Shown here piece after piece: positions 1 through 64,000 of a stretch of 64,000 bases of DNA. Within the stretch, counting starts at the first letter, position 1. Each line of letters begins with the position of its first letter. The DNA lies in the NCBI GenBank assembly GCA_049642065.1, contig JBAROK010000056.1, forward strand, positions 1,072 to 65,071, written 5' to 3'. The stretch comes from Candidatus Omnitrophota bacterium. Its GTDB lineage: Bacteria > Omnitrophota > Gorgyraeia > Tantalellales > Tantalellaceae. Both the position numbers and the translations under genes were made by a program. The notes beneath the pieces are model-generated. The model was not told the origin of the DNA. It was given only the letters and a program-made list of their open reading frames with translations, and made no database searches.

Positions 1-1547
1 CTGGGACGCAAAAGAAGACTGGTACCCCGATAAGCTCAAAAAAAACCCTGGTATTCGGTGGTAACGATAAATTCGCTCCCTATTCATTCTCTGCTGACAA
101 CTACCCTACGGGTTATTCGGTAGACCTGGTCAAGATCCTGTCGGCGACCATTAACAAAAATATAACTATCAAGCTTATGCCATGGCATCAATGTATATCT
201 GAGCTGCGAAACGGCAAGATCGACGGGCTGATCGGCGCCCCTATCTTTGAAGGACGCGAGGCGTACATGGATTATTCTACGCCAGTAACCGAGATCGAAT
301 TCGCTATATTCGTCGAGGCAAGCAACCATTACGTTAATTCCCTTAAATCCTTGGAAGGTACAGTAGTCGCACTGCATAAAGAAAGCCTTGTTGCCGGCAC
401 ACTTAAAAAATACCCGAGGATCAAGCTTTCCGAGACCGGCTCCGTGGAAGAAGCGCTTCAGAAACTAAACAACCGGGAAGTAACCGCAGTAATAGCAGAA
501 AAAAACGTAGCTCTTTACTACATCCAGAACGAAGCCGAAAACATTAAAGGCATCAAGCTTGTGGGCGCGCCGTTGAGACCAGTCTATCCTTACGCAATAG
601 CTACCAGGGAAGGATCTAGTACTCTATTAACAGATATAGACCGTGGCATAAAAATACTGGAAAGTAACGGTACTATCGAAAAGCTTAAAAGAAAATGGTT
701 CGGTCTTCACCTGGCTGAACCTTTCCCCTGGAAAATGGTCACTTTGATGACTTCAGGGATAACTCTGCTACTATTTATCTTTGCGGGCATACTCTGGGTT
801 ATTTCTTTGAACGCCACGGTAAAAGCTAAAACCCGTCAGATACAGCTTATGAGCGAAAAAATGGTTCAAAAGGACAAACTGGCTGTTCTGGGAAAACTTG
901 CCGGTCAGATAGCGCATGAATTGCGCACTCCTTTAAGCATTATAAACAATTCCGTGTTCCTCCTTAGAAAAGAAGGCAGTGAAAATATAGATCTCTTTGA
1001 AAAACGTTTAAAAGTACTTGAAGAAAAGATCAAGCTTTCAAGTAACATCCTCGAAAGTATACTCAGTTATTCCAGGGTTAAGGCTGAAATAGCTACTCAG
1101 ATCTCTATAAAGAACTGTGTGGAAGAAGTGATTAAAGACATGGATATCCCTGAAGGCATTGAAATTTCAACAACTTTTGAAAAACCCGAAACTCTTATGG
1201 TATTCATGGACTTCCACCAGCTTTACAGCGTTCTCAGGAACCTTGTGCTGAACTCCACTCAGGCAATGGGAGAAACCGGAAAGCTCACCATAACAGCTTT
1301 TCTGGATAACACTACTATGATGGTTTCCCTGCGTATCTGCGATACTGGTAAAGGTGTAATGGAGAGCTCGAAAAACAAGATATTCAACCTCTTTTACAGC
1401 ACTAAGATCACGGGTACGGGACTGGGCCTGCCCATATCCAAATCCATCATAGAAGCCAACGACGGTGAACTTTACTTGGAAGAGACCAGCAAAAAAGGTA
1501 CCTGCTTCATCGTAAAGCTGCCCTCTTCAAGGACCACGAAAGCATAG
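1..1547 (+). CDS. Sensor histidine kinase, 5'-partial. It has a periplasmic solute-binding-like sensor domain, one TM helix, a HisKA domain and an HATPase domain.
   Basis: The reading frame is open from position 3 with no stop, so the gene starts upstream of the window. The N-terminal part resembles type-3 periplasmic solute-binding proteins (LVFGGNDKFAPYSFS..GYSVDL...GKIDGLIG). TM segment is LMTSGITLLLFIFAGILWVI. The H-box is LAGQIAHELRTPL and the C-terminal ATPase carries G-box GTGLGL. Confidence 0.8.
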   Translation, partial: GTQKKTGTPISSKKTLVFGGNDKFAPYSFSADNYPTGYSVDLVKILSATINKNITIKLMPWHQCISELRNGKIDGLIGAPIFEGREAYMDYSTPVTEIEFAIFVEASNHYVNSLKSLEGTVVALHKESLVAGTLKKYPRIKLSETGSVEEALQKLNNREVTAVIAEKNVALYYIQNEAENIKGIKLVGAPLRPVYPYAIATREGSSTLLTDIDRGIKILESNGTIEKLKRKWFGLHLAEPFPWKMVTLMTSGITLLLFIFAGILWVISLNATVKAKTRQIQLMSEKMVQKDKLAVLGKLAGQIAHELRTPLSIINNSVFLLRKEGSENIDLFEKRLKVLEEKIKLSSNILESILSYSRVKAEIATQISIKNCVEEVIKDMDIPEGIEISTTFEKPETLMVFMDFHQLYSVLRNLVLNSTQAMGETGKLTITAFLDNTTMMVSLRICDTGKGVMESSKNKIFNLFYSTKITGTGLGLPISKSIIEANDGELYLEETSKKGTCFIVKLPSSRTTKA

Positions 1548-1552
1548 TAGAA

Positions 1553-1924
1553 ATGACTGATAATGACCACCCTAAAATATTGCTTGTAGACGATGATAAG
1601 GACATGTGCGAGTCCCTTGCAGATGTCCTTACTTTGGACTCATCCTACAACGTAAACTACACGACCGAGCCTCTTAAAGCGCTGGAGATGATCGAAAAAG
1701 AGGAGTATTCACTTATAATAATCGATTATAAAATGCCTCAAATGAACGGTGTGGAGCTTTTGAAGCGCATGAAATCATCAAAACCCAATGTGATCATTTT
1801 CATGCTTACCGCCTTTATCTCGAACGAGCTTATCGAGCAAGCTAAAAGAGAAGGCGCGGATAAAGTCCTTTCAAAATTCATCTGGCCTGACGAAATCCTT
1901 AAACATATTAAGGAAGTAGTCTAA
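1553..1924 (+). CDS. Stand-alone response regulator receiver domain, CheY-like.
   Basis: ILLVDDDKD...IIIDYKMPQMNGVELLKRMK shows the receiver Asp pocket and phospho-acceptor Asp. There is no output domain. It lies 6 nt downstream of the kinase. Confidence 0.8.
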   Translation: MTDNDHPKILLVDDDKDMCESLADVLTLDSSYNVNYTTEPLKALEMIEKEEYSLIIIDYKMPQMNGVELLKRMKSSKPNVIIFMLTAFISNELIEQAKREGADKVLSKFIWPDEILKHIKEVV

Positions 1925-1983
1925 AAGGGTTAATTTTACTGTTGAAAAACCGCTGTAAATATGTTATTTTGACACCTGATTAT

Positions 1984-2019
1984 CGCCGGTGATTTTCATC
2001 ACCGGTTTCTTTTAATATA
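1984..2019 (+). terminator. Rho-independent terminator after the receiver gene.
   Basis: Hairpin ccggtgattttcatcaccgg (8-bp stem) is followed by tttctttt. Confidence 0.5.
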
Positions 2020-2058
2020 GATCCGCGTTTAAAAACAAAAACTGAAGGAGTATTTCGC

Positions 2059-4035
2059 ATGATAGTAGTTCCCCTTATTGGATTAGCTGGTATGGTCTTC
2101 GCTCTTATTACATTTCTTCTGGTCATGAAGAACCCGGAAGGCACGGACAAGATGAGAGACATCTCTCATGAAGTGCACAACGGTGCCATGATCTTCCTTG
2201 CCCGTGAATACCGTATTATATTTGTTTTTATCGTGATCATGTTCGCTATTATGGCAAAGTTCCTGTCCTTAACGACCGGGATAGCGTACATATCCGGCGC
2301 CTTCTGTTCGATGCTTGCCGGGTTCATTGGAATGAAAGCAGCTACCCGTTCCACCGCAAGAACATGTGAAGCCGCCAGAAGCTTCGGAGCTCCAGAAGCT
2401 CTTTGCGTGGCTTTTAAAGGCGGATCCGTAATGGGAATAACTGTCGCGGCTCTTGGCGTCATCGGTGTAGGGATCTGGTTCCTCGTAACAAAAGATACGG
2501 GCATCATCACCGGGTTTGCGCTTGGCGCCAGTTCTATAGCTCTTTTTGCTCGTGTCGGTGGCGGTATATTCACAAAAGCCGCAGATATGGGATCCGACCT
2601 CGTAGGTAAAATAGAAGCCGGCATCCCCGAAGACGACCCCCGTAATCCAGGCGTTATCGCCGATAACGTCGGAGATAATGTCGGTGATACTGCCGGTATG
2701 GGTGCGGACCTCTTTGAATCTTACGTAGGTTCGGTTATAGCTACCATGGCTATAGGTGCGGCGATGATGAACCCGCTTACGGCAATGTCCTTTCCGCTGA
2801 TACTTATAACGATAGGGCTGGTTGCCTCCATGCTCGGCGTGCTCTCAATAAATCTTCTCAAGAACCTTAATCCACAGACCGCGCTAAGGAATTCTACACT
2901 TATATCCGCCCTGCTCTTCTTAGCAGGAGCGTTCATGCTCTCGAAAATGATGTTCGGCGGCATAAACCAGTTCTGGGCGATATTCGCCGGGCTTGTAGCA
3001 GGTATTCTGATCGGGTTTGAAAGCGAATATTTTACATCCGGAAAACCTATCAAGGAAATAGCTAAAAGCGCTCAATCCGGACCAGCAACTACCATAGTAT
3101 CGGGTCTTGCCGTAGGTTTTGAAAGCACTATACTGCCGGTACTGACCATCAGCGCAGCTATGCTTGTTTCATATCATTTCAGCCAGCTTTACGGTATAGG
3201 GCTTGCTGCTGTCGGTATGCTGTGCACTATAGGAATAGTGATGTCCACCGATTCGTACGGTCCGATAGCCGATAATGCCGGCGGTATAGCCGAAATGGCC
3301 GGACTTGATAAAGACGTGCGCAAGATCACCGATAAACTCGATTCGCTCGGTAATACGACCGCTGCCATAGGTAAAGGGTTTGCTATAGGTTCAGCGGCTC
3401 TTACGGCACTTGCTCTTTTTGCCGCGTTTCAGAAGGTCACTGGTCTTAAAGCTATTGATCTCATAAAACCTCTGCCGGTAGCCGGGCTTTTCATAGGCGC
3501 TCTGGTCCCCTTCTCAATAGCGGCAATGACGCTCAAAGCCGTCGGAAGAGCTGCCGATAAGCTCGTACAGGAGATCCGCCGTCAGTTCAGGGAAATTACG
3601 GGTCTTATGGAAGGAACAGCTAAACCTGATACACAGGCGTGTATAGATATTGCCACTAAAAGCGCTCTTAACGAAATGGTCCTTCCGGGCATTACAGCGA
3701 TAATAACACCAGCTCTTGTGGGAATAATACTCGGTGTTGAAGCTCTTGGAGGTTTTCTTGCCGGAGCTACGGTATGCGGCGTGCTCTTGGGCATAATGAT
3801 GGCTAACGGGGGCGGCGCGTGGGATAACGCGAAGAAATGGATAGAAGAAGGCAACCTCGGAGGAAAAGGTACCGAAACCCATCAGGCCGCAATAGTCGGT
3901 GACACTGTCGGAGATCCTTTTAAGGACACGACAGGCCCGGCAATGAACATCCTGATAAAGCTTATGGGCATGGTATCCCTCGTTTTCGGCGGGGTATTCC
4001 TTTTGGCACATGAATGGTTCATGGGTTTATTCTAA
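2059..4035 (+). CDS. hppA: Membrane-bound proton-translocating pyrophosphatase, K+-dependent type.
   Basis: The signature DNVGDNVGD is present and [18 protein letters not shown] carries Ala at the K+-dependence position. There are at least 15 predicted TM helices. RBS GAAGGAG lies 8 nt upstream. Confidence 0.9.
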
Positions 4036-4055
4036 TTATCTAAGGAGGGTACGCG

Positions 4056-4583
4056 ATGGATCTCGATAAAGTAATCCGTAAAGTCCCGAATTTCCCTAAG
4101 CCTGGTGTGCTTTTCTATGACGTGACCAGCATATTCCTTAATCCAGAAGCTTTTGATCACGTAATATCACGCATGGAAGATATTTATAAAGATGTCGAAC
4201 TCGATGGCATCGTAGCGATTGAAAGCAGGGGGTTCATTCTTGGGGCTCCTTTCGCGCTAAGAAGATCTCTCCCTCTCGTACTTGCCAGAAAAAAAGGTAA
4301 ACTCCCCGGGGATACCGTGGAACAGATCTACACTTTGGAATATGGAGAAGAGACGCTTGAACTGCACAAATCGGATATCAACCCCGGGAAATGGCTTATC
4401 GTAGATGACCTTATCGCTACCGGCGGTACGCTTGAAGCGGTGGCAAAGATGATAGAAGCTCAGGGCGGAGAAGTTGCCGGTATTTTCTCGATGATAGGCT
4501 TGCCCTTCCTGAACTATATGGACAAGATAAGCCGCTACAGCCCGAAGACACTAATAGATTATCAGGGAGAACACGTTAAATAA
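4056..4583 (+). CDS. apt: Adenine phosphoribosyltransferase.
   Basis: PRPP-binding motif LIVDDLIATGGT is present. Overall APRT-like, 175 aa. Confidence 0.85.
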   Translation: MDLDKVIRKVPNFPKPGVLFYDVTSIFLNPEAFDHVISRMEDIYKDVELDGIVAIESRGFILGAPFALRRSLPLVLARKKGKLPGDTVEQIYTLEYGEETLELHKSDINPGKWLIVDDLIATGGTLEAVAKMIEAQGGEVAGIFSMIGLPFLNYMDKISRYSPKTLIDYQGEHVK

Positions 4584-5502
4584 GGCCCTTAAGATCTAAC
4601 CCCTTATAAAGGACCAAATGGTCCTGCGACTGTATAAGGGGTTTTTTCTTCTTCCAGAATTCTTCATAAACAAATTCTGTTATTTCCTCTTTCTGCGGCT
4701 TGGTATATTTATAGACGTTGGGATACAAAAGTATCATCCATACTACCGCCATGAATTTTTCAAAATCGTTCACGAAAAACCTTACACGGTTAGTCCTTGA
4801 AAGTATTTGAGCGTTTTTAAAAACACTGTTTCTTTGAAGCTCTTCCTTAAACTCCAGAAGGTTCTGGTCGTTATGGCGACCGAAATATTTTCCCACGAAA
4901 TGGTCATAAAGCCAGGTAGTGGTATCCTTGTCCCTGCCATCAGCGGACATGAGAACTATATGCATCGCCCCTTTCCCGGCCAAGATCTTTTTATAAAGGT
5001 TCTGAATTATAGTGTGCCATTTCTCTTCTTCACAGTAATACAAAGAATGGTGTAGGGTTATTAGATTGACTTTCTTCTCGCCAAGTTTTTGTTTCAGGAA
5101 GGAATCCGTTCTGGATAGGCTGCTAAAAGCCTTATTGTAATCATCGCATATCGTAGTTACATGATCGGTATTCTGCCGGGATACGCGTTCTTTAACTATA
5201 TCCAGCGCTTCTTCCTCCACATCAAACAGGTAAAGACCTCCCCTGAACGCGGTTTCCAGTATCCTGAACTGCGGTTCGTCACTGGATCCTATCGACAGCG
5301 CACGCAAGGCTTTCGACAGATCAAAAGCTTTGCTAAGTGTCCTTATTACCTTTGCTAGCTGTTCACCTATATCAACCTTATCGTTGCTATAACACGACCA
5401 TACCTTGTCTTCCTGGTACATCTTGGAGTCACCTATCTTGACCCCCTGTTCTATAAGCTTTTTATCCTTTTTTGACAACATTACTTTCTCCTCCCCTGTC
5501 AT
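4576..5502 (-). CDS. Hypothetical protein, possibly a class I SAM-dependent methyltransferase fold.
   Basis: A motif-I-like RALSIGSSDEP and an acidic beta2 end LYLFDVEEE are visible. No confident family assignment. Confidence 0.3.
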   Translation of the reverse strand: MTGEEKVMLSKKDKKLIEQGVKIGDSKMYQEDKVWSCYSNDKVDIGEQLAKVIRTLSKAFDLSKALRALSIGSSDEPQFRILETAFRGGLYLFDVEEEALDIVKERVSRQNTDHVTTICDDYNKAFSSLSRTDSFLKQKLGEKKVNLITLHHSLYYCEEEKWHTIIQNLYKKILAGKGAMHIVLMSADGRDKDTTTWLYDHFVGKYFGRHNDQNLLEFKEELQRNSVFKNAQILSRTNRVRFFVNDFEKFMAVVWMILLYPNVYKYTKPQKEEITEFVYEEFWKKKKPLIQSQDHLVLYKGLDLKGLI

Positions 5503-5586
5503 ATTTTGAAGCTATTATACACATCTATCCCGGTGAAATCAAAACCTCTATTGCTTTTCTCATGCCGAACTACTATACTAAATGTC

Positions 5587-6825
5587 ATGCGAAAGATAAT
5601 AGCTATCATCCTGCTTATACCTGTTTTTCTATATAGTGCCGGCATATCTCTGGCTCAAGAAGAGGAACCTCGCCTCGGGGTCTGGATAACCGTCTTCTCT
5701 CCAGAAAAAGTGCTTTATTCAAAGAAAAACGTCGACCAGCTTATAACCACCTGCAAAAAGACCGGTATCAGTGATATATATATCCAGGTTTACAGAGCCG
5801 ATAAAGCCTACTACAACTCGGCTCTTACCGATAGAAACGCTTACGAGAAAATGCTCTCAGAGTCGCAAGAAGATGCCCTTAAATACCTGATCTCTAAAGC
5901 GAAAAAGAATAATATCAGCGTTCACGCGTGGATGAATCTTTTAAGTATCGCCAAGAACAAAAACGCTAACGTAGTCAAAAAGTTCGGTGAAGATGTAATC
6001 ACTATAGACCAGCACGGCAGAACTTCCATGCAAGGCGCTAAAAAGGATAAGCTGGATAGCTATTATATACGCGAGCATCAGCTTTTTCTGGAGCCCGGTG
6101 ATGAACGCGTGCGAAATTACCTTACGAATATTGCCGAAGAAATAGTAAAGAAATATCCGGGGTTATCGGGGCTGCATCTTGATTACATACGGTATCCCTC
6201 TATCGTCCCCTTCACTCCAGGATCAAGATTCAACTCCCATGGGATCTCTTACGGGTATACCCGCACAAATATCAAGAATTTCCAGGAAAGTACGGGCCTT
6301 AACGCAAAAACAATGCAATATTCACGGCAAAACTTCAAGAAATGGGACACCTGGCGAAGAGACCAGGTCACTCTGCTGGTAAAGAGTATTTCTGACCGTG
6401 TACGTGCAGTTTCACCAGACCTGGAAATATCCTGCACAATAGTCCCTTCCATGGAAAGAACCTACCTGGTGACTTTCCAGGATTGGACCAGATGGCTTGA
6501 AGAAGATATCGTTGATTATGTCGTTGCGATGAACTATACGGATGATACGCGTCTTTTGACGCTTAACGCCAAATCCCTTCTTCTGCCAGGCCTTGATAAG
6601 AAAGTATACATGGGGGTAGGTGCTTATCTTCTTGAGGATATACCTGAGGTGCTTGAAGCAGAAATAGATACCTTGCGTGAACTTTCTCCCGGCGGGATAG
6701 TCGTCTTCTCTTATGATGATATAGCTAAAAATGAGAGTCTGCAAAAGTTCCTGACGGAGAGATTTATGCCTCAGGAGAAAACGGATCAAAATCCGGCCCA
6801 GCCGCTTTCCTCAAGCGGTTCATAA
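5587..6825 (+). CDS. Secreted GHL10-like (YngK-like) glycoside-hydrolase-like TIM-barrel protein.
   Basis: Signal peptide is MRKIIAIILLIPVFLYSAGISLAQ. GVWITVFS...GISDIYIQVYRAD...NISVHAWMN resembles the DUF4015/GHL10 family. The start was moved from the ORF-track ATG at 5506 to the ATG at 5587. Confidence 0.5.
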   Translation: MRKIIAIILLIPVFLYSAGISLAQEEEPRLGVWITVFSPEKVLYSKKNVDQLITTCKKTGISDIYIQVYRADKAYYNSALTDRNAYEKMLSESQEDALKYLISKAKKNNISVHAWMNLLSIAKNKNANVVKKFGEDVITIDQHGRTSMQGAKKDKLDSYYIREHQLFLEPGDERVRNYLTNIAEEIVKKYPGLSGLHLDYIRYPSIVPFTPGSRFNSHGISYGYTRTNIKNFQESTGLNAKTMQYSRQNFKKWDTWRRDQVTLLVKSISDRVRAVSPDLEISCTIVPSMERTYLVTFQDWTRWLEEDIVDYVVAMNYTDDTRLLTLNAKSLLLPGLDKKVYMGVGAYLLEDIPEVLEAEIDTLRELSPGGIVVFSYDDIAKNESLQKFLTERFMPQEKTDQNPAQPLSSSGS

Positions 6826-7807
6826 CTGCCAGACCCAACCCTTTCTCAGGGATAGCTTCAGCTACAATAATACCCGCTTTCTCTGCGTCAAATTCACGCA
6901 GAATATGAAACAGCCTGGTAGCACAGGTTTTACTGTCTTCTGCGGGACCTAGAACTTTGACATCGAACTGGCGATAATCATCGGCATGTTCCTGTATAGC
7001 TATTACTCCCACGTTATGTCCCGAAGAACTTAAATCGGAAGCAAGAGCTATTACCTCTTCTGTTTGTAAGGCACTTCTCTCTACTACCACTACCCTGGCT
7101 CGCGGAGAATAATGTTGCGGATACTTGCCGGGGGATCTATCTTCATCTTGCCTGCCTGATGAAACATCAACGTTCCCCAGAATACTTCGCATCCCTTCGA
7201 TATCCGTGCCACCGGGCCTTAATACGATTACCCGGCCTTCTATGAATTCAACAACAGTGGATTCTACCCCTATCTCCGTCTTCCCGCCATCTAGCACTAT
7301 ATCGATACGACCATCAAGATCGTCTGTAACGTGTGAGGCGGTCGTTGGAGAAGGCCGGCCGAAAAGGTTTGCCGAAGGTGCGGCTATCGGAACGTTCGCT
7401 ACTTCTATGAACTTCCTGGCTATAGGGTTGGACGGCATACGTATCGCTACCGTATCCAGCCCCGTTGTAACAATATCCGGAACTATATCCTTTTTTCTAA
7501 GAACTACGGTAAGTGGACCGGGCCAGAAACGGGCCAGAAGCCGTTCTGCTTCCTGTGGGATATCTTCCGCGAGTTTATACAAATCATCCATATCCGCGAT
7601 ATGCACAATAAGCGGATCATCAAGCGGACGTCTCTTCGCTTCGAAAATACCCGTCACGGCCTTTGAGTCAAGCGCATTCGCACCGAGCCCGTAAACGGTC
7701 TCTGTAGGAAAAGCTACAAGTCCTCTGTTGTGTATAACTTCCGCGGCTTGCTCGATCAGCTTGTGATCTATATTCTGCGGGTCAATATGTAGTACACGAG
7801 GTTTCAT
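6764..7807 (-). CDS. tsaC: L-threonylcarbamoyladenylate synthase, Sua5/YwlC type (YrdC domain plus Sua5 domain).
   Basis: AFPTETVYGLGANA is the YrdC signature. The protein is 347 aa and has a C-terminal Sua5 extension. Confidence 0.8.
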   Translation of the reverse strand: MKPRVLHIDPQNIDHKLIEQAAEVIHNRGLVAFPTETVYGLGANALDSKAVTGIFEAKRRPLDDPLIVHIADMDDLYKLAEDIPQEAERLLARFWPGPLTVVLRKKDIVPDIVTTGLDTVAIRMPSNPIARKFIEVANVPIAAPSANLFGRPSPTTASHVTDDLDGRIDIVLDGGKTEIGVESTVVEFIEGRVIVLRPGGTDIEGMRSILGNVDVSSGRQDEDRSPGKYPQHYSPRARVVVVERSALQTEEVIALASDLSSSGHNVGVIAIQEHADDYRQFDVKVLGPAEDSKTCATRLFHILREFDAEKAGIIVAEAIPEKGLGLAVMNRLRKAAGPDFDPFSPEA

Positions 7808-7814
7808 CAGCGTC

Positions 7815-8717
7815 TTAAAGTTCTTTGCCAGTAAGTATCTTGTACGCCTGGAGATACTTTTTGCGGGTCTTCTGGACTATATCCTCAGGAAGCTCGGGTC
7901 CCGGGGGCGTCTTGTCCCAATCCAGGGTCTCGAGATAATCGCGTACGAATTGTTTGTCAAAACTTTTCTGGGAACGCCCAGGCTGGTAATCGTCTTTTGG
8001 CCAGAACCTTGATGAATCGGGTGTAAGGATTTCATCGATAAGTATTATCTTATCTCCTGTTTTTCCGAATTCAAATTTAGTGTCGGCGATTATTATGCCT
8101 TTGGTATCGGCGAAATCACGCGCTTTGGAATATATCTCAATACTTTTCTGCTTGATGATATCAAACGTCTCGTCACCTAGCTCTTTCCTCGCCTCTTCCT
8201 GGGTTATGTTGATGTCATGTCCTTCATCAGCCTTGGTGGAAGGCGTGAATATCGGATTCTCAAGCCTATCCGACTCTTTCAATCCTTCAGGAAGTTTTAT
8301 ACCGCATATCATACCAGTCTTCTTGTAATCTTTCCATCCGGAGCCTGATATATAACCGCGTACTATGCACTCTACGGTAAGCGGAGTGGCTTTATCGACA
8401 AGCATAGATCTTTTATCAAGCACATCACGGTAGGGTTTAAGACGCTCATCGGCTGAAATGATCTGGTCTATGTCGGTGGTGATCCTGTGGTTTTCGATGA
8501 CGTCCGCCATATAATTGAACCAGAAATCAGAAATAAGGTTGAGTATCTTTCCCTTGTCCGGTATGCCGTTAGCCATGATGACATCGAATGCCGAGATCCT
8601 GTCAGATGCCACAAAAAGCAACTTGTCGCCTAGATCATATACGTTTCTCACTTTGCCTTTTTTGACAAGAGTTACATTATCCAGATTCATTGTAAGCAAA
8701 GTTTTTGTCGTTTCCAT
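7815..8717 (-). CDS. purC: Phosphoribosylaminoimidazole-succinocarboxamide synthase (SAICAR synthetase).
   Basis: [21 protein letters not shown] is the PurC signature. The start was reassigned to the internal ATG (METTKT...), which is preceded by RBS TAAGGAGAAAGAA. The ORF-track start at 8807 would overlap pckG. Confidence 0.85.
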
Positions 8718-8733
8718 TTCTTTCTCCTTATTA

Positions 8734-10665
8734 TTACTTAGATACAGCCTCTTTTTCGAACACGAAAGGTGAAATATAATCACCATGCTTTTTTTGGCAC
8801 TCTTCAAGGCGCTTTTTCTGATCTTCCATAGCTTTCAGAAAAACATGAGGCGTGTCGAATACCTTGGTATGATATATATCCATTATCCTGACCTTTTTCG
8901 CCAAGCGTTCGGGAATCCTCATCGTGAACTGTTCTTCGTACTGTTCTTTTGTATAATCATCACCAAGCACTTCTTTGAACAACTTAACAAGATCATCGTA
9001 TTTAGGTATATATCCACACGGCGTCTCGATCGCATCGGTTTCGCCATTAACACGCAGCTCCATCCATTTCACCCATACATGCTTATCCTTGATACCGTTC
9101 AGATATTTCCCGTCCTTACCCCTAAGGAAATAGTTTACATGAAAGATCAGTGGCGGTTTTTTAATGCCTTTTACTATATCCAGGTTGTTCTGTATATATC
9201 TGCCTATAGGTATGGAAAGAAAATCAAGGTTCGCCATAAGGTTAAACTTACGGACACCTTCTTGCCCTAATGTAGCAGCCGTTGTCTCGGATTCTATAGT
9301 CGCTGCCTGGGTCAATATCCCATGCGCCCAGTCAAAAGACTGTTCTACCGGCATATTTGTATCAGAATCCCTTCCTCCGTATATAATGCCTCCAACTTCA
9401 ACGCCATCGGGATTCTCAATGTTCTTGTCACAGTTCTTGAGTTCGCTTATCTGTATAGTATAACGCGCATTCTTGTGAGCGTACGGTACATCGTTATCAT
9501 CCGGACCCTTTTTACCCGTAGACCATTTGCCGGAAAAATTCAAGCCCTCTCCGGGAGAAGGCCTACCGTCACCTAGCCAGCGGGGATTATTATCGTTATC
9601 GACAAGCACATTTGAGAAAATAATTTCACTTGGTGTAGTTAACGCTTCAGATATCGCTGGGTCGTTCTTCTCGCTCACATCCTGTATTATCCCGAAAATG
9701 CCTTTTTCCACGTTCACGGCACGGATATTCCCGTCTACATTACGCAGGTAAGCTATATCGTCACCGATAATTTGCTCACCTTCGAGCATAGCTGTTGCAG
9801 TTTTACCGCAAGCGCTAGGAAAGGATCCGGTAAAATAAGTTACTCTTTTCTTGTCCGGTCCATGCACGCCCATCACGAACATATGTTCGGTGAGCCAGCC
9901 TTCCTCCGAAGCTCTCTTGATCGCAAGACGCATAGCCAATTTCTTCAGGCCCACCGTGTTACCGGCGTACTGGGTGTTCGTACTATATACCATCTCCTCA
10001 GCGAGGTCTATGTATACCCGGCGGTTATATACATCCTTACTTACGCCGTTCTCCAAAATTCCTGCGGTATGCAGAAACCTGAAAAATTTTCCCGATCCGC
10101 CCAGTTTACGAAACTGTTCGTATCCACTGCGATACAATATACCTTCTGAATGCGCAACGTAGGTTGAATCCGTTATTTGAACAGCGGATATTGAGAATTT
10201 TGAATCCGTAGGGCCAAGACAGAAGAAACATACATACATCTCTTTACCCTTCATCGCCCCTTTGAAAAGTTCATGCACTTCTTTAAGCCCTTTTTCACGG
10301 TCCTCCGATTTGATATCAGACCCCAGGACCTCATCCGGCCTTAAAAGGTATTTCGTGTTAGATTTATCCCTTGCCTGGTCGTAATAACCATCAAAATGGA
10401 TCGTATGCCCTTTCGTTGACAGTTGCTTTTCTTCTCCCAGTTCCAAGGATCTAGCGCGCAGATACGCTGCATCTTCAGGAGTATCGGTCCTGACAAAAAC
10501 CGAATCCGGATCGCACAGTTCGACGTATTTCGCCACAAAATCATGCATTTTAGGGTTATCCAAGGCTTCGAGTTTTTTGAAATTCTCTTCACCACACTTA
10601 TTTTTTAACAGTTCCACATATTCAGTTTTCATATCTCTTCTTACCTTTCTTTTATTCTTCCACAT
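8734..10665 (-). CDS. pckG: Phosphoenolpyruvate carboxykinase, GTP-dependent.
   Basis: Kinase-1a motif [14 protein letters not shown] is present. The protein is 643 aa and GTP-PEPCK-like throughout. Confidence 0.85.
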
Positions 10666-10748
10666 TTATAAGATGCCATTAAATTAAGGACTATATATGT
10701 TATAATATTGTGATAATAGTGTCAAATAATATTAAAAGTTAGAAGCCC

Positions 10749-11417
10749 ATGAAATACAAGAATTTACACGAATGGGACATATCCCCGAAGGAAGCGATTC
10801 GCGTGCAAACGGATATTCGCAATCGAATCATACTTAAACCTTTGCAGCTAAAAGACATACGACTGATCGCAGGTGTTGACGTATCCGTAAAGGAAGACCT
10901 TTCAAGAGCGGCTATAGTTGTGCTTTCATATCCAGATCTAGTGATACAAGAAGAAGTGACATATACTCAAAAAACGACATTTCCTTATGTTCCGGGCCTA
11001 TTAAGCTTCCGGGAAGGTCCCGTCATCTTAAACTGCCTGGATAAACTCATGATGAAACCGGACCTCTTCATCTTTGACGGGCAAGGGTTGGCTCATCCCC
11101 GTAGAACAGGACTTGCTTCACATATGGGCCTCATAATAGGCACACCCAGTATTGGTTCGGCGAAAAGCCATCTTTACGGTACCTATGACACCCCTGGGAG
11201 CAAAAAAGGCGACTATTCGATCATTAAAGATAAGGACGGAACACCTCTGGGCGCAGCGCTAAGAACACGTGATAACACAAACCCGATATACGTATCCCCG
11301 GGACACCTTAGCGATATACCGTCGGCAATAAAAATGATACTTTCATGTTCGCCCCGTTACAAAATACCAGAACCGATACGTGCGGCACATAATGCGGCTT
11401 CTCTGGTAAAAAGATAA
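10749..11417 (+). CDS. nfi: Endonuclease V (deoxyinosine 3' endonuclease).
   Basis: IAGVDVS..., YVPGLLSFREGP and FDGQGLAHPRRTGLASHMGL match the Nfi family. Confidence 0.8.
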   Translation: MKYKNLHEWDISPKEAIRVQTDIRNRIILKPLQLKDIRLIAGVDVSVKEDLSRAAIVVLSYPDLVIQEEVTYTQKTTFPYVPGLLSFREGPVILNCLDKLMMKPDLFIFDGQGLAHPRRTGLASHMGLIIGTPSIGSAKSHLYGTYDTPGSKKGDYSIIKDKDGTPLGAALRTRDNTNPIYVSPGHLSDIPSAIKMILSCSPRYKIPEPIRAAHNAASLVKR

Positions 11418-11498
11418 ACGTCACTGCCCTTGTCTTTTGACTTCTTTAATTATATAATTGTGATACTGCACATATCGAAACATAAAAGGATGGTTTTC

Positions 11499-11912
11499 AT
11501 GAAACGACCCGTATTATTGGCACTTTTATTTGTTTTTCTGTTGGGCGGCTGCACTACAATCTCGACCGACGTAGGCACCTTCCTGGGCATGGGCCCAAGA
11601 GACCTTGAAAAAGCTAAAGCAAACGGCAAAGTAAAGGTCTTTTCCCTTTCTTATGATGATGCTTTCAGTAAAGTAACCGCTATACTTGAGGCAAACAACC
11701 TTAAAATATACCAGACTGACAGAAACCGCGGATATATCGTAGCGATAGGTTTTCCTAGACAGACCGATACCACCCGTGTAGGTATCTTTTTTGAATCCGA
11801 TGGAGACAATAAAACTAAAATAACGTTGAGCTCTCTCAGCACTACTGCACTTATTAAAGCTGAGTCAATTATTTTTGGCAATATTGAAGGAAACGTTACG
11901 GTAATCGATTAG
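11499..11912 (+). CDS. Lipoprotein of unknown function.
   Basis: Lipobox LLGGC sits after a signal peptide (MKRPVLLALLFVFLLGGCTT). RBS AAAGGA lies 8 nt upstream of the ATG at 11499. Confidence 0.5.
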   Translation: MKRPVLLALLFVFLLGGCTTISTDVGTFLGMGPRDLEKAKANGKVKVFSLSYDDAFSKVTAILEANNLKIYQTDRNRGYIVAIGFPRQTDTTRVGIFFESDGDNKTKITLSSLSTTALIKAESIIFGNIEGNVTVID

Positions 11913-11932
11913 TCGCTCCAAAGAGGGATATC

Positions 11933-12493
11933 ATGAAACATGCAATAGATGTCAGAACGGGTAATCTTCTCCTCATAGACGGCAAGATATATAAAGTCGA
12001 AGAAGTCGAGGTTAAAGGGTCCGCCAAGGTGCACAAAACAGTTAACCTCAAAATGCGCGATATCCTCGACGGCAAATATATGGAGCACACGTATCACCAG
12101 GAAGATAAGCTGGATGAGGCGGATGTACTGAACCATAAAGCACTTTATTCATATACTGATGGTACGAGTTTCTTTTTTATTGATGAAGAAACCTATGAAA
12201 ATTATGAGGTAAGCGCGGATGTCATAGGTAATAAAGACGTATTCCTCAAAGAGAACGAAAAGTACCAGATAAGTATTTATGAAGGCCGGGCCATAGACGT
12301 TATTTTTCCGGTGAGGATACGCCTGAAGGTAACCACCGCCCCACCCGGTCTCCACGGCCAAGACGTCACTACCCACAAACAAGTCACTTTAGAGAACGGC
12401 ATGGAGATCGATGTGCCTCAGTTCATCGAAGAAGGCGCTATCGTTGAGGTCGATTCAGAGACGGGAAAATATATAGACCGCGTGCAAGAATAG
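11933..12493 (+). CDS. efp: Elongation factor P family protein.
   Basis: 186 aa with KOW, OB and OB architecture. The N-terminal NLLLIDGKIYKVEEVEVKGSAKVHKT loop region is EF-P/EfpL-like. Confidence 0.75.
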   Translation: MKHAIDVRTGNLLLIDGKIYKVEEVEVKGSAKVHKTVNLKMRDILDGKYMEHTYHQEDKLDEADVLNHKALYSYTDGTSFFFIDEETYENYEVSADVIGNKDVFLKENEKYQISIYEGRAIDVIFPVRIRLKVTTAPPGLHGQDVTTHKQVTLENGMEIDVPQFIEEGAIVEVDSETGKYIDRVQE

Positions 12494-12494
12494 A

Positions 12495-13220
12495 TCAGAA
12501 AGCGTAATTCCAACCTTTATCTGAATATCTAGTCCTGACTAACTCTCGCATTTTTTGTATATCCTCATCTGAAGGAATGTAAATCTCCTCATCCGGGCCG
12601 AAAACTTCTTTTACTGCATCTTCAAGTTCTGTACGGATAAGCGGAATATTATCCACAAAATCTTTATGGGAACGGTTTTGCCGGTAATCGGGCTCTTTCC
12701 CGGGATGCCGGAGGTATTCGCTTATTAGCCCTAGGTCAAAATCATATAAAAAAGTACCGTGATGAAGAAAAAATTTCTTTTTCCTGGCTTGAGCGTTACC
12801 AGAGATCTTCTTGCCCTGGATCGCAAGATCTGATATGGGCATAAATTCTACCTCTTGTCCCCTGGTTCTGAACTGTTCTATCATCTTGCTGAGTATCTTC
12901 CGGTATGAGGCATTTATATCGGTATACTCAGGAACCTTTTCATAAGAAAGTACAAGTGAATAGTTCAAGCATCCCTCGCCCTGAAGGACGGTACCACCAC
13001 CGGATATGCGCCGGATTATTTTAATGCCGCCAGACTCGCACTTATCCGGGAAACAGTCCTCTTTTATTTTTCCAGACCTGCCGAGAACCACAAAATGTGT
13101 CCGGCTTTCCCAGAACCGCAGGCTCTCCCCAATACCGTCCGCTTCTGCTTTTTGAAGAAGCATCTCGTCCAGAGCAATATTTTCTTCAGGGATATTGGAA
13201 TTGAATTCTACCAGTTTCAT
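12495..13220 (-). CDS. Lipoate-protein ligase / octanoyltransferase family protein (BPL/LPL catalytic domain).
   Basis: LRFWESRTHFVVLGRSGK and GGGTVLQGEGCLNYSLVL are typical of LplA/LipM catalytic domains. It is directly downstream of gcvPB. Confidence 0.65.
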   Translation of the reverse strand: MKLVEFNSNIPEENIALDEMLLQKAEADGIGESLRFWESRTHFVVLGRSGKIKEDCFPDKCESGGIKIIRRISGGGTVLQGEGCLNYSLVLSYEKVPEYTDINASYRKILSKMIEQFRTRGQEVEFMPISDLAIQGKKISGNAQARKKKFFLHHGTFLYDFDLGLISEYLRHPGKEPDYRQNRSHKDFVDNIPLIRTELEDAVKEVFGPDEEIYIPSDEDIQKMRELVRTRYSDKGWNYAF

Positions 13221-13224
13221 CGGG

Positions 13225-14676
13225 TTATTCAGGAAGATCGCAAAGGTTCATATCCTTCGCGGCTTTAACTTCGTCCAGACGTCCGACAGGACTCTTTTTG
13301 GGGAATTCTTTAAAGATTTGCGGATCTTTTTCCGCAAGATCCGCGAGTTCAAGCATAACTTCTATGAACCTATCCAGCGTCTCTTTAGATTCGGTCTCGG
13401 TGGGTTCTATCATCATCGCTTCTTTTACTATCAGCGGGAAATATATTGTCGGCGGATGTATCCCCTCGTCAATAAGTGCCTTTGCTATATCAATCGCACG
13501 TACGCCTTTTTTTGCCTGGATTGAAGCGGATAGCACAAATTCATGCAGGCATCCTTCTTGATACGGAATATCGTACCGGTCCTTTAGCTGGCTCAATAAA
13601 TAGTTAGCGTTAAGAACCGCGTTTTCGCTTACTTCGATAAGTCCTTCCTTGCCTAAAAGCAGTATATAAGCATACGCTTTTAGCATAACGGCAAAATTGC
13701 CGTAGAAAGGCGATATATATCCTATGGAAAGTGGCCTGTCATAATCCAGCGCAAAAGTCCCGTCTTGCCGTTTTACGACTCGTGAAGTAGGCAGAAACGG
13801 TGCCAGGTGTTCTTTCACTCCCACTGGACCGGATCCTGGCCCCCCTCCACCATGCGGAGTAGCAAACGTTTTGTGAAGGTTCAGATGCACTACATCAAAC
13901 CCAAGATCGCCCGGTCTTGCCTTGCCTAAAATAGCGTTAAGATTAGCGCCGTCATAATACATAAGCGCACCGGCTTCATGCGCCAAGTCCGTGATCTCCC
14001 TGATATGAGGATTGAACACCCCGGCCGTATTAGGACAGGTAAGCATAACGGCTGCCACCTCTTTGTTCAGCATTTCCTTGAACTTATCAAAATCCATTAT
14101 GCCTTTTTCATCCGACGGCACGGGTTTTACTTCATATCCCGCGATAGCTGCAGTAGCCGGGTTAGTGCCATGACCTGAATCCGGTATCAGAATATATTTT
14201 TTGTCGTTACCGATATGCCTGTGATACGCCGCGATGATCATTATACCCGTAAGTTCCCCGTGCGCTCCCGCCATGGGATGCGTCGTATACTCATCCATCC
14301 CGGTTATCTCAGACAGCGCGTTCTCAAGGTTACTTATAATCTCCAACGCGCCTTGTGTAAGCATCCCTCCCCTGATAAGCTGCGGCTGGAGCGGATGCAG
14401 TGAAGTGAACCGTTCCTGAGAAGCTATTTTTTCGGTGAACTTGGGGTTATATTTCATAGTGCAGGAACCAAGAGGATAAAAATGGGAATCCACCCCGAAA
14501 TTCATTTTCGAAAGATTGGTAAAATGTCTTACTACCTGAGGTTCTGAAACGCATGGAAGTTCCGCGTCTTTAGCTCTTTTGAACTTACGGTCTACCTTTA
14601 CTTCCGCTGGAACGTCACTTAACGGTAGTGACACCCCTTTGCGGCCGGGTTTTGATCTTTCGAATATCAGCTCCAT
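13225..14676 (-). CDS. gcvPB: Glycine dehydrogenase (decarboxylating) subunit 2.
   Basis: Family similarity; the PLP-lysine region is HLNLHKTFATPHGGGGPG. Confidence 0.9.
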   Translation of the reverse strand: MELIFERSKPGRKGVSLPLSDVPAEVKVDRKFKRAKDAELPCVSEPQVVRHFTNLSKMNFGVDSHFYPLGSCTMKYNPKFTEKIASQERFTSLHPLQPQLIRGGMLTQGALEIISNLENALSEITGMDEYTTHPMAGAHGELTGIMIIAAYHRHIGNDKKYILIPDSGHGTNPATAAIAGYEVKPVPSDEKGIMDFDKFKEMLNKEVAAVMLTCPNTAGVFNPHIREITDLAHEAGALMYYDGANLNAILGKARPGDLGFDVVHLNLHKTFATPHGGGGPGSGPVGVKEHLAPFLPTSRVVKRQDGTFALDYDRPLSIGYISPFYGNFAVMLKAYAYILLLGKEGLIEVSENAVLNANYLLSQLKDRYDIPYQEGCLHEFVLSASIQAKKGVRAIDIAKALIDEGIHPPTIYFPLIVKEAMMIEPTETESKETLDRFIEVMLELADLAEKDPQIFKEFPKKSPVGRLDEVKAAKDMNLCDLPE

Positions 14677-16010
14677 AATGCGGCCTCCAGTGCGTCAGCA
14701 AATACAGCAATTTCCTGCTTGGTCCTTTTCTCAGTTACGGCTATAAGCATATAGTTCTGCATACCTGCATAGTACCGGCCAAGCGGGAACCCTGCAGCTA
14801 TACCTTTATCGATCATCTTGCCTATTATCTCGTTTGGATCTTTGGGCAACGTTATGACGAACTCATTGAACGTAGGCCAGCTTCTTTTAACTTCCACACC
14901 TTCTATTTCTTCTAATCTTTGTTTAGCATACTCGGCTTTATCCATACAAAGCTGCGCTACTTTCTTCAATCCTTCCTTACCTAAAAGGCTCATGTAAATA
15001 AGCGACCTTAACGCACACAACGCCTCATTAGAACATATATTCGATGTGGCCTTTTCCCTGCGTATATGCTGCTCTCTGGCCTGCAGGGTAAGAACGAACC
15101 CTCTGCGGCCTTTTCCGTCAGTTGTCTCACCAACTATACGTCCCGGCATTTTCCGGACGTACTCTTTCTTGGTCGCCATGAACCCCAGGTACGGGCCTCC
15201 GAACGAAAGCGGTATGCCCAGACTCTGCCCTTCTCCGGTAACAATATCGGCGTCCATTTCACGCGGCGTTTTCAATATCCCCAGAGATATCGGATACACA
15301 CTTTCTATAACAAGTGCCCCCAGCTTGTGACATTTTTTTGCTATATCGCTGTGATCATCAATCGCCCCAAAAAAATTAGGGTTCTGGAGTATAACAGCCG
15401 CCGTTTTATCATCAAGATACTTATCGATTTCGTCTCTGTAACTATGGCCATGGACCAGAGGAGTCTCTACGAACTCAATCGAAAGGTTGCTTGTGTAACA
15501 GTACATCATCTTACGGTAGATGGGGCTAACGCCGCCATCCATAATTATCTTATTCTTGCCGGTTATGCGTATAGCCATCATAGCCGCTTCGTAAAGTGCC
15601 GTACCGCCGTCATAAAGCGACGCGTTCGCCACGTCCATCTCCGTTAACCGGCATATGCAGCTCTGGTACTCGTAGATAGCTTGCAAAGTTCCCTGTGAAG
15701 CTTCGGGCTGGTAAGGAGTATAAGCCGTATAGAATTCCGACCGCGAAACAAGAGCATCTACCGCGGCGGGAATAAAATGGTCGTAAAACCCACCACCGAC
15801 AAAAGTCATCATATCTGTAGCGTTCTTTTTCGCCAGGCCCCTAAGATAATTTTCAACTTCCATCTCTGATTTGCCAGGCGGAAGATCAAACGAACGGGCC
15901 TTTAGATCGGAAGGTATGCATTTAAACAGATCATCGATCTTTCCGGACTTGATGCCTATCGCTTTCAGCATATCCCTTCTATCTTCGGGAGTGTGTGGAA
16001 TATAAGTCAC
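14667..16010 (-). CDS. gcvPA: Glycine dehydrogenase (decarboxylating) subunit 1.
   Basis: GcvPA family; it overlaps gcvPB by 10 nt. Confidence 0.9.
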   Translation of the reverse strand: MTYIPHTPEDRRDMLKAIGIKSGKIDDLFKCIPSDLKARSFDLPPGKSEMEVENYLRGLAKKNATDMMTFVGGGFYDHFIPAAVDALVSRSEFYTAYTPYQPEASQGTLQAIYEYQSCICRLTEMDVANASLYDGGTALYEAAMMAIRITGKNKIIMDGGVSPIYRKMMYCYTSNLSIEFVETPLVHGHSYRDEIDKYLDDKTAAVILQNPNFFGAIDDHSDIAKKCHKLGALVIESVYPISLGILKTPREMDADIVTGEGQSLGIPLSFGGPYLGFMATKKEYVRKMPGRIVGETTDGKGRRGFVLTLQAREQHIRREKATSNICSNEALCALRSLIYMSLLGKEGLKKVAQLCMDKAEYAKQRLEEIEGVEVKRSWPTFNEFVITLPKDPNEIIGKMIDKGIAAGFPLGRYYAGMQNYMLIAVTEKRTKQEIAVFADALEAALWS

Positions 16011-16393
16011 TATTCGTTTTCCTTTAAATATTTTTCGTATTCGTCTGCGGACATAAGGCTGTCCTGTTCTTCAGAATCCGATATATTAACTCGGCAGATC
16101 CATCCGTCCTCATAGGGCGAAGAATTGATGACCTCCGGGTTGTCCTGAAGAGTTTCATTCACTTCTAAAACTTTTCCCGAAAGCGGCGCGTAAATATCGC
16201 TGGCAGCTTTTACTGATTCGATCGTCGCTATACTGTCAGTTTGTTTTATCTCGCCGTCTTTAGCCGGAAGCTCAATAAACGTTATATCTCCAAGGGCGGA
16301 TTGCGCGTGATCGGTAATTCCGAAAACCGCATTATCTCCTTCTATCTTCACCCATTCATGTTCTCTAGTATACTTTAGGTCTTGCGGTATCAT
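16010..16393 (-). CDS. gcvH: Glycine cleavage system H protein.
   Basis: The lipoyl-lysine motif ESVKAASD is present; 127 aa. Confidence 0.9.
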   Translation of the reverse strand: MIPQDLKYTREHEWVKIEGDNAVFGITDHAQSALGDITFIELPAKDGEIKQTDSIATIESVKAASDIYAPLSGKVLEVNETLQDNPEVINSSPYEDGWICRVNISDSEEQDSLMSADEYEKYLKENE

Positions 16394-16416
16394 CTTTCCT
16401 CCTTTTCCGTTATAGC

Positions 16417-17529
16417 TTACAGGTTGCCCACATGTACGTGCGGAGTTATAAATGGAACGCTTTTTACACGTCCACCAATCTCTATTTTACCATCGCTAAG
16501 AACTATTTCTTTATCATCAGCAACACTACCCTTCTCCATATAACACATCCCTATAGCCTGTTTCAGACTAGGCGAGAACGCACCGCTTGTAACTTCACCG
16601 ACTTCTTTACCGTCAGCAAAGACACCGAAATGGCCTCTGGCACTTCTTCGCCCTTCGCATATGAAACCCGTTAAAATACGAGATACTCCCTCTTTTTCCT
16701 GACGAACCAAGGCTTCTTTCCCGATAAAGTCTTTTTCCATACAAACGAATTTAGCATGATCCGCTTCCAGCGGAGTGTGCTCCTCATCGATATCACTGCC
16801 ATAAAGCGAGTACCCCATCTCCAGCCTCAGAGTATCACGCGCACCGAGCCCTGCGGGTTTTACTCCCTCGCACGCTAAAAGCGTATCCCATATTCTTTCT
16901 GCCGAAGAAACCGGGAAAAACAGTTCATACCCCAACTCCCCGGTATACCCCGTACGGCTAAGCAGAATTCTCGCTCCGTTCACTTCAACTTTCTTGAACC
17001 AGAACCTCTTAAGGCTTTCAATCACATCGTCTCCACACAGCGACGCCATTATCTTACCGGTAATCGGTCCCTGTATATCAACTTTGGCGATATTGCTGGA
17101 ATCGTCTATAAAAAAAGTGTCAGAAGATATATTGGCTTCTATCCAGGCCCTATCCTTATCAACAGTACCGGCATTAACGACAAGCATGAACTCTTCCTGG
17201 GATATCTTATAAACGATAAGATCATCAATGATCCCGCCATTTTCGTTGAGCATGAAACCGTAATGACATTTACCTTCCGGCATATCGTCAACGTGGCAGG
17301 TTACCAGTCTATTCAGGTCTTTTGCGGATGAAGGCCCCTTGAGGAAGAACTCTCCCATATGGCATATATCAAACAAACCCGCTCTTGAGCGTGTGTGCAT
17401 ATGCTCCTCTATTATACCCGCATACTGTACAGGCATTTCCCATCCGGAAAAAGGGACCATCCTAGCTCCCTCTTCCACATGTTTATAATAAAGAGGAGTT
17501 CTTTTAAGATCGCTCTTATTCTCTGACAT
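16417..17529 (-). CDS. gcvT: Glycine cleavage system T protein (aminomethyltransferase).
   Basis: GcvT family, 370 aa. Confidence 0.9.
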   Translation of the reverse strand: MSENKSDLKRTPLYYKHVEEGARMVPFSGWEMPVQYAGIIEEHMHTRSRAGLFDICHMGEFFLKGPSSAKDLNRLVTCHVDDMPEGKCHYGFMLNENGGIIDDLIVYKISQEEFMLVVNAGTVDKDRAWIEANISSDTFFIDDSSNIAKVDIQGPITGKIMASLCGDDVIESLKRFWFKKVEVNGARILLSRTGYTGELGYELFFPVSSAERIWDTLLACEGVKPAGLGARDTLRLEMGYSLYGSDIDEEHTPLEADHAKFVCMEKDFIGKEALVRQEKEGVSRILTGFICEGRRSARGHFGVFADGKEVGEVTSGAFSPSLKQAIGMCYMEKGSVADDKEIVLSDGKIEIGGRVKSVPFITPHVHVGNL

Positions 17530-17712
17530 GTAAACAGTTTCTTACACAGGATAAATTAGAAGGACCAAAAACCCAGGCGTGCGGTTTTTGGTACCACGCT
17601 CCCTTGTGGTTTCCCACTGAACCGCGTATTCGGAAACGCGGCCTGACCTGCAGGATCCGATGATAAGGTCCGGAATGGATTGATCTTGCAAGGTCAATAC
17701 GCCAGTCGCACT
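17530..17712 (-). promoter_or_regulatory. Structured 5' leader of the gcv operon. It is a candidate glycine riboswitch or other cis-regulatory RNA.
   Basis: About 180 nt of GC-enriched leader with several stem-loops. These include CCGCGTttccgaatACGCGG, CCACaagggagcGTGG and ACCAAAAACCgcacgcctgGGTTTTTGGT. GGGAAACCACAAGGGAGCG is reminiscent of glycine-aptamer P3 (AAACCACCAAAGGGGAC in B. subtilis aptamer 2). The full consensus (GGAGAG / CUCAGGCAAAAGGAC) was not found. Confidence 0.35.
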
Positions 17713-17719
17713 TGCTCTC

Positions 17720-17747
17720 ATTATAGAATATATGTATGAGTTGTCAA
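17720..17747 (-). promoter_or_regulatory. Sigma70-type promoter for gcvT, gcvH, gcvPA, gcvPB.
   Basis: On the minus strand, TTGACA, a 16-nt spacer and TATAAT match consensus at all 12 positions. Confidence 0.6.
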
Positions 17748-17789
17748 GCTATCAGATTATGATAAGTAAAATATCAAAAAGTGGGTGTG

Positions 17790-18728
17790 TCAATCGGCTT
17801 TGGACGCCTTAGTATAGGCTTCTTGGGCCCGGTAAGAACTTCTCACCATAGGAGCGGCAAGAACGGCTTTAAAGCCCATTTTTTCAGCTTCTTCGCGCAA
17901 AGAAGCGAATTCATCGGGACTGTAATACCTCTTTACAGGATAGTGCTCTTCTGAAGGGCTCAGATACTGTCCCATATACACGATATCTGTCCCAGCGTCT
18001 TTTAAATCACGTAACGTTGCGGATATATCTTTCTCCCCTTCGCCAAGACCCAGCATAAGAGCTGACTTGACCAAGATCTGGGCTCCTTCAAGTTTCATTG
18101 AATTAAGCATGCGAATGGTTTTTAAGGATCTCTGGTAACTCGCGTTAGGCCGTATGTTCCCATAAAGCGCTTCCGGCATTTCGATATTGTGCCCTACCAC
18201 TTCGGCTGTTGAAAACGCTACTTGCCTCAAAAGATCAGGATCCGCGTCCAGATCAGGTATAAGCAGTTCTACAAGAACATCCGAAATAAGAGTTTTTATT
18301 TCTTTGACCGTCGAAACAAAATGCCCTGCTCCTTTATCTTCTAGATCATCGCGGGTGACCGAGGTTACCACCACGTATTTTGATCCGAGTTCTCTCACGG
18401 CTTTAGCCACGTTAGCCGGCTCCTGCGGGTTTACTGAATCGGGCTCACCGCCTGTTACATTGCAGAAAATACAACCTCTGGTACACGCCTCTCCAAGTAT
18501 CATGAAAGTAACGTGACGGGCTTCCCAGCATTCACCCTTGTTCGGACACGCAGCTTCAACACAGACAGTATTGAGTTTCAACTCTCTTATGAGACTCCTC
18601 ACATCCTTGTAGTTTTCGTCCCAGGATACTGTTCCACGTATCCATGCTGGCTTCTGCAATATATTCTTCATAGTTTTAAATCTCTGTACGGCTTTTTCAT
18701 CAGTACTTTCTTTTTCGTTATAAATCAT
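17790..18728 (-). CDS. lipA: Lipoyl synthase (radical SAM).
   Basis: ACPNKGECW is the auxiliary cluster motif and CTRGCIFCNV is the radical SAM CxxxCxxC motif. Confidence 0.9.
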   Translation of the reverse strand: MIYNEKESTDEKAVQRFKTMKNILQKPAWIRGTVSWDENYKDVRSLIRELKLNTVCVEAACPNKGECWEARHVTFMILGEACTRGCIFCNVTGGEPDSVNPQEPANVAKAVRELGSKYVVVTSVTRDDLEDKGAGHFVSTVKEIKTLISDVLVELLIPDLDADPDLLRQVAFSTAEVVGHNIEMPEALYGNIRPNASYQRSLKTIRMLNSMKLEGAQILVKSALMLGLGEGEKDISATLRDLKDAGTDIVYMGQYLSPSEEHYPVKRYYSPDEFASLREEAEKMGFKAVLAAPMVRSSYRAQEAYTKASKAD

Positions 18729-18776
18729 ATTGTAAGCCAGCTTAATAGGAAGTCAAGGGATAGTGTATTAAGAATA

Positions 18777-21700
18777 TTACAGTGAGTGCAGGAACTGCTC
18801 AGAGGCACGCATTTTTTCGTCAAGGCCCTTCCAAGAAACGCGTTCTGCAGGTTTTAGGACGATCATACCATTTACAAGTCTTCCCGGAGCCTGCTTGAAA
18901 GCGTCTATAATATCACTGTCTTTTGTTATTATACCCAGGATAGCCGCAATCATATCTTTTAACCTGGCCCGGCGTTCTCTTTTTAGGTTATTTCTCTTAT
19001 CGAAAAGATCCATTACAGATAAAGCTAGAGCAGAACGAATATAGAACGGAACTGCAGTAAATGTTTCACTTGCGATCTCGCCTTCTTCTTTTATACAAAA
19101 TATCCTGGATTTATATTTTGCTTTCAAATCCCCGTTATTCTGATCGAAGAATTTTCCGTCTGCGAATATTAATGCTCTGACATTTTCATCTTCATCTACA
19201 AGCCGCAGCAACGTACCTATAGCCTTATCCCTGCTTGAGTCTCCCACAAGATAAGGTAGCGGCACTATAGAAAAACCGTAATCCCCCTTATACATTCTTC
19301 TCTTCAGTTCGCTTGCCATCTGAACTTCTTTCGCGAACACTGTTTCATTATAAACAGGATACGCTATTATGCGGGTCTCTTTGGGAAAACGTGCTGCGCC
19401 CAGCATTAACCTGGACAGCCATTGTCCCATAGTATCCACATTCTTTTTCCTTCTGACGGTTTCTTCTTTTTCCCTGGCAGTCTGTTCGGAATGGCTACTT
19501 CCCGAGTACATTTCCGAATCCAACACATCGCTGGCCGTTTCGGAAAAATCATCGTCACTCATTACTCTTTCTTCAAAACCGCTTGCCACTTCCCTGTTGA
19601 ACAATACTTCCAGCCTTTCCAACACATCGCTTAACATCTTTCCGCCAACATCTTTTCCGTTCTCCGGTGGCATATCTTCGCTTTCAGCCTTGTCTGGGGT
19701 TGATACATCTGCTTTGGTATCAGCTCCGATTATCCCAAGATCTTTCAAGTCCTCTTCGGTTAGATACTTGAACGTAAGATCCATGATATGTTCGACGGCT
19801 TCCATAGCATTTTTGACACGTTTAGTCGCCGGAGAATCCCCAACTACCGAATATATTCGTTTTCTTATCCTGTCGAAACTTAAATAAAGTCGCCTCATCT
19901 GTTTGCGAGCAATAAATTCTACCATTTCGGCTGATTTCCGTTCTCTTTTTTCAAAAAGAACGGCGCCAAATGCTTCTATCTGACTGAGCTTATCTATAAA
20001 TTCCGGTTTATTCAAATCCATGAAGATCGATTTCAGCCCGGTACCTTGAGACTTCCCGGGCACCATATCTTGTATACAAAATTCCTGCAGGTTACGCATA
20101 AGAGCTGGATAATATAGACCGGTAATATCGTTTATATCTTTTGTAATGGTTTCTCTAGTAATCGTCGTAGTCTCTCCCGCCTTGGCGCCTCTACTTCTAT
20201 ACTGGACAGGCAACTCTTCACCAAACATAATAATTGTACCTCTCATGTTCCGTGCCTTAGCTTCCATCATTGCTTTATCGGCTTCCTGAATGGCCTCCAT
20301 AGCGTTGCCGAGATTCTCTTTTTCTATGCCTCTAACACCAATAGTCACTGCTATTTCGTCATTTTCCCTAAGGCCTTCGGGCCTTAACTTCTTTACGTTA
20401 GTCTGGATATTGCGGGCTACTATCTTGGCATTCGCAGCGGTAGCTTCGGGAATTACCACCATGAACTCCTCTCCACCCCAACGGAAAACGACATCAGAAC
20501 CACGAACCGTCCTGAGAATAGCGTTAGATACCGCTGTCAGCACCCTGTCACCGAAAGTATGTTTTTCCGGATAAGTGTCGTTAAAACGTTTAAATTTATC
20601 AATGTCAATAAAAAGTATAGACGCCTGGCTCATGGTAGTAAGACGCGGATTGACTTTATGTTCAAAATACCACTTATTAAATAGTCCCGTGAGCTGATCC
20701 CTGTACTTCGCCTCCTGGGCGGCCCAGCTGTTGATGAGTTTTATCCTGACCTTGTCACCTTTCATGGGGCTTATATCGAAAAGCATCTCCTGGACCATTT
20801 CTGTACTACCGTATTTATCCGCATCCGCTTCGAGGTTCTGGGCTTCAATATTCTCTGGCAGTTTAGACCTGTCAAAGATACGCAGGCTTCTAAGACCGTA
20901 CCCAAGCGTATCGTTAACTATAATCTCACCGTTCTCATCGGTATCTATTACCCATTGCCATCCGCATTCCCCGCGACTTGCATACTCTCTCTGCTCTTCT
21001 ATTAATCCTTCCAATATTTCCTTCTGTTTAGTTGGCGTGATGCCTGGTCTATACAAACGCCTCAAAACTCTACACATATATGATTTCTCGTTTTTTCCTC
21101 TTACAGTAGAAGGATTGGACATATAACCGGAAAAAGTTCTGCTACATGAAAACTGACATGTGAGAACACCCTGAGGAACATCCAGTATATAATCAAAGGT
21201 GTCAACATCGCCCATTCCCCTTAGCTGCTGTTCGACTATCTGCCCTTCATAAGTACGCAGATACGCTCTTTTCCTGGCTATACCCTTGGCGAAATCAACG
21301 CCAGTATTACTCTCCCGGGAAAAGAGTTCTCTTAGTATATCCGCCATGTCCTTGTTACCCGTATATCCACTGGCTGGTTCTAGATCTGCAGAAGGATCCA
21401 TGAATCCGTATACACGTTTCATGCAATCTTCATCTGTCATGCCCATTAATGCTGGAATGCTTATTACGCTGTATTCCCGGTTAGTATCGTAATCTCTAGG
21501 AACATTAGGAGCAGGCCTGTATCCCATGGATCTAAGAAGCAGAATTGCCCGGTCTCCCAGACTTACAACTATGCCCTCCTTATCATCACTTTTCGCAACG
21601 TCTATAGCAGCATTGACTCTCAACAGGAAAGAAGCCGCAAAATCCGTATCAATGCCGAGATTACTCCAAAGGCTCTTTATCTGTATGGTAGATGCCAGGA

Positions 21701-23261
21701 AGGACAACGCGCCCTCCGACAATATTCCTTGATTGCCAGAGAGAAGGTTCATATAAGGACTCACGTAGCCCTGCTCATTGACAAATTCCGGGTTGATAGC
21801 GATATACGATATACCGTTCGCTTCAAGAATGTCGTGTAAATTTTTCGAATGAAAACCGCCTGTAACCAGAATGCTTGCTTCAGCACCGGTTTCTAGCATA
21901 TTCTGCTGCACGTTATATACAAAAGTTTCATCTCTTTTATCTGCCAGAGCGTAGAACACCGTCATATTAGAGAAGCCGTAGGATACGTATAAAGCGTCCT
22001 CTTCTAAATTGGATACTTCACCCGAGTTTGCCTTTAAGAATGCCAACACTTCGGCAATATTTACGGTTCTTTTCGCGGTTTCTAGCTCTTGCCTGTTCAA
22101 TTTCAGGTTAAACATCTTTTCAAGCAGCTGCACCTGACGGATATACCCCAGGGTTCTTCTCTCTTTTTCTGTACTGCAAAGCACTTCGCTTAACCCGTCC
22201 TCTATTTGGCTCAGTTCCGTAAAAAGGACCTCTTCGTCAATGCCCCCGTAAACAGCCAGGTATTTACTATAGGCATAAAGGTTTGGATATAAACCGGCAT
22301 CTATCCCCACCTCTTTTGCTTTTTCCATAAGGAAAATGTGAAATTCGCCCTCTGTTATCTGACCAGATTCATACAGCCCTGCGGAGCTAAGAAGCTGGAG
22401 GCGTTCGTATTTTGAAAGCCTTTCAGAAAGAATGCTTACAATTATTTGTCTTTCGTGTTCGGCTTTTTCAAAATCAATATCTCTTTCTTTAACGAGAAGA
22501 TCCGACAGCTTAACCAGATTCGGAGTTTTTTCGATAGGATAGGAATACTTCGTTGCCATCCTGAAAAGATACGGCAGATATTTTTCTAGCCGGATGTTGT
22601 TGGAGTCAAAAAGTATTTGGTTATTTAGAAACGTTTTAAGGTCGACACTAAAAGTTTCTTCTTTGACCGCGTTAAAAATAGAGGAAGCTTTAAAAAGAAA
22701 CTCATCTATCTTATCCTTGTATTCGAGAATGGTCCTGTAGACCAAGAGGTTATCTTCGTAAAGATCGGTATTCTCTATCCCTGCAAGTTGAACTTTTTCT
22801 GGATGGAATACGCGATACGATTCAGCCCCGGTGACTCTTCCGGACTTCATGTACTTATTTACTATATCCCTTTTTACGAATGGATCCTTTATGTTTTCAA
22901 GGATATCCAAATCGTAATCACCGGTAGCCCCCTCAAGATTCACAAGGCTTACATCGTATTTTTTAACTATCCAATCTATAAGACCGTACACCGCTTTTTG
23001 TGCGGCATAGTTACAATGCGCGTCTTTTATATGGAAAACTACTTTGCCGCTTTTACCATTGAACCTTGAATCTACATAACCCAGGCGTTTAGGAATAAGA
23101 ACATTCTCAACATTAATAGTTGCCGCCTCAGATGACGAAGTATATTGATAAGCTGCGTGTTTATCTTCACTGCGGGAATAGGCAATATCCACCGGTACAG
23201 TATTTGCGATAAATACCGCCAGGACTATGACAGATATTATTTTTATAAAACGTTTGTTCAT
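18777..23261 (-). CDS. Large (1494 aa) signal-anchored multidomain protein with a central GGDEF diguanylate cyclase domain. The flanking regions are unassigned.
   Basis: The N-terminal hydrophobic segment is MNKRFIKIISVIVLAVFIANTVPV. The GGDEF domain spans roughly aa 850-1015: LTGLFNKWYFEH...SILFIDIDKFKRFND...RGSDVVFRWGGEEFMVV, with the RxxD I-site and an intact GGEEF encoded near 20462-20476. The N-terminal region has an HxxDxH...Q...LVNLEG pattern vaguely ChaN/Tiki-like. The C-terminal 480 aa are unrecognised. Confidence 0.7.
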   Translation of the reverse strand: MNKRFIKIISVIVLAVFIANTVPVDIAYSRSEDKHAAYQYTSSSEAATINVENVLIPKRLGYVDSRFNGKSGKVVFHIKDAHCNYAAQKAVYGLIDWIVKKYDVSLVNLEGATGDYDLDILENIKDPFVKRDIVNKYMKSGRVTGAESYRVFHPEKVQLAGIENTDLYEDNLLVYRTILEYKDKIDEFLFKASSIFNAVKEETFSVDLKTFLNNQILFDSNNIRLEKYLPYLFRMATKYSYPIEKTPNLVKLSDLLVKERDIDFEKAEHERQIIVSILSERLSKYERLQLLSSAGLYESGQITEGEFHIFLMEKAKEVGIDAGLYPNLYAYSKYLAVYGGIDEEVLFTELSQIEDGLSEVLCSTEKERRTLGYIRQVQLLEKMFNLKLNRQELETAKRTVNIAEVLAFLKANSGEVSNLEEDALYVSYGFSNMTVFYALADKRDETFVYNVQQNMLETGAEASILVTGGFHSKNLHDILEANGISYIAINPEFVNEQGYVSPYMNLLSGNQGILSEGALSFLASTIQIKSLWSNLGIDTDFAASFLLRVNAAIDVAKSDDKEGIVVSLGDRAILLLRSMGYRPAPNVPRDYDTNREYSVISIPALMGMTDEDCMKRVYGFMDPSADLEPASGYTGNKDMADILRELFSRESNTGVDFAKGIARKRAYLRTYEGQIVEQQLRGMGDVDTFDYILDVPQGVLTCQFSCSRTFSGYMSNPSTVRGKNEKSYMCRVLRRLYRPGITPTKQKEILEGLIEEQREYASRGECGWQWVIDTDENGEIIVNDTLGYGLRSLRIFDRSKLPENIEAQNLEADADKYGSTEMVQEMLFDISPMKGDKVRIKLINSWAAQEAKYRDQLTGLFNKWYFEHKVNPRLTTMSQASILFIDIDKFKRFNDTYPEKHTFGDRVLTAVSNAILRTVRGSDVVFRWGGEEFMVVIPEATAANAKIVARNIQTNVKKLRPEGLRENDEIAVTIGVRGIEKENLGNAMEAIQEADKAMMEAKARNMRGTIIMFGEELPVQYRSRGAKAGETTTITRETITKDINDITGLYYPALMRNLQEFCIQDMVPGKSQGTGLKSIFMDLNKPEFIDKLSQIEAFGAVLFEKRERKSAEMVEFIARKQMRRLYLSFDRIRKRIYSVVGDSPATKRVKNAMEAVEHIMDLTFKYLTEEDLKDLGIIGADTKADVSTPDKAESEDMPPENGKDVGGKMLSDVLERLEVLFNREVASGFEERVMSDDDFSETASDVLDSEMYSGSSHSEQTAREKEETVRRKKNVDTMGQWLSRLMLGAARFPKETRIIAYPVYNETVFAKEVQMASELKRRMYKGDYGFSIVPLPYLVGDSSRDKAIGTLLRLVDEDENVRALIFADGKFFDQNNGDLKAKYKSRIFCIKEEGEIASETFTAVPFYIRSALALSVMDLFDKRNNLKRERRARLKDMIAAILGIITKDSDIIDAFKQAPGRLVNGMIVLKPAERVSWKGLDEKMRASEQFLHSL

Positions 23262-23408
23262 ATATGGTTAACTAACAGTTAATCTATTGTTAATTTTTGC
23301 ATTTTATTCTCTTAACGTATATAGTAGAGTAATTATTATATAGTGTGCCAATATATAAGTCAACTAACTTTTTGATGTCTTAAAATAGGTGGGTATTTGG
23401 ATAAAAAG

Positions 23409-23452
23409 AACCCCACGAAAAGAGTGTTATATCCTTTCGCGGGGCTCTTACA
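23409..23452 (-). terminator. Putative terminator downstream of PFOR.
   Basis: Imperfect hairpin gaaccccacgaaa...tttcgcggggctc immediately after the PFOR stop. Confidence 0.35.
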
Positions 23453-23470
23453 TTCCTATTATAAGGAATC

Positions 23471-26400
23471 TTAGGCTTCTATTTTTTCTGCTTCACAAGA
23501 GGCCAGTTTACGCTCAGCAAGATACTTATACAAAGCGTAATGGTCGTTTACCAGCTGCTGGGCTTTTTCCATAAGTTTCTGCGCCCTTTCTGGATTCGAC
23601 CTTTTCAGGATATTGAAGCGGTTCTCTCCTGCCATGTATTCCTCCAGTTTGATGCTCGGTTCCTTGCTGTCCAGCGACAAGGGATTCTTGCCATCAGCAC
23701 AGAGGGTCGGGTTATACCTGAATAGCGGCCAGTGACCGGAATCGACAGCCTTCTTCTGCTCATCATACCCTTTTGTCATGTTGATACCATGAGCAATACA
23801 ATGAGAGTATGCGATTATGATAGAAGGACCATCATATTCCTCTGCCTCGATAAAGGCTTTTATAGTTTGCATGGGATTGGCTCCGAGCGCTACTTTAGCC
23901 ACGTATACGTAGCCGTAACTTATGGCCATAAGCCCAAGGTCTTTCTTCCCTATCGGTTTTCCACTGGCAGCAAATTTGGCTACCGCGCCCATCGGTGTAG
24001 CTTTGGAAGCCTGCCCACCGGTATTCGAATACACTTCAGTATCAAGAACAAGAACATTTACGTTCCTACCCGAAGCTAGCACGTGATCCAGACCGCCGTA
24101 GCCGATATCGTATGCCCAGCCGTCACCACCAAGCGCCCATACGGATCTTTTGATCAGATAATCCACGACACTGACCAGGTCTTTGCACTCCGGGCATTTG
24201 CATTTTTCGAGAAGTTTTTTGGCTTCATCTACTCTTTTTCTCTGGGCTTCTATATCTATCTGTGAATCCTGTTTAGCTTCTTTTATCTCTTTGAGAAGCG
24301 TAACAAGAACTGCATCACACGAACCTTTTTCGACTATTCTGTCAACAAGTTCGCCCGCGTATTCCTTGTACTTATCCACCGTTAGTCTCATACCATAAGC
24401 GATCTCGGCATTATCCTCAAAGAGCGAATTGTTCCATGTAGGACCGCGGCCATCCGAACGAGTGGTATACGGTGTGGTCGGAAGGTTACCGCCATATATC
24501 GAGGAACAACCAGTAGCGTTCGCAATGACAGCCCTGTCCCCGAAAAGCTGCGAAAGAAGCTTAACATAACTGGTCTCACCGCAACCAGCACACGCTCCCG
24601 AAAACTCAAACAAAGGCTTTACGAACTGAATGCCGTTCATGACGGCCTTATTGTAAAGTGCCGGATCCGTCTCGGGTATCCCAAGAAAGAACCTGAAGTT
24701 CTCGTTTTCCAGCTCCCTCAACGGTTCCTGTGGGTGCATGCTTATAGCTTCCTTTGCCTTCATCGGACAGTTTTCAACACAGGCACCGCAACCCGTACAA
24801 TCTTCCGGAGCGACCTGAAGAGTATAAACATATCCATCCTTCGGTTTCGGCTTAATAGCGGAATGTTTGAACGTTTCCGGCGCGCCTTCGAGCTGTTTCT
24901 CTTCATACATCTTAGCGCGTATTACCGCATGAGGGCACACCATAGTACACTTACCGCACTGTATGCAGGTTTCCTGGTTCCATACAGGTATATTTAGGGC
25001 GATATTCCGTTTCTCATACTGGGTAGTACCGGTAGGCCACGTGCCGTCAACCGGCATCTCGGATACCTTTACTGTATCTCCTTCGGCTTTCATCAGCTTT
25101 ACAGTAGTGTTCTTGACAAAGTCTGGCGCATCGGCCGGAACTATTTGTTCCTCTTCGACCTTACCCGTAAGTTTGTCAGGAACACTGACTTCTTCTATTT
25201 TTCCGATCGCCATATCAACCGCTTTAATGTTCATTTCGACGACTTTCTCGCCCTTATTCCCATATGTCTTTTTTATGGCTTTCTTGATCGCATCCAGCGC
25301 CATTTTCTCGTCAATCACTTTGGATATCTTAAAGAAAGCCGTCTGCATGATCACGTTGATACGTTCGCCAAGGCCCACATCTCCGGCGATCTTTACAGCG
25401 TCTATAACATAGAATTTAAGTTTTTTATCAATTATCTGTTTCTGCACTCTGGGAGGTATGTTCTCCCAAATAGTATCCTTGCCATGCATAGAAGTCAGGA
25501 GAAATATCCCGCCATCGTCAAGGTTCTTCAGCATGTTGTATTTTTCAAGGAAAGAAAAATTGTGGCATGCCAGGAAATTCGCTTTAGATATAAGGTACGA
25601 GCTTCTGATGGGCTTCTTACCGAACCTAAGGTGAGAAATGGTAACTGCACCCGCTTTTTTGGAGTCGTAAACAAAATATCCTTGCGCGTTGTTCTCTGTC
25701 TCTTCCGCTATGATCTTGATCGAGTTCTTGTTAGCCCCGACCGTACCGTCTGCTCCGAGCCCATAGAACATAGCCCTGTAAGTCTCCTCGCTTTCGGTAC
25801 TGAAAGAGGGGTCATAATCAATACTGGTGTTGGTTACGTCGTCGTCTATACCGACCGTGAAATGATTCTTAGGCTTTTTCTGAGATAGGTTATCGAATAC
25901 ACCTTTTATCATAGCAGGCGTGAATTCTTTTGAACCAAGACCGTACCTTCCGCCAACTATCGTCGGATAGTCTTTGAAAGGAGCAAACCCTTCTCCCATT
26001 GCCTCTCCAACAGCAGTCCTGATATCTTCATAAAGCGGCTCCCCGAGACTGCCGGGTTCTTTGGTTCTGTCAAGAACGGCTATTTTGTTAACGGTCTTCG
26101 GGAAAGAGTTGATAAAAGTCTTGGTGTCGAACGGTCGGAAAAGACGAACCTTTAAGAGCCCAACTTTTTCTCCCTGAGCGTTCAAGTATTCTACGGTTTC
26201 ATGAACGGCTTCGCTACCCGAGCCCATTATTATGATGAGCTTGTCAGCGTCTTTAGCTCCCACATAATCAAAAAGATGATATGCTCTTCCGGTAATTTTA
26301 GCGAACTTGTCCATAGCCTTCTGTACGATAGCCGGGCACTCGTTGTAATACTTATTCACCGACTCTCTTCCCTGGAAATAAACGTCCGGGTTCTGGCTGG

Positions 26401-27052
26401 TGCCGCGAAGTACCGGGTGTTCCGGATTCATGCCTCTTTCTCTATGCAGGCGGACAAGATCATCATCTATCATCTGCCTCATGTCTTCATGAGTAAGTTC
26501 TTCTACCTTTTGTATCTCGTGCGATACGCGGAAACCTTCGAAGAAATGCAACATAGGAATACGTGATTCAAGAGTAGCTGCCTGTGAAATAAGTGCCATA
26601 TCCATAGCTTCCTGGACGCCTCCGGAAGCAAGAAAACCCCAACCGGTGCCTCTGGCTGCCATAACATCTGAATGGTCACCGAATATCGACAATGCCTGGC
26701 AGGCTATTGACCGTGCGGCAATATGAAAAACCGTAGGCACAAGCTCGCCAGCTATCTTATACATGTTAGGTATCATAAGAAGCAACCCTTGAGAAGCCGT
26801 GAACGTGGTAGTAAGAGCACCTGTGGTCAGAGCTCCATGTACTGCGCCGGATGCTCCACCTTCGGATTGCAGCTCAACAACGGTGGGGATCGTTCCCCAT
26901 ATGTTCTTCTCGCCTTTAGCCGATTTTTCGTCGGATATCTCCCCCATACCAGAAGATGGCGTTATAGGATAAATGGCTATAACCTCGTTAGTAGCATGAG
27001 CTACATGAGCTACCGCGCTATTTCCATCATGCGGGACCATATTGCGTTTCAT
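23471..27052 (-). CDS. por: Pyruvate:ferredoxin (flavodoxin) oxidoreductase, single-chain.
   Basis: 1193 aa. The N-terminus MKRNMVPHDGNSAVAHVAHATNEVIAIYPITPSS is canonical NifJ/PFOR. Two ferredoxin-like CxxCxxCxxxCP motifs and a TPP-binding GGDGW region are present. Confidence 0.9.
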   Translation of the reverse strand: MKRNMVPHDGNSAVAHVAHATNEVIAIYPITPSSGMGEISDEKSAKGEKNIWGTIPTVVELQSEGGASGAVHGALTTGALTTTFTASQGLLLMIPNMYKIAGELVPTVFHIAARSIACQALSIFGDHSDVMAARGTGWGFLASGGVQEAMDMALISQAATLESRIPMLHFFEGFRVSHEIQKVEELTHEDMRQMIDDDLVRLHRERGMNPEHPVLRGTSQNPDVYFQGRESVNKYYNECPAIVQKAMDKFAKITGRAYHLFDYVGAKDADKLIIIMGSGSEAVHETVEYLNAQGEKVGLLKVRLFRPFDTKTFINSFPKTVNKIAVLDRTKEPGSLGEPLYEDIRTAVGEAMGEGFAPFKDYPTIVGGRYGLGSKEFTPAMIKGVFDNLSQKKPKNHFTVGIDDDVTNTSIDYDPSFSTESEETYRAMFYGLGADGTVGANKNSIKIIAEETENNAQGYFVYDSKKAGAVTISHLRFGKKPIRSSYLISKANFLACHNFSFLEKYNMLKNLDDGGIFLLTSMHGKDTIWENIPPRVQKQIIDKKLKFYVIDAVKIAGDVGLGERINVIMQTAFFKISKVIDEKMALDAIKKAIKKTYGNKGEKVVEMNIKAVDMAIGKIEEVSVPDKLTGKVEEEQIVPADAPDFVKNTTVKLMKAEGDTVKVSEMPVDGTWPTGTTQYEKRNIALNIPVWNQETCIQCGKCTMVCPHAVIRAKMYEEKQLEGAPETFKHSAIKPKPKDGYVYTLQVAPEDCTGCGACVENCPMKAKEAISMHPQEPLRELENENFRFFLGIPETDPALYNKAVMNGIQFVKPLFEFSGACAGCGETSYVKLLSQLFGDRAVIANATGCSSIYGGNLPTTPYTTRSDGRGPTWNNSLFEDNAEIAYGMRLTVDKYKEYAGELVDRIVEKGSCDAVLVTLLKEIKEAKQDSQIDIEAQRKRVDEAKKLLEKCKCPECKDLVSVVDYLIKRSVWALGGDGWAYDIGYGGLDHVLASGRNVNVLVLDTEVYSNTGGQASKATPMGAVAKFAASGKPIGKKDLGLMAISYGYVYVAKVALGANPMQTIKAFIEAEEYDGPSIIIAYSHCIAHGINMTKGYDEQKKAVDSGHWPLFRYNPTLCADGKNPLSLDSKEPSIKLEEYMAGENRFNILKRSNPERAQKLMEKAQQLVNDHYALYKYLAERKLASCEAEKIEA

Positions 27053-27230
27053 TACGTAACCTCCTGATTTATTTAGCTTCTTTATTATTAAGATGTAAAT
27101 TATACCTGAGGAATAAGCTTGATTTAGCTTATAGCGGTCTTTTATTCTAGCACATGTGTCAATCGTTGTTAAGGGAATATTTGGCTAATATTTGAGATTG
27201 ATGGGTTATTAAGCGGATTATGCTAAAAAA

Positions 27231-27258
27231 ATGGCGGATCTTTTGAGGGATCCGCCAT
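27231..27258 (-). terminator. Rho-independent terminator, bidirectional.
   Basis: Hairpin atggcggatc / gatccgccat with an 8-nt loop, flanked by an A7 run and ttct. Confidence 0.55.
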
Positions 27259-27282
27259 TTCTAGTTATATCTAAAGAGTTTA

Positions 27283-28083
27283 TTACATTTCTCCGCCGGG
27301 TGCAGCTTCCTGCTGAGGAGCTGAGGTACCCTTCCCCAGGCCCATGTAGTAACTCATGAAAGCCACCATCATGATTATCGGTATATAGGACTGGACCGCA
27401 GCGTTCACTATGGCAATAAGAACCTGGCTTATGTTCGGACTTAAAGGTACTGTTACAAGTCCAATAATGAACCCTATTACCAGGGATATCACCAAGCTCA
27501 CTATAAGGAGCACCACAAAAAGACCAAGTGTCTGCCAGAAATTATCCTTCGCCTTGGCAATACCTTTTTTAAGAGCGGCAAAAGAACCAAGGTCGTCCAC
27601 AACGATAGCATAAATCGGATAGATCAAAAGCGTTATAACGATTATCGCTACAGCTGTCACTAGAGCAGCAACTATACTTCTTGTAGCGATATTGTCCCCG
27701 AGCAGCAATATCCCGGCACTTATCAAGCTAAGAACCAGTACAATAGCTATCGCTAGGAGCACATAAAGAAGCAACAAGCCAAGTATCTTAAGATAATATT
27801 TTTTGCCGTAATTCGTAAACTGGGCCATACTGCTGGCAGCGGTCTTTATCTGGTCTTTTACAAGCCCCAGAGCCCCTCCCTGCAGAAATATAAAAATCAG
27901 GAAAAAGAGGATACTCGATATAATCGATACCGTCACGATTCCCGGATTACCGGCTCTTTCCGGATTGGCCAAGGGCAGGCTGATCAGACCTATGACCACG
28001 TTAAAAATGAAGAACACCAGAACCACGTTCATAAGCTTAGTGGTCTGACTGAACCCCTTTTTTACAGCTTCAAGAACACCCAT
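27283..28083 (-). CDS. Polytopic membrane protein of unknown function.
   Basis: At least 6 hydrophobic helices. No catalytic motif recognised. Confidence 0.5.
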   Translation of the reverse strand: MGVLEAVKKGFSQTTKLMNVVLVFFIFNVVIGLISLPLANPERAGNPGIVTVSIISSILFFLIFIFLQGGALGLVKDQIKTAASSMAQFTNYGKKYYLKILGLLLLYVLLAIAIVLVLSLISAGILLLGDNIATRSIVAALVTAVAIIVITLLIYPIYAIVVDDLGSFAALKKGIAKAKDNFWQTLGLFVVLLIVSLVISLVIGFIIGLVTVPLSPNISQVLIAIVNAAVQSYIPIIMMVAFMSYYMGLGKGTSAPQQEAAPGGEM

Positions 28084-28195
28084 GTTTACCTCCTTAATTT
28101 CAAAACCCTTTATTTTGACTTAACAATATTACTAACTATAGTATAATGACAATATCACCAATGTCAAATTTAATAAGATAAGGCTACATCAAGGG

Positions 28196-28789
28196 TTATC
28201 TACGTTCCTCAAAAGCTCTCTGGAGCGTGGCAACATCCGCATATTCCAGGCTACCGCCGACAGGCACTCCCCTGGCAAGACGCGAAACCGTTATCTTGAA
28301 AGGTTTTAGTATCTCCGAGAGGTATAAAGCTGTAGTTTCGCCTTCGGTAGTAAAATCAGTCGCTATGATCACCTCTTTTACTTCGCCCTTCTTTACCCTT
28401 TGCACAAGATCATGGATCTTAAGGTCTTCTGGGCCCACCCCATCGATCGGAGATAGTTCACCAAGCAGCACATGGTACATCCCTTGGTATATTCCGCTTT
28501 TCTCCATGGATATTACGCCGCTTGGACCTTCGACCACACAGATCTTTGACGAATCGCGCGCAACATCCGAACAGATAGAACATATCTCGTCCTCACTGAG
28601 GTTATTGCAAGTCTTGCAGAACCTGACGTTTTCTTTTACTTCTCGGATATGTTTTAGAAGAGAGTCTATGTCTTCTTTGGAAGATTGTAGTATATGGAAA
28701 GTAAGCCTCTGAGCTGAATGAGCGCCTATCCCAGGCATCTTGCAGAACTCGTCGATAAGCCTTGCCATGGATTTTGGGAAACCCTTCAT
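28196..28789 (-). CDS. recR: Recombination protein RecR.
   Basis: The C4 zinc finger CKTCNNLSEDEICSICSD and a Toprim domain are present; 197 aa. Confidence 0.9.
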   Translation of the reverse strand: MKGFPKSMARLIDEFCKMPGIGAHSAQRLTFHILQSSKEDIDSLLKHIREVKENVRFCKTCNNLSEDEICSICSDVARDSSKICVVEGPSGVISMEKSGIYQGMYHVLLGELSPIDGVGPEDLKIHDLVQRVKKGEVKEVIIATDFTTEGETTALYLSEILKPFKITVSRLARGVPVGGSLEYADVATLQRAFEERR

Positions 28790-30474
28790 CTGCCCGGCTC
28801 CTCTTTGAGATCCCGTACTACGTGACCCCCAAAAACGTCCATGGCCTGCTCGACAACGGGTCCCATGACCTCTTTTTCTATTGCAGCAGCCCGTTCGGTT
28901 TTAGCGGCGTCTTGTTCTGCGGTCTCGTCCAGAAATTCAAGTAAAGTAAATTCCAAGCGGGGTGAAGCGCCCAGCACTTTATTGGCCGCTTCTTCGATAA
29001 TGTTTTTGTTGCTTTCCGTCTCGAGCGCTTCCTTATTGAAAGCGTGATCTTTACCAAAACCTATAACCACTTTTTTCTTGTTAAATTCAACTGGCTTAGC
29101 CGCACTAAGAAAAGTAAAGACCGACATTTTCTTGCTTCTTACGTAATTCAGTAAAGCTTTCCAGTTAAATTCAGGACTCATTTCGTTCTCTTCCGACATC
29201 CCGTTATTATTTATCTCTTCGGCTGTTTCTTGTATCTGCGGATTATCGCTTGCTGCTTTCGGGCGTACAGGTTTTACCGGCGCATTTACGCTCTCCGATG
29301 AAGAAGTAGAGGAAAAGTTTTTTTCAGGAGCGGACCATGTTCCCATATTATCAATCTTTTCAAGTATATCAGTTAACGCTATAGCGTTTCCCCTCTTGGT
29401 AAGCCTTACCAGAGCTATTTCTAAAGGTGCCCTGGCAAAAAACGCGCCTTTCATAAGTGTTAGACAATGCGATAGATTCTGTAAGATATAAAGTATCTCT
29501 TCTATGGAAAGCTTATCTAACTGGGCGTTAAGTTTCTCAAGCTCATCCTTCGAAAAAGCCATATCAGACGTCGGTTCTTTCGTGGTCTTGAGTATCATAA
29601 GATCCCTGTAATGCGCGATAAGGCTATTGGTTATAAAAACAGGGTCTTTGCCGTTATTCACAAGTTCGTCAAGTATAGAAATAACCCGATCCGGTTCACT
29701 GTTTATAACGGCATCCGATAGCTCGAACATCTTGTCTTTATGCACCATGCCCAAAAGTTCAATAACATCATCTGCAAGTATCTTACCTGCTGAAAAAGAC
29801 ACCATCTGGTCCAGTATGACAAGTGCGTCTCTCATGCTACCGTCGGCAGAACGCGCAATAAGAAGAGCCGCTTTTTCATCCACGTCTATTTTCTCTTTTT
29901 TCGCGATACCAATAATGCGATCAAACATCATCTTAGGAGATATGCGTTTAAAATCGAACCTCTGGCAACGTGACATGATCGTGGGCAGGACCTTATGCGG
30001 TTCTGTCGTAGCGAATATGAACTTAACGTGAGCCGGCGGTTCTTCCAGAGTCTTTAGGAGCGCGTTGAACGCTTCCTGCGTCAACATGTGGACTTCGTCA
30101 ATGATATATATCTTGTACGCGCCTTTTGACGGAGAGAACTTAACGTTCTCACGCAAAGTCCTGATCTCGTCAATGCCCCTGTTCGAAGCACCGTCTATTT
30201 CAAGAACGTCTATATTGTTGCTCTGGGATATTTCCTTGCAGGAAGAACATTCGTTGCAGGGTCTTTTATCCATCGGTTTTTCACAGTTCAATATTTTTGA
30301 CAATAGACGAGCTATGGAAGTTTTACCCACACCTCTGGGCCCACAAAAAATATAGGCGTTAGCAATCCTTCCCTGCAAGATAGAGTTCTTGAGAGTTCTG
30401 GTAACGGCTTCCTGACCGATAACATCTTCAAAGGTCTGAGGCCTGTATTTCTGGGCTAATATTTGGTAGGACAT
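28786..30474 (-). CDS. dnaX: DNA polymerase III subunit gamma/tau.
   Basis: Walker A is GPRGVGKTS. It has a zinc-binding CNECSSC motif and an AAA+ clamp-loader core. It overlaps recR by 4 nt. Confidence 0.9.
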   Translation of the reverse strand: MSYQILAQKYRPQTFEDVIGQEAVTRTLKNSILQGRIANAYIFCGPRGVGKTSIARLLSKILNCEKPMDKRPCNECSSCKEISQSNNIDVLEIDGASNRGIDEIRTLRENVKFSPSKGAYKIYIIDEVHMLTQEAFNALLKTLEEPPAHVKFIFATTEPHKVLPTIMSRCQRFDFKRISPKMMFDRIIGIAKKEKIDVDEKAALLIARSADGSMRDALVILDQMVSFSAGKILADDVIELLGMVHKDKMFELSDAVINSEPDRVISILDELVNNGKDPVFITNSLIAHYRDLMILKTTKEPTSDMAFSKDELEKLNAQLDKLSIEEILYILQNLSHCLTLMKGAFFARAPLEIALVRLTKRGNAIALTDILEKIDNMGTWSAPEKNFSSTSSSESVNAPVKPVRPKAASDNPQIQETAEEINNNGMSEENEMSPEFNWKALLNYVRSKKMSVFTFLSAAKPVEFNKKKVVIGFGKDHAFNKEALETESNKNIIEEAANKVLGASPRLEFTLLEFLDETAEQDAAKTERAAAIEKEVMGPVVEQAMDVFGGHVVRDLKEEPGR

Positions 30475-30534
30475 ATCTGATTCTTAATCCGTTTTGTTGT
30501 TCTCTTTATAACACACAGGGTGTTATAATTCAAG

Positions 30535-31314
30535 TTACCTCTTAGATTCAAAATATTCTATCATAGTCTGGCGCATCAGGTCTCCGTCGAAATACGGCCC
30601 GACCAGTTTGCCGCCGTGTCCTTTAGCGCCCCTTACGGGTCCAGGCCCGGTCCCCATAGGCGCAGGCTGAGGAGCTATGCCTCCCGAAGCCAGTATCCCG
30701 ATTATAGAACAGGCGCTTTTCCATTTATCAAAACATCTGGAAATACCCTTAGCTAACGCATGAAAAACTATTCGTGCTCCCTTATCGTCTTTTGGGGCGC
30801 GGTAAAGCATATAATTGTACAGGGCTTTTTCTGTCATCGCTTTATCGCCGGAAGACTTTCCGGATGCAATGATGACCGGTACATTATTGCTGGGCGGCAT
30901 CGTATATGTGCACGACGCTCCCTGGGGAAACGGTATGTTCATATGCATGTATCCCCTCTGCCATAGCCTCATTCCATGTTCCATGGCATCGGCAATGGCT
31001 TTTACGAAGTTCAGCTCAGTTTGGGATTTGCCAACCTTATCATAATTTTTCATTATACTCGCGGAAGTAAGAACCGGCTCGCCTATATCCCCCGGCATAA
31101 GAAGCCCCCTGGAACCTTGGACTTCCACGCCATTTATCACCACTGAATCCTGCCATTTTTTCCATGCTTTGGTTATCAGAAAAGATATCTCTTGGGCAAA
31201 ATCATTTTTGCTTTCTAGAGAAGCGAAAAGTTCCGGCTCTTCAGCGGAGGCATATACTCCTAACGAAGATATGAAGAACACAAATGATAGGACCAACACT
31301 TTGAATATTCTCAT
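30535..31314 (-). CDS. Secreted hypothetical protein.
   Basis: Signal peptide is MRIFKVLVLSFVFFISSLGVYASA. No recognisable family. It overlaps the upstream GT8 gene by 4 nt. Confidence 0.45.
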   Translation of the reverse strand: MRIFKVLVLSFVFFISSLGVYASAEEPELFASLESKNDFAQEISFLITKAWKKWQDSVVINGVEVQGSRGLLMPGDIGEPVLTSASIMKNYDKVGKSQTELNFVKAIADAMEHGMRLWQRGYMHMNIPFPQGASCTYTMPPSNNVPVIIASGKSSGDKAMTEKALYNYMLYRAPKDDKGARIVFHALAKGISRCFDKWKSACSIIGILASGGIAPQPAPMGTGPGPVRGAKGHGGKLVGPYFDGDLMRQTMIEYFESKR

Positions 31315-32129
31315 GCCGCACTCAATAGATTCTTTACATGTCTGCGTATATCAACCATAAGTATTTCCGGAAAATCCCTTATTGATACATGAGAACGAAA
31401 CTCTTTGTACCTATGCCCGATGGGATAATCATGATGCCAAGGTTTACAGCGCGTTAGGTAATGCAGGATAGCGGGCTCGCGTTGTCCTGTTTCGTCATAG
31501 AATGGAGCAAAATTATACCGTTTGGGAAAATCATGGATCTTATTCCTGAAGATAATGTTCAAAAGCTGCTGGTCTTTGGATTTGGTAAAAACTTCAATAC
31601 CGAATTTTTTGACAAGACCTCTGGCTCTTTCGGCAAGACCCTGCCATTCTTTCGGCCTGAGCACAAAAAGACCCGCGTTAAAACCCGGTTTTTCCCAATC
31701 AACGTCGATGCTCTCCATAAGACGTTCCCTGTGCTGCAAGCGAAACATGTTCTTAAGCGCGTTGACTTCGCGTACCACACCGACTGAGTTTTTCGGGAAA
31801 TCAAACAGAGGGTTAAGATCTTCAAGCACTACCGTATCAGCGTCCAGATACAGAACCTTTTTGCTGTTAAGCCCTTCAACTTCGAATTTTAAAAGAGTTG
31901 TATCGCCAATATACTTGAACTTCCCTCGACCTTCAAGTTCCATGAAAGGTTTCTTTGGTATTATAATAGCGAATTTGCGCGCCCTTCTGGTCTGACGTTT
32001 TGTAAGTCCTCCGTCAAAAACAACCACGGGAAGATCGGGATTAGTGCGCCTTAAACTTCTTAAAAGCGCCATTAACGCCGGGAAATAATTCGCGTCACAA
32101 CTTGTAGCAACACATCTGGAAAAATACAT
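31311..32129 (-). CDS. Glycosyltransferase family 8 (glycogenin / LPS glucosyltransferase-like).
   Basis: The N-terminal CDANYFPALMALLRSL is Rossmann-like, a DxD motif sits in YLDADTVVLEDL, and GFNAGLFVL is present. Confidence 0.65.
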   Translation of the reverse strand: MYFSRCVATSCDANYFPALMALLRSLRRTNPDLPVVVFDGGLTKRQTRRARKFAIIIPKKPFMELEGRGKFKYIGDTTLLKFEVEGLNSKKVLYLDADTVVLEDLNPLFDFPKNSVGVVREVNALKNMFRLQHRERLMESIDVDWEKPGFNAGLFVLRPKEWQGLAERARGLVKKFGIEVFTKSKDQQLLNIIFRNKIHDFPKRYNFAPFYDETGQREPAILHYLTRCKPWHHDYPIGHRYKEFRSHVSIRDFPEILMVDIRRHVKNLLSAA

Positions 32130-32130
32130 G

Positions 32131-33465
32131 TTATTTTCTTACACCTTCAAATAGTCCCAGGTACTGTTTGCCTATCCCTTCCCACGTCCAGGTGCTTCTT
32201 ATCTTCTCATTGAAGTTAAGAACATGCTGCATGCTTTCATTCCAGTTTTCAACCGTCCAAGTCACTGCTTTGCCTATGTTACCGGCAAGGTTGATCTCAG
32301 GATCTTCAGTTATTCTTGCAAGCACACCGCGATTGGTGATAGTCCCCCATTCCACGGCTCGCCCGTTCTCAGCCTCGAACATGTACAAAGGACCGTTAGT
32401 GTCCGCGGAAACAGCTATGTTGCCTCTTGCGGAAGCTTCTATCAGCGACATGCCAAAAGGTTCTTTCAATGTGGGTAATATATAAATGTGTTTGGTATCC
32501 AATATTTCTTTTTTCTCGGCTAAAGGACTTATCTTATCTTTAAGGTTGAACTTTACTTCAAGATTATCCGGCAACTCCTCGGCAAGAGATCTTAGTTTCT
32601 CTATATATCCTTCCGAAGCCGGGATACCGGCAATCGTCAGGCAAAAATTTCTGTTATTAGAAAATTTTGCCGCTTCTTTTGCGCCTTTGATGGAATACTC
32701 AACACCTTTACTCGGATCCACCCTGCAAAACGTGACAAGGTTAACTGTCTCGGGCTCTTCCCCAAGCTTACTATCCACTTCCTGTTTGCTCATAAGAAAA
32801 TCTTCGTTACAACCGGAAGCCAGAACCACTATCTTATCCGCGTATTTATTAACGTCATCGAACTCGCTGACGATCTGTTTAAAATCATCTCTTACCATGG
32901 GGCTGTTGGCGATAACAAGGTCCGCGAACCTGCACATGCTTTCCCATTCACGGATCCTCGAAAGAACCTCTTTTGTGCCTTCGTAAGCGCCGACAAACTC
33001 ACCTTTTTCTGTAATGTATGTCGTCTCCAGAGCGTGAAGATAAGAAAGTGTCTTCGGTTTTATCCCCTGAAGCTCCTTGGCCATATACCCCGGCACTATA
33101 TGGTGCCCCTGCAGGTTAACAACATCATATTCATCTTGATGTTCTTTTATCCATTTTACGGCCGTCTTGCTGAATCTCATTATCCTATCGAGTTCCTCGT
33201 CCTTGGTTTTATGCACGTATGGATGCTCTATCCCTTTATCGATAAGGAACCTCAAGATCTTCAGTTTACCTCGCTGCTCTATGCTGTAAGGTGTGTCCCA
33301 ATCATCTTTTAACTGGGATGCTGGTAATGTTTTATTTGTATGGATGGATATTATGATAACTTCCTGGCCAAGCTTCTGGAACTGTTCGGTTATATGCTCA
33401 ACATGCACTCCACCGCCACCGGTAGAAGTTTCCTCGAACTGTAAAGACACTATGGCTATTTTCAA
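32131..33465 (-). CDS. GT-B fold glycosyltransferase (GT4/GT5-like, glycogen-synthase-like).
   Basis: The N-terminus KIAIVSLQFEETSTGGGGVHVEH resembles the GlgA KxGGL region. The C-terminus LKEPFGMSLIEASARG is the E-x7-E motif region. Confidence 0.6.
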   Translation of the reverse strand: MKIAIVSLQFEETSTGGGGVHVEHITEQFQKLGQEVIIISIHTNKTLPASQLKDDWDTPYSIEQRGKLKILRFLIDKGIEHPYVHKTKDEELDRIMRFSKTAVKWIKEHQDEYDVVNLQGHHIVPGYMAKELQGIKPKTLSYLHALETTYITEKGEFVGAYEGTKEVLSRIREWESMCRFADLVIANSPMVRDDFKQIVSEFDDVNKYADKIVVLASGCNEDFLMSKQEVDSKLGEEPETVNLVTFCRVDPSKGVEYSIKGAKEAAKFSNNRNFCLTIAGIPASEGYIEKLRSLAEELPDNLEVKFNLKDKISPLAEKKEILDTKHIYILPTLKEPFGMSLIEASARGNIAVSADTNGPLYMFEAENGRAVEWGTITNRGVLARITEDPEINLAGNIGKAVTWTVENWNESMQHVLNFNEKIRSTWTWEGIGKQYLGLFEGVRK

Positions 33466-33495
33466 GATATTCCCTTCTGTTAAATAGAACGCGTG

Positions 33496-34464
33496 TTACC
33501 TCATCAAAACGGAAGCCGCGCCGAATATACCGACGTCCCGTTTAAGTTTTGCTTGTACCACAGGGGTTTTTTTAGCGAAGATATTTAAGGTCCGTGAAGG
33601 TATCGTACTGCGGATCTCCTTGAAAAGAAGCCCCCCAAGAAGCGATACGCCTCCCCCGATAACGATAATCTCCGGATCAAGCAGGCTTATCATGCTACCG
33701 AGCCAAACTCCAAGCAGCTTTCCTTCTTCTTTTATCGTCTCCAAAGCTACCTTATCACCTTCTCTGGCAGCTTCTCCGATATCGACCATTGTCATCCTGC
33801 TCAGCTCACCATCTACCATATCCATGATACTTGTTTTGATACGCGGATTTTTCTTGAGTTTTTTTAGCAACCGTTTAACTGTATTCGGACCGGATGCAAG
33901 CGCTTCGATACAACCGATATTCCCGCAATTACAAACAGCGCTCTTATCGTTATAACTTATCGTCGCGTGACCGCCTTCTCCGGCCATACCGTTCTTTCCG
34001 TGGTATATCCTGCCGTCAATTATTATACCCGTTCCTATACCCGTGCTTACCGTAACATAAAATACGTGCTTGTATCCTTTTGCTGCGCCCCAAATGACTT
34101 CCGCCATACCGGCGGCATTAGCGTCATTTTCAAGTTTGGTTCTTTTTCTGAACCGTTTTCTTATAATATCGACCAGCGGGACCTCTTTCCAGCCAGGCAA
34201 GTTCGGCGGATTATGCACGATACCCTTTATCGGATCAAGCGGACCCGGCGCGCATACGCCTATACCTTCAATATCTTTTTTATCGATGTTACTGAACTTG
34301 ATAATATCCCTGATCGCCAGTAACACCTGGTCCATAGAAGCTTGAAATCCCTTATTTGCAAGCGTTGGGACTACATATTTTTGTTTAAGTTTACCGTTTT
34401 TATTGACGATACCAACAGCTATTTTCGTGCCACCGATATCAACACCAATAACGTGTTTTTTCAT
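33496..34464 (-). CDS. ROK family sugar kinase (glucokinase-like).
   Basis: ATP motif GVDIGGTKIAVGIV and ROK zinc motif CNCGNIGCIEALASG are present. Confidence 0.8.
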   Translation of the reverse strand: MKKHVIGVDIGGTKIAVGIVNKNGKLKQKYVVPTLANKGFQASMDQVLLAIRDIIKFSNIDKKDIEGIGVCAPGPLDPIKGIVHNPPNLPGWKEVPLVDIIRKRFRKRTKLENDANAAGMAEVIWGAAKGYKHVFYVTVSTGIGTGIIIDGRIYHGKNGMAGEGGHATISYNDKSAVCNCGNIGCIEALASGPNTVKRLLKKLKKNPRIKTSIMDMVDGELSRMTMVDIGEAAREGDKVALETIKEEGKLLGVWLGSMISLLDPEIIVIGGGVSLLGGLLFKEIRSTIPSRTLNIFAKKTPVVQAKLKRDVGIFGAASVLMR

Positions 34465-34558
34465 GAGATATCCTTTTATTGTAGTAACGCGTTACGCGTA
34501 ATATTTGCAGTTAAACAATTATTACATAAAAGAAAAGGATAAACAACGAAAATCCCAG

Positions 34559-35698
34559 TTAGGAAAGGCGGTTTCTGTAATCCTCGTATCCGAACTGGCG
34601 GACCATGCGGATCTGGTCTTTTCCCGGATCGTAGAGAGCTATAGAGGGCAGGCGCACCCCGTTGAAAGTGTTGTTCTTGACCATCGTGTAATGAGCCATA
34701 TCCATAAAAGTGACCTTGTCCCCTGCCTTCAAGGGCTCTGGAAAGGAATATTCTCCGATAACATCCCCTGCCAGACATGTAAGACCGCCAAGACGGTAAG
34801 TGTAAGGGCCGTCTCCCGTTTCCCCGGCTCCTTTGATCAGGGGTCTGTACGGCATCTCCAGCACATCCGGCATATGCGCCGCTGCCGAAGTGTCCAATAT
34901 CGCGATCTGGGGCTTGCCTGGTATTACATCAAGCACTGAGGCGACAAGCACCCCGGTATTAAGCGCTATAGCTTCACCTGGTTCAAGATAGACATCCACG
35001 TCATATTTTTTCTGGAAACGAGTTACGAGACGGCAAAGTCTGTCTATATCGTAATCCGACCGGGTAATGTGATGACCACCACCGAAATTTACCCATTCCA
35101 TTTTTTCCAGGTACGGTTTGAACTTTTTTTCGACTACTTCGAGAGTGCGTTCAAGCGAATCCGAATTCAGTTCACAAAGCGTGTGAAAATGAAGCCCTGT
35201 AATACCGCTTAAATCTTTGCCGCTGAACTCTTCTGCTTTTACGCCAAGCCGTGAACCCGGAGCACACGGATCATAAATAGCGACCTTTACCTCGGAATGT
35301 TCTGGATTTATACGCAACCCGAATTTTACTTTTCCGCCCAGAGAACCAGCAGCTGATTTAAAACGTTCCCATTGCGTAAAAGAGTTAAAATTAATGTGAC
35401 TGGCGTATTTTAAGAGTTCTCCGAACTCTTCATCTTTGTACGCGGGAGCATACACATGAACATCACCACCGAACTCCTCATATCCTAGCCTGGCTTCGTC
35501 AAGAGAACTTGCTGTGGTACCCGACAGATACTCGCGTATCAATGGGAACGTACTGAACATGGCGAATCCTTTAAGCGCTAAGACGATCTTACAATCGGTC
35601 CTTTTCTGGACGTCCTTTAGCACTTCAAGGTTCTTTTTAAGTAACCCCTCGTCTACTACGTAACAGGGAGTATGTGAGATTTTTTCAGCTATCGTCAT
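34559..35698 (-). CDS. nspC: Carboxynorspermidine/carboxyspermidine decarboxylase.
   Basis: PLP-dependent fold-III decarboxylase. The N-terminus PCYVVDEGLLKKNLEVL and its pairing with the downstream CANSDH gene support the call. Confidence 0.75.
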   Translation of the reverse strand: MTIAEKISHTPCYVVDEGLLKKNLEVLKDVQKRTDCKIVLALKGFAMFSTFPLIREYLSGTTASSLDEARLGYEEFGGDVHVYAPAYKDEEFGELLKYASHINFNSFTQWERFKSAAGSLGGKVKFGLRINPEHSEVKVAIYDPCAPGSRLGVKAEEFSGKDLSGITGLHFHTLCELNSDSLERTLEVVEKKFKPYLEKMEWVNFGGGHHITRSDYDIDRLCRLVTRFQKKYDVDVYLEPGEAIALNTGVLVASVLDVIPGKPQIAILDTSAAAHMPDVLEMPYRPLIKGAGETGDGPYTYRLGGLTCLAGDVIGEYSFPEPLKAGDKVTFMDMAHYTMVKNNTFNGVRLPSIALYDPGKDQIRMVRQFGYEDYRNRLS

Positions 35699-35704
35699 CT
35701 TTTT

Positions 35705-36883
35705 TTATTCTATCTCCTCTACCACCCAGGGAAGACCATGGGCGTTCAGTTTCTCCATGAATGGATCCGGATCGAGCTGTTCCATATTATAAACGCCTTT
35801 GCCTTTCCACTTGCCGGTAAGCATCATCATTGCCCCTATCATAGCCGGTACGCCTGTGGTATACGAAATAGCCTGAGATTTCACTTCACGGTAACATTCA
35901 GCATGATCACAAACATTGTAGATATATATTTTCTTTCTCTTGCCGTCTTTTACGCCCTCTATCATGCAACCAATATTAGTCTTACCAGTATAATTCTCCC
36001 CTAGAGACGACGGTTCAGGAAGAACCGCTTTAAGAAATTTTAGCGGCACTATCTTATTGCCTTCGTATTCTACTTCATCTATACGGGTCATACCGACGTT
36101 CTCCAGCACCCTAAGATGCGTAAGATACTGCTCGCCAAACGTCATCCAGAACCGTATACGTTTAAGCCCTTTGATGTTCTGTGCAAGCGATTCCAGCTCT
36201 TCATGATACATCAGGTACATCTCGCGCGGTCCTATTTTAGGAAAATCAAACGGCTCGTGCACTGAAAGCGGATCCGTTTCTTTCCACTTCCCCTCTTCCC
36301 AGTACTTCCCGCGCTGCGTTATCTCCCTGATGTTTATTTCCGGATTAAAATTCGTGGCAAAAGGATGCCCGTGAGATCCCGCGTTACAATCCATTATGTC
36401 GATATAATGCGCTTCATCAAAATAATGTTTCATAGCATACGCGCAGAAAACGTTGGTTACGCCAGGATCGAACCCGCTTCCAAGAAGCGCCATGAGTCCT
36501 TTTTGCTTAAACCTATCTTGGTAATCCCACTGCCATTTGTAACAGAATTTTGCTTCATCGATCGGTTCGTAATTCGCTGTGTCCAGGTAAGCGACGCCCG
36601 TTTCAAGACAAGCGTCCATTATCGCAAGGTCCTGGTACGGTAGCGCAACGTTTATAACGAGATCCGGACCAAAATCCTTTATAAGTTTCACGGTCTCAGC
36701 TACGTTATCGGCATCTACCTTCTCGGTTCTTATCGGCCGATCTAACTGTGCAGCTATTTTTTCGCATTTTTCGACGGTACGGCTGGCCAGACATATCTCC
36801 TCGAACACTTCAGGCACCTGAGCGCACTTGTGCGTGACAACTCCACCGACACCACCGGCTCCTATGATCAATACTTTACCCAT
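35705..36883 (-). CDS. Carboxynorspermidine/carboxyspermidine dehydrogenase (saccharopine dehydrogenase family).
   Basis: NAD(P) motif KVLIIGAGGVGG is present; 392 aa. It is adjacent to nspC. Confidence 0.75.
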   Translation of the reverse strand: MGKVLIIGAGGVGGVVTHKCAQVPEVFEEICLASRTVEKCEKIAAQLDRPIRTEKVDADNVAETVKLIKDFGPDLVINVALPYQDLAIMDACLETGVAYLDTANYEPIDEAKFCYKWQWDYQDRFKQKGLMALLGSGFDPGVTNVFCAYAMKHYFDEAHYIDIMDCNAGSHGHPFATNFNPEINIREITQRGKYWEEGKWKETDPLSVHEPFDFPKIGPREMYLMYHEELESLAQNIKGLKRIRFWMTFGEQYLTHLRVLENVGMTRIDEVEYEGNKIVPLKFLKAVLPEPSSLGENYTGKTNIGCMIEGVKDGKRKKIYIYNVCDHAECYREVKSQAISYTTGVPAMIGAMMMLTGKWKGKGVYNMEQLDPDPFMEKLNAHGLPWVVEEIE

Positions 36884-37021
36884 ATCTTTACGTACTCCTT
36901 GAAATTAACTGTTTTTACGATATTCAACGCTGCTACATTTTATCAAAACGGCCCAGAGCTGTAAATACTTGATTTAAAAGCTCTTCCGTTTAGCCTTGAC
37001 GAAATCCCTGTAAAGTATAAA

Positions 37022-38512
37022 ATGGTTCTAACGATGAGTTTATCAAAAGAAAAGACTAACCTTCTAATCGGGCTGGCGGTTCTTACCGTTTCATTTGCCC
37101 TCATCAGGCTAAAAACGCTGGGGCATCTGTTGATGTGGGATGAGGCGTGGAACATCCTTTCCTTAAGAGCGTTCATTGCAGAGGCCGTAAGAGACCCTTT
37201 TTACTGGTACTACCGGTTCCACCCGCCCTTATATATGTTTTTTGCGAAGTTCCTTAATCCTTTCGGCGATAATTTTGCCGTAAGAGCGGAAGCGCTTTCC
37301 CTGGTTTTCTCATATGGAACGTTTATTACGGTATATTTTTTAAGTTACCGTATCGGTGGCTGGAGATACGCCTGGCTAAGCGGACTCATCCTGTGTTTCA
37401 TGCCGATATCAATAGGCTACGACAGCTGGGTAAAAAGAGACAGCTTGGCTATGTTCATGGGGTACCTGTCTCTCTTACTAGTGGTAGACAAAAGGTTCCT
37501 ATTCTCCGCAATAGCGCTGGGACTTTCTTTTTTAAGCAAGGAAAGTGCGCTTTTTTTCAGCTTGCCGGTCGCGTTTATGATCTTTACAACAGGCGGCAAG
37601 AAAAAAACCAGGATATTCGTGATGTTCTTACTGATCATTGCCCTAATGACGGCCTGGTGGTATATCCCTTTAAGCAACCTTACAAAGAACGTGAACGCTT
37701 TTTACCTTTCAGAAGATTATTACGGGAAAATGTGGATTCATTCACCGTTATATTACATTAAGAAACTTGTGCCTGATATCGGTATTGGCGGGATCTTGCT
37801 CTTTATTGTGGGACTCATCTTTCTGCCGTATTTTTCCAGGATAAAAAGACGCGCTGAAATATCCCTGCCTGTAATCATATGCTTTTGCGTATACGTGCCC
37901 ATATCTCTGGTTATTGCCACAAAGACCCCTTGGCTTTCTTATTCGGCTGCTCCGGCCCTTGCAATGATAGCAGGCGGCGGAGCGCTGTTTATATTCGGAA
38001 GAGCTTATTTTTCACGGATCATGCGTTCTTTACTTTTTCTTGTGCTGGCTTTCATCGTATTCACGGGAGTTACCTTTTCTTATCCTGTGTATCACATGAA
38101 AACCTATCCTAATGGATGGCCGGGCGCACAATCTTCCTGGAAACTTGCTGAGTACCTTAACGAACATATGAAAGATGATGACAGGTTAATGATAACCGAT
38201 TTTGCGTATTGGCGGATGCCAACTTGCCCTGTTTTTATTTACTACTGGAAGCCTCACGAGATTATGATAATAAAAGGCACTCAAACTGCTGCAACGATAC
38301 TTAAGAGAATGAAGGAACTCAAGATATCCTGGTTCGTAGTGGCAGATTCACCGGATCCTGCATACAATTACCACGCTCTTGTAAAAAAGATGGAGGTCCT
38401 GCTTCCAAATAAACCTACTCCTGTGGGATGGTCTTACGTGTGGAACGTCTCTACGACCTTGTCTGATGATTCTTCAGAAAAGACGCCTGCTGAACTTCTT
38501 CCTGCGACTTAG
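37022..38512 (+). CDS. ArnT/PMT-family (GT39/GT83-like) polytopic membrane glycosyltransferase.
   Basis: At least 10 TM helices. The N-terminal LGHLLMWDEAWNI loop is typical of the dolichyl/undecaprenyl-phosphate-sugar transferase fold. Confidence 0.5.
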   Translation: MVLTMSLSKEKTNLLIGLAVLTVSFALIRLKTLGHLLMWDEAWNILSLRAFIAEAVRDPFYWYYRFHPPLYMFFAKFLNPFGDNFAVRAEALSLVFSYGTFITVYFLSYRIGGWRYAWLSGLILCFMPISIGYDSWVKRDSLAMFMGYLSLLLVVDKRFLFSAIALGLSFLSKESALFFSLPVAFMIFTTGGKKKTRIFVMFLLIIALMTAWWYIPLSNLTKNVNAFYLSEDYYGKMWIHSPLYYIKKLVPDIGIGGILLFIVGLIFLPYFSRIKRRAEISLPVIICFCVYVPISLVIATKTPWLSYSAAPALAMIAGGGALFIFGRAYFSRIMRSLLFLVLAFIVFTGVTFSYPVYHMKTYPNGWPGAQSSWKLAEYLNEHMKDDDRLMITDFAYWRMPTCPVFIYYWKPHEIMIIKGTQTAATILKRMKELKISWFVVADSPDPAYNYHALVKKMEVLLPNKPTPVGWSYVWNVSTTLSDDSSEKTPAELLPAT

Positions 38513-40230
38513 AGCAATATATTGAGTAAAGTGCCGACTATTACAGCAGTCGTTATCATAATAGCTGCCGCTTTTGCCATGTCTTTGGCGCCCAGCTCGC
38601 GTACCATAACAATAAAAGTAGCAATGCACGGAAAATATATGGCAAGTATGGTACATGCCGTCACTAATTGCTTGGTCGTAAGGTTCAGCGGCCCCAGCAT
38701 ACCTACCGCCACGTCCTTCCTGAGAAACCCTATGAGCATGGCCGATATAGTTTCTTTCGGAAGTCCCCATAACCCGCTTAAAATCGGCGCGAAAACGCGT
38801 GACATAATATCTATAACTCCGGTCATATAAAGCAAGTTAACTACGAATACTCCAAGCAGCACAAAAGGTACGGCTTCTTTCAAGAATGCCGATATCCTCA
38901 TCCAAAGCTTTTTAAATACCGCGAGCGGATGAGGCATCCTGTAAGGCGGGATCTCCCATAAGATCTCAGGGCTTGATCCCTTCATTATGCGGTTCATCAA
39001 AAGTCCCTTTACAATGAGCAGTGTAAATAGGATACCGAATATCGCCGCTACATACTGGCCACCTCTTTCACCGACCAGCCCTACGATCATCGCTATCTGA
39101 GCCATACAAGGAACGGCTACAGCCATTAATGTTGCTGCAATGAATTTTTCTCTTCTATTCTCCATAAGCCGAAGCGCCATGGCACCCGGAACGTTACATC
39201 CAAGACCCAGTATCATGGGGATTATAGCATACCCGTGAAGACCGAGGTGGTGAAAAAGATTATCTACCTGTGTCGCTAAACGAGGCAGGTACCCAAAATC
39301 TTCGAGTACGCCTAATACAAGATAAAAACTCAGTATGTACGGTAGTACCGCTGCCAAAGGAACGTAAAGCCCCGTGGTAAGGAGCCCAAATGACATCCCG
39401 AAATCTATCTGCCCGTCTATAAGTTTTCCTATGAGTATCTCCTGCAGGAAACCGCTACCACCTAACGCACCACTCAACTTTTCTATTACAGGTAACCAGA
39501 GCTTGTCAAAAAGCGGCTCGAAAACGTGACCAATAAGACCCTCCGCTATAAACCGTATAATCATAAAAGACAAGACTACAACTAGAACCGCTATCGGCAG
39601 TCCCGTCACTGGTCTTGTGCTTATATCTTCCAGCCTTTCAAGAAAAGTGTGATGGTGATGATGCAGGGTTTGAGCGGTATCAACGATCTTGCCTATCTCT
39701 TCCCACTTCTCGTCTTTTGTTAAAGGAGAGAACTCTTTGCCCTGCAGGGTCCTTATAGTTACCATCAGCCTTTTGATCCCCACACCCGTCAGACCGCATG
39801 TCGGTATTACGGGAACTCCTAGTTCTTTTTCGAGTTTTTCAACATCGATCTCAATCCCCTTGTGTCGCCTCTCATCCCACATATTAAGAGCAACGACCAT
39901 AGGCACTTTTCTTTCTCTGAGCTCCAGGGTAAGAAAAAGATTTCTTTCAAGGTTGGTGGCATCAACAATATTAACAACTATATCCCCCTGATCAAGCATT
40001 TCAAGACAAATTGCGTCAGCTTTACATGACGTTTCCAGGTTATAAACGCCTGGGACGTCTATAAGCAGGCCCCTCTCGTCCTTCCCAAGATTCATATACC
40101 CCTGGCAAAAACCAACGGTAGTTCCAGGATAGTTCGATACTGTTACCCTAGCACCTGTTAAGCGGGAAAAAATAGCACTTTTCCCCACATTGGGGTTACC
40201 CATAAGGAGTATTTTCTTTTCGCCTGCCAT
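38509..40230 (-). CDS. feoB: Ferrous iron transporter FeoB.
   Basis: G-domain GNPNVGKS plus a polytopic membrane domain. Confidence 0.9.
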   Translation of the reverse strand: MAGEKKILLMGNPNVGKSAIFSRLTGARVTVSNYPGTTVGFCQGYMNLGKDERGLLIDVPGVYNLETSCKADAICLEMLDQGDIVVNIVDATNLERNLFLTLELRERKVPMVVALNMWDERRHKGIEIDVEKLEKELGVPVIPTCGLTGVGIKRLMVTIRTLQGKEFSPLTKDEKWEEIGKIVDTAQTLHHHHHTFLERLEDISTRPVTGLPIAVLVVVLSFMIIRFIAEGLIGHVFEPLFDKLWLPVIEKLSGALGGSGFLQEILIGKLIDGQIDFGMSFGLLTTGLYVPLAAVLPYILSFYLVLGVLEDFGYLPRLATQVDNLFHHLGLHGYAIIPMILGLGCNVPGAMALRLMENRREKFIAATLMAVAVPCMAQIAMIVGLVGERGGQYVAAIFGILFTLLIVKGLLMNRIMKGSSPEILWEIPPYRMPHPLAVFKKLWMRISAFLKEAVPFVLLGVFVVNLLYMTGVIDIMSRVFAPILSGLWGLPKETISAMLIGFLRKDVAVGMLGPLNLTTKQLVTACTILAIYFPCIATFIVMVRELGAKDMAKAAAIMITTAVIVGTLLNILL

Positions 40231-40232
40231 CT

Positions 40233-40457
40233 TTAAACTTCCTCCACCAGGATCTTCTGGGCTATACCGTGCCCGATCGCTACCTTCGCCTTATCCACCA
40301 GAACCGTTATCGGCCCTCGCCAGAAATGAGCGCTGATCATCGTTACCTTCTTACCCCGCCTGATACCCATAGTTCCAAGACGGTTCTCAACCCCGTGGCC
40401 ACCGAGGATATCAATAACTACCGCAGTCTGTTTTGCTTTCATTTCTGTTAATTTCAT
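40233..40457 (-). CDS. feoA: FeoA.
   Basis: 74 aa SH3-like protein immediately upstream of feoB. Confidence 0.85.
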   Translation of the reverse strand: MKLTEMKAKQTAVVIDILGGHGVENRLGTMGIRRGKKVTMISAHFWRGPITVLVDKAKVAIGHGIAQKILVEEV

Positions 40458-40459
40458 TT

Positions 40460-40960
40460 TTATCCTTTTTTAACTTTACATTTAATGCGCTTGCCGGTCT
40501 TGTAGTAATGTTCAAACCCCTTAAGCCACTCAGGCCTGCCTCCTTCTGGACAACCCTTTACGTACTCCACGAACTTCGTCAACCTGTCAAAAGTCTGGGG
40601 GCTCATAAAGTGTTCCATTTCGCACGCATCTACAACAGATATTTTCTTATCCACCCCCAGGATCCTGTTCAGAAACCTGACAAGCATATCGTGTTTCTTA
40701 CAAATCGACCTGGCTACTTTTTCCCCTTCGGGTGTAAGGTCTACATACCCATAGCGTTCATGCACGATAAGCCCTCGCTCAGAAAGCGCTTTCAAAGCTC
40801 CCGTAACACTGGGTTTCTTAACACCCATTACCTTGCTTATATCCCTTACCCTGACCACCCCGTTATCCGCTTTAAGAACAGCAACAGTCTCGAGATAATC
40901 TTCCATACTTGAAGTAAGGCTGGTTTTCTTCTTTGTTTTAAGCACCATATCAAACCTCAT
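40460..40960 (-). CDS. DtxR/MntR family metal-dependent transcriptional repressor.
   Basis: SMEDYLETVAVL...ISKVMGVKKPSVTGALKALSERGL is the HTH region and HDMLVRFL is metal-site-like. The true start may be a few codons inside the ORF. Confidence 0.8.
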   Translation of the reverse strand: MRFDMVLKTKKKTSLTSSMEDYLETVAVLKADNGVVRVRDISKVMGVKKPSVTGALKALSERGLIVHERYGYVDLTPEGEKVARSICKKHDMLVRFLNRILGVDKKISVVDACEMEHFMSPQTFDRLTKFVEYVKGCPEGGRPEWLKGFEHYYKTGKRIKCKVKKG

Positions 40961-40977
40961 TGTTTGTTAAATATTAC

Positions 40978-40998
40978 TTTGTTAGTTTATCCTAACAA
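40978..40998 (-). promoter_or_regulatory. Candidate DtxR-type operator overlapping the dtxR/feoAB promoter.
   Basis: Perfect 7-bp inverted repeat TTGTTAG-tttatc-CTAACAA, similar to IdeR/DtxR box half-sites (TTAGGTTAGGCTAACCTAA). On the minus strand it overlaps a TTGACA-17-TAGGAT promoter. Confidence 0.4.
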
Positions 40999-41088
40999 TT
41001 ATTGCGCTTTTTGTCAATTGTAATATGGATTTTTTAAGATGCCTTTCTAGCTGTAGCAATATGAGAGGAGTTTCTGCCTGGTGCTTCC

Positions 41089-41757
41089 CTAAAAGACCAC
41101 CGTTGCCTGAACGCCAAGGACGTTATAATCTGTCCATTCCCTGCTTTTTTCGCTGCTTTGCCTCAGATAAAAAAGTTCTGCTTTCAGGTTTTCCAGCAGT
41201 TTCGCTTTTACCCCAACGTAAAATCTGTTACGGTTCAATACCCATGTACTTTTCCCACCATCTACGAATATTTCATCAGCTACGAAAGGTGAGATCTTGA
41301 ACTTATCCCACTTAAAAGGATACGATATTGTTGTCTTGTTCCTGTACCTGCCCGTGTCATCCTTGTCTTCCCTCATACGATACTCCCACCTGCTTCTATT
41401 CTTGAGCTCAAAGCCATATAAATTGAACTTCACCGTGGCATTGACATGTGGCCGATTCTCGTATTTCCATTCTCCTTTTATTTTCTCGAAGATCTGCCTG
41501 TAAGCTACACCCAGGTACAGGTTATCATTGACTTTATATGTTAGAGATCCATCCGTATGGTTGTAATAATGCTGGGAGGCGTTATCTCCAAACCTGAATT
41601 CCTGTTCTACTTTTGCTTTCCAATGTTTACTAAGGGCGCTTTCCAGAGTGCCTGTAGTCCATAACTGAAAATCTTCATCTTCGAACGCATAAGCGAGATC
41701 TGCCAATAATATAAAAGAACAAAGGATTAAACACGCTGCGATCAGTTTTTTCGCCAT
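41089..41757 (-). CDS. DUF2490-like outer-membrane beta-barrel protein.
   Basis: It has a signal peptide, alternating amphipathic beta-strand pattern and a C-terminal aromatic residue (F). This is an established feature of outer-membrane beta-barrel proteins. Confidence 0.45.
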   Translation of the reverse strand: MAKKLIAACLILCSFILLADLAYAFEDEDFQLWTTGTLESALSKHWKAKVEQEFRFGDNASQHYYNHTDGSLTYKVNDNLYLGVAYRQIFEKIKGEWKYENRPHVNATVKFNLYGFELKNRSRWEYRMREDKDDTGRYRNKTTISYPFKWDKFKISPFVADEIFVDGGKSTWVLNRNRFYVGVKAKLLENLKAELFYLRQSSEKSREWTDYNVLGVQATVVF

Positions 41758-41762
41758 TTTTT

Positions 41763-42413
41763 TTATTTTCTTTTTATCACTATGGAATAATTTTTTTCTA
41801 CGATCATATCGGCCATCTTTTTGTGCTGGAATATTATCTTATGTTCGATAGCTAATATCTTTCCAGTGAACCGGTCTATTTCTTCTCTTTGCCTCAAAAG
41901 ACGGGCCACAAGCGTGTTTTTATGCGTTTTTGCAAGGAATACCTTTTTGTCCACGCCATCAAGAAGCGAAACATACGTTCCTTCTATTACCATTACTTTT
42001 ACATTCTCGCAGGGCACGCTTTCGGCTTCTATCAGATCCTCCTCGTAAACCACCAGGGGTTTGCGTATCTGTACAGTTAAAGGATCCTTGAATTTCTTAA
42101 CGTGATCTTGCAAAAGTGCCAGGTTTACTTCAGAAAGACCCACTTTTGATATATTTTCGCGGCGTAGTTTCTGGTTGGTCTTGGGAGGATGGATGAAATA
42201 GTCGTCCTGCTGCATGAAGATAGTCTTGATGCCACGGGCATTAAGATTGCTTGCTATCTCTTTTGCTATACCAGTTTTACCTGAGCCAGATTCCCCGGCT
42301 ACTGTTACCACATATTTATCTGTTGTTCTTTTAATATCTTCTTCGAGTATGTCGGCCAGCCCTTTGGCTACGGTCTCGTGATCTTTTTTTACTATTATTT
42401 TATCGCCTAGCAT
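41763..42413 (-). CDS. Uridine kinase / PRK-family P-loop nucleoside kinase.
   Basis: Walker A is GESGSGKT and FMQQDDYF resembles the Udk QDxYY motif. Confidence 0.5.
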   Translation of the reverse strand: MLGDKIIVKKDHETVAKGLADILEEDIKRTTDKYVVTVAGESGSGKTGIAKEIASNLNARGIKTIFMQQDDYFIHPPKTNQKLRRENISKVGLSEVNLALLQDHVKKFKDPLTVQIRKPLVVYEEDLIEAESVPCENVKVMVIEGTYVSLLDGVDKKVFLAKTHKNTLVARLLRQREEIDRFTGKILAIEHKIIFQHKKMADMIVEKNYSIVIKRK

Positions 42414-42427
42414 TTAATACGCCTGTT

Positions 42428-42790
42428 TCATATCATAGATCCGATCTTCTCCATAAGCTCTTCTATGGTGACCGGTTTCTGGAGAAAATCCACTTTTGTA
42501 AGTTTTTTCATGTAATCTAGCCCTTCCTGACCGAGAACGCTTACAACGAGCACTGGTATGTCCTTTCTCTTAGAATCCTGCCTTATGCAAGCAAAGAAAG
42601 ATTCCCCATCCATCGGCTCCATGATAATATCAAGAAGAACCAGGTCGAAATCCTTTTCAGCCAACCTCTTGAAAGCTTTCCTGGCATCGCCCTCGATCTC
42701 GACCCCATATTCATCTTGCTTATTCTTGAACATGTTCTTATAAAGTTTTTGCATCTCAACATTATCTTCGACTATCAGGATATTTTTCAT
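42428..42790 (-). CDS. Stand-alone response regulator receiver domain.
   Basis: ILIVEDN...LVLLDIIMEPMDG is a receiver fold; 120 aa. Confidence 0.8.
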   Translation of the reverse strand: MKNILIVEDNVEMQKLYKNMFKNKQDEYGVEIEGDARKAFKRLAEKDFDLVLLDIIMEPMDGESFFACIRQDSKRKDIPVLVVSVLGQEGLDYMKKLTKVDFLQKPVTIEELMEKIGSMI

Positions 42791-42819
42791 ATTGCACTCT
42801 CCCCTTGCTATGTAATAAA

Positions 42820-44727
42820 TTATCCTTTAGGCAACCTGACCACTACAGTGGTTCCCTTCTTTACACCTTCGGATCTCACTTCTATTTCTCCATTATACAT
42901 CTCAACGATATCCTTGCAAATGGAAAGACCGAGCCCCGAACCTTCCACTGCTGGATGACGCTTATAGAACTTTTCGAATGCCATCTCAATCTGTTGCTTA
43001 GTCATGCCACAACCCGTATCCTTGACTTTTAATTCTACTTTATTCTTGTTTTTTCTGCTCGATATGGAGATGCTCCCTTTTTTCGTGAATTTTGCTGCGT
43101 TATCCATGAGACAGTTAAGGAGTATTTTTGCGTCCCTTTCATGAATCGCCACTCTGTTCGCTTCAGAAGATATATTTATTCTTGTTTTTATGTTTTCTTT
43201 TGTTAAGACACTTCTGGTGTCTTTTATTATAGCCGCTACTATTCTTTTAAGTGAACATTTTCCTTTTTTTCTTTTCGATTCGTCCTTCCGCATATCTATA
43301 GTCGTGGACATTAATATATTATCTATGTCTTTGCGTAAAATGTTGAGATTATTTGCTATTATATCATATGCCTCAAGCGCTTCTTGTATATCCCCACGCT
43401 TTATCCCGTCTTTATACACGTAAAGAGCCATCTGCGATATGGCAATAGGGGTTTTTAGGCCATGGCTCACATCCCGCATAAGGTGCTTTTTGGTTCGTTC
43501 CGCTCTTGTCCGGTCCGTTACATCCCTCAAGAGTGCCGTAACACATTTCTTTCCGGCGATTTCCAGAAGAACCGAGCTGACATCAAAATAAAGAAGCGAT
43601 CCATTCTTTTTGACAAATGGTATATCTCTGGCAAGGTCTATTTCGCCGCTCGCTTGCCTATGAAAAAGATCCTTTATTCTATCCACATCCTCCTTTGGAT
43701 GGATCGACTTAAATCGTGAAATTTCTTTTATCTCTTTTTCCGAATAGCCTAATTTTTTACAAAGAGAAGAATTCACTTGAATATACTGTCCGTTTTTGAC
43801 ATCTGCTATAATAATACCATCAGGAGCCCCCTCGAACAGGGCTCTATATCTTTCCTCGCTTTCCGAGAGTTCCTTCAGCGCTTTCTTTCTTCCGGTAATA
43901 TCTTCCCCTGAACTAAGAGTACCTATAACATTTCCTGCCTCGTCTTTCAGGGGAGTATTGTGCCAAGCAATAATTTTCTCTTTTCCTTTTTTGGTCAAAA
44001 TCGTATTTTCATAATATTTTGCTATTCTCGTGTCCCCATTTATGACCTGCTTAAAAACAGACTTCACTTTTTTGGCGATCTTTTTTGGAAGAAAATTACT
44101 AAACCAATCTTTTCCTATGATATCTCCATATTTATAACCAAGAACTTGGCATCCTTTTTTATTAATAAGCGACACTCTGCCCTTTTCATCAATCACTATG
44201 AGTATAACGTCCGCTATATCTAGATACATTTTAGACTTATGTATTTCCCATAAAAGCTTTTCTCTCGCCGTTTTTAGCTCCGCGATGTCCAGAACAAAGG
44301 CTACGCCACCGCGTTTAGATGCCTCCTGTAAAGCTGCACCAATCAAGACAGGAACACGACTGCCATCCTTACAAATGTATTCTTTTTCGAAGGGGGCTAT
44401 CGTCCCATTAGCAGCAATTTCCCTTAAAGCCTTATCATTAAGAGACCTATATTCCCGTGGGGTTATATCCCTCAAGTTTACTTTACCTGCAAATATGTCG
44501 GTCTTAGAATATCCAACTATTTTAAGAAAGGCATCATTAGCTTCGATAATATCACCATTACCATCCCAGAATAAGATCCCTATCATACCGGATTCAAATA
44601 TACCCCTGAATCTGGCTTCACTTTTTCTTAGCGATTCTTCCGCCTTTTTTTGTTCAGTAATATCTTGGGCAAAAGCGCCCAAAGCGTAAGGCTCGCCTTG
44701 TTCGTCCTTAAGGAGAACAACAGTCAT
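42820..44727 (-). CDS. PAS-domain sensor histidine kinase. It is the C-terminal portion of a frameshifted hybrid kinase.
   Basis: Multiple PAS domains are followed by the HisKA H-box MRDVSHGLKTPI and an HATPase domain. The annotated N-terminus begins mid-PAS (TVVLLKDEQGEPYALGAFAQDITEQKK). Confidence 0.75.
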   Translation of the reverse strand: MTVVLLKDEQGEPYALGAFAQDITEQKKAEESLRKSEARFRGIFESGMIGILFWDGNGDIIEANDAFLKIVGYSKTDIFAGKVNLRDITPREYRSLNDKALREIAANGTIAPFEKEYICKDGSRVPVLIGAALQEASKRGGVAFVLDIAELKTAREKLLWEIHKSKMYLDIADVILIVIDEKGRVSLINKKGCQVLGYKYGDIIGKDWFSNFLPKKIAKKVKSVFKQVINGDTRIAKYYENTILTKKGKEKIIAWHNTPLKDEAGNVIGTLSSGEDITGRKKALKELSESEERYRALFEGAPDGIIIADVKNGQYIQVNSSLCKKLGYSEKEIKEISRFKSIHPKEDVDRIKDLFHRQASGEIDLARDIPFVKKNGSLLYFDVSSVLLEIAGKKCVTALLRDVTDRTRAERTKKHLMRDVSHGLKTPIAISQMALYVYKDGIKRGDIQEALEAYDIIANNLNILRKDIDNILMSTTIDMRKDESKRKKGKCSLKRIVAAIIKDTRSVLTKENIKTRINISSEANRVAIHERDAKILLNCLMDNAAKFTKKGSISISSRKNKNKVELKVKDTGCGMTKQQIEMAFEKFYKRHPAVEGSGLGLSICKDIVEMYNGEIEVRSEGVKKGTTVVVRLPKG

Positions 44728-45770
44728 CGTTGTCGGGAATGTTGTTCCGTCCTTTCGTTTGTGCGATACTTCACCGGTTTTTTTTCCTCCCTCTCAACCT
44801 CCTCGTTGAATGGGAACACCTGAGTATTCAACTGCTTCTCGGTATGAAATATACTTAAATTCTTGCCCAGTAGGTCACCGGGGCTCTCATATCCGTGCAT
44901 AGCGGTCCAAGCGTGGTTGACAAATTGCAAGTTCCCCTCAAGATCCGCAACGGCAACCCCTTCAACTCTCTGTTCCGCTATTGTTGCTAGTTGCCGCGTT
45001 TTTTCTTCTGCTTTTTTTCGTTCGGTTATATCACGTACTATATGAACAAAGCTGGTGATTTCATTATCTGAACCAAAAACCGGATCTGCTGTCACAGAAA
45101 CCCATTTATCGTCCAACTGCAGTTCTTCAATTTCTCTTTTCCTGCTTTTAAGAGACCTTGCTACAGGGCAGTTCTTAATCGACTCAGTTGTTCCATGAAT
45201 CAAATTACAACAGTTCTCACTGATAAGATCTTCCTGAGACCTACCGAACATCTTTGCCATAACATAGTTGCATCTTTTAATTGTTCGATTTTTATCAATA
45301 AGACAAACAGCATCGTTTATGGAATTGAACGTAGTATTCCATTCGTTCGCAGAATCCATAAAAGCTTTTTCCATGGCAGTTCTTTCTCTGCGAAGTCTTG
45401 CGTCATCCATCGCATGTTGAACCGCTATTCCAAGGAACATCAAACTGTCTTTAATAATATAATCATCAGCGCCTGCTTTTACGCACTCGACCGCTGCGCT
45501 CTCACCAACGGTCCCCGACACAAGAATAAACGGAATCTGCTTATCCCTGCCCCCTGCTACTTTCAAGGCCCCCATCCCGCTAAAAGTAGGCAGCTTATAA
45601 TCTGCAAGGATAACATCCCATTTCTTTTCGTCAAGTGCCGCCCTCATCTCTTCCTCGGTCGCGACCCTCTTAAAAGCTATCTCGTATCCGTCTTTTTCAA
45701 GAGCCCTTACGATCAGCAGCGCATCGTCTTCAGAATCCTCAACTATCAGTATATGCAGCATTTTAGCCAT
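44724..45770 (-). CDS. Receiver plus PAS N-terminal portion of the same hybrid histidine kinase (frameshift-split).
   Basis: The receiver is ILIVEDSEDDALL...ILADYKLPTFSG. The PAS domain is interrupted: the ORF tail EREEKKPVKYRTNERTEQHSRQR is frameshift junk. With one extra A in the A8 run the frame reads ...EEKKTGEVSHKRKDGTTFPTTMTVVLLKDE..., a seamless PAS continuation. Confidence 0.7.
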   Translation of the reverse strand: MAKMLHILIVEDSEDDALLIVRALEKDGYEIAFKRVATEEEMRAALDEKKWDVILADYKLPTFSGMGALKVAGGRDKQIPFILVSGTVGESAAVECVKAGADDYIIKDSLMFLGIAVQHAMDDARLRRERTAMEKAFMDSANEWNTTFNSINDAVCLIDKNRTIKRCNYVMAKMFGRSQEDLISENCCNLIHGTTESIKNCPVARSLKSRKREIEELQLDDKWVSVTADPVFGSDNEITSFVHIVRDITERKKAEEKTRQLATIAEQRVEGVAVADLEGNLQFVNHAWTAMHGYESPGDLLGKNLSIFHTEKQLNTQVFPFNEEVEREEKKPVKYRTNERTEQHSRQR

Positions 45771-45982
45771 GATAAATATATCTCCCCCATTAAAAAAGGA
45801 CGGCCCTCCCTTTAAAAGAAAAAGTCGTCCCCTGATTTTACCTGGGATAATTTAAACCCCATCATCACTCCCTAAGGTGATCGTACGGATAGTTTATACC
45901 CAACCGGCTATTATTTTAACTCCATGGGGAATGGTCTGCAAGCATTACTTTAAATATACTATATTATTTCGCCCCTTAGGGT

Positions 45983-46612
45983 TTATAACAAGCTGCTTAG
46001 GACGTGTTCAAGTACCACATCAGCTTGTTTCGCAGCGGCAACGTTCACCCTTGGTGAGATCGGAGGGTCGGTTTCAATGTCGGATTTCATATCCCCAACT
46101 ATTACAAGATTATCTTTCACTCTATTAACTTTTATCTCATCGCTAGAACCATATCCGGCAAGACCGGAAGCAGAAACAATGAACTTGCCAAGCGGCAATA
46201 GCTCTTCCACTATCATGCTTTTGTAGTCCGCTCTATCAAAAGCTTCTACCACGATATCACAATCTGAAAAAAGTTCCCTGACATTACTTCTTTCTATTTT
46301 ACGGACCCTGGCCTCAAGATTAACATCAGGATTAATTCTGCGCAGGTTCTCTTCAAGAGCCTTTACCTTATCCATGCCTACCTGATCGAGAAAATAGAAC
46401 TGTCTGTTAAGGTTTGAATGGTCTATCTTGTCGAAATCGACTATTTTGAGATTCTTAAACCCCGACCTTACAAGATTACAGGCACAATTCGACCCGAGAC
46501 CGCCGGCACCCGCTATACCCACTTTAACAGAACTTACCTTCCGGAAACCCGTTTCGCCTAACTGCTGATGAATATTTTCTTCAAATCTGTTATTTTTCAT
46601 ATCGGCATCCAA
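45983..46612 (-). CDS. thiF: ThiF/MoeB-family adenylyltransferase (ThiS activating).
   Basis: GAGGLGSNCACNLVRSG is the E1-like Rossmann motif. It lies in the thi operon. Confidence 0.75.
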   Translation of the reverse strand: MDADMKNNRFEENIHQQLGETGFRKVSSVKVGIAGAGGLGSNCACNLVRSGFKNLKIVDFDKIDHSNLNRQFYFLDQVGMDKVKALEENLRRINPDVNLEARVRKIERSNVRELFSDCDIVVEAFDRADYKSMIVEELLPLGKFIVSASGLAGYGSSDEIKVNRVKDNLVIVGDMKSDIETDPPISPRVNVAAAKQADVVLEHVLSSLL

Positions 46613-47709
46613 TCCTTTAAGACAGGCTGATATCCTTTTGACTTTAACATCTCTTTTATTTCATCAACCCCTCTTTCGTCACATATCTGGAACTGTATGT
46701 CATTTATACCTTGCTCCTGTAATAGCGTGTGGCCTCCCACTGCCGTGGTAGAACCTGCCGATATTCTGGTTACCCCTAAAGGCAGAAGATTCTCTCTAAA
46801 TACCGGAGCCTCACGGGTAGATACTGTTATACCCTGCCTTGGAAGAAAAAGCCTAAGAGCCATGATCACCTGCGCTATATTCGTATCGGATATTTCAAAA
46901 TCAGATATAAATTTTCCGGCATGCGGCCTAAGTCTCGGGAGTGATACACCTATCTCGGCAGCTGGAAACTTATCTAGTAAATACCTCGCATGCATACCGG
47001 CAAGAAACGCTTCTTTCCTCCATGATGCCAATCCGAATAAAGCTCCTATATTGACAGCACGCATGCCTTCTCTAGCGGCCCTTTCTGGCGCGTCCAGCCT
47101 GAAACAATAATCTTTTTTAGGACCTGAGAGATGCATCCGGCCATACACTTCTTCATCATAAGTTTCCTGGTAAATAGTCAGTCCGTCTACACCTTCATCA
47201 ATAAGCTCTTTATATTCTTCGCCGGTAAGCGCATAAATTTCGACTGATATTGAACTGAAATATTTCTTTAGTGCTTGCACACAATCCTTTACGTATGATA
47301 CGGAACTTTCTTTCCTTGAACCACCGGTTAAAAGAAGGATATGTTTCAGGCCTGTAGAAGCTATGCTTTCAGCTTCTCTTTCGACTTGGCTGATAGTAAG
47401 TTTTTTTCTTGGTATATCGTTTTTGGCATTGAACCCGCAATAGATGCAATAGTTATCACAATAGTTCGAAACGTAAATTGGAGTATAAAGCTGTACAGTT
47501 TTACCGAAATATTTTAGGGTCGTTTTATGCGCTTTCTGCGCGATATCTTCAAGCCTATCCCCGGCCCTTGGAGATAAAAGCGAAACAAATTGATCTGTCG
47601 ACAGACTCTCGCTGGAAAGTGCTTCGGTTACATCGTCATATGTAACACACTGGAAAGCAGTTTCTAGATCAATTTTTTTATATTTTTCTATTATTTCGTA
47701 AAAACTCAT
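46597..47709 (-). CDS. thiH: 2-iminoacetate synthase ThiH (radical SAM tyrosine lyase).
   Basis: The radical SAM motif is [10 protein letters not shown]. The start was reassigned to MSFYEII... in an ATGA overlap with the thiG stop. The 61-codon extension in the ORF track overlaps thiG. Confidence 0.8.
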
Positions 47710-48491
47710 CTTAAGAACCCAGTTAATGGGGAAGATGCCTCGGCTTGTTTGCTGGGTGGAGCTTTCCCCGCAAGATAAGCACGCCTCCCAGCTTTTACCG
47801 CCATAGCAAAAGCCCCTGCCATACCTACAGGATCTTTTGCAACGGCTATAGCCGTGTTCACTAAAACCGCATCGCATCCCATTTCCATACATTCAGCAGC
47901 ATGAGAAGGACTTCCAAGACCCGCATCCACAACAACCGGAAGATCTATCTCTTTTACCATAATCTTTACAAGTTCCTTGGTTTTTAGACCCCGCCCGCTT
48001 CCTATGGGAGCGCCAAGCGGCATAACAGCTGCAGCCCCGGCTTCCCAAAGTCTTTTTGCCACGGAAAGATCCGGACTCATGTAAGGAAGCACTGTAAAGC
48101 CTTCTTTTACAAGGACCTCCGTTGCCTTCAGCGTCTCTATGTTATCAGGCAAAAGATATTTGTTGTCGGCAATAACCTCTATTTTTATCCAGTTACCGCA
48201 GCCGGTAGCTTTAGCAAGACGGGCTATCCTCACCGCTTCCTCCGCGTTCCTGGCCCCTGAGGTATTTGGCATGAGGATGCACTTCTCCGGGATATGATCT
48301 AGTATATTCTCATCACTGGAATCGGCATCCACCCTTCTTAGCGCAACCGTTACTATATCAGATCCTGCTGCGCATAAAACATCTCTTATGATACTTTTAT
48401 CCGGGAATTTTCCTGTCCCGATAAACAGTCTGCTCTGCAGCTCTTGAGAACCTATCTTTAAAATGTCTTCCATATCATCCGCCTCCAACAA
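47706..48491 (-). CDS. thiG: Thiazole synthase.
   Basis: ThiG family; 261 aa. Confidence 0.85.
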
Positions 48492-48675
48492 AACTTACTA
48501 TCTCAATATTATCATCTTCTTTTACGGTTATTTCGTGCCACTTTTCCCGGGGAGGGATATTGTAGTTATGTTCAACAACCACTTTCCCGGGATCCATGCC
48601 CTTGCCGGCAACAAGTTCATGAATGCTAGGTTCCCCCTCGATAATATGTTCATTTCCGTTTATTTTTATGATCAT
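48475..48675 (-). CDS. thiS: Sulfur carrier protein ThiS.
   Basis: 66 aa ending in GG. Confidence 0.8.
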
Positions 48676-48677
48676 CC

Positions 48678-49337
48678 TTAATGTCCCTTTTTATAACTAT
48701 CTATTTTCTGTTTAAATTTCATCACTTTATTCTTTATATTCTCAACAGCAGTTATGCCTCTTATAAGAGCAATATTCCTGGCACCCCTGACCATAACTTC
48801 ATCGATATTATCAAGGTTAATGCCTCCAATGAAAACCACTGGCTTTAGAGCCATGTCTATTACTGTACTTATATCCTTTAGACCTATAGCATAATCTTTT
48901 GTCTTCGTCGGGAAAATTGGGCCAAACGCGATGTAATCTACGTCCGAGTTATTTGCGGTTTCAAACTGTTCCACTGAGTGTGTTGAAGTGCCTATTATCT
49001 TACCCTTTCCGATAATATCGCGGACAACTTCCAGGGTATACTTTTGCATATCTTCCTGCCCTAAATGCACCCCGTCAGCTTCAACCTCATTCGCAAGAAA
49101 AGGGTCATCATTGACGATGAAAACTGTTTCAGTTTTCTCGCATAATTTTGATAACTTGCTCCCCAGTTCTATAAGCTCGTCCCTTGGCTTGGTCTTTTCC
49201 CTCATCTGGAGAATATCTATGCCTCCTGCTACTGCTTCAGTAGCGATCTCAAGAGAAGTCCTTCCTTCGGAATACTCTTCACTTGTAACTAAATACAAAC
49301 TATGATCTTTTATTATCGGTCCTAATGACATTACCAC
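48678..49337 (-). CDS. thiE: Thiamine-phosphate synthase.
   Basis: ThiE family, 219 aa. Confidence 0.85.
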   Translation of the reverse strand: MVMSLGPIIKDHSLYLVTSEEYSEGRTSLEIATEAVAGGIDILQMREKTKPRDELIELGSKLSKLCEKTETVFIVNDDPFLANEVEADGVHLGQEDMQKYTLEVVRDIIGKGKIIGTSTHSVEQFETANNSDVDYIAFGPIFPTKTKDYAIGLKDISTVIDMALKPVVFIGGINLDNIDEVMVRGARNIALIRGITAVENIKNKVMKFKQKIDSYKKGH

Positions 49338-49382
49338 CTCAAAACAAAAACCCCATGCCAGCGCATAGGGTTTAATCTTTTC

Positions 49383-49478
49383 CTGATTTAACTCCCTACG
49401 CTGGCATTATCCAGATCAGGTTATGTGGGTAATCCGCTTACCGCACGGAACTCTCAGAGCGCCCTACGCCCTCCCCTG
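49383..49478 (-). promoter_or_regulatory. TPP (THI-box) riboswitch controlling thiE, thiS, thiG, thiH, thiF.
   Basis: The minus strand reads GGGGAGGGCGUAGGGCGCUCUGAGAGUUCCGUGCGGUAAGCGGAUUACCCACAUAACCUGAUCUGGAUAAUGCCAGCGUAGGGAG. This contains the invariant CUGAGA and ACCUGAUCUGGAUAAUGCCAGCGUAGGGA elements. A TTGACA-17-TTAAAT promoter candidate sits just upstream, inside the ttcA 3' end. Confidence 0.9.
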
Positions 49479-49496
49479 TATACATTTATGATTTAA

Positions 49497-50282
49497 TCAT
49501 ATATCGCCGGAACTGTCAATGTGCCTTTTTGGGTTCTCCTCCCGCTCTTCCTTAAGATTAGTGTAGTCTTTCTTTATCCTGGCAATACTATTAAAAATAT
49601 TGGTCTTAATATTAATCTTGGGAGTCCTTCTTTCTGTTTCCCTTATGAGATCTTTAACGTATTTTCTCCTTGAATCTTTGCCAAAGGGACAGCTGCATAA
49701 CTGTTCCGGGAATTCGCTTTCCTTCGCAAACTGCTTTATAACCTTCTCCTCCACATAGCAAAGCGGCCTTATCACAGTAATCTTACCCTCAAATAGTTCC
49801 TGCCGGGGATTCATCGCAGAGATCTCTCCGTTATAAAAAAGGTTCATAAGCATCGTCTCAGCAATATCGTCCTTATGATGTCCCAGAGCGACCTTTTTGC
49901 AACCGGTTTCATCCGCAAGCTCGAAAAGAGCCTTTCTCCGGTTCCAGGAACACCAGAAACACGAAGTCTTGCCTTTATCGTCCAGCACCTTGATATCCTT
50001 GAACACATAACGTATATCCATATCGTCAAAGATACCTTTCAAGAGATCTTCATGCATACATGCGCTGCAACTAAAATCAGTTTTTATATGCGCAGCAAAT
50101 ATCTCAAAATCTACCGGGGCCCAAGATTGTATAGACTTGAGTAAAGTAAGAAGCGTAAGGCTATCTTTACCTCCCGAGACGGCGATAAGTATCTTGTCCC
50201 CGGGTTCAATAAGATTATAATCGTGTATAGCCTTGCCTATCTTGGAGTTTATTCGAGCTCCTGTTTTTGTAAGGTTTCTCAT
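49497..50282 (-). CDS. ttcA: tRNA 2-thiocytidine synthetase TtcA-like PP-loop ATPase.
   Basis: PP-loop is SGGKDS. Cys motifs CSAC and CSC fit an Fe-S cluster. Confidence 0.7.
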   Translation of the reverse strand: MRNLTKTGARINSKIGKAIHDYNLIEPGDKILIAVSGGKDSLTLLTLLKSIQSWAPVDFEIFAAHIKTDFSCSACMHEDLLKGIFDDMDIRYVFKDIKVLDDKGKTSCFWCSWNRRKALFELADETGCKKVALGHHKDDIAETMLMNLFYNGEISAMNPRQELFEGKITVIRPLCYVEEKVIKQFAKESEFPEQLCSCPFGKDSRRKYVKDLIRETERRTPKINIKTNIFNSIARIKKDYTNLKEEREENPKRHIDSSGDI

Positions 50283-50285
50283 TTT

Positions 50286-50702
50286 TCACGTGTTATTCTG
50301 TAAGAATTCTAAAACATTAGTTTTTATCTGATCCCTTATGGCTCTAAAGAACTGAAGAATTTCTTCGTCGGTTCCTTCGGCTTCTGCTGGATCTTTAAGA
50401 TCCCAATGAACTTTCTTGTATTCCCCGGGGAATACCGGACATGTTTGTTTAGCATCATCACATACCGTGACAACCCAATCAAACTCTTCACCGGTAAATT
50501 CAGCGGCAGATTGTGAAACTTGATCCGAAATATCTATACCGGCTTCTTCCATGACCTTTACCGACAACGGGTTTACTTCCGTAGGGTTCACACCCGCACT
50601 GTAAGCTTCATATCTATCTCCTCCCAGCTGGCGCAGAAAACCTTCTGCCATTTGACTGCGGCAGGAATTGCCCGTGCACAGGAAAAACACTTTCCTTTTC
50701 AT
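50286..50702 (-). CDS. arsC: Arsenate reductase (LMW-PTP / thioredoxin-coupled ArsC family).
   Basis: The P-loop CTGNSCRS is near the N-terminus and the downstream Cys/Asp region is VCDDAKQTCP. Confidence 0.75.
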   Translation of the reverse strand: MKRKVFFLCTGNSCRSQMAEGFLRQLGGDRYEAYSAGVNPTEVNPLSVKVMEEAGIDISDQVSQSAAEFTGEEFDWVVTVCDDAKQTCPVFPGEYKKVHWDLKDPAEAEGTDEEILQFFRAIRDQIKTNVLEFLQNNT

Positions 50703-50880
50703 GTTCTCCTCTATCTCCTCCCAGGGGTAAAATATATATGCTGATTATAACTTTTTACGCGTGGAAACGCAATAAAATTGGGGTTATCGGCCTGTTCGAA
50801 AGCGATTCGAAAGGGGATATATTATCCCTGAAAGGCTCAATCCGTATCTATCAAGCTTCTCTTAGGAAATAACATAAAAA

Positions 50881-50913
50881 AGGACGGTTCCGGCATTTAT
50901 CCAGAACCGTCCT
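50881..50913 (-). terminator. Rho-independent terminator.
   Basis: Hairpin aggacggttc / gaaccgtcct with A-run and T-run flanks. Confidence 0.55.
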
Positions 50914-50936
50914 TTCATTGATCGGTATATAACGTA

Positions 50937-51656
50937 TTATTTTATAGAGCTTGAAGTAGCTGCTGCTGTATCAGTAGTGCTCTCTTCTATATTGCTTTTT
51001 TCTCCCATAGCGCTCCAGGCCCATTTTTCGTCAAAAGCTACGCCCCTGACATCTCTTGGTCCAGGCAGGCAGAAAGTCATTAAGTCAACCGCACCATCTA
51101 TCTCACGGCTCAAGAAATACCATATACCTTTTATTATACCTGCATCCCAAGCTTTCTCCTCGATGCCTTTCATTATCTGACCCGGTACTTCACAAACACC
51201 AAAAAGCACGTTAAAAGCACCGCGCTGCAGTTTCTGTAGTACTGGTCTGGTAGTCGCATCCCGAAAACTCGGATCAGTCATATCATAGACTGTTCCCTGT
51301 TCCCATGCAAATTCCGCATCAAGCGGGATACCGATACCGTCGTTGGTTGCGGGATCAGCTGCCCAGCATCCGGCCAGTTCACCGGCACCGGATAGGGTCC
51401 TTCCTACAGCGCTACCTACACCGGCTGCGAAACCTCCGATAGCACCCACCCAACCGGTATTATCCTTGCCCATCCAGCCGTATTCATATCCTTTTGCCAC
51501 CTGCGCCGGAATCTCGATCCAACCGGTAAGGACATTGACAAAACCCCAGTAGGCTTTGTCTCCCGTTGCTTTCGCATAATCGTCATTCTGAGCGAAAGAG
51601 GTGGAGGCTGCGAGCATGAACATAATCGCAAAAAGAACGCAAACGATCTTTCTCAT
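50937..51656 (-). CDS. Secreted protein with two tandem TIGR04073-like (exosortase-system-associated) repeats.
   Basis: Signal peptide is MRKIVCVLFAIMFMLAASTSFA. Repeat 1 is WGFVNVLTGWIEIPAQVAKGYEYG and repeat 2 is RGAFNVLFGVCEVPGQIMKGIEEK. The start ATG is preceded by RBS AAAGGAG. Confidence 0.5.
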   Translation of the reverse strand: MRKIVCVLFAIMFMLAASTSFAQNDDYAKATGDKAYWGFVNVLTGWIEIPAQVAKGYEYGWMGKDNTGWVGAIGGFAAGVGSAVGRTLSGAGELAGCWAADPATNDGIGIPLDAEFAWEQGTVYDMTDPSFRDATTRPVLQKLQRGAFNVLFGVCEVPGQIMKGIEEKAWDAGIIKGIWYFLSREIDGAVDLMTFCLPGPRDVRGVAFDEKWAWSAMGEKSNIEESTTDTAAATSSSIK

Positions 51657-51747
51657 GTCTTTCTCCTTTCGTTTAAATAGTACTAAAATATTGCCGACCA
51701 ATTTAGATAATTATATTGCATTTAGGCAGATTTGGGAATAAAAATTA

Positions 51748-53610
51748 TTATTTATTCATCGGTAAGATAATAGTAGCGGTCGTACCTGCGCCAGGTTTGC
51801 TTGTATATTTCATCTCTCCGCCATGCGCTTTAACAATACCGTAACACACAGATAGCCCTAGACCGGTACCGTGGTCCTTAGTGGTAAAAAAGGGATCGAA
51901 TATCTTCTGCAAATCTGCTTCGGATATTCCGTCTCCCGTATCCTTGATATCTATCCAGATATTACCACCTTTTAAAGATGTCATTATAGTTATATTTCCC
52001 CCTTGGGGCATAGCGTCAGCAGAGTTTCTCATTAAGTTAACGAATATCTCATGCATCTGTTTCTCGTCTGCTACCACCAAGGGAAGCGCAGGATCCAACA
52101 CCGTCTCTACCTTCACATCTTTTAACTCAAGCTGATGTTCGAGTATCTGCACCGCAAAATTTATAGCTTTATTCATATCCATTTCTATAAGCTCTTTTTT
52201 GCTAGGCTTAGAGAATAAAAGCAACCTCTCAATTATGCTTTTAGCGCGGTGGCACTGGTCCATGATGATCCCGAGACTGTCTCTAATTATTTCACTCTTT
52301 GGATCTTCCATCAAGGATATCTGGGCCCGGCCGGATATAACCATGAGCGGATTATTGACTTCGTGAGCCATATCGGATACAAGCTTACCAAGCTGCGCCA
52401 ATCTTTGAGACTCCTTCACTCTCTCTCTTTCAGTGATATCCCGATCTACCCCCCTATACCCTAGTAGCTCACCTTTCTCGTCGAGCACAGGGAGTCCACT
52501 CGTTTCGACCATTAAAACATCTCCATTTTTATGTATAAGATAATTGATATAATTCTCAAATTTGCCTTTATTTTTTATAACCTCTAATGCTTTAGCTTTG
52601 AATGGCTCTCGTTGTGTTGGCGGGAACAAATCATAAAAATACTTTCCTACTACTTCCCCAGGAAGATAACCTATAACTTTTACCGAAGCAGAACTAGCAT
52701 AGGTATATTTACCGGCCGGATCTATTTCCCATATCCAGTCACCAACGTTCTTTGAAATATCTTCAAAACGTTTCTCGGCATCCCTTAATACTTCGATTGA
52801 TACCGTAGATTTTTTAAGTGTTTCTGCCATTTCATTGAAAGATTGTGCAAGGTCGCCGATTTCATCGCTGCTTTTCGTTTGAACCCTATAGTCCAACTCC
52901 CCTTTAGCTATCCTTCTCGTTGCGTCAACAAGCTGTCTTACCGGCCTTAGAACCAGAGTTACGATTAAGGCACTGATAATGATGAGTATAACCGTTAAGG
53001 CAACAACAATGTTAGCTGCAGTACGCTCAGTCTTTTGCATCAATATTTTCGCACTCTCTAGGGAAACACCTATATCTACAATTCCTATTCTTTTTGCCGT
53101 GGTTGAATCCGCTTTTCCTATCTCAGATGTAGCTTTATCCTCTTCCTCTTTTAGAAACAAGCCCTCTTCGGTAACCGAAACATCTATGCCTTCACTTACA
53201 ATGAAAGCTGTTATATCGTAATGATCATTCCTAGGCATGTGATGGTATTTTATGATCGGCTTGTTCGTCCTGTGTATCAGTTCATCAATCGGCATCAACT
53301 CAGCTTTTATTCCCTTGGCTTCCCCCTGCGCCAAAATCTTGCCTTTAATATTCCGTATCACACAATAAATCACATCAGGCTGGTTCATGGTCCCTATAAC
53401 TAGATTCTCAATCATCTCCCTGTTGCCCGTTAATACACCATACTCCGAATTATAGCCCAGCCCCCTGGCTAAGATCATCCCTTTTTCCAGATATTGGGAA
53501 CTTATGAGTCTTTGTTGTGATTTTGTAAAAAAGAAAGCTACCGTTACACTTACCAATATCACAAGCCCCATTACCAGAAAAATCGATTTTGTACGTATAC
53601 TTATTTTCAT
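51748..53610 (-). CDS. Sensor histidine kinase (TM, periplasmic domain, TM, HAMP, PAS, HisKA, HATPase).
   Basis: Two TM segments flank a periplasmic region of about 180 aa. HAMP is RPVRQLVDATRRIAKGELDYRV, the H-box is VSDMAHEVNNPL and the G-box is GTGLGLSV. Confidence 0.85.
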   Translation of the reverse strand: MKISIRTKSIFLVMGLVILVSVTVAFFFTKSQQRLISSQYLEKGMILARGLGYNSEYGVLTGNREMIENLVIGTMNQPDVIYCVIRNIKGKILAQGEAKGIKAELMPIDELIHRTNKPIIKYHHMPRNDHYDITAFIVSEGIDVSVTEEGLFLKEEEDKATSEIGKADSTTAKRIGIVDIGVSLESAKILMQKTERTAANIVVALTVILIIISALIVTLVLRPVRQLVDATRRIAKGELDYRVQTKSSDEIGDLAQSFNEMAETLKKSTVSIEVLRDAEKRFEDISKNVGDWIWEIDPAGKYTYASSASVKVIGYLPGEVVGKYFYDLFPPTQREPFKAKALEVIKNKGKFENYINYLIHKNGDVLMVETSGLPVLDEKGELLGYRGVDRDITERERVKESQRLAQLGKLVSDMAHEVNNPLMVISGRAQISLMEDPKSEIIRDSLGIIMDQCHRAKSIIERLLLFSKPSKKELIEMDMNKAINFAVQILEHQLELKDVKVETVLDPALPLVVADEKQMHEIFVNLMRNSADAMPQGGNITIMTSLKGGNIWIDIKDTGDGISEADLQKIFDPFFTTKDHGTGLGLSVCYGIVKAHGGEMKYTSKPGAGTTATIILPMNK

Positions 53611-53640
53611 GTTTATAATTTAGTTTTTCAAAACACGCTG

Positions 53641-54621
53641 TTATTTCCCGTAAACTATAGCCCCATCCAAAAGGTTCTGAGGAATGTTAATGCCAATATT
53701 TTCTGCTGTTTTCACATTGATCACTAACTTTGTTTTCCTGGGGAGTTTTATCGACATATCGTGCGGGAGAACACCTTTCAGCAATTCAACGGCTACTTTT
53801 GCCGTCTGCTGTCCTATATCATAATAATCACACTCCAGGGCCATAAGAGCACCTGCTTTTACAAAGTGCTCGGAAAATGCCATGAAAGGAATCTTTTCCT
53901 TTAATGTGGAAAGGATAATGTGGCGTGCTGTCGCGGAATTATATATCATGGGATCGACACTCGCCCAAAGACAATCCGCCTCTTTGAAAATCTTATCCAG
54001 CATAGGTGATATTTCGTTTTTGGCATATATCGGTTTTGATATTAATTTTAGCCCTGCTTTTGCTGCTGCGAGTTCGGCTTCTCTGACGATTTCCGATTTG
54101 GTTCTCTTATCGTAAAGCATCCCAACCTTTTTAGCGCGAGGTATGACCCTTTTTAATACTTTGAACTGAACTTCAATAGGTATGTTGAGGCATACTCCGG
54201 AAATATTGCCTCCCGGCCTTCTCAATGAATCCACAATACCGCTTTCAACGGGATTAAGCACCATGGTAAAAACTACCGGAATATCTTTGATGCTTTTTCT
54301 AGCAAAGACGGCAGCTTCAGTACCTATAACAAAAACCAGGTTAGCTTTAGACTCGTCAATTTCTTTTACAAGTTCTGCGGTTTTCTCAACAAATTTTTGG
54401 AAATCATATTCTTTATATATGACATTGTATACTTCATCGCTCAGCTCCTTCTGAAATCCCGAATAAGCTTCTCTATATGGCTGGATGGACCTGGATTTGA
54501 TAACACATATCGTCTGTTGTTCAGCGGCAAGAACAGCTTCAGAGCATATCGTCCCTAAAAACAACATGCAAATGACAATATATAAAAGAATTATTTTTTT
54601 AGACATAATCGTTTCAAACAT
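53641..54621 (-). CDS. Periplasmic substrate-binding protein of the ABC_sub_bind (PF04392-like) family.
   Basis: Signal peptide plus an alpha/beta fold. The C-terminal KLVINVKTAENIGINIPQNLL is typical of this family. Confidence 0.6.
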   Translation of the reverse strand: MFETIMSKKIILLYIVICMLFLGTICSEAVLAAEQQTICVIKSRSIQPYREAYSGFQKELSDEVYNVIYKEYDFQKFVEKTAELVKEIDESKANLVFVIGTEAAVFARKSIKDIPVVFTMVLNPVESGIVDSLRRPGGNISGVCLNIPIEVQFKVLKRVIPRAKKVGMLYDKRTKSEIVREAELAAAKAGLKLISKPIYAKNEISPMLDKIFKEADCLWASVDPMIYNSATARHIILSTLKEKIPFMAFSEHFVKAGALMALECDYYDIGQQTAKVAVELLKGVLPHDMSIKLPRKTKLVINVKTAENIGINIPQNLLDGAIVYGK

Positions 54622-54628
54622 TTATTCC

Positions 54629-56533
54629 TTAGAACTTCAGCCTCAGTTCAGCCAAATACCTTCTACCTATCTGCTCCCCTGTTCCTGGAGACTCTACATG
54701 TTTATCCAAAAGAATGTTGGTCCCGCTTATTGCAAGCTCCATATTCTTGGTTATCCAGTATCCTAACCTGGCGTTCAATGTGCTGTACTTGCCTATGGCA
54801 GTTTGAGTGTTCCCTACATTCTCACCATGCCCTACATAATTCCAGTAGAGCGATGCTTCCACTTTATCTTCATAGTTCATAAGTACTCCCAGATTCCAAA
54901 TATTTTTTGGGGTGAACCTAATGAAAGCGTTCTCATCGTAGTTGACAAGCTGGTGAGTAGTATTCGCGAAACACTTCATCCAATCCGTTGCTTTATACTC
55001 AATGCTGTTCTCTATGCCCCAGGTAGTGGCGTTTCCCTGATTTAAATACCCAGTTGTGATTATAACCGGAGCAAAACTCTCGAATCCAGTTCTCGTAGAA
55101 TCTATAAAATTCTTTATATAACTAACAAAAAAATCGCTATTAATTTTAACTTTTCTATCGAAAAACTGACCTTCATATCCAACTTCACCTGTTACTATTT
55201 TTTCGACATCGAGTTCTTTCTGGCCGAAATTATGCCCCATAGGAGTTGTTCTTTGGTATATATCAAGATAATATTCGCTCAGGGTAGGTGCGCGGAAAGC
55301 GTTCCCCAGCGAAGCTCTGATGAAATTGTCTTTAAATAACGTGAAAAGTCCTGCTATCCTTCCCGTAAGCTGTAACCCGGAAATTGTATAGTAATCCATC
55401 CTACCTGAACTTATAACACGGAAGTTGTCCATCACTTCCCAATCATCCTGTATATACCCGTTCCATATAAGCTGTGTCTGTGGGCTAACGGTCGGTCCCC
55501 ATATATTAGCTTTTGCGAAATCGTATCTAAGCCCCGTGCCGATCGTAACGTCATGGTTCTCAAGCGGTTCAAAATCATAACTTAGTTCAGTTTCTATTAC
55601 ATCTATTTTGGTTTTGAACCGTTTTGAATCGGCATCATAATCGCCAATAAAATGATTCCAGAACAGTTTACCTTTAAACCCATCCAGAACACAGTCCAGC
55701 TGCGTATACACATACCCTATATCATTTTCTCCCGTAAAAACAGGCAAAGTGGAAGAGATGAATGGGTGTTCTCCAATAACCCCGCCTCCCGATAATGACA
55801 CTTTAGAGTTATCATCAATATAATATTCCACTTCCGCATTGACCTGTCCTAAGTTAGTCTTGTAGCTATCCAGATAAAAATAATCGTAACGATCCCATCC
55901 TGCAGAAACTTTATACCCCCAGTCCTCTATCCTCTGGCCGTGCACAACTGAACTTACTGTGTATACGTCGTGGAAATTCGTTTTTTGAGTAAAAAGAGTC
56001 CCGTTAATCTCTTCGGGGGTTTTCGTAATAATGTTTATAAGACCGTTAAAAGCATTTGCCCCGTACAGTGACGCTACCGGCCCCTTAACGACTTCTATCT
56101 GCTTTACCTCATCCGGCTGGATGCTGATCGTAGACCACAGGAAAAATCCCTGCGCAGGAAGATAAAGGTTCCTCCCGTCCACAAGCAGAAGACTGGTATT
56201 ATTGATTATCTCGTTAAACCCTCGTATAGATATGTCAGGCTGAGACACGGTAGTCCTCATCACGTTCACACCTGGTACCTGGCTCAGGGACTCATAAAGA
56301 TTTATCCCACCGTACATCCTTATATCTTCCTCTGTTAAGACATAAGTACTAGCAGAAGCCTCCGAAAGTGGCTGTAGTTTCTTACCCGGAGTAAACACCA
56401 TGGGTATCTCTTCAAAAAGTGCCAGTTCAGCCGGAGGCTGTGGTGGGGGTGGTGCTTGTGCAAAAGTGAAATCGATACCTACACTTAAGCAAAATACCGA
56501 GATTATACTTACTGCTAATATTTTTTTAACCAT
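54629..56533 (-). CDS. TonB-dependent outer membrane receptor.
   Basis: An N-terminal signal peptide is followed by a plug domain (LTEEDIRMYGGINLYESLSQVPGV) and a beta-barrel ending in terminal F (LRLKF). Confidence 0.85.
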   Translation of the reverse strand: MVKKILAVSIISVFCLSVGIDFTFAQAPPPPQPPAELALFEEIPMVFTPGKKLQPLSEASASTYVLTEEDIRMYGGINLYESLSQVPGVNVMRTTVSQPDISIRGFNEIINNTSLLLVDGRNLYLPAQGFFLWSTISIQPDEVKQIEVVKGPVASLYGANAFNGLINIITKTPEEINGTLFTQKTNFHDVYTVSSVVHGQRIEDWGYKVSAGWDRYDYFYLDSYKTNLGQVNAEVEYYIDDNSKVSLSGGGVIGEHPFISSTLPVFTGENDIGYVYTQLDCVLDGFKGKLFWNHFIGDYDADSKRFKTKIDVIETELSYDFEPLENHDVTIGTGLRYDFAKANIWGPTVSPQTQLIWNGYIQDDWEVMDNFRVISSGRMDYYTISGLQLTGRIAGLFTLFKDNFIRASLGNAFRAPTLSEYYLDIYQRTTPMGHNFGQKELDVEKIVTGEVGYEGQFFDRKVKINSDFFVSYIKNFIDSTRTGFESFAPVIITTGYLNQGNATTWGIENSIEYKATDWMKCFANTTHQLVNYDENAFIRFTPKNIWNLGVLMNYEDKVEASLYWNYVGHGENVGNTQTAIGKYSTLNARLGYWITKNMELAISGTNILLDKHVESPGTGEQIGRRYLAELRLKF

Positions 56534-56599
56534 TATGCTTTCTCCTTGATTTCATTACAATCAAATGTATCTCTTGTTTTAGCTCTATAAAGACAAAAA

Positions 56600-56626
56600 G
56601 GCGACCCCGATTTTTATCGGGTCGCC
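56600..56626 (-). terminator. Rho-independent terminator, bidirectional.
   Basis: Perfect hairpin ggcgaccccga-ttttta-tcgggtcgcc flanked by aaaaa and tttt. Confidence 0.6.
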
Positions 56627-56777
56627 TTTTACTTTTTATTTAATGATTGCGCTCGCACCATATCATCGCAGTAAAATGCATTTATGCGCTGTATAAGATT
56701 AATTACTACATTGTTATACCAATAGTACACCTCAAGTGTAGGTAGGTCAAATTCTTTTAAAAAAAAATTTGGAGGGG

Positions 56778-58292
56778 CTATTTTATGTTCCGGGATGCGG
56801 GTAATATCGCCTCAGTCACTTTCGGAAGATCACCGTATAAACCCTGGTATATTTCGTTATACCTGTCTTTTCCACCGATAAAAGCAAAGGTAAGCGGCAT
56901 TACCTCTTTTGCCTGTTCACTCATAAAACGTGAGATATTTTGTATATCCCACTGCGCGTGAGCGTCTTCTCTAAGGCGCGATATATGATACATCTCTCTG
57001 GCGTTAAGCCTTATAAGCACCCGTTTGCGATGCGCGTTCGTGAGGATATATGGCGCAGCTAACGGGACCTCTCTATTTATCGCATCATAAACTTTATTGG
57101 TCTTTTCAACAATCTCCATGAAATCCTTTTCCATACCTATTTCTTTTATAGATTCAGGGATCGTAACGCCTAATCCCGGATCATATGCTTGTGCAGTGAT
57201 CGTTGACATACGGTGACGTTTCAGCTGGCCGAAACAGGCCGATGACAAAGCAACATTAAAAGTAAGGTTAGCATATTCGAATTCTCGCAGCATCGAATCG
57301 TAGAACTGCATATTACGCCAGCTTGCCTTGAAAATATCCATCTTCTGTTTCTTGCTCAGCTCTTTAACTATTGATCTGCACTTTTCATAAGACATGCCCG
57401 TGGAGGTATGAAGAAGAGATGAGGCCACAACATCATCACCGTCTTTTGTATATTCAACAAGCTGCACCTCTTTTAGCACATCAGCGGAAACGCTTTCTGA
57501 AACAACTCCGGGAAGACTTCCCGCCAACTCTTTTAACTCAGGGTAAGTTTTAAGATCTTTTTCGTTCGCTTCATGAAAAAGGACAATTGAAGGCGCTACT
57601 TCCGATATCTGTTCGTAAACAGTACGTCCAAGTTCATTTACCTCTGCTAATGGATGAGATGCGAATCTCCTGAGCATGAGTTCCAGAGTACGGGCGTTCA
57701 GCGTCTGGCCCACTTGTGACTCGGTTGCCAATGCTGTTATGTAACGCGCATCTTCCTTGGCCCACCCTTCCAAAAGATTATGATTTTTAGGGTCAGCGGC
57801 AAGATCCGGATATTTAGTGAATACATAATCTTTTAACTTCTCATAAAACTTGAAGTATGCTTCGTTCTGCTCGTGAATCATATTCATAAACGTCTTCTCA
57901 AGATCCGTACCCTTGATCTCCTGAGGGACAACAAAATCTTTGTCCAGCGTTATGTAACGTTGGGATTTTTCCGTATAAGCACATAACCTGAATTTTTCGA
58001 GTTCTTCCATAACAAACCGCGAAACACCGAGTATATCAAGGTTGAATACCGCATGTTCTGCGACCGAGTGGTGCCCCATTTTGAAAATAATAGTGGAATT
58101 GGATTTCCTGGATCTTTCTACTTCTTCCCTAGCGGATTTTCTTATCTCATTGATCGGACGTGAATCCCGGCTTATACGCGCGTATGCCGCGGACAGTACT
58201 TCCGGCGTCAGATCTTCTCTTTTTCCTGTCTGTTCCTCAATTTCACGTAAAACGCCTGTGTCGACATTATATCCTGCCAGATATACTTTCAT
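56778..58292 (-). CDS. thyX: FAD-dependent thymidylate synthase ThyX, tandem-duplicated (two Thy1 repeats).
   Basis: Repeat 1 has GHHSVAEHAVFNL...FRLCAYTEKSQRY, where RHR has been lost but SQRY is kept. Repeat 2 has QLKRHRMST... and NAREMYHISRLREDAHAQWDIQ, a close match to the ThyX LRADSHAQWEIQ motif. 504 aa, about twice the canonical size. Confidence 0.7.
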   Translation of the reverse strand: MKVYLAGYNVDTGVLREIEEQTGKREDLTPEVLSAAYARISRDSRPINEIRKSAREEVERSRKSNSTIIFKMGHHSVAEHAVFNLDILGVSRFVMEELEKFRLCAYTEKSQRYITLDKDFVVPQEIKGTDLEKTFMNMIHEQNEAYFKFYEKLKDYVFTKYPDLAADPKNHNLLEGWAKEDARYITALATESQVGQTLNARTLELMLRRFASHPLAEVNELGRTVYEQISEVAPSIVLFHEANEKDLKTYPELKELAGSLPGVVSESVSADVLKEVQLVEYTKDGDDVVASSLLHTSTGMSYEKCRSIVKELSKKQKMDIFKASWRNMQFYDSMLREFEYANLTFNVALSSACFGQLKRHRMSTITAQAYDPGLGVTIPESIKEIGMEKDFMEIVEKTNKVYDAINREVPLAAPYILTNAHRKRVLIRLNAREMYHISRLREDAHAQWDIQNISRFMSEQAKEVMPLTFAFIGGKDRYNEIYQGLYGDLPKVTEAILPASRNIK

Positions 58293-58447
58293 CGTGTTCC
58301 ATCCTTAATAACAGTTAATTTATTAGAGTTCTGAAGGATTATCATTGTCACTAAAGAGTGACCTTCATAATGATAGCATAAATAATTAGGATTTTAAACC
58401 TATTATCTGCTATAGGCATAAATGCTTATGATGTAACGATTTAATCG

Positions 58448-58774
58448 TTACATCATATTAATTGGTGATACCACATAAATATATCTTAGTGCATCTTCGC
58501 CCGCATTTTTTACATCATGTTTTGTATTCGGCGGGATGTAAACAAGGGTTCCTTTTTCTGCGGTTATTGGATCTTTTTGGTCGCAGGATATTTCTGCCTT
58601 GCCCTGCAGGACAACTATAGCTTCTTCCTTTTCATCGGTGCTATGCTCTCCTACGGATTCGCCGGCCTTAAGTGTAACACTGCCTGATTTCATGCCGAAT
58701 GTATCAGGACTACCTCCAAGCAATCTCTGATACCCTTCTTTTCCTTCTAATTTGATTACTTTAGGTTCTGACAT
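58448..58774 (-). CDS. Cupin domain protein.
   Basis: Two cupin motifs: G..GEHSTDEKEE and YIPPNTKHDVKN; 108 aa. It lies 3 nt downstream of larB. Confidence 0.6.
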   Translation of the reverse strand: MSEPKVIKLEGKEGYQRLLGGSPDTFGMKSGSVTLKAGESVGEHSTDEKEEAIVVLQGKAEISCDQKDPITAEKGTLVYIPPNTKHDVKNAGEDALRYIYVVSPINMM

Positions 58775-58776
58775 AT

Positions 58777-59514
58777 CTATTTCCTGTTAATAAGCGATGC
58801 CATGTATCCGGCACCAAACCCGTTATCAATATTAACTGCGGCAACACCGGGAGCGCAGCTATTTAGCATAGTAAGAAGCGGCGCTAACCCTTCAAAATTA
58901 GCGCCGTAACCTACACTTGTAGGTACAGCGATCACGGGGCGGCTTACCATTCCTCCAACCAAGCTTGGAAGAGCCCCGTCCATGCCTGCCACTACAACAA
59001 CGACATTCGCACTTGTCAGTTTCTTGCGACTGGCAAGCATCCTATGCATGCCGGCAACACCCATATCATAGGAACGTTCAACTTTGTTCCCGAGCATCTC
59101 TGCAGTAACTGCAGCTTCTTCGGCTATAGGCATATCAGAAGTTCCCGCAGAAGCCACAAATATCGTTTTCCCTGTTTTTCTTTTTTTCTTACCGGCAAAT
59201 ATTATCCTCGCGTCACTGTAATAAACGGCATCTTTTCTTGCATCTTTTACTGCGTTGTAAATATCCCGGCTGGCCCTGGTCGCCATTATCGTACCTGTCC
59301 TGCGCCTTTTAAATATCTCGACAATCTGCTTCTCGCTCTTTCCTTCACAAAATATAACCTCTGGGAACCCCTTGCGAAGATCCCTATGGGTATCTATCTT
59401 TGCAAAACCCATATCATCAAAAGGAAAAGATTTTAGTGCGCACATCGCCTTAACGGTACTCATTTTGCCGGATTCCACGTCTTTTAGTATCTTTTTTATT
59501 TGTTTTTTATCCAT
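58777..59514 (-). CDS. larB: LarB, the PurE-like nicotinic acid adenine dinucleotide carboxylase/hydrolase that makes P2CMN.
   Basis: The PurE-like region is IFVASAGTSDMPIAEEA, with a second half VVVAGMDGALPSLVGG...PTSVGYG; 245 aa. Confidence 0.75.
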   Translation of the reverse strand: MDKKQIKKILKDVESGKMSTVKAMCALKSFPFDDMGFAKIDTHRDLRKGFPEVIFCEGKSEKQIVEIFKRRRTGTIMATRASRDIYNAVKDARKDAVYYSDARIIFAGKKKRKTGKTIFVASAGTSDMPIAEEAAVTAEMLGNKVERSYDMGVAGMHRMLASRKKLTSANVVVVVAGMDGALPSLVGGMVSRPVIAVPTSVGYGANFEGLAPLLTMLNSCAPGVAAVNIDNGFGAGYMASLINRK

Positions 59515-60311
59515 GGCATATCCTCGTCCATGCTGCCTGTTCTATATCCCTCCGGATCAATTTCAACTTTTTTATAACCAAGATCTGTAAGCTTCTTAAT
59601 AATATACTCTTTCACCTCTTTCGTCAATTCAGATACCTGTTCGGGAGAAACCTCCACTCGGACATATTCATCATAAACACGAACTCTTACATCGGTAAAA
59701 CCCCTACCTGAGATAATATCTTCAGCCTTCTGAACATTTTCAAGCTGTTCAGCATCAATTCTTTTATCATAAACAAATCTTGTCAAAAAACAAGATTGCG
59801 ACGGCATGTCCCAATTCTCAAGACCTAATTCTTTTGCTAAAACCCTGATATCGTCCTTTGAGAGGCCAGCTTCCTTTAATGGACTTTTAATGGCGAGCTC
59901 TTCTATTGCTCTCTCTCCTGGCCTGTACTGATCTGTATCATCTGCATTTGACCCTTCCGCGACAAAGTTAACATTTTCTTCATTTGCAATTTTTAATAAT
60001 TCTGAAAATACCCGTTTTTTACAATAGTAGCATCTTTCGATGGAATTATTTAATACATTCTCTTCCTCTAGTTCGTTAGAGCTTATAATGATGTGTTTTG
60101 CACCGAGGCTTTTCGCTATCCTTTTTGCACTATCTATTTCTTTTTTTGGTCTTGCAGGAGATACTGCCGTAACCGCTATTACTTTGTGGCCTAACGCATC
60201 GGTAGCAGCCTTGAGTAAGAGACCACTGTCTACGCCGCCCGAAAAAGCGACCAATACGCTTCCCATATTTTTTAATATTCCCGTAAGAATATTATATTTG
60301 GAGACATTCAT
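59496..60311 (-). CDS. larE: LarE-family PP-loop ATP pyrophosphatase (sulfur insertase for the nickel-pincer nucleotide).
   Basis: PP-loop is SGGVDS and the catalytic-Cys region is PSQSCFLTRF. A CYYC pair gives three Cys in total, as in the Fe-S-dependent catalytic LarE subclass. Confidence 0.7.
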   Translation of the reverse strand: MNVSKYNILTGILKNMGSVLVAFSGGVDSGLLLKAATDALGHKVIAVTAVSPARPKKEIDSAKRIAKSLGAKHIIISSNELEEENVLNNSIERCYYCKKRVFSELLKIANEENVNFVAEGSNADDTDQYRPGERAIEELAIKSPLKEAGLSKDDIRVLAKELGLENWDMPSQSCFLTRFVYDKRIDAEQLENVQKAEDIISGRGFTDVRVRVYDEYVRVEVSPEQVSELTKEVKEYIIKKLTDLGYKKVEIDPEGYRTGSMDEDMPWIKNK

Positions 60312-60349
60312 AGTTACTTTAATGTGTTTTGGGAGGATTTTTTGCGGGA

Positions 60350-60817
60350 TCAGATCTTATCTTCTGACTGTTTCCCAAAAATACTGGTTATCCGTATTTT
60401 CCATACTCCTACCGCTAAAAGCATAGGCAGCGGAATGTTCCATTCCTTGTCAGAGTAATGGCTTACTATTATTTTCAGTGCTTCACGTTTTTCATCGTTC
60501 CCAGTGACTTCAATGGCTTCACCGAACCCGATGATAGACCGGTAAGAAAAATTGAATTCACATGCCTTTGTTTCGTGCTCTACAAGTTCTGTTTCGCTTT
60601 CGAACTCAAAACAAACATTGGGATTATTCTTAAGGTAATCTATTTTCATGCCTTTCTTGGCGGAGTGAAAATAGATGAAGTCTCCATCAAACCCGAACGA
60701 CAAAGGTACTATATAAGGTTTATCGTCTTTAGATAATCCCAAACGCAGCACTTCGGCTTTATTGATAGCTTCGTGCATGAGACTCTTATCGGTTATTTCC
60801 TGGTGTTTTCTTCTCAT
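60350..60817 (-). CDS. Pyridoxamine 5'-phosphate oxidase-like FMN-binding split-barrel protein.
   Basis: 155 aa with a split-barrel pattern (NimA/general stress 26-like). Confidence 0.5.
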   Translation of the reverse strand: MRRKHQEITDKSLMHEAINKAEVLRLGLSKDDKPYIVPLSFGFDGDFIYFHSAKKGMKIDYLKNNPNVCFEFESETELVEHETKACEFNFSYRSIIGFGEAIEVTGNDEKREALKIIVSHYSDKEWNIPLPMLLAVGVWKIRITSIFGKQSEDKI

Positions 60818-60838
60818 CGCCCGGAAGTTCCTTGGCGC

Positions 60839-61942
60839 TTATTTGTTAAGTTCTTCGATGGCTTCAGCAGTTATTTCATCTATTAGTTCTTTTACGGGCA
60901 CTATTTTCTTGATCTTTGAAACATTAGTCCCGGTAAGTACTACCGCGTTGTCTATGTCCCCTTCCACAGCGTCTATCAGCGCTTTAGCGATACAATATTG
61001 GACCGTAGAAGGATCACATGTTCTGAGACACTGATAGTTGCAATCGAATTCTTTTCTTTCGCCGCGCAACACTTCATCAAGAAACTTCGTCCTTATTACT
61101 TTTGCTGGCATACCCACTGGACTTTGTATGAAAACTATATCATCGTCTCCCGAATCAACATAAAGCTGTTTAAATTCATCAGCTGCTGAACACTCAGAAG
61201 TAGCTACAAACCTTGTCCCAAGCTGCACACCTTCTGCCCCCAATTTCAGGAATTTGGCCATGTCTTTCCCGTCAAATATGCCGCCGGCTGCTATAACAGG
61301 TATGTGTACCCCATATTTTTTTTCATATTCAGCGGTCAGCTCTAAAATTTCTTTTATCGTGTTCTCTAAAAGCGGCTTATCTTTCATCTCATCCCTAAGA
61401 GATTCCAGCTCTTCTAAACTGTAACCCGCTATGTGCCCTCCCGACAATGGTCCCTCAACTACAAGAGCATCCGGGAACCTGTCATAACGCCTCTTCCAGG
61501 TCTTAAGCAGGAGTTTAGCCCCTCTAGCAGAAGCAATCAATGGAATTAGTTTTGTCGAAGACCCTTCTGCAAATTCTGGCATACTTATAGGCAGTCCCGC
61601 TCCCGAAATAATATAATCCGCTTTTTCTTCTGCGGCAGTCCTTACCATATCTTCATAATTGCTTAAAGCCACCATTATATTCACACCGATAACTCCATCA
61701 GACAGTTCTCTTGCACGCCTTATCTCCATCCTCAGATGTTCCCTTGAAGACTTAGGTATATCTGCCCTGTTTTCCTTAGTATCAGGGGGAAGTCCCACGC
61801 TGGCAATCGTTCCCGCAGCTCCGCAGTTAGCAACTGCACTGGCCAAGGAAGAAGTAGACACTCTTACACCCATCCCCCCCTGAATGATGGGAACTTTTAT
61901 CTCTAGATCTCCTATAATTAAAGGCTTTAATGTGTTTTTCAT
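60839..61942 (-). CDS. NAD(P)H-dependent flavin oxidoreductase (nitronate monooxygenase / FabK-like).
   Basis: The N-terminus VPIIQGGMGVRVSTSSLASAVANCGAAGTIAS is the NMO FMN-binding signature. Confidence 0.75.
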   Translation of the reverse strand: MKNTLKPLIIGDLEIKVPIIQGGMGVRVSTSSLASAVANCGAAGTIASVGLPPDTKENRADIPKSSREHLRMEIRRARELSDGVIGVNIMVALSNYEDMVRTAAEEKADYIISGAGLPISMPEFAEGSSTKLIPLIASARGAKLLLKTWKRRYDRFPDALVVEGPLSGGHIAGYSLEELESLRDEMKDKPLLENTIKEILELTAEYEKKYGVHIPVIAAGGIFDGKDMAKFLKLGAEGVQLGTRFVATSECSAADEFKQLYVDSGDDDIVFIQSPVGMPAKVIRTKFLDEVLRGERKEFDCNYQCLRTCDPSTVQYCIAKALIDAVEGDIDNAVVLTGTNVSKIKKIVPVKELIDEITAEAIEELNK

Positions 61943-62260
61943 AATATTTTTTTACTCAGTTTCCTCTAGCAAAAATGTTTCCGTTTTAGCTTTTTAAACA
62001 TATTTGAGCGACAATCGATCAAATAAAAAGGTTGTGAATATCCGGCTGGTCTCAATAAATACGAGGATCTTATTTATTATTCACAAAATCCAAAGCAACA
62101 AAGCATCTCTCAACTCAGATGAGGTTTTATTATACCCTTAAATACGAAAGAAAGCAATCGCTGAAAGTCCTTTTACTTAAAAGACTTACGTACTTAATGA
62201 GAGGGGGTGACAACTTATACCCTGTTATCACTCTCCCCAATAGTACAACTAGATTATCTA

Positions 62261-62566
62261 TTATTTCTTCCCGAAACCCTTTTTCATCTGTTTCTGGGAT
62301 TTCTTCATTTCTTTTTCCATGGCCTTCTTAGCTTTTTCTGCTTCTTTCTGAGCGCGTTTTAGTGTCCTCTCGGCCTTCCTGTCAGCTCTGATTGCCTTTG
62401 CTTCTTCAGGAGTCTTCCCTCGTGTGGCAATCCAATCACCAGCCTTATCAATAACGGAATCTTTTGTTACATCTGCTTGTTGACCTCCGCTTCTCTGCGC
62501 TTCGCATACAGTGAACATACCCAGCACCATAGCAAATACCACCAGTAATGTTATAACCTTTCTCAT
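62261..62566 (-). CDS. Small secreted lysine-rich protein.
   Basis: Signal peptide MRKVITLLVVFAMVLGMFTVCEA is followed by a highly charged K/E/A-rich helix. Confidence 0.4.
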   Translation of the reverse strand: MRKVITLLVVFAMVLGMFTVCEAQRSGGQQADVTKDSVIDKAGDWIATRGKTPEEAKAIRADRKAERTLKRAQKEAEKAKKAMEKEMKKSQKQMKKGFGKK

Positions 62567-62674
62567 AATTCCTCCCTTCTTTATTATATAATTCTATCAC
62601 TATTTGTCGTTTTTATTAATCTTTTTATGACTTTTAAAATTTTAGAGCTTTCTGTGTATTACGATATTATTAAA

Positions 62675-63397
62675 TTACCCGATGAAAGATAGCTCTTCTA
62701 GGTGCTCCCTCAGATAAGAAATTGTCCGGAATTTCTTGCGGATCAAAGATCTTTTAAGCCCACAGCATATATTCTTTACTTCCTTCGGGAGAGTCTTATA
62801 TCTTTTGTTTCCTCCGATACAATCATAAAATATACGAATTAAATCATAAATGTCTTCATCTTTATTGCTTTTTTTAGAATCGTTCCAATGATACATATCT
62901 ACCAGTTTTAACTCAAAATTCAAGCCGAACCTATTAACTATAATGTTGTCCTGATGTAAATCCCCATGATACTCATTAAGAAAGTGTATTTCCTCTATAC
63001 CCTTAACGAGACTATAAAGCAGGTGGAGTCCTTGATAATAAGACAATCTTTTCCCGGGAAAATATTTTACAAAATTCGAAAGAAGTTCTCCTTCTACATA
63101 TTCAGAAACCAAAACTTTTATAGGGACCTTTTTGAAAACTAAGTTCTCTTCTGTGTGATAATGTATGAGGATTTTGCAATGACGTAGTTTATGCAGCTTT
63201 TTAGCATACAGGATTGCTGTTTTATTCTTATTATTCCTTTGTGGAAAGAATAGCTTGGCGGCTCTTTCTATTTTTGTATTTATCTCCCTGACTTTATATA
63301 CTTCCCCCTCCCATCCCGCTCCAAGCTGAGAGATGATTTCAAACTTCTTCGCAATAATTCTGCCAGGGGCTAAATCAAATTTTTCAATTCTTACCAT
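62675..63397 (-). CDS. Protein-kinase-like fold protein of the lipopolysaccharide (Kdo/WaaP) kinase family.
   Basis: Gly-loop is LGAGWEGEV, the lysine is RAAKLF and the catalytic loop is HGDLHQDNIIV, followed by KLVDMY; 240 aa. Confidence 0.5.
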   Translation of the reverse strand: MVRIEKFDLAPGRIIAKKFEIISQLGAGWEGEVYKVREINTKIERAAKLFFPQRNNKNKTAILYAKKLHKLRHCKILIHYHTEENLVFKKVPIKVLVSEYVEGELLSNFVKYFPGKRLSYYQGLHLLYSLVKGIEEIHFLNEYHGDLHQDNIIVNRFGLNFELKLVDMYHWNDSKKSNKDEDIYDLIRIFYDCIGGNKRYKTLPKEVKNICCGLKRSLIRKKFRTISYLREHLEELSFIG

Positions 63398-63548
63398 AAT
63401 GGATAATTATATAACATTTTTGGTTAAACCTTGAAGAAAAATAGTTGCTTCCGGGTAAGTTTTTACGATTTACTTGTGCGTCCTAAAATGCCACTTGTCC
63501 ACGAATCAAAAACCCTCGTTTCTATCATTCTCAAGAGCAGGGTATGGA

Positions 63549-64000
63549 TTAATCTTTACTTCCGGCAGATAGCCCCGCTAAATATCCTGTTGAAAACGCT
63601 GCCTGCAGGTTAAACCCCCCGCAATCCCCATCAACATCTATCATTTCACCGGCAAAATATAGCCCTTTTACCTTTTTTGACTCCATAGTTTTTGGGTCTA
63701 TATCTTTTACCGATACTCCACCGCGTGTTATTTGAGCTTTTTCAAATGAAATGATATTTGCAACATTAAATTTTAATCCCTTAAAAAGCATTATGAGCTC
63801 TTTTCTTTCTTCTGATGTTAATTGATTGGCTTTTTTATCTTGAGGGATTCCAGAAAGCTCTAACAGAAGGTTACTAAACCGCATGGGCACGAATTCTTTC
63901 AGAATATTCTTTACCCCCTTAACTGAAGACTCTGAGATTTTCTTTATCAGCATATCTTCTGTTTCTTTTGGATCAAGCATAGGCATTATATCAATTTCTA
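63549..64000 (-). CDS. HI0933-like FAD-dependent flavoprotein; only the C-terminal part is in the window (5' end beyond 64000).
   Basis: The C-terminal LYFAGEMIDVDGDCGGFNLQAAFSTGYLAG is characteristic of the BaiN/HI0933 family. The ORF stays open upstream to the window edge. Confidence 0.6.
   Translation of the reverse strand, partial: EIDIMPMLDPKETEDMLIKKISESSVKGVKNILKEFVPMRFSNLLLELSGIPQDKKANQLTSEERKELIMLFKGLKFNVANIISFEKAQITRGGVSVKDIDPKTMESKKVKGLYFAGEMIDVDGDCGGFNLQAAFSTGYLAGLSAGSKD

Follow-up and report, generated by a model that had tools for sequence, protein, structure and literature searches.

A GGDEF domain carried by a member of a very large, previously undescribed Omnitrophota protein family

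In the 64,000-nucleotide stretch of Omnitrophota DNA analysed here (the window), one gene encodes a protein of 1494 aa in which a GGDEF domain lies between two long flanks, behind a hydrophobic N-terminus. What are these flanks, and on which side of the membrane would the GTP-using cyclase that they enclose be working?

The gene and its GGDEF domain

The reading frame found, which begins with ATG, was the 1494-aa one originally predicted (Table 1), and annotation of the neighbours also agreed with its proposed location between PFOR and lipA-gcv. PFOR lies upstream (23471..27052), and the genes for lipoyl synthase, GcvT, GcvH, GcvP1, GcvP2 and lipoate ligase follow downstream. Three full-length orthologues (identities of 97, 59 and 34%) have the same architecture, and the order DnaX-RecR-DUF7847-PFOR-(GGDEF gene)-LipA-Gcv is retained at the orthologue loci, on which grounds an assembly or fusion artefact was rejected. 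A terminator-like hairpin just past the PFOR stop codon, read by eye because its 11-nt loop kept it from being called by the automatic scan, suggests that the GGDEF gene may form its own transcription unit. PAS and HAMP domains occur in the window in other signalling proteins.

Table 1. Features of the GGDEF gene, its 5' flank and its product
Feature	Amino acids	Position	Strand	Remarks
Whole ORF		18777..23261	-	1494 aa + stop codon, ATG start; full-length orthologues P0001, P0002, P0007
Terminator-like hairpin		23402..23444	-	CCCCGCGAAAG ... CTTTCGTGGGG + TTCTTTTT; directly 3' of PFOR stop codon
Promoter-like site		23335..23363	-	TTGACT-17-TATAAT, 11/12, ~75 nt 5' of ATG; consensus match only
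Sec-type signal peptide or N-in signal anchor	1-29	23175..23261	-	MNKRFIK + hydrophobic core + ...DIAYS|RSED
N-module (chassis head)	55-540	21642..23099	-	EreA/ChaN/TIKI/TraB-fold alpha/beta core with helical insertion (model)
DAHCNY, first acid/His pair of putative active site (D80, H82)	80-85	23007..23024	-	Residue conservation
All-helical lid-like insertion in N-module	165-458	21888..22769	-	Model secondary structure; invariant R443 near end
TGGFH, second catalytic-type His (H471)	467-471	21849..21863	-	End of strand 462-468
Cargo-specific region	541-852	20706..21641	-	GGDEF orthologue group only; conserved domain aa ~660-852
GGDEF diguanylate cyclase domain (cargo)	853-1005	20247..20705	-	PF00990 E 5e-34; TIGR00254 E 5.4e-35
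I-site RxxD + active-site GGEEF	920-933	20463..20504	-	RGSDVVFRWGGEEF; motif read-out
Poorly conserved linker	1006-1285	19410..20246	-	Partly helical, partly acidic and disordered
C-module (chassis tail)	1286-1494	18780..19409	-	Rossmann-like alpha/beta domain + helices, end ...EQFLHSL-COOH

The GGDEF domain was the sole Pfam match of the protein (117.8 bits, cutoff 23.8), and the NCBIfam matches were of the GGDEF type only, including a PleD-family model over the domain (E 5e-30). Together with the motifs, this supported the central cyclase with GGEEF and RxxD that had been proposed: GGEEF occupies aa 929-933, RxxD (RGSD) lies exactly five residues upstream at aa 920-923, and DIDKFKRFND spans aa 886-895. 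Seven of the eight orthologue-group sequences have GG[DE]EF, P0002 having SGEEF, and seven have RxxD, P0005 having RKGED. The domain looks catalytically intact from these motifs, and the cargo would be a canonical diguanylate cyclase, putatively product-inhibitable at its I-site.

A conserved head and tail around variable cargo

The original prediction could name no family for the flanks and, for the case of a type II anchor, proposed novel sensory domains. Neither aa 1-852 nor aa 1006-1494 matched a Pfam family at E <= 1, but the sensory proposal did not hold, because thousands of proteins with unrelated cargo begin with a counterpart of the N-terminal ~540 aa, and at least 121 of the 181 family members examined close with one of the C-terminal ~210 aa. 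Matches of the flanks to PAS, GAF, HAMP or Cache domains, which had been named beforehand as what would make the protein a routine cyclase, did not appear. Whether the flanks exist apart from GGDEF had also been asked, and both ends were found in thousands of proteins having no such domain. At E <= 1e-3 a profile of the head matched 10,295 cluster representatives, of which 7,310 remained at E <= 1e-30, and the head was N-terminal in all 181 members. The cargo between head and tail measured 46-6808 aa and was unrelated among members, including GT2, PGM, PPDK_N, GH130, CheR, SpoIIE and His_Phos domains in relatives and a novel ~190-aa domain plus GGDEF in the 1494-aa protein; chassis-only members of 887-954 aa also exist. 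All 78 retrieved genome loci came from Omnitrophota MAGs, some labelled otherwise; even this sample showed 3-4 paralogues per genome, and the neighbours of the loci included no conserved secretion or partner gene. The 1494-aa protein is not a routine diguanylate cyclase: it is a member of a very large, previously undescribed Omnitrophota family, whose architecture we confidently describe as a fixed chassis (head and tail) with variable cargo.

The ~850-aa N-terminal region, previously treated as one, actually divides into two: the chassis head, aa ~55-540, and after it a region specific to the cargo. The head matched no Pfam or NCBIfam model at threshold; below it, independent weak matches to PF04187 and PF01963 appeared. 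H82, Q88, E110, G111, G161, R443, G468, G469, F470, H471, P491 and Y503 are invariant in the family and D80 is near-invariant, the HxxDxH...Q...LVNLEG pattern noticed earlier being present as H77-x-x-D80-x-H82, Q88 and L106-VNLEG111. E110 lies 28 residues past H82, the same spacing as in RRSP (H3902/E3930) and Bcr135 (H85/E113), and R443 and H471 are 28 residues apart, versus 29 for R4001-H4030 of RRSP; the RRSP and Bcr135 residues and the superfamily signature, 2His/2Glu+Arg, were taken from PMC6254334. What had been proposed as a weak ChaN/Tiki/TraB likeness was thus strengthened by a TIKI-type fold in the model, by the signature and spacings and by the two weak Pfam matches. As modelled, the head core is an EreA/ChaN/TIKI/TraB hydrolase fold with an acid-x-His/Glu/Arg/His constellation as a putative active site, whose residues were equated on the basis of their conservation, place on the strands and spacing.

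The closest known system to the head is the EreA/ChaN/TIKI/TraB-PrgY-GumN superfamily (EreB/EreC, Bcr135/136, Tiki1/2, TraB/PrgY, ChaN, HopBA1, RRSP). The acid-x-His, Glu (+28), Arg and His (+28) at strand ends fit its signature, and a helical lid-like insertion is also found in Ere enzymes such as EreC. However, the head has Asp in place of the first Glu, its insertion (~290 aa) is far larger, and it always has a signal peptide before it, with variable cargo and a dedicated C-module fused behind.

The C-module aligned with 105 other members of the family at their C-terminal ends (hhalign probability 98.9%, E 1.8e-17, 200 columns), both sides finishing at the C-terminus, and the tail closes with a conserved [S/A][L/A/V]-COOH. 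Its AF2 model had a pLDDT of 82 and a pTM of 0.80; a structure search gave no specific or informative structural relative. The cargo-specific region (aa 541-852) is missing from family members outside the GGDEF orthologue group and had no Pfam or PDB match. Alignment of the orthologue group delimited in it a conserved ~190-aa domain (aa ~660-852) with invariant C730, C766-G-W and IFDRxKLP, which is probably a dimerisation or regulatory partner of the cyclase. In P0003 and P0004 the linker after the GGDEF domain is interrupted by an insertion of ~650 aa.

Topology of the chassis and the site of cyclase action

A Kyte-Doolittle scan confirmed that the sole TM-like stretch is N-terminal (aa ~1-29, 19-residue hydrophobicity 2.3, against a maximum 19-residue mean of 1.29 elsewhere), and the AF2 model placed a helix at aa 3-19 and, after it, a disordered linker at aa 22-44. 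A Sec-type N-terminal signal was present in 172 of the 181 members; the family means before and after the hydrophobic core were 3.65 and 0.97 for K/R and 0.35 and 2.33 for D/E, and net charge was more positive before the core in 170 of the 172. An AxA-like signal-peptidase-type site, A[WYFH]A, occurred in 73 members, the putative site of the 1494-aa protein being A-Y-S, not AxA. The charge distribution predicts an N-in orientation with the bulk outside the cytoplasm, export being read heuristically from charge, hydrophobicity and AxA sites. The topology puzzle raised originally, a GTP-using cyclase apparently placed where GTP is lacking, was thus borne out, but the idea that a type II anchor would keep the bulk cytoplasmic must be reversed, since such an anchor (N-in) also places it outside. 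As the flanks belong to a chassis shared across the family, the paradox extends to the family as a whole.

The explanation that we tentatively prefer, at somewhat less than even confidence, is that the protein is an enzyme carrier exported by Sec and that its cargo acts in a compartment where nucleotides are present, perhaps inside a host or prey cell. The chassis consists of a Sec-type signal peptide or N-in anchor, a ~490-aa head with its hydrolase-fold alpha/beta core and ~290-aa helical insertion, and a ~210-aa C-terminal alpha/beta module, with cargo enzymes slotted between head and tail; the PGM, PPDK_N, GH130, amylase and GGDEF members have no TM-like segment between head and cargo. Sec would carry the protein over the cytoplasmic membrane, the chassis would set its final location, and the Tiki-like hydrolase might process the protein itself or act on an envelope or host substrate. 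The cyclase would make c-di-GMP only where GTP is present and, once exported, would most plausibly meet it within an attached host or prey cell. Export as such seems somewhat more likely than not from the charge asymmetry (170/172) and the 73 A[WYFH]A sites, although the 1494-aa protein has A-Y-S at the putative site and its hydrophobicity of 2.3 would equally fit an uncleaved anchor. Action in another cell is doubtful, but would fit the proposal that Omnitrophota live as predators or parasites (PMC10066038). Preprints describe long Omnitrophota proteins in which a signal peptide precedes Pfam domains of like metabolic and signalling kinds, and a conserved T2SS/pilus locus and pilZ genes adjoining giant genes. 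Against these readings, all recognisable cargo (GGDEF, PGM, PPDK_N, CheR, GT2, SpoIIE) needs NTPs, SAM or sugar nucleotides, which argues for a cytoplasmic location, an RxxD I-site and stable synteny with housekeeping genes are what one would expect of an endogenous regulator rather than an effector, and the 78 loci gave no conserved secretion or partner gene nearby.

A serious rival, to which we give roughly a one-in-three chance at most, is a cytoplasmic cyclase whose helix tethers it to the inner membrane face or is unused for export. The Tiki-like head and C-module would then be a scaffold or a ligand-sensing/regulatory unit, c-di-GMP would be made in the own cytoplasm, and the family would serve to hold many cytoplasmic enzymes at the membrane. 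Such tethering agrees with the nucleotide- or cofactor-dependent cytoplasmic chemistry of every recognisable cargo, with the conservation of GG[DE]EF and of the RxxD feedback site and with vertical inheritance in a housekeeping syntenic block. It agrees too with preprints, in which pilZ beside giant Omnitrophota genes points to endogenous c-di-GMP signalling and (2026 preprint) nearly half of the long Omnitrophota proteins are interpreted as inner-membrane-anchored with their bulk cytoplasmic. However, it would violate the positive-inside rule in 170/172 members, given the K/R excess before the core and the acidic stretch after it, and 73 members have signal-peptidase-like sites. The 1494-aa protein also has no second TM segment to return the chain to the cytoplasm. 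Several TIKI-superfamily relatives (Tiki, PrgY, ChaN), moreover, work outside the cytoplasm.

Export followed by retention in the periplasm or on the surface is unlikely. There the head would be the working enzyme, e.g. an esterase or peptidase on envelope or host-surface polymers, and the GGDEF cargo, inactive as a cyclase, would be a nucleotide-/ligand-binding or oligomerisation module. The signal features of the N-terminus, the strict family-wide conservation of the putative catalytic constellation beside variable cargo and the SGEEF of P0002 would suit it, as would the link of giant Omnitrophota proteins with target-cell surface degradation in a preprint and PMC10066038. Nevertheless, the metal-/GTP-binding motifs, GG[DE]EF and the I-site have survived divergence to 34-59% overall identity, which is not expected of a domain without a catalytic role, and the same argument would then be required for PGM, PPDK_N, CheR and other cargo. 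Finally, an ordinary sensor cyclase flanked by divergent PAS, GAF, Cache, HAMP or CHASE domains missed by sequence methods, though the usual architecture of most large GGDEF proteins and in line with the PAS and HAMP proteins of the window, is very improbable and largely refuted (aa 541-852 lying outside the structure models), since no such family was found at E <= 1 (E <= 10 for the mid region), the N-module model is of TIKI type and not a PAS/GAF/Cache fold, and the flanks are common to thousands of proteins without GGDEF.

Comparison with known systems

In MARTX toxins, conserved N- and C-terminal regions flank a variable effector array, and the effectors use nucleotides of the target-cell cytoplasm. 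The Omnitrophota family resembles them, by analogy only, in its conserved ends, variable cytoplasm-type enzyme modules and TIKI-fold domain, the latter occurring in the MARTX effector RRSP (PMC6254334). Its ends are not homologous to those of MARTX, it has the N-terminal Sec signal that MARTX lacks, and its TIKI fold is a fixed head instead of a swappable effector. GGDEF being the sole Pfam match, no glycine-rich repeats, cysteine protease domain or T1SS-type architecture was detected in the 1494-aa protein.

CdiA and other two-partner exoproteins are likewise large proteins with a Sec signal, a conserved N-terminal domain and an enzymatic module, which is delivered into the cytoplasm of another bacterium. 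CdiA carries its variable module at the C-terminal tip, has FHA repeats and is encoded beside its partner gene CdiB, whereas here both ends are conserved, GGDEF is the only Pfam match and the 78 loci have no conserved partner gene. The GGEEF, the RxxD five residues upstream and DxDxFKxxND are shared with I-site cyclases of the PleD/WspR type. Unlike these, the 1494-aa protein has no REC, PAS, GAF, HAMP or TM sensor, and its GGDEF is cargo in a signal-peptide-bearing chassis predicted outside the cytoplasm.

A full-text literature search returned no paper that connects TIKI, TraB or erythromycin esterase with Omnitrophota, and TraB, ChaN, erythromycin esterase and a conserved N-terminal module did not turn up in term searches of the two giant-protein preprints. 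The long and giant proteins described from the same phylum (West-Roberts et al. 2023 preprint; 2026 complete-genome preprint; Seymour et al. 2023) share similar Pfams (PGM, glycosyltransferases, methyltransferases, HATPase, HD, PPDK_N, GGDEF) and an N-terminal signal peptide or TM segment, and a like puzzle of topology versus chemistry is discussed. Those studies centred on proteins of at least 10-30 kaa, whereas the best 150 matches to the head profile were of 630-7683 aa.

The gene and its cyclase domain

The 1494-aa ORF (18777..23261, minus strand), here called the query, was the longest of its neighbourhood. A whole-protein Pfam scan returned one domain, GGDEF (PF00990), at aa 853-1005 (E 5e-34, 117.8 bits against a threshold of 23.8), and an NCBIfam scan gave GGDEF-type matches only (TIGR00254, 120.6 bits against a threshold of 37.4). 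Motif inspection placed the active-site GGEEF at aa 929-933 and DIDKFKRFND at aa 886-895, with the Mg/GTP-binding residues D886/D888, N894 and D905 present. An R920-G-S-D923 motif was found exactly five residues upstream of GGEEF; RxxD at this distance from GGDEF is the allosteric I-site and marks the product-inhibited subclass. Every observation of the original prediction, namely the ORF, the GGDEF domain, its motifs, the single N-terminal hydrophobic stretch and the PFOR and lipA-gcv surroundings, was confirmed.

A database search retrieved seven full-length relatives (P0001-P0007, 97-34% identity), and those with a source name were all labelled Candidatus Omnitrophica. The DxDxF[KR]xxN, RxxD and GG[DE]EF motifs were retained in orthologues sharing only 34-59% identity, with the exceptions SGEEF (P0002) and RKGED (P0005), and this retention suggests that the domain is under selection as a working, product-inhibited cyclase. 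The segment that runs straight into it (aa 541-852, the mid region) was seen solely in the GGDEF orthologue group; its conserved portion, aa ~660-852, contains an invariant Cys730, Cys766-Gly-Trp and IFDRxKLP. The mid region had no Pfam match at E <= 10 in any of the seven orthologues, and a PDB sequence-profile search with it returned chance-level matches only. By analogy with other cyclases, aa ~660-852 would most likely be a dimerisation or regulatory partner of the cyclase.

The PFOR gene lies upstream of the query gene, and lipoyl synthase, GcvT, GcvH, GcvP1, GcvP2 and lipoate ligase genes follow downstream. A terminator-like hairpin past the PFOR stop codon and a promoter-like site before the query ATG (Table) suggest that the query gene is probably its own transcription unit. 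No obvious Shine-Dalgarno sequence was found ahead of the ATG (…GTTAACCATATATG), and no paralogues were found within the 64-kb window, where the gene is present in single copy. The orthologues P0002 (59%), P0003 (54%) and P0007 (34%) occupied the same block, DnaX-RecR-DUF7847-PFOR-[gene]-LipA-GcvT..., in which PFOR remained 79% identical, showing that the gene evolves fast yet is vertically inherited. An assembly-fusion artefact was ruled out, because the same architecture occurred in orthologues from independent contigs. When 78 family loci were compared for a recurrent neighbour, such as a secretion partner or an immunity-like gene, no gene family was found in more than 7 loci, and therefore no dedicated partner gene adjoins the family members.

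Table. Sites flanking the query gene, structure matches to the modelled N-terminal module, and mean charges around the N-terminal hydrophobic segment
Feature	Location or entry	Strand	Value	Remark
Terminator-like hairpin	window 23402-23444	-	11 bp	G+C-rich, with T-run; directly past PFOR stop codon
Promoter-like site	window 23335-23363	-	TTGACT-17-TATAAT	near consensus; ~75 nt before query ATG
Structure match	5t09		10.7	HopBA1
Structure match	2rad		10.6	annotated 'succinoglycan biosynthesis protein' (Ere-like)
Structure match	8bqs		10.1	TraB-family protein
Structure match	2g5g		9.4	ChaN
Structure match	2qgm		9.3	annotated 'succinoglycan biosynthesis protein' (Ere-like)
Structure match	6xcq		9.2	EreC
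Structure match	5w6l		8.1	RRSP
Charge before segment	15 residues		K/R 3.65; D/E 0.35	means
Charge after segment	15 residues		K/R 0.97; D/E 2.33	means

A recurrent head and tail around variable cargo

About 40 further proteins of 900-2500 aa aligned to the first ~540 residues of the query only (~25-33% identity, E down to 1e-85), and their other Pfam domains all differed. The domains carried behind this N-terminal module (the head, aa ~55-540), which we call cargo, included glycosyltransferase 2, SpoIIE phosphatase, M50 peptidase, HEAT with CheR methyltransferase, histidine phosphatase, GH130, phosphoglucomutase, metallo-beta-lactamase, alpha-amylase, PPDK_N and HD. A HMMER search of 1.84 billion cluster representatives with a profile of the head, built from an alignment of 28 members (A1), had 10,295 matching proteins at E <= 1e-3, of which 7,310 passed E <= 1e-30; the best 150 (630-7683 aa) all carried the head at their extreme N-terminus.

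The last ~290 residues of the query were likewise conserved in the GGDEF orthologues, even past the ~650-aa inserts of P0003 and P0004. When the last 330 aa of the retrieved family members were clustered, 113 of 159 fell into one group, and profile-profile comparison related the query group to the other 105 C-termini (98.9% probability, E 1.8e-17, 200 columns), both alignments stopping exactly at the C-terminus. A third C-terminal subgroup was also related (94.4% probability, E 9e-8). With three profiles of this C-terminal module (the tail, aa ~1286-1494), both head and tail, together termed the chassis, were detected in 121 of 181 proteins, separated by 46-6808 aa (median 1230), and P0180 (954 aa), P0098, P0010 and P0167 were among those consisting of the chassis only. 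The firmest result, and a very probable one, is the architecture of a signal, a Tiki-fold head, variable cargo and a conserved tail. The original prediction had taken both flanks as regions of this cyclase; Pfam indeed names neither, but head and tail recur in many proteins without GGDEF. Neither Pfam (2025 copy) nor NCBIfam (2026) contained a model for the head, the mid region or the tail.

The extra ~650 aa of P0003 (aa ~1176-1830; contig L001) and P0004 (aa ~1146-1829) lie between GGDEF and the tail and had no precomputed Pfam domains, implying that cargo has been gained or lost there even inside one orthologue group. An amphipathic helix precedes the C-terminus of the family proteins (P0008-P0191; query aa 1490-1494), which in nearly all complete members reads [S/A][L/A/V]-COOH: 82 have SL, 31 AL and 12 AA. 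This ending was also found on many members whose tail escaped the profiles. From its sequence it looks like a candidate recognition tag, which a PDZ-type protease or a sorting factor, for instance, might bind.

Thirteen columns of the head were invariant among the 28 diverse members (G61, H82, Q88, E110, G111, G161, R443, G468-G-F-H471, P491 and Y503) and D80, E147 and E163 were nearly so, within the motifs IQDAHCNYxAQ, LEGG, GxED, R(D) and VTGGFH. The confident AlphaFold model of the head (pLDDT 82, pTM 0.69) showed a small alpha/beta core with a parallel beta-sheet (strands 61-67, 74-80, 106-109, 158-162, 462-468 and 485-491), into which ~290 residues of purely helical structure are inserted (aa 165-458). 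Among the first eight structure matches, seven, representing six different proteins (Table), belonged to the EreA/ChaN/TIKI/TraB superfamily. Weak matches to PF08349 (DUF1722, a YbgA-like helical domain) in 7 of the 28 heads (best E 9.4e-6), presumably located in the helical insertion, did not reappear in seven members re-scanned at E <= 0.01, and this assignment was rejected.

The equivalence of active sites was judged by conservation, strand position and spacing. The 2His/2Glu catalytic motif of the superfamily comprises E3900, H3902, E3930 and H4030 in RRSP, together with the essential R4001, and the counterpart pair of Bcr135 is H85/E113 (PMC6254334). The distance from H82 to E110 in the query is 28, equal to that in RRSP and Bcr135, and that from R443 to H471 is 28, against 29 in RRSP; the first acid is Asp in the query (D80-x-H82), in contrast to the Glu of the superfamily motif. 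The His and Glu residues each lie just past a core strand (74-80, 106-109 and 462-468), and the putative active site of the head is apparently complete. An earlier hunch of ChaN/Tiki/TraB resemblance was borne out in this way by the modelled fold, the structure matches and the residue spacings. The query had no Pfam match at E <= 1 to the clan families PF01963, PF04187 and PF05139, a PDB sequence-profile search with the head gave chance-level matches only, and 5 of the 28 members reached PF04187 (ChaN) or PF01963 (TraB/PrgY/GumN) below threshold (E 0.007-0.0095). Because no existing clan family was reached by the query, and by its relatives only below threshold, the head as modelled would at best be a new family within the Tiki superfamily, and a highly divergent one. 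Among its superfamily relatives, Ere enzymes cleave esters, and Tiki and RRSP cleave peptide bonds.

Export signal and possible sites of action

Topology was analysed in 181 family members by charge, hydrophobicity and cleavage-motif heuristics. In a Kyte-Doolittle scan of the query only the N-terminus looked TM-like, values elsewhere reaching 1.29 at most, and 172 of the 181 members began with a hydrophobic segment; the remaining 9 look like truncated gene calls. In 170 of the 172, the residues ahead of the segment had a more positive net charge than those following it (Table), and an A[WYFH]A motif closed the segment in 73 of the 172 relatives, the query having A27-Y-S29 instead. No twin arginine (Tat) was found in the family N-termini, many having S-R-S-R instead, nor was a G|FTLIE-type prepilin motif or a consistent lipobox. 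These features fit either a Sec signal peptide or an N-in signal anchor, both of which predict an extracytoplasmic position for the remaining chain. As no further TM-like segment was found in the query or in the PGM, PPDK_N, GH130 and amylase members, head and cargo are on the same side of the membrane. The paradox raised at the outset, a GTP-consuming cyclase behind an export signal, therefore stands and extends to GTP-, ATP-, SAM- and sugar-nucleotide-dependent enzymes across the family. A 2026 Omnitrophota preprint meets the same conflict of topology and chemistry for proteins above 10 kaa.

We propose, with moderate confidence for this step, that the protein would cross the membrane by Sec. 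The chassis would then set where it ends up, and hydrolysis by the head would serve self-processing or be directed at a substrate in the envelope or the host. After export an active cyclase can work only where GTP is present, so the most coherent site would be the cytoplasm of a host or prey cell to which the bacterium is attached, a step that we consider doubtful. Generalised to the family, head and tail would form a phylum-wide Sec-dependent chassis exporting thousands of cytoplasm-type enzymes to or into host or prey, with the Tiki-like head as processing or entry hydrolase; kinases, phosphatases, methyltransferases and enzymes acting on sugar phosphates and glycogen would be among the cargo, as would the active diguanylate cyclase of the query. 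We offer this whole as a rather unlikely, speculative reading. CdiA, a Sec-dependent giant protein that brings an enzyme into another bacterium, is a precedent for delivery, as are the Chlamydiae, of the same PVC superphylum, which secrete glycogen-metabolism enzymes into a host compartment. Delivery also fits the fact that HopBA1 and RRSP, structural neighbours of the head, are delivered effectors, the proposal that Omnitrophota are predators or parasites (PMC10066038) and a conserved T2SS/pilus locus reported near giant genes.

The main rival, which we rate as less likely than not, is that the helix merely tethers the protein and that the whole family works at the inner, cytoplasmic side of the membrane. 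In favour of such an arrangement are the chemistry of the cargo, the I-site and the housekeeping synteny; against it are the distribution of charge and the AxA-like sites. That the query is a periplasmic or surface protein with a non-catalytic GGDEF appears improbable, being weakened by the motif conservation. An ordinary sensor cyclase (PAS, GAF, HAMP, Cache, CHASE or REC with GGDEF) is essentially excluded: no sensory or receiver domain was found N-terminal to GGDEF at E <= 1 over the whole protein, and PAS, GAF, HAMP and Cache, which the original prediction had suggested seeking in the flanks as signs of a routine cyclase, had no match there. MARTX-type toxins, which carry a C-terminal T1SS signal and no N-terminal signal peptide, resemble the query in architecture only; neither the glycine-rich A/B/C repeats nor the InsP6-activated cysteine protease was matched (Pfam, GGDEF only), and a Sec-type signal is present at the N-terminus.

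The Omnitrophota are ubiquitous, uncultured, nano-sized bacteria, whose long and giant proteins have often been noted yet are functionally opaque. The finding of one recognisable head in more than 10,000 protein clusters, and of one tail in no fewer than two thirds of the 181 members analysed, offers a practical handle in the form of an annotation profile, defined residues to mutate and chassis-only members of ~900 aa suited to structural and biochemical work. The GGDEF cyclase and the Tiki-superfamily fold are known kinds of component, of which the chassis-with-cargo family and a cyclase predicted to be extracytoplasmic are new forms. Were delivery true, this would be a new kind of system, and its diguanylate cyclase would be the first to serve as an effector between cells, raising c-di-GMP in another organism. 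If nucleotide-dependent enzymes really are exported, episymbionts or predators would have a new route to manipulate or exploit their partners. If the enzymes are not exported, the family would be a new membrane-tethering scaffold and an exception to the topology rules. Either way, a cyclase with a conserved I-site predicted outside the cytoplasm is unusual for c-di-GMP biology. Full-text searches found no literature that connects the TIKI, TraB or Ere fold with proteins of Omnitrophota, term searches of two giant-protein preprints gave no mention of such a head module, and West-Roberts et al. state that N-terminal regions 'generally lack identifiable domains'.

Distribution and genomic setting

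When each GTDB species was scanned through a single genome, 430 relatives were confirmed. Their best 78 loci were all in Omnitrophota MAGs, counting those labelled 'uncultured Planctomycetia', and three to four paralogues per genome were visible within this sample alone. Many loci with typical members (L001, L006, L008 and others) came from TPA assemblies titled 'uncultured Planctomycetia bacterium', and the relative P0045 was labelled Elusimicrobia; these are probably mislabelled Omnitrophota bins.

The window also has genes for an H+-pyrophosphatase, a PEP carboxykinase of the GTP type and a TonB-dependent receptor (2059-4035 (+), 8734-10665 (-) and 54629-56533 (-)), which together with the PFOR and glycine-cleavage genes suggests that the lineage is a diderm, comparatively self-sufficient Omnitrophota and not a minimal symbiont. 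PAS-PAS-HATPase, REC-PAS, HAMP-PAS-HisKA-HATPase and SBP_bac_3-HisKA-HATPase architectures were found at 42820-45770 (-), 51748-53610 (-) and 177-1547 (+), indicating that the organism uses ordinary sensor architectures besides the chassis family. Three ORFs had no Pfam match at E <= 1e-6 (37022-38512 (+), 496 aa; 4576-5502 (-), 308 aa; 30535-31314 (-), 259 aa), and the last of these occupies the same position as an unannotated 263-aa gene of the syntenic contig L079.

Follow-up and report, generated by a model that had tools for sequence, protein, structure and literature searches.

A larE–larB–cupin gene module in Omnitrophota that carries a small cupin in the operon position of LarC

A Candidatus Omnitrophota MAG carries, within the 64-kb window analysed here (the whole stretch of 64,000 nucleotides), genes for LarB and LarE, two of the three enzymes of nickel-pincer cofactor synthesis, next to two flavoenzymes and a small cupin. 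This arrangement raises the question of which of the five genes belong together, and whether the cupin could take part in the nickel step that LarC performs in canonical lar operons.

Five genes on one strand

All five ORFs are present on the minus strand, and their families are those named in the original prediction. The features of the locus are as follows:

60839–61942, minus strand: NMO-type flavoprotein (FMN oxidoreductase), 367 aa (PF03060, 194.7 bits)
60350–60817, minus strand: PNPOx-like protein (Pyridox_ox_2, Nim-like flavoprotein), 155 aa (PF12900, 87.9 bits)
59496–60311, minus strand: LarE, 271 aa (TIGR00268, 302.1 bits against an equivalog cutoff of 150)
58777–59514, minus strand: LarB, 245 aa (NF033503, 283.6 bits against an equivalog cutoff of 175)
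58448–58774, minus strand: single-domain cupin, 108 aa (Cupin_2, PF07883, 55.3 bits against a gathering cutoff of 27.2)
58427–58457, strand unassigned: perfect 15-nt inverted repeat, TATGATGTAACGATT / AATCGTTACATCATA, with arms 1 nt apart, overlapping the cupin stop codon

The LarE and LarB genes overlap by 19 nt, as had been described, and the gaps are each one base shorter than the 22, 39 and 3 nt first given: 21 nt from NMO to PNPOx, 38 nt from PNPOx to LarE and 2 nt from LarB to the cupin. The start of LarE is ambiguous, public gene calls giving either a 271-aa or a 256-aa start. A promoter/terminator scan of the locus returned no convincing internal terminator from NMO to the cupin, and promoter-like matches that were too frequent for interpretation. 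The inverted repeat, after which there is no T-run, could form an operon-end hairpin or act as an operator.

Both Lar proteins exceed their equivalog cutoffs, which upholds their identification as genuine LarB and LarE. The window LarB aligns over residues 8–244 with the solved Lactiplantibacillus plantarum LarB (7MJ0, E=1.1e-69), including the LNSC cysteine motif (LLTMLNSCAPG aligned to LLTMLNSCASG), which we take to carry the catalytic Cys221 of the L. plantarum enzyme; family membership assigns it as a NaAD carboxylase/hydrolase (P2CMN synthase). LarE matches its L. plantarum counterpart (5UDQ, E=5.7e-41) and retains the PP-loop motif SGGxDS in the form AFSGGVDS. It contains a CxxC (ERCYYCKK) where L. 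plantarum LarE has W..A, and a further Cys (SQSCFLTRF) that aligns with the sacrificial Cys176. By these motifs it is a predicted PP-loop ATP-dependent sulfur insertase of the tri-Cys ([4Fe-4S]-type) subclass. The alignment thus confirms the CxxC plus catalytic Cys on which the Fe–S subclass had been proposed. The motif is common to all close LarE relatives aligned, and because these include LarC-carrying ones, a tri-Cys LarE was rejected as a special feature of the window operon or of cupin-type operons.

Neither flavoenzyme could be placed in a narrower family. The NMO falls short of the model for FabK enoyl-ACP reductase II (TIGR03151, 170.2 bits against a cutoff of 453.1) and matches only the generic NMO family PF03060, and the PNPOx-like protein falls short of the Nim 5-nitroimidazole reductase model (NF000261, 65 bits against 260) and matches only the generic Pyridox_ox_2 family.

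The conserved larE–larB–cupin unit

Conservation as a unit extends to only three of the five genes: larE–larB–cupin is found in 11 distinct loci (the window, L005, L007, L011, L012, L013, L097, L098, L120/L121, L122 and L123) whose neighbours otherwise differ. LarE lies upstream of LarB, as the first gene of the triad, in every cupin-type locus with enough sequence, and the cupin always follows LarB directly, never LarE, starting −14 to +15 nt from the LarB stop codon. The three proteins show joint divergence, with 53% (LarB), 41% (LarE) and 52% (cupin) identity between L098 and the window. Most Lar-linked loci belong to one Omnitrophota clade, and at least one further lineage (L098, L120/L121) is represented. 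A natural LarB–cupin fusion, P0214 (363 aa; LarB part 274 bits with NF033503, plus Cupin_2), was seen in two independent assemblies, with LarE (295 bits) upstream and nikR directly downstream (L121). The triad and this fusion substantiate the tight coupling of LarB and LarE to the cupin that had been proposed for the window.

The NMO gene adjoins the module only in the window species and is absent from the other cupin-type loci apart from L005, where an 84%-identical orthologue lies ~6.7 kb upstream of larE, with eight other genes, including two on the opposite strand, in between. Apart from the window, PNPOx adjoins larE only in L011, the window's nearest relative, and the other cupin-type loci with enough sequence to reveal it (L005, L007, L012, L013, L097 and L098) lack the gene. 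Both flavoenzymes are probably local-synteny bystanders, outside the conserved module. Co-occurrence across genomes thus held for LarB, LarE and the cupin (11 loci) and failed for NMO and PNPOx, so that the five-gene operon does not stand as a unit; since the adjacency of NMO and PNPOx is lineage-specific, the suggestion that they use or modify the pincer nucleotide is unsupported.

LarC and LarA

No LarC (PF01969) was detected in the 64-kb window by Pfam scans and a six-frame LarC HMM, and no LarA (PF09861) occurs among window ORFs of at least 200 aa or in the Pfam lists of related loci, in agreement with the absence of both that was first noted. The Pfam scan took in every window ORF of at least 200 aa except seven, for which Pfam content came from precomputed gene-call annotations of the identical contig. 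A lack of LarA would in any case be unremarkable, because ~15% of genomes have larBCE without larA (PMC11796402) and non-LarA pincer-cofactor users are now known (PMC13524815).

LarC is positionally excluded from cupin-type loci. It was found in the fetched flanks of none of the eight cupin-type loci with usable flanks, whereas 45 of the 69 remaining LarB loci have it there (Fisher p=5e-4; the test overstates independence, as no more than about two to four independent lineages stand behind the cupin-type loci). The nearest relatives without the cupin, other Omnitrophota at a syntenic locus among them, have the gene order larE–larB–larC, and LarC starts right after LarB, which is the position of the cupin in cupin-type loci. 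The LarB tree shows a monophyletic Omnitrophota cupin clade nested among Omnitrophota LarBs (L093, L015 and L014) that have LarC as the next gene, which argues that the cupin replaced LarC at the same locus; L093 and the window region share ThyX and AA_permease synteny. The best match to the window species in the genome-contig collection of the LarB survey, which does not include that species, has 70% identity.

LarC may be encoded elsewhere in the genome, since 33 of 80 ordinary LarB loci also have no LarC nearby. A LarC of the window MAG (GCA_049642105.1; MGB2601xxx, MGB2651xxx) was not among the 120 matches listed by two homology searches (queries, the L015 LarC and P0094), a weak negative given that the expected identity of ~52–56% lies at the edge of what was listed. 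The Omnitrophota among the listed matches are only other MAGs with canonical larE–larB–larC (L093, L119).

Compared with the canonical lar operon of L. plantarum (larB–larC–larE), the window shares genuine LarB and LarE equivalogs encoded by overlapping genes, and its larE–larB order is that of the larE–larB–larC loci of related Omnitrophota, Atribacterota and Bacillota. It differs in that the position of LarC is taken by the 108-aa cupin, which is fused to LarB in one lineage.

Possible roles of the cupin

The AF2 model of the cupin is an all-beta barrel (pLDDT 93.7). A Foldseek search with this model gives probability 1.00 to many cupins, all of them generic minimal cupins, and PDB sequence and profile searches likewise returned only generic small cupins, neither providing a functional lead. 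Fold, size and metal-motif position resemble those of TM1459 (Thermotoga maritima, Mn), TM1287, MJ0764 and archaeal cupin-type phosphomannose isomerases (Foldseek E ~1e-7, TM ~0.7–0.8), with 15–24% identity over the listed structural alignments. Family-invariant residues are H44, T46, E50, E51, Y79, H86, N90 and Y98, of which H44, E50/E51 and H86 align with the H-x-H-x3-E...H metal motif of TM1287-type cupins. Relative to the canonical G(X)5HXH(X)3-4E...H motif, the family retains the first His, the Glu and the distal His without exception, whereas the second His of the minimal metal cupins is replaced by an invariant Thr (GEHST...EE...H; HxT rather than HxH), and the closer subfamily is LarB-linked. 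The cupin may thus bind a metal ion through His44, Glu50 (or Glu51) and His86.

The Lar-linked cupins form one clade, in which every member with known context adjoins LarB, inside a wider family of ~110-aa cupins. More distant members (at most 56% identity; L009, L099–L118) have no lar genes nearby, so the family is not intrinsically a Lar protein. One unlinked member, L108, adjoins nikR–cbiM/nikM and an ECF S-component; it is the only unlinked member near nickel genes (nikR, cbiM), a suggestive rather than systematic association. No paper placing the cupin together with LarB and LarE, or reporting any cupin–Lar link, was found in the searched literature.

LarC (PF01969/TIGR00299), a CTP-dependent nickel cyclometallase of ~390–420 aa, occupies the same operon slot directly after LarB but has no sequence or fold relationship to the 108-aa cupin, which lacks the CTP-binding LarC2 domain and the His-rich LarC1 cluster (PMC13510736). 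Both proteins could plausibly hold a His/acidic metal site, and nikR adjoins the fusion locus.

We tentatively favour a reading, possible though somewhat short of probable, in which larE–larB–cupin is a LarC-excluding variant of the pincer-cofactor operon and the cupin in the LarC slot handles the metal step. As judged from family membership, LarB would carboxylate and hydrolyse NaAD to P2CMN, and the tri-Cys LarE would convert P2CMN to the dithiocarboxylate P2TMN. The cupin, whose gene is translationally coupled to larB and in one lineage joined with it in a fusion, would be a dedicated LarB partner that takes on the metal step or helps with it, by bringing nickel to P2TMN or inserting it there, as LarC does in canonical operons. 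Because it sits exactly in the LarC position of relatives, it may join or replace the nickel-insertion step. Observations counted for a role of the cupin in the metal step are the retention of the triad while flanks change, the divergence of its genes together, the conserved H44, E50/E51 and H86, the nikR gene after the fusion gene and the nickel context of L108; counted against it are the choice of fusion partner, LarB, which opens the pathway and would not be expected to join with a last-step enzyme, the distant family members without lar genes and the generic outcome of the fold search. Also counted against it is the demanding chemistry of C–Ni bond formation, LarC being described as the sole cyclometallase known (PMC13510736); full substitution for LarC by a 108-aa protein that lacks a nucleotide-binding domain is unlikely.

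The conserved module, the LarC-free flanks and the natural LarB–cupin fusion make the cupin a concrete candidate for one of three roles: forming the C–Ni bond by another route, acting as nickel chaperone of the pathway, or using the cofactor as a novel type of client.

The last of these roles, in which the cupin is a new non-LarA client, binding NPN or a related pincer molecule that LarB and LarE produce together with a LarC from another part of the genome, is a rather unlikely alternative. An NPAD-dependent ornithine cyclodeaminase is reportedly a non-LarA pincer-cofactor user of this sort, said to have been found through gene neighbourhood by Desguin in 2025 with a screen anchored on LarE. 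The AKR-type NphT and the ornithine cyclodeaminase are unrelated-fold clients encoded beside lar biosynthesis genes in LarA-less genomes (PMC13524815), and both NphT (Nat Chem 2026) and the cyclodeaminase resemble the cupin in being proteins of unrelated fold at a locus without LarA. The triad is tightly conserved, and no cupin-type flank contains a LarA, AKR or OCD gene. The clusters of these two users contain LarC, however, unlike cupin-type loci, and because the NphT neighbourhood screen was anchored on LarC, it could not have detected LarC-less clusters (PMC13524815). A client role leaves the loss of LarC from the operon whenever the cupin is present unexplained. Known non-LarA clients add no more than a single His, in some cases alongside a Lys, to nickel that is chelated beforehand, whereas the cupin keeps a complete putative 2-His-1-carboxylate site suited to a free metal ion; moreover, a barrel of 108 aa leaves little room for a nucleotide cofactor plus substrate, and fusion to LarB is not known for clients.

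A stronger form of the metal-step reading is unlikely: in it the LarB-linked cupin would serve as a second cyclometallase, a nickel insertase independent of CTP that replaces LarC, or would direct a different metal or a variant pincer cofactor. If either were true, LarB, LarE and a 108-aa cupin alone would suffice for making a pincer cofactor across a whole Omnitrophota clade and in one or more further lineages.

It is improbable that the cupin instead helps LarB, for instance by providing CO2 or by acting on NaAD (the substrate) or AMP (the product) as a small metal-dependent decarboxylase or hydrolase, the exclusion of LarC being coincidental. Fusion specifically to LarB, the invariable position directly after LarB and never after LarE, and a remote resemblance to TM1287, whose annotation is putative oxalate decarboxylase, would fit such a helper. 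But canonical LarB needs no partner (PMC11796402), the decarboxylase similarity is generic to the cupin fold, and no reason is offered for the mutual exclusion of cupin and LarC in the post-LarB slot.

Still more doubtful is a functionally unrelated cupin, for example a sugar-phosphate isomerase-like or stress protein, inserted after larB in an ancestor and kept by operon inertia. The lar-free distant family members, the lack of functional specificity in the cupin fold and the concentration of Lar-linked loci in one Omnitrophota clade are compatible with it; the linkage nevertheless survives deep divergence (LarE 41% identical) amid entirely different flanks, extends to at least one further lineage (L098, L120/L121), includes an in-frame fusion in two assemblies, and holds for all Lar-linked clade cupins with known context, which adjoin LarB.

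Very improbable indeed is a single pathway of all five genes with the flavoenzymes as modifiers or users of the pincer nucleotide: the shared strand, the short gaps of 21 and 38 nt in the window genome and the adjacent PNPOx of L011 speak for it, but the distant NMO of L005 and the absence of NMO and PNPOx from other cupin-type loci largely refute it, and the comparison corrects the idea that these neighbouring flavoenzymes are members of the pathway.

The three-gene larE–larB–cupin unit

ORF calls and family scans recover the five consecutive minus-strand ORFs of the original prediction, which are spaced, from NMO to cupin, by 21 nt, 38 nt, a 19-nt overlap and 2 nt.

Genes of the lar region of the window
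60839-61942, minus strand: NMO-family FMN oxidoreductase, 367 aa (PF03060, 194.7 bits)
60350-60817, minus strand: Pyridox_ox_2/Nim-like protein (PNPOx), 155 aa (87.9 bits)
59496-60311, minus strand: LarE, 271 aa (TIGR00268, 302 bits; cutoff 150)
58777-59514, minus strand: LarB, 245 aa (NF033503, 283.6 bits; cutoff 175)
58448-58774, minus strand: Cupin_2 protein, 108 aa (PF07883, 55.3 bits)

LarB and LarE match their solved L. plantarum counterparts with E=1.1e-69 and E=5.7e-41, respectively. Alignment with the L. plantarum enzyme bears out the cysteines attributed to LarE, namely a CxxC motif and a further catalytic-type cysteine aligned with Cys176. The LarE start is ambiguous (60266-60311), public gene calls differing between a 271-aa start 38 nt past PNPOx and a 256-aa start that lies about 45 nt deeper into the gene. 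For the NMO-family gene, an identity as FabK was ruled out because the FabK model scores 170 against a cutoff of 453.

Gene-context look-ups for homologues of the cupin, together with a metagenome scan and a representative-library search, place a member of the cupin clade directly 3′ of LarB in 11 distinct loci (the window, L005, L007, L011, L012, L013, L097, L098, L120/L121, L122 and L123). The start codon of the cupin lies anywhere from 14 nt inside the LarB stop to 15 nt past it, and LarE lies upstream of LarB in every such locus whose contig extends that far. The flanks are entirely unlike among L007, L098, L121 and the window. The L005 orthologue of NMO (84% identical) lies ~6.7 kb upstream of larE, with eight genes in between, two of which are on the opposite strand; PNPOx adjoins the triad in just two loci, the window and L011, the window's closest relative. 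Since the flavoenzyme genes are not carried along with the triad, the proposed five-gene operon reduces to a triad and two neighbours: the LarE–LarB–cupin part holds across the 11 loci, whereas the association with NMO and PNPOx does not. The conserved unit is therefore three genes, NMO and PNPOx being lineage-specific neighbours, and it is extremely improbable that all five genes form one pathway.

Two members of this set have peculiarities of their own. L013 (CAYPCX010000005.1) is labelled ‘uncultured Planctomycetia', and its three Lar-module proteins (LarB, LarE and cupin) group within the Omnitrophota cupin clade, a mismatch that may stem from the taxonomic label, from binning or from transfer inside the PVC group. 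On the short contig L122 there is a second cupin-like ORF (566-829; …EVYYILEGRGRMYIG…IDIPPN) that overlaps the Lar-linked cupin at its end; the resulting order is LarB–cupin–cupin.

Cupin and LarC in the position after LarB

As originally predicted, neither LarC (PF01969) nor LarA (PF09861) was found in the 64-kb window, using Pfam scans of ORFs of at least 200 aa (seven of them covered solely by precomputed Pfam annotations of the identical contig) and, for LarC, a six-frame HMM search. The missing LarA is ordinary, because larBCE occurs without larA in ~15% of genomes (PMC11796402) and pincer-cofactor users of the AKR and ornithine-cyclodeaminase types are known (PMC13524815).

Among 80 LarB loci surveyed in GTDB species representatives, 47 have LarC within 10 kb of LarB. 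The nearest cupin-less relatives show the order larE–larB–larC, with the LarC start at or just past the LarB stop. LarC is present in the examined flanks of none of 8 cupin-type loci versus 45 of the 69 other LarB loci that have 1.5 kb or more of downstream sequence (Fisher p=5e-4, a value that treats the cupin loci as more independent than they are, since they come from only a few lineages). By neighbour-joining of LarB, the Omnitrophota cupin-type loci form one clade nested among the LarC-followed Omnitrophota LarBs L093, L015 and L014; L098 and a LarB–cupin fusion form a second, more divergent LarB group. ThyX and an amino-acid permease are common to L093 and the window, which thus represent the same chromosomal neighbourhood. 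Taken at face value, these data make the cupin an alternative to LarC in the slot following LarB.

The window ThyX (56778-58292, directly 3′ of the cupin) has 504 aa and tandem Thy1 domains; ThyX proteins of 502-504 aa are kept near the lar genes of L005, L011 and the LarC-type Omnitrophota locus L093, so that the neighbourhood is syntenic.

The larE–larB–cupin unit represents a variant of the known lar system, unusual in that a conserved lar operon is devoid of LarC and has a cupin coupled to LarB or fused with it. In the literature searched, no relevant paper was found on a cupin–Lar gene link, and a LarE-anchored study may contain earlier notice; the published AKR screen took LarC as its anchor, and LarC-less clusters would have escaped it (PMC13524815).

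The cupin and its possible link to nickel

Querying 1.84 billion representatives exhaustively with the cupin identified P0214, a 363-aa protein whose N-terminal 246 residues constitute a full LarB (NF033503, 274 bits), joined through a 13-residue linker to a cupin (residues 260-362, 52% identical to the window cupin). Two independent assemblies (Logan SRR28346263; NCBI GCA_041309015.1) carry the gene, which overlaps by 22 nt an upstream LarE (TIGR00268, 295 bits) and is followed by nikR (RHH_1 and NikR_C) and then an OprB-family porin. Such a fusion in nature argues strongly for LarB and the cupin acting in one process. A second hint of a nickel connection comes from L108 (428-3040), where a cupin-family gene (43% identical, no lar linkage) follows an ECF S-component-like gene and is divergent from nikR and a CbiM/NikM–PDGLE nickel/cobalt uptake gene.

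The AF2 model of the cupin is a confident minimal β-barrel (pLDDT 93.7) and in fold lies nearest to small cupins of a generic kind, namely TM1459, MJ0764 and archaeal phosphomannose isomerases. Thirteen positions, including H44, T46, E50, E51, H86 and N90, are invariant over 36 family members and align with the H-x-H-x3-E...H metal motif of TM1287-type cupins, except that the second histidine of the latter is replaced by threonine, suggesting a putative 2-His-1-carboxylate metal site. Cupins linked to lar genes make up a single clade within a wider family (244 representatives at E≤1e-10), more distant members of which stand alone.

LarB and LarE would make P2TMN, as in the established pathway (PMC11796402, PMC13510736), and the cupin would handle the metal step, delivering nickel or inserting it in LarC's stead. 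We tentatively favour this metal role, at somewhat less than even chances, because of the mutual exclusion with LarC, the retained putative free-metal site and the nickel-regulator neighbour. It is unlikely that the cupin is instead a new enzyme that uses the cofactor, LarC then being encoded somewhere else. LarC homology searches with accession look-ups returned no LarC of the Candidatus Omnitrophota MAG to which the window belongs among the best 120 matches listed; LarC diverges fast (52% identity where LarB has 66%), and a copy could therefore rank below these. That the cupin is a helper of LarB itself, to which it is fused in P0214, appears quite improbable, and an unrelated hitch-hiker, set against that fusion, very much so.

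Other features of the window and compared loci

A perfect 15-nt inverted repeat (TATGATGTAACGATT/AATCGTTACATCATA, 58427-58457) overlaps the cupin stop codon; no T-run follows, and the repeat may serve either as a terminator hairpin or as a palindromic operator. Short palindromes also occur in the regions flanking nikR in L121, with no motif clearly shared. Upstream of NMO (62261-63397) lie a lysine-rich, secreted-looking protein of 101 aa and a stand-alone eukaryotic-type Ser/Thr kinase domain of 240 aa, counterparts of which are also upstream of the lar module in L011. After ThyX (51748-56533) come a TonB-dependent receptor, an ABC_sub_bind (PF04392) protein and a PAS/HAMP histidine kinase, in an order kept in L005 and L011. 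Elsewhere in the window, a 496-aa ORF (37022-38512) has no Pfam match, and GGDEF is the sole recognised domain of a 1494-aa protein (18777-23261). Finally, six Syntrophaceae-/deltaproteobacterial-type loci without adjacent LarC (L051, 1467-1916, and five others) have near LarB a conserved ORF of ~149 aa, cyclophilin-like by eye alone, which could be another lineage-specific Lar neighbour.
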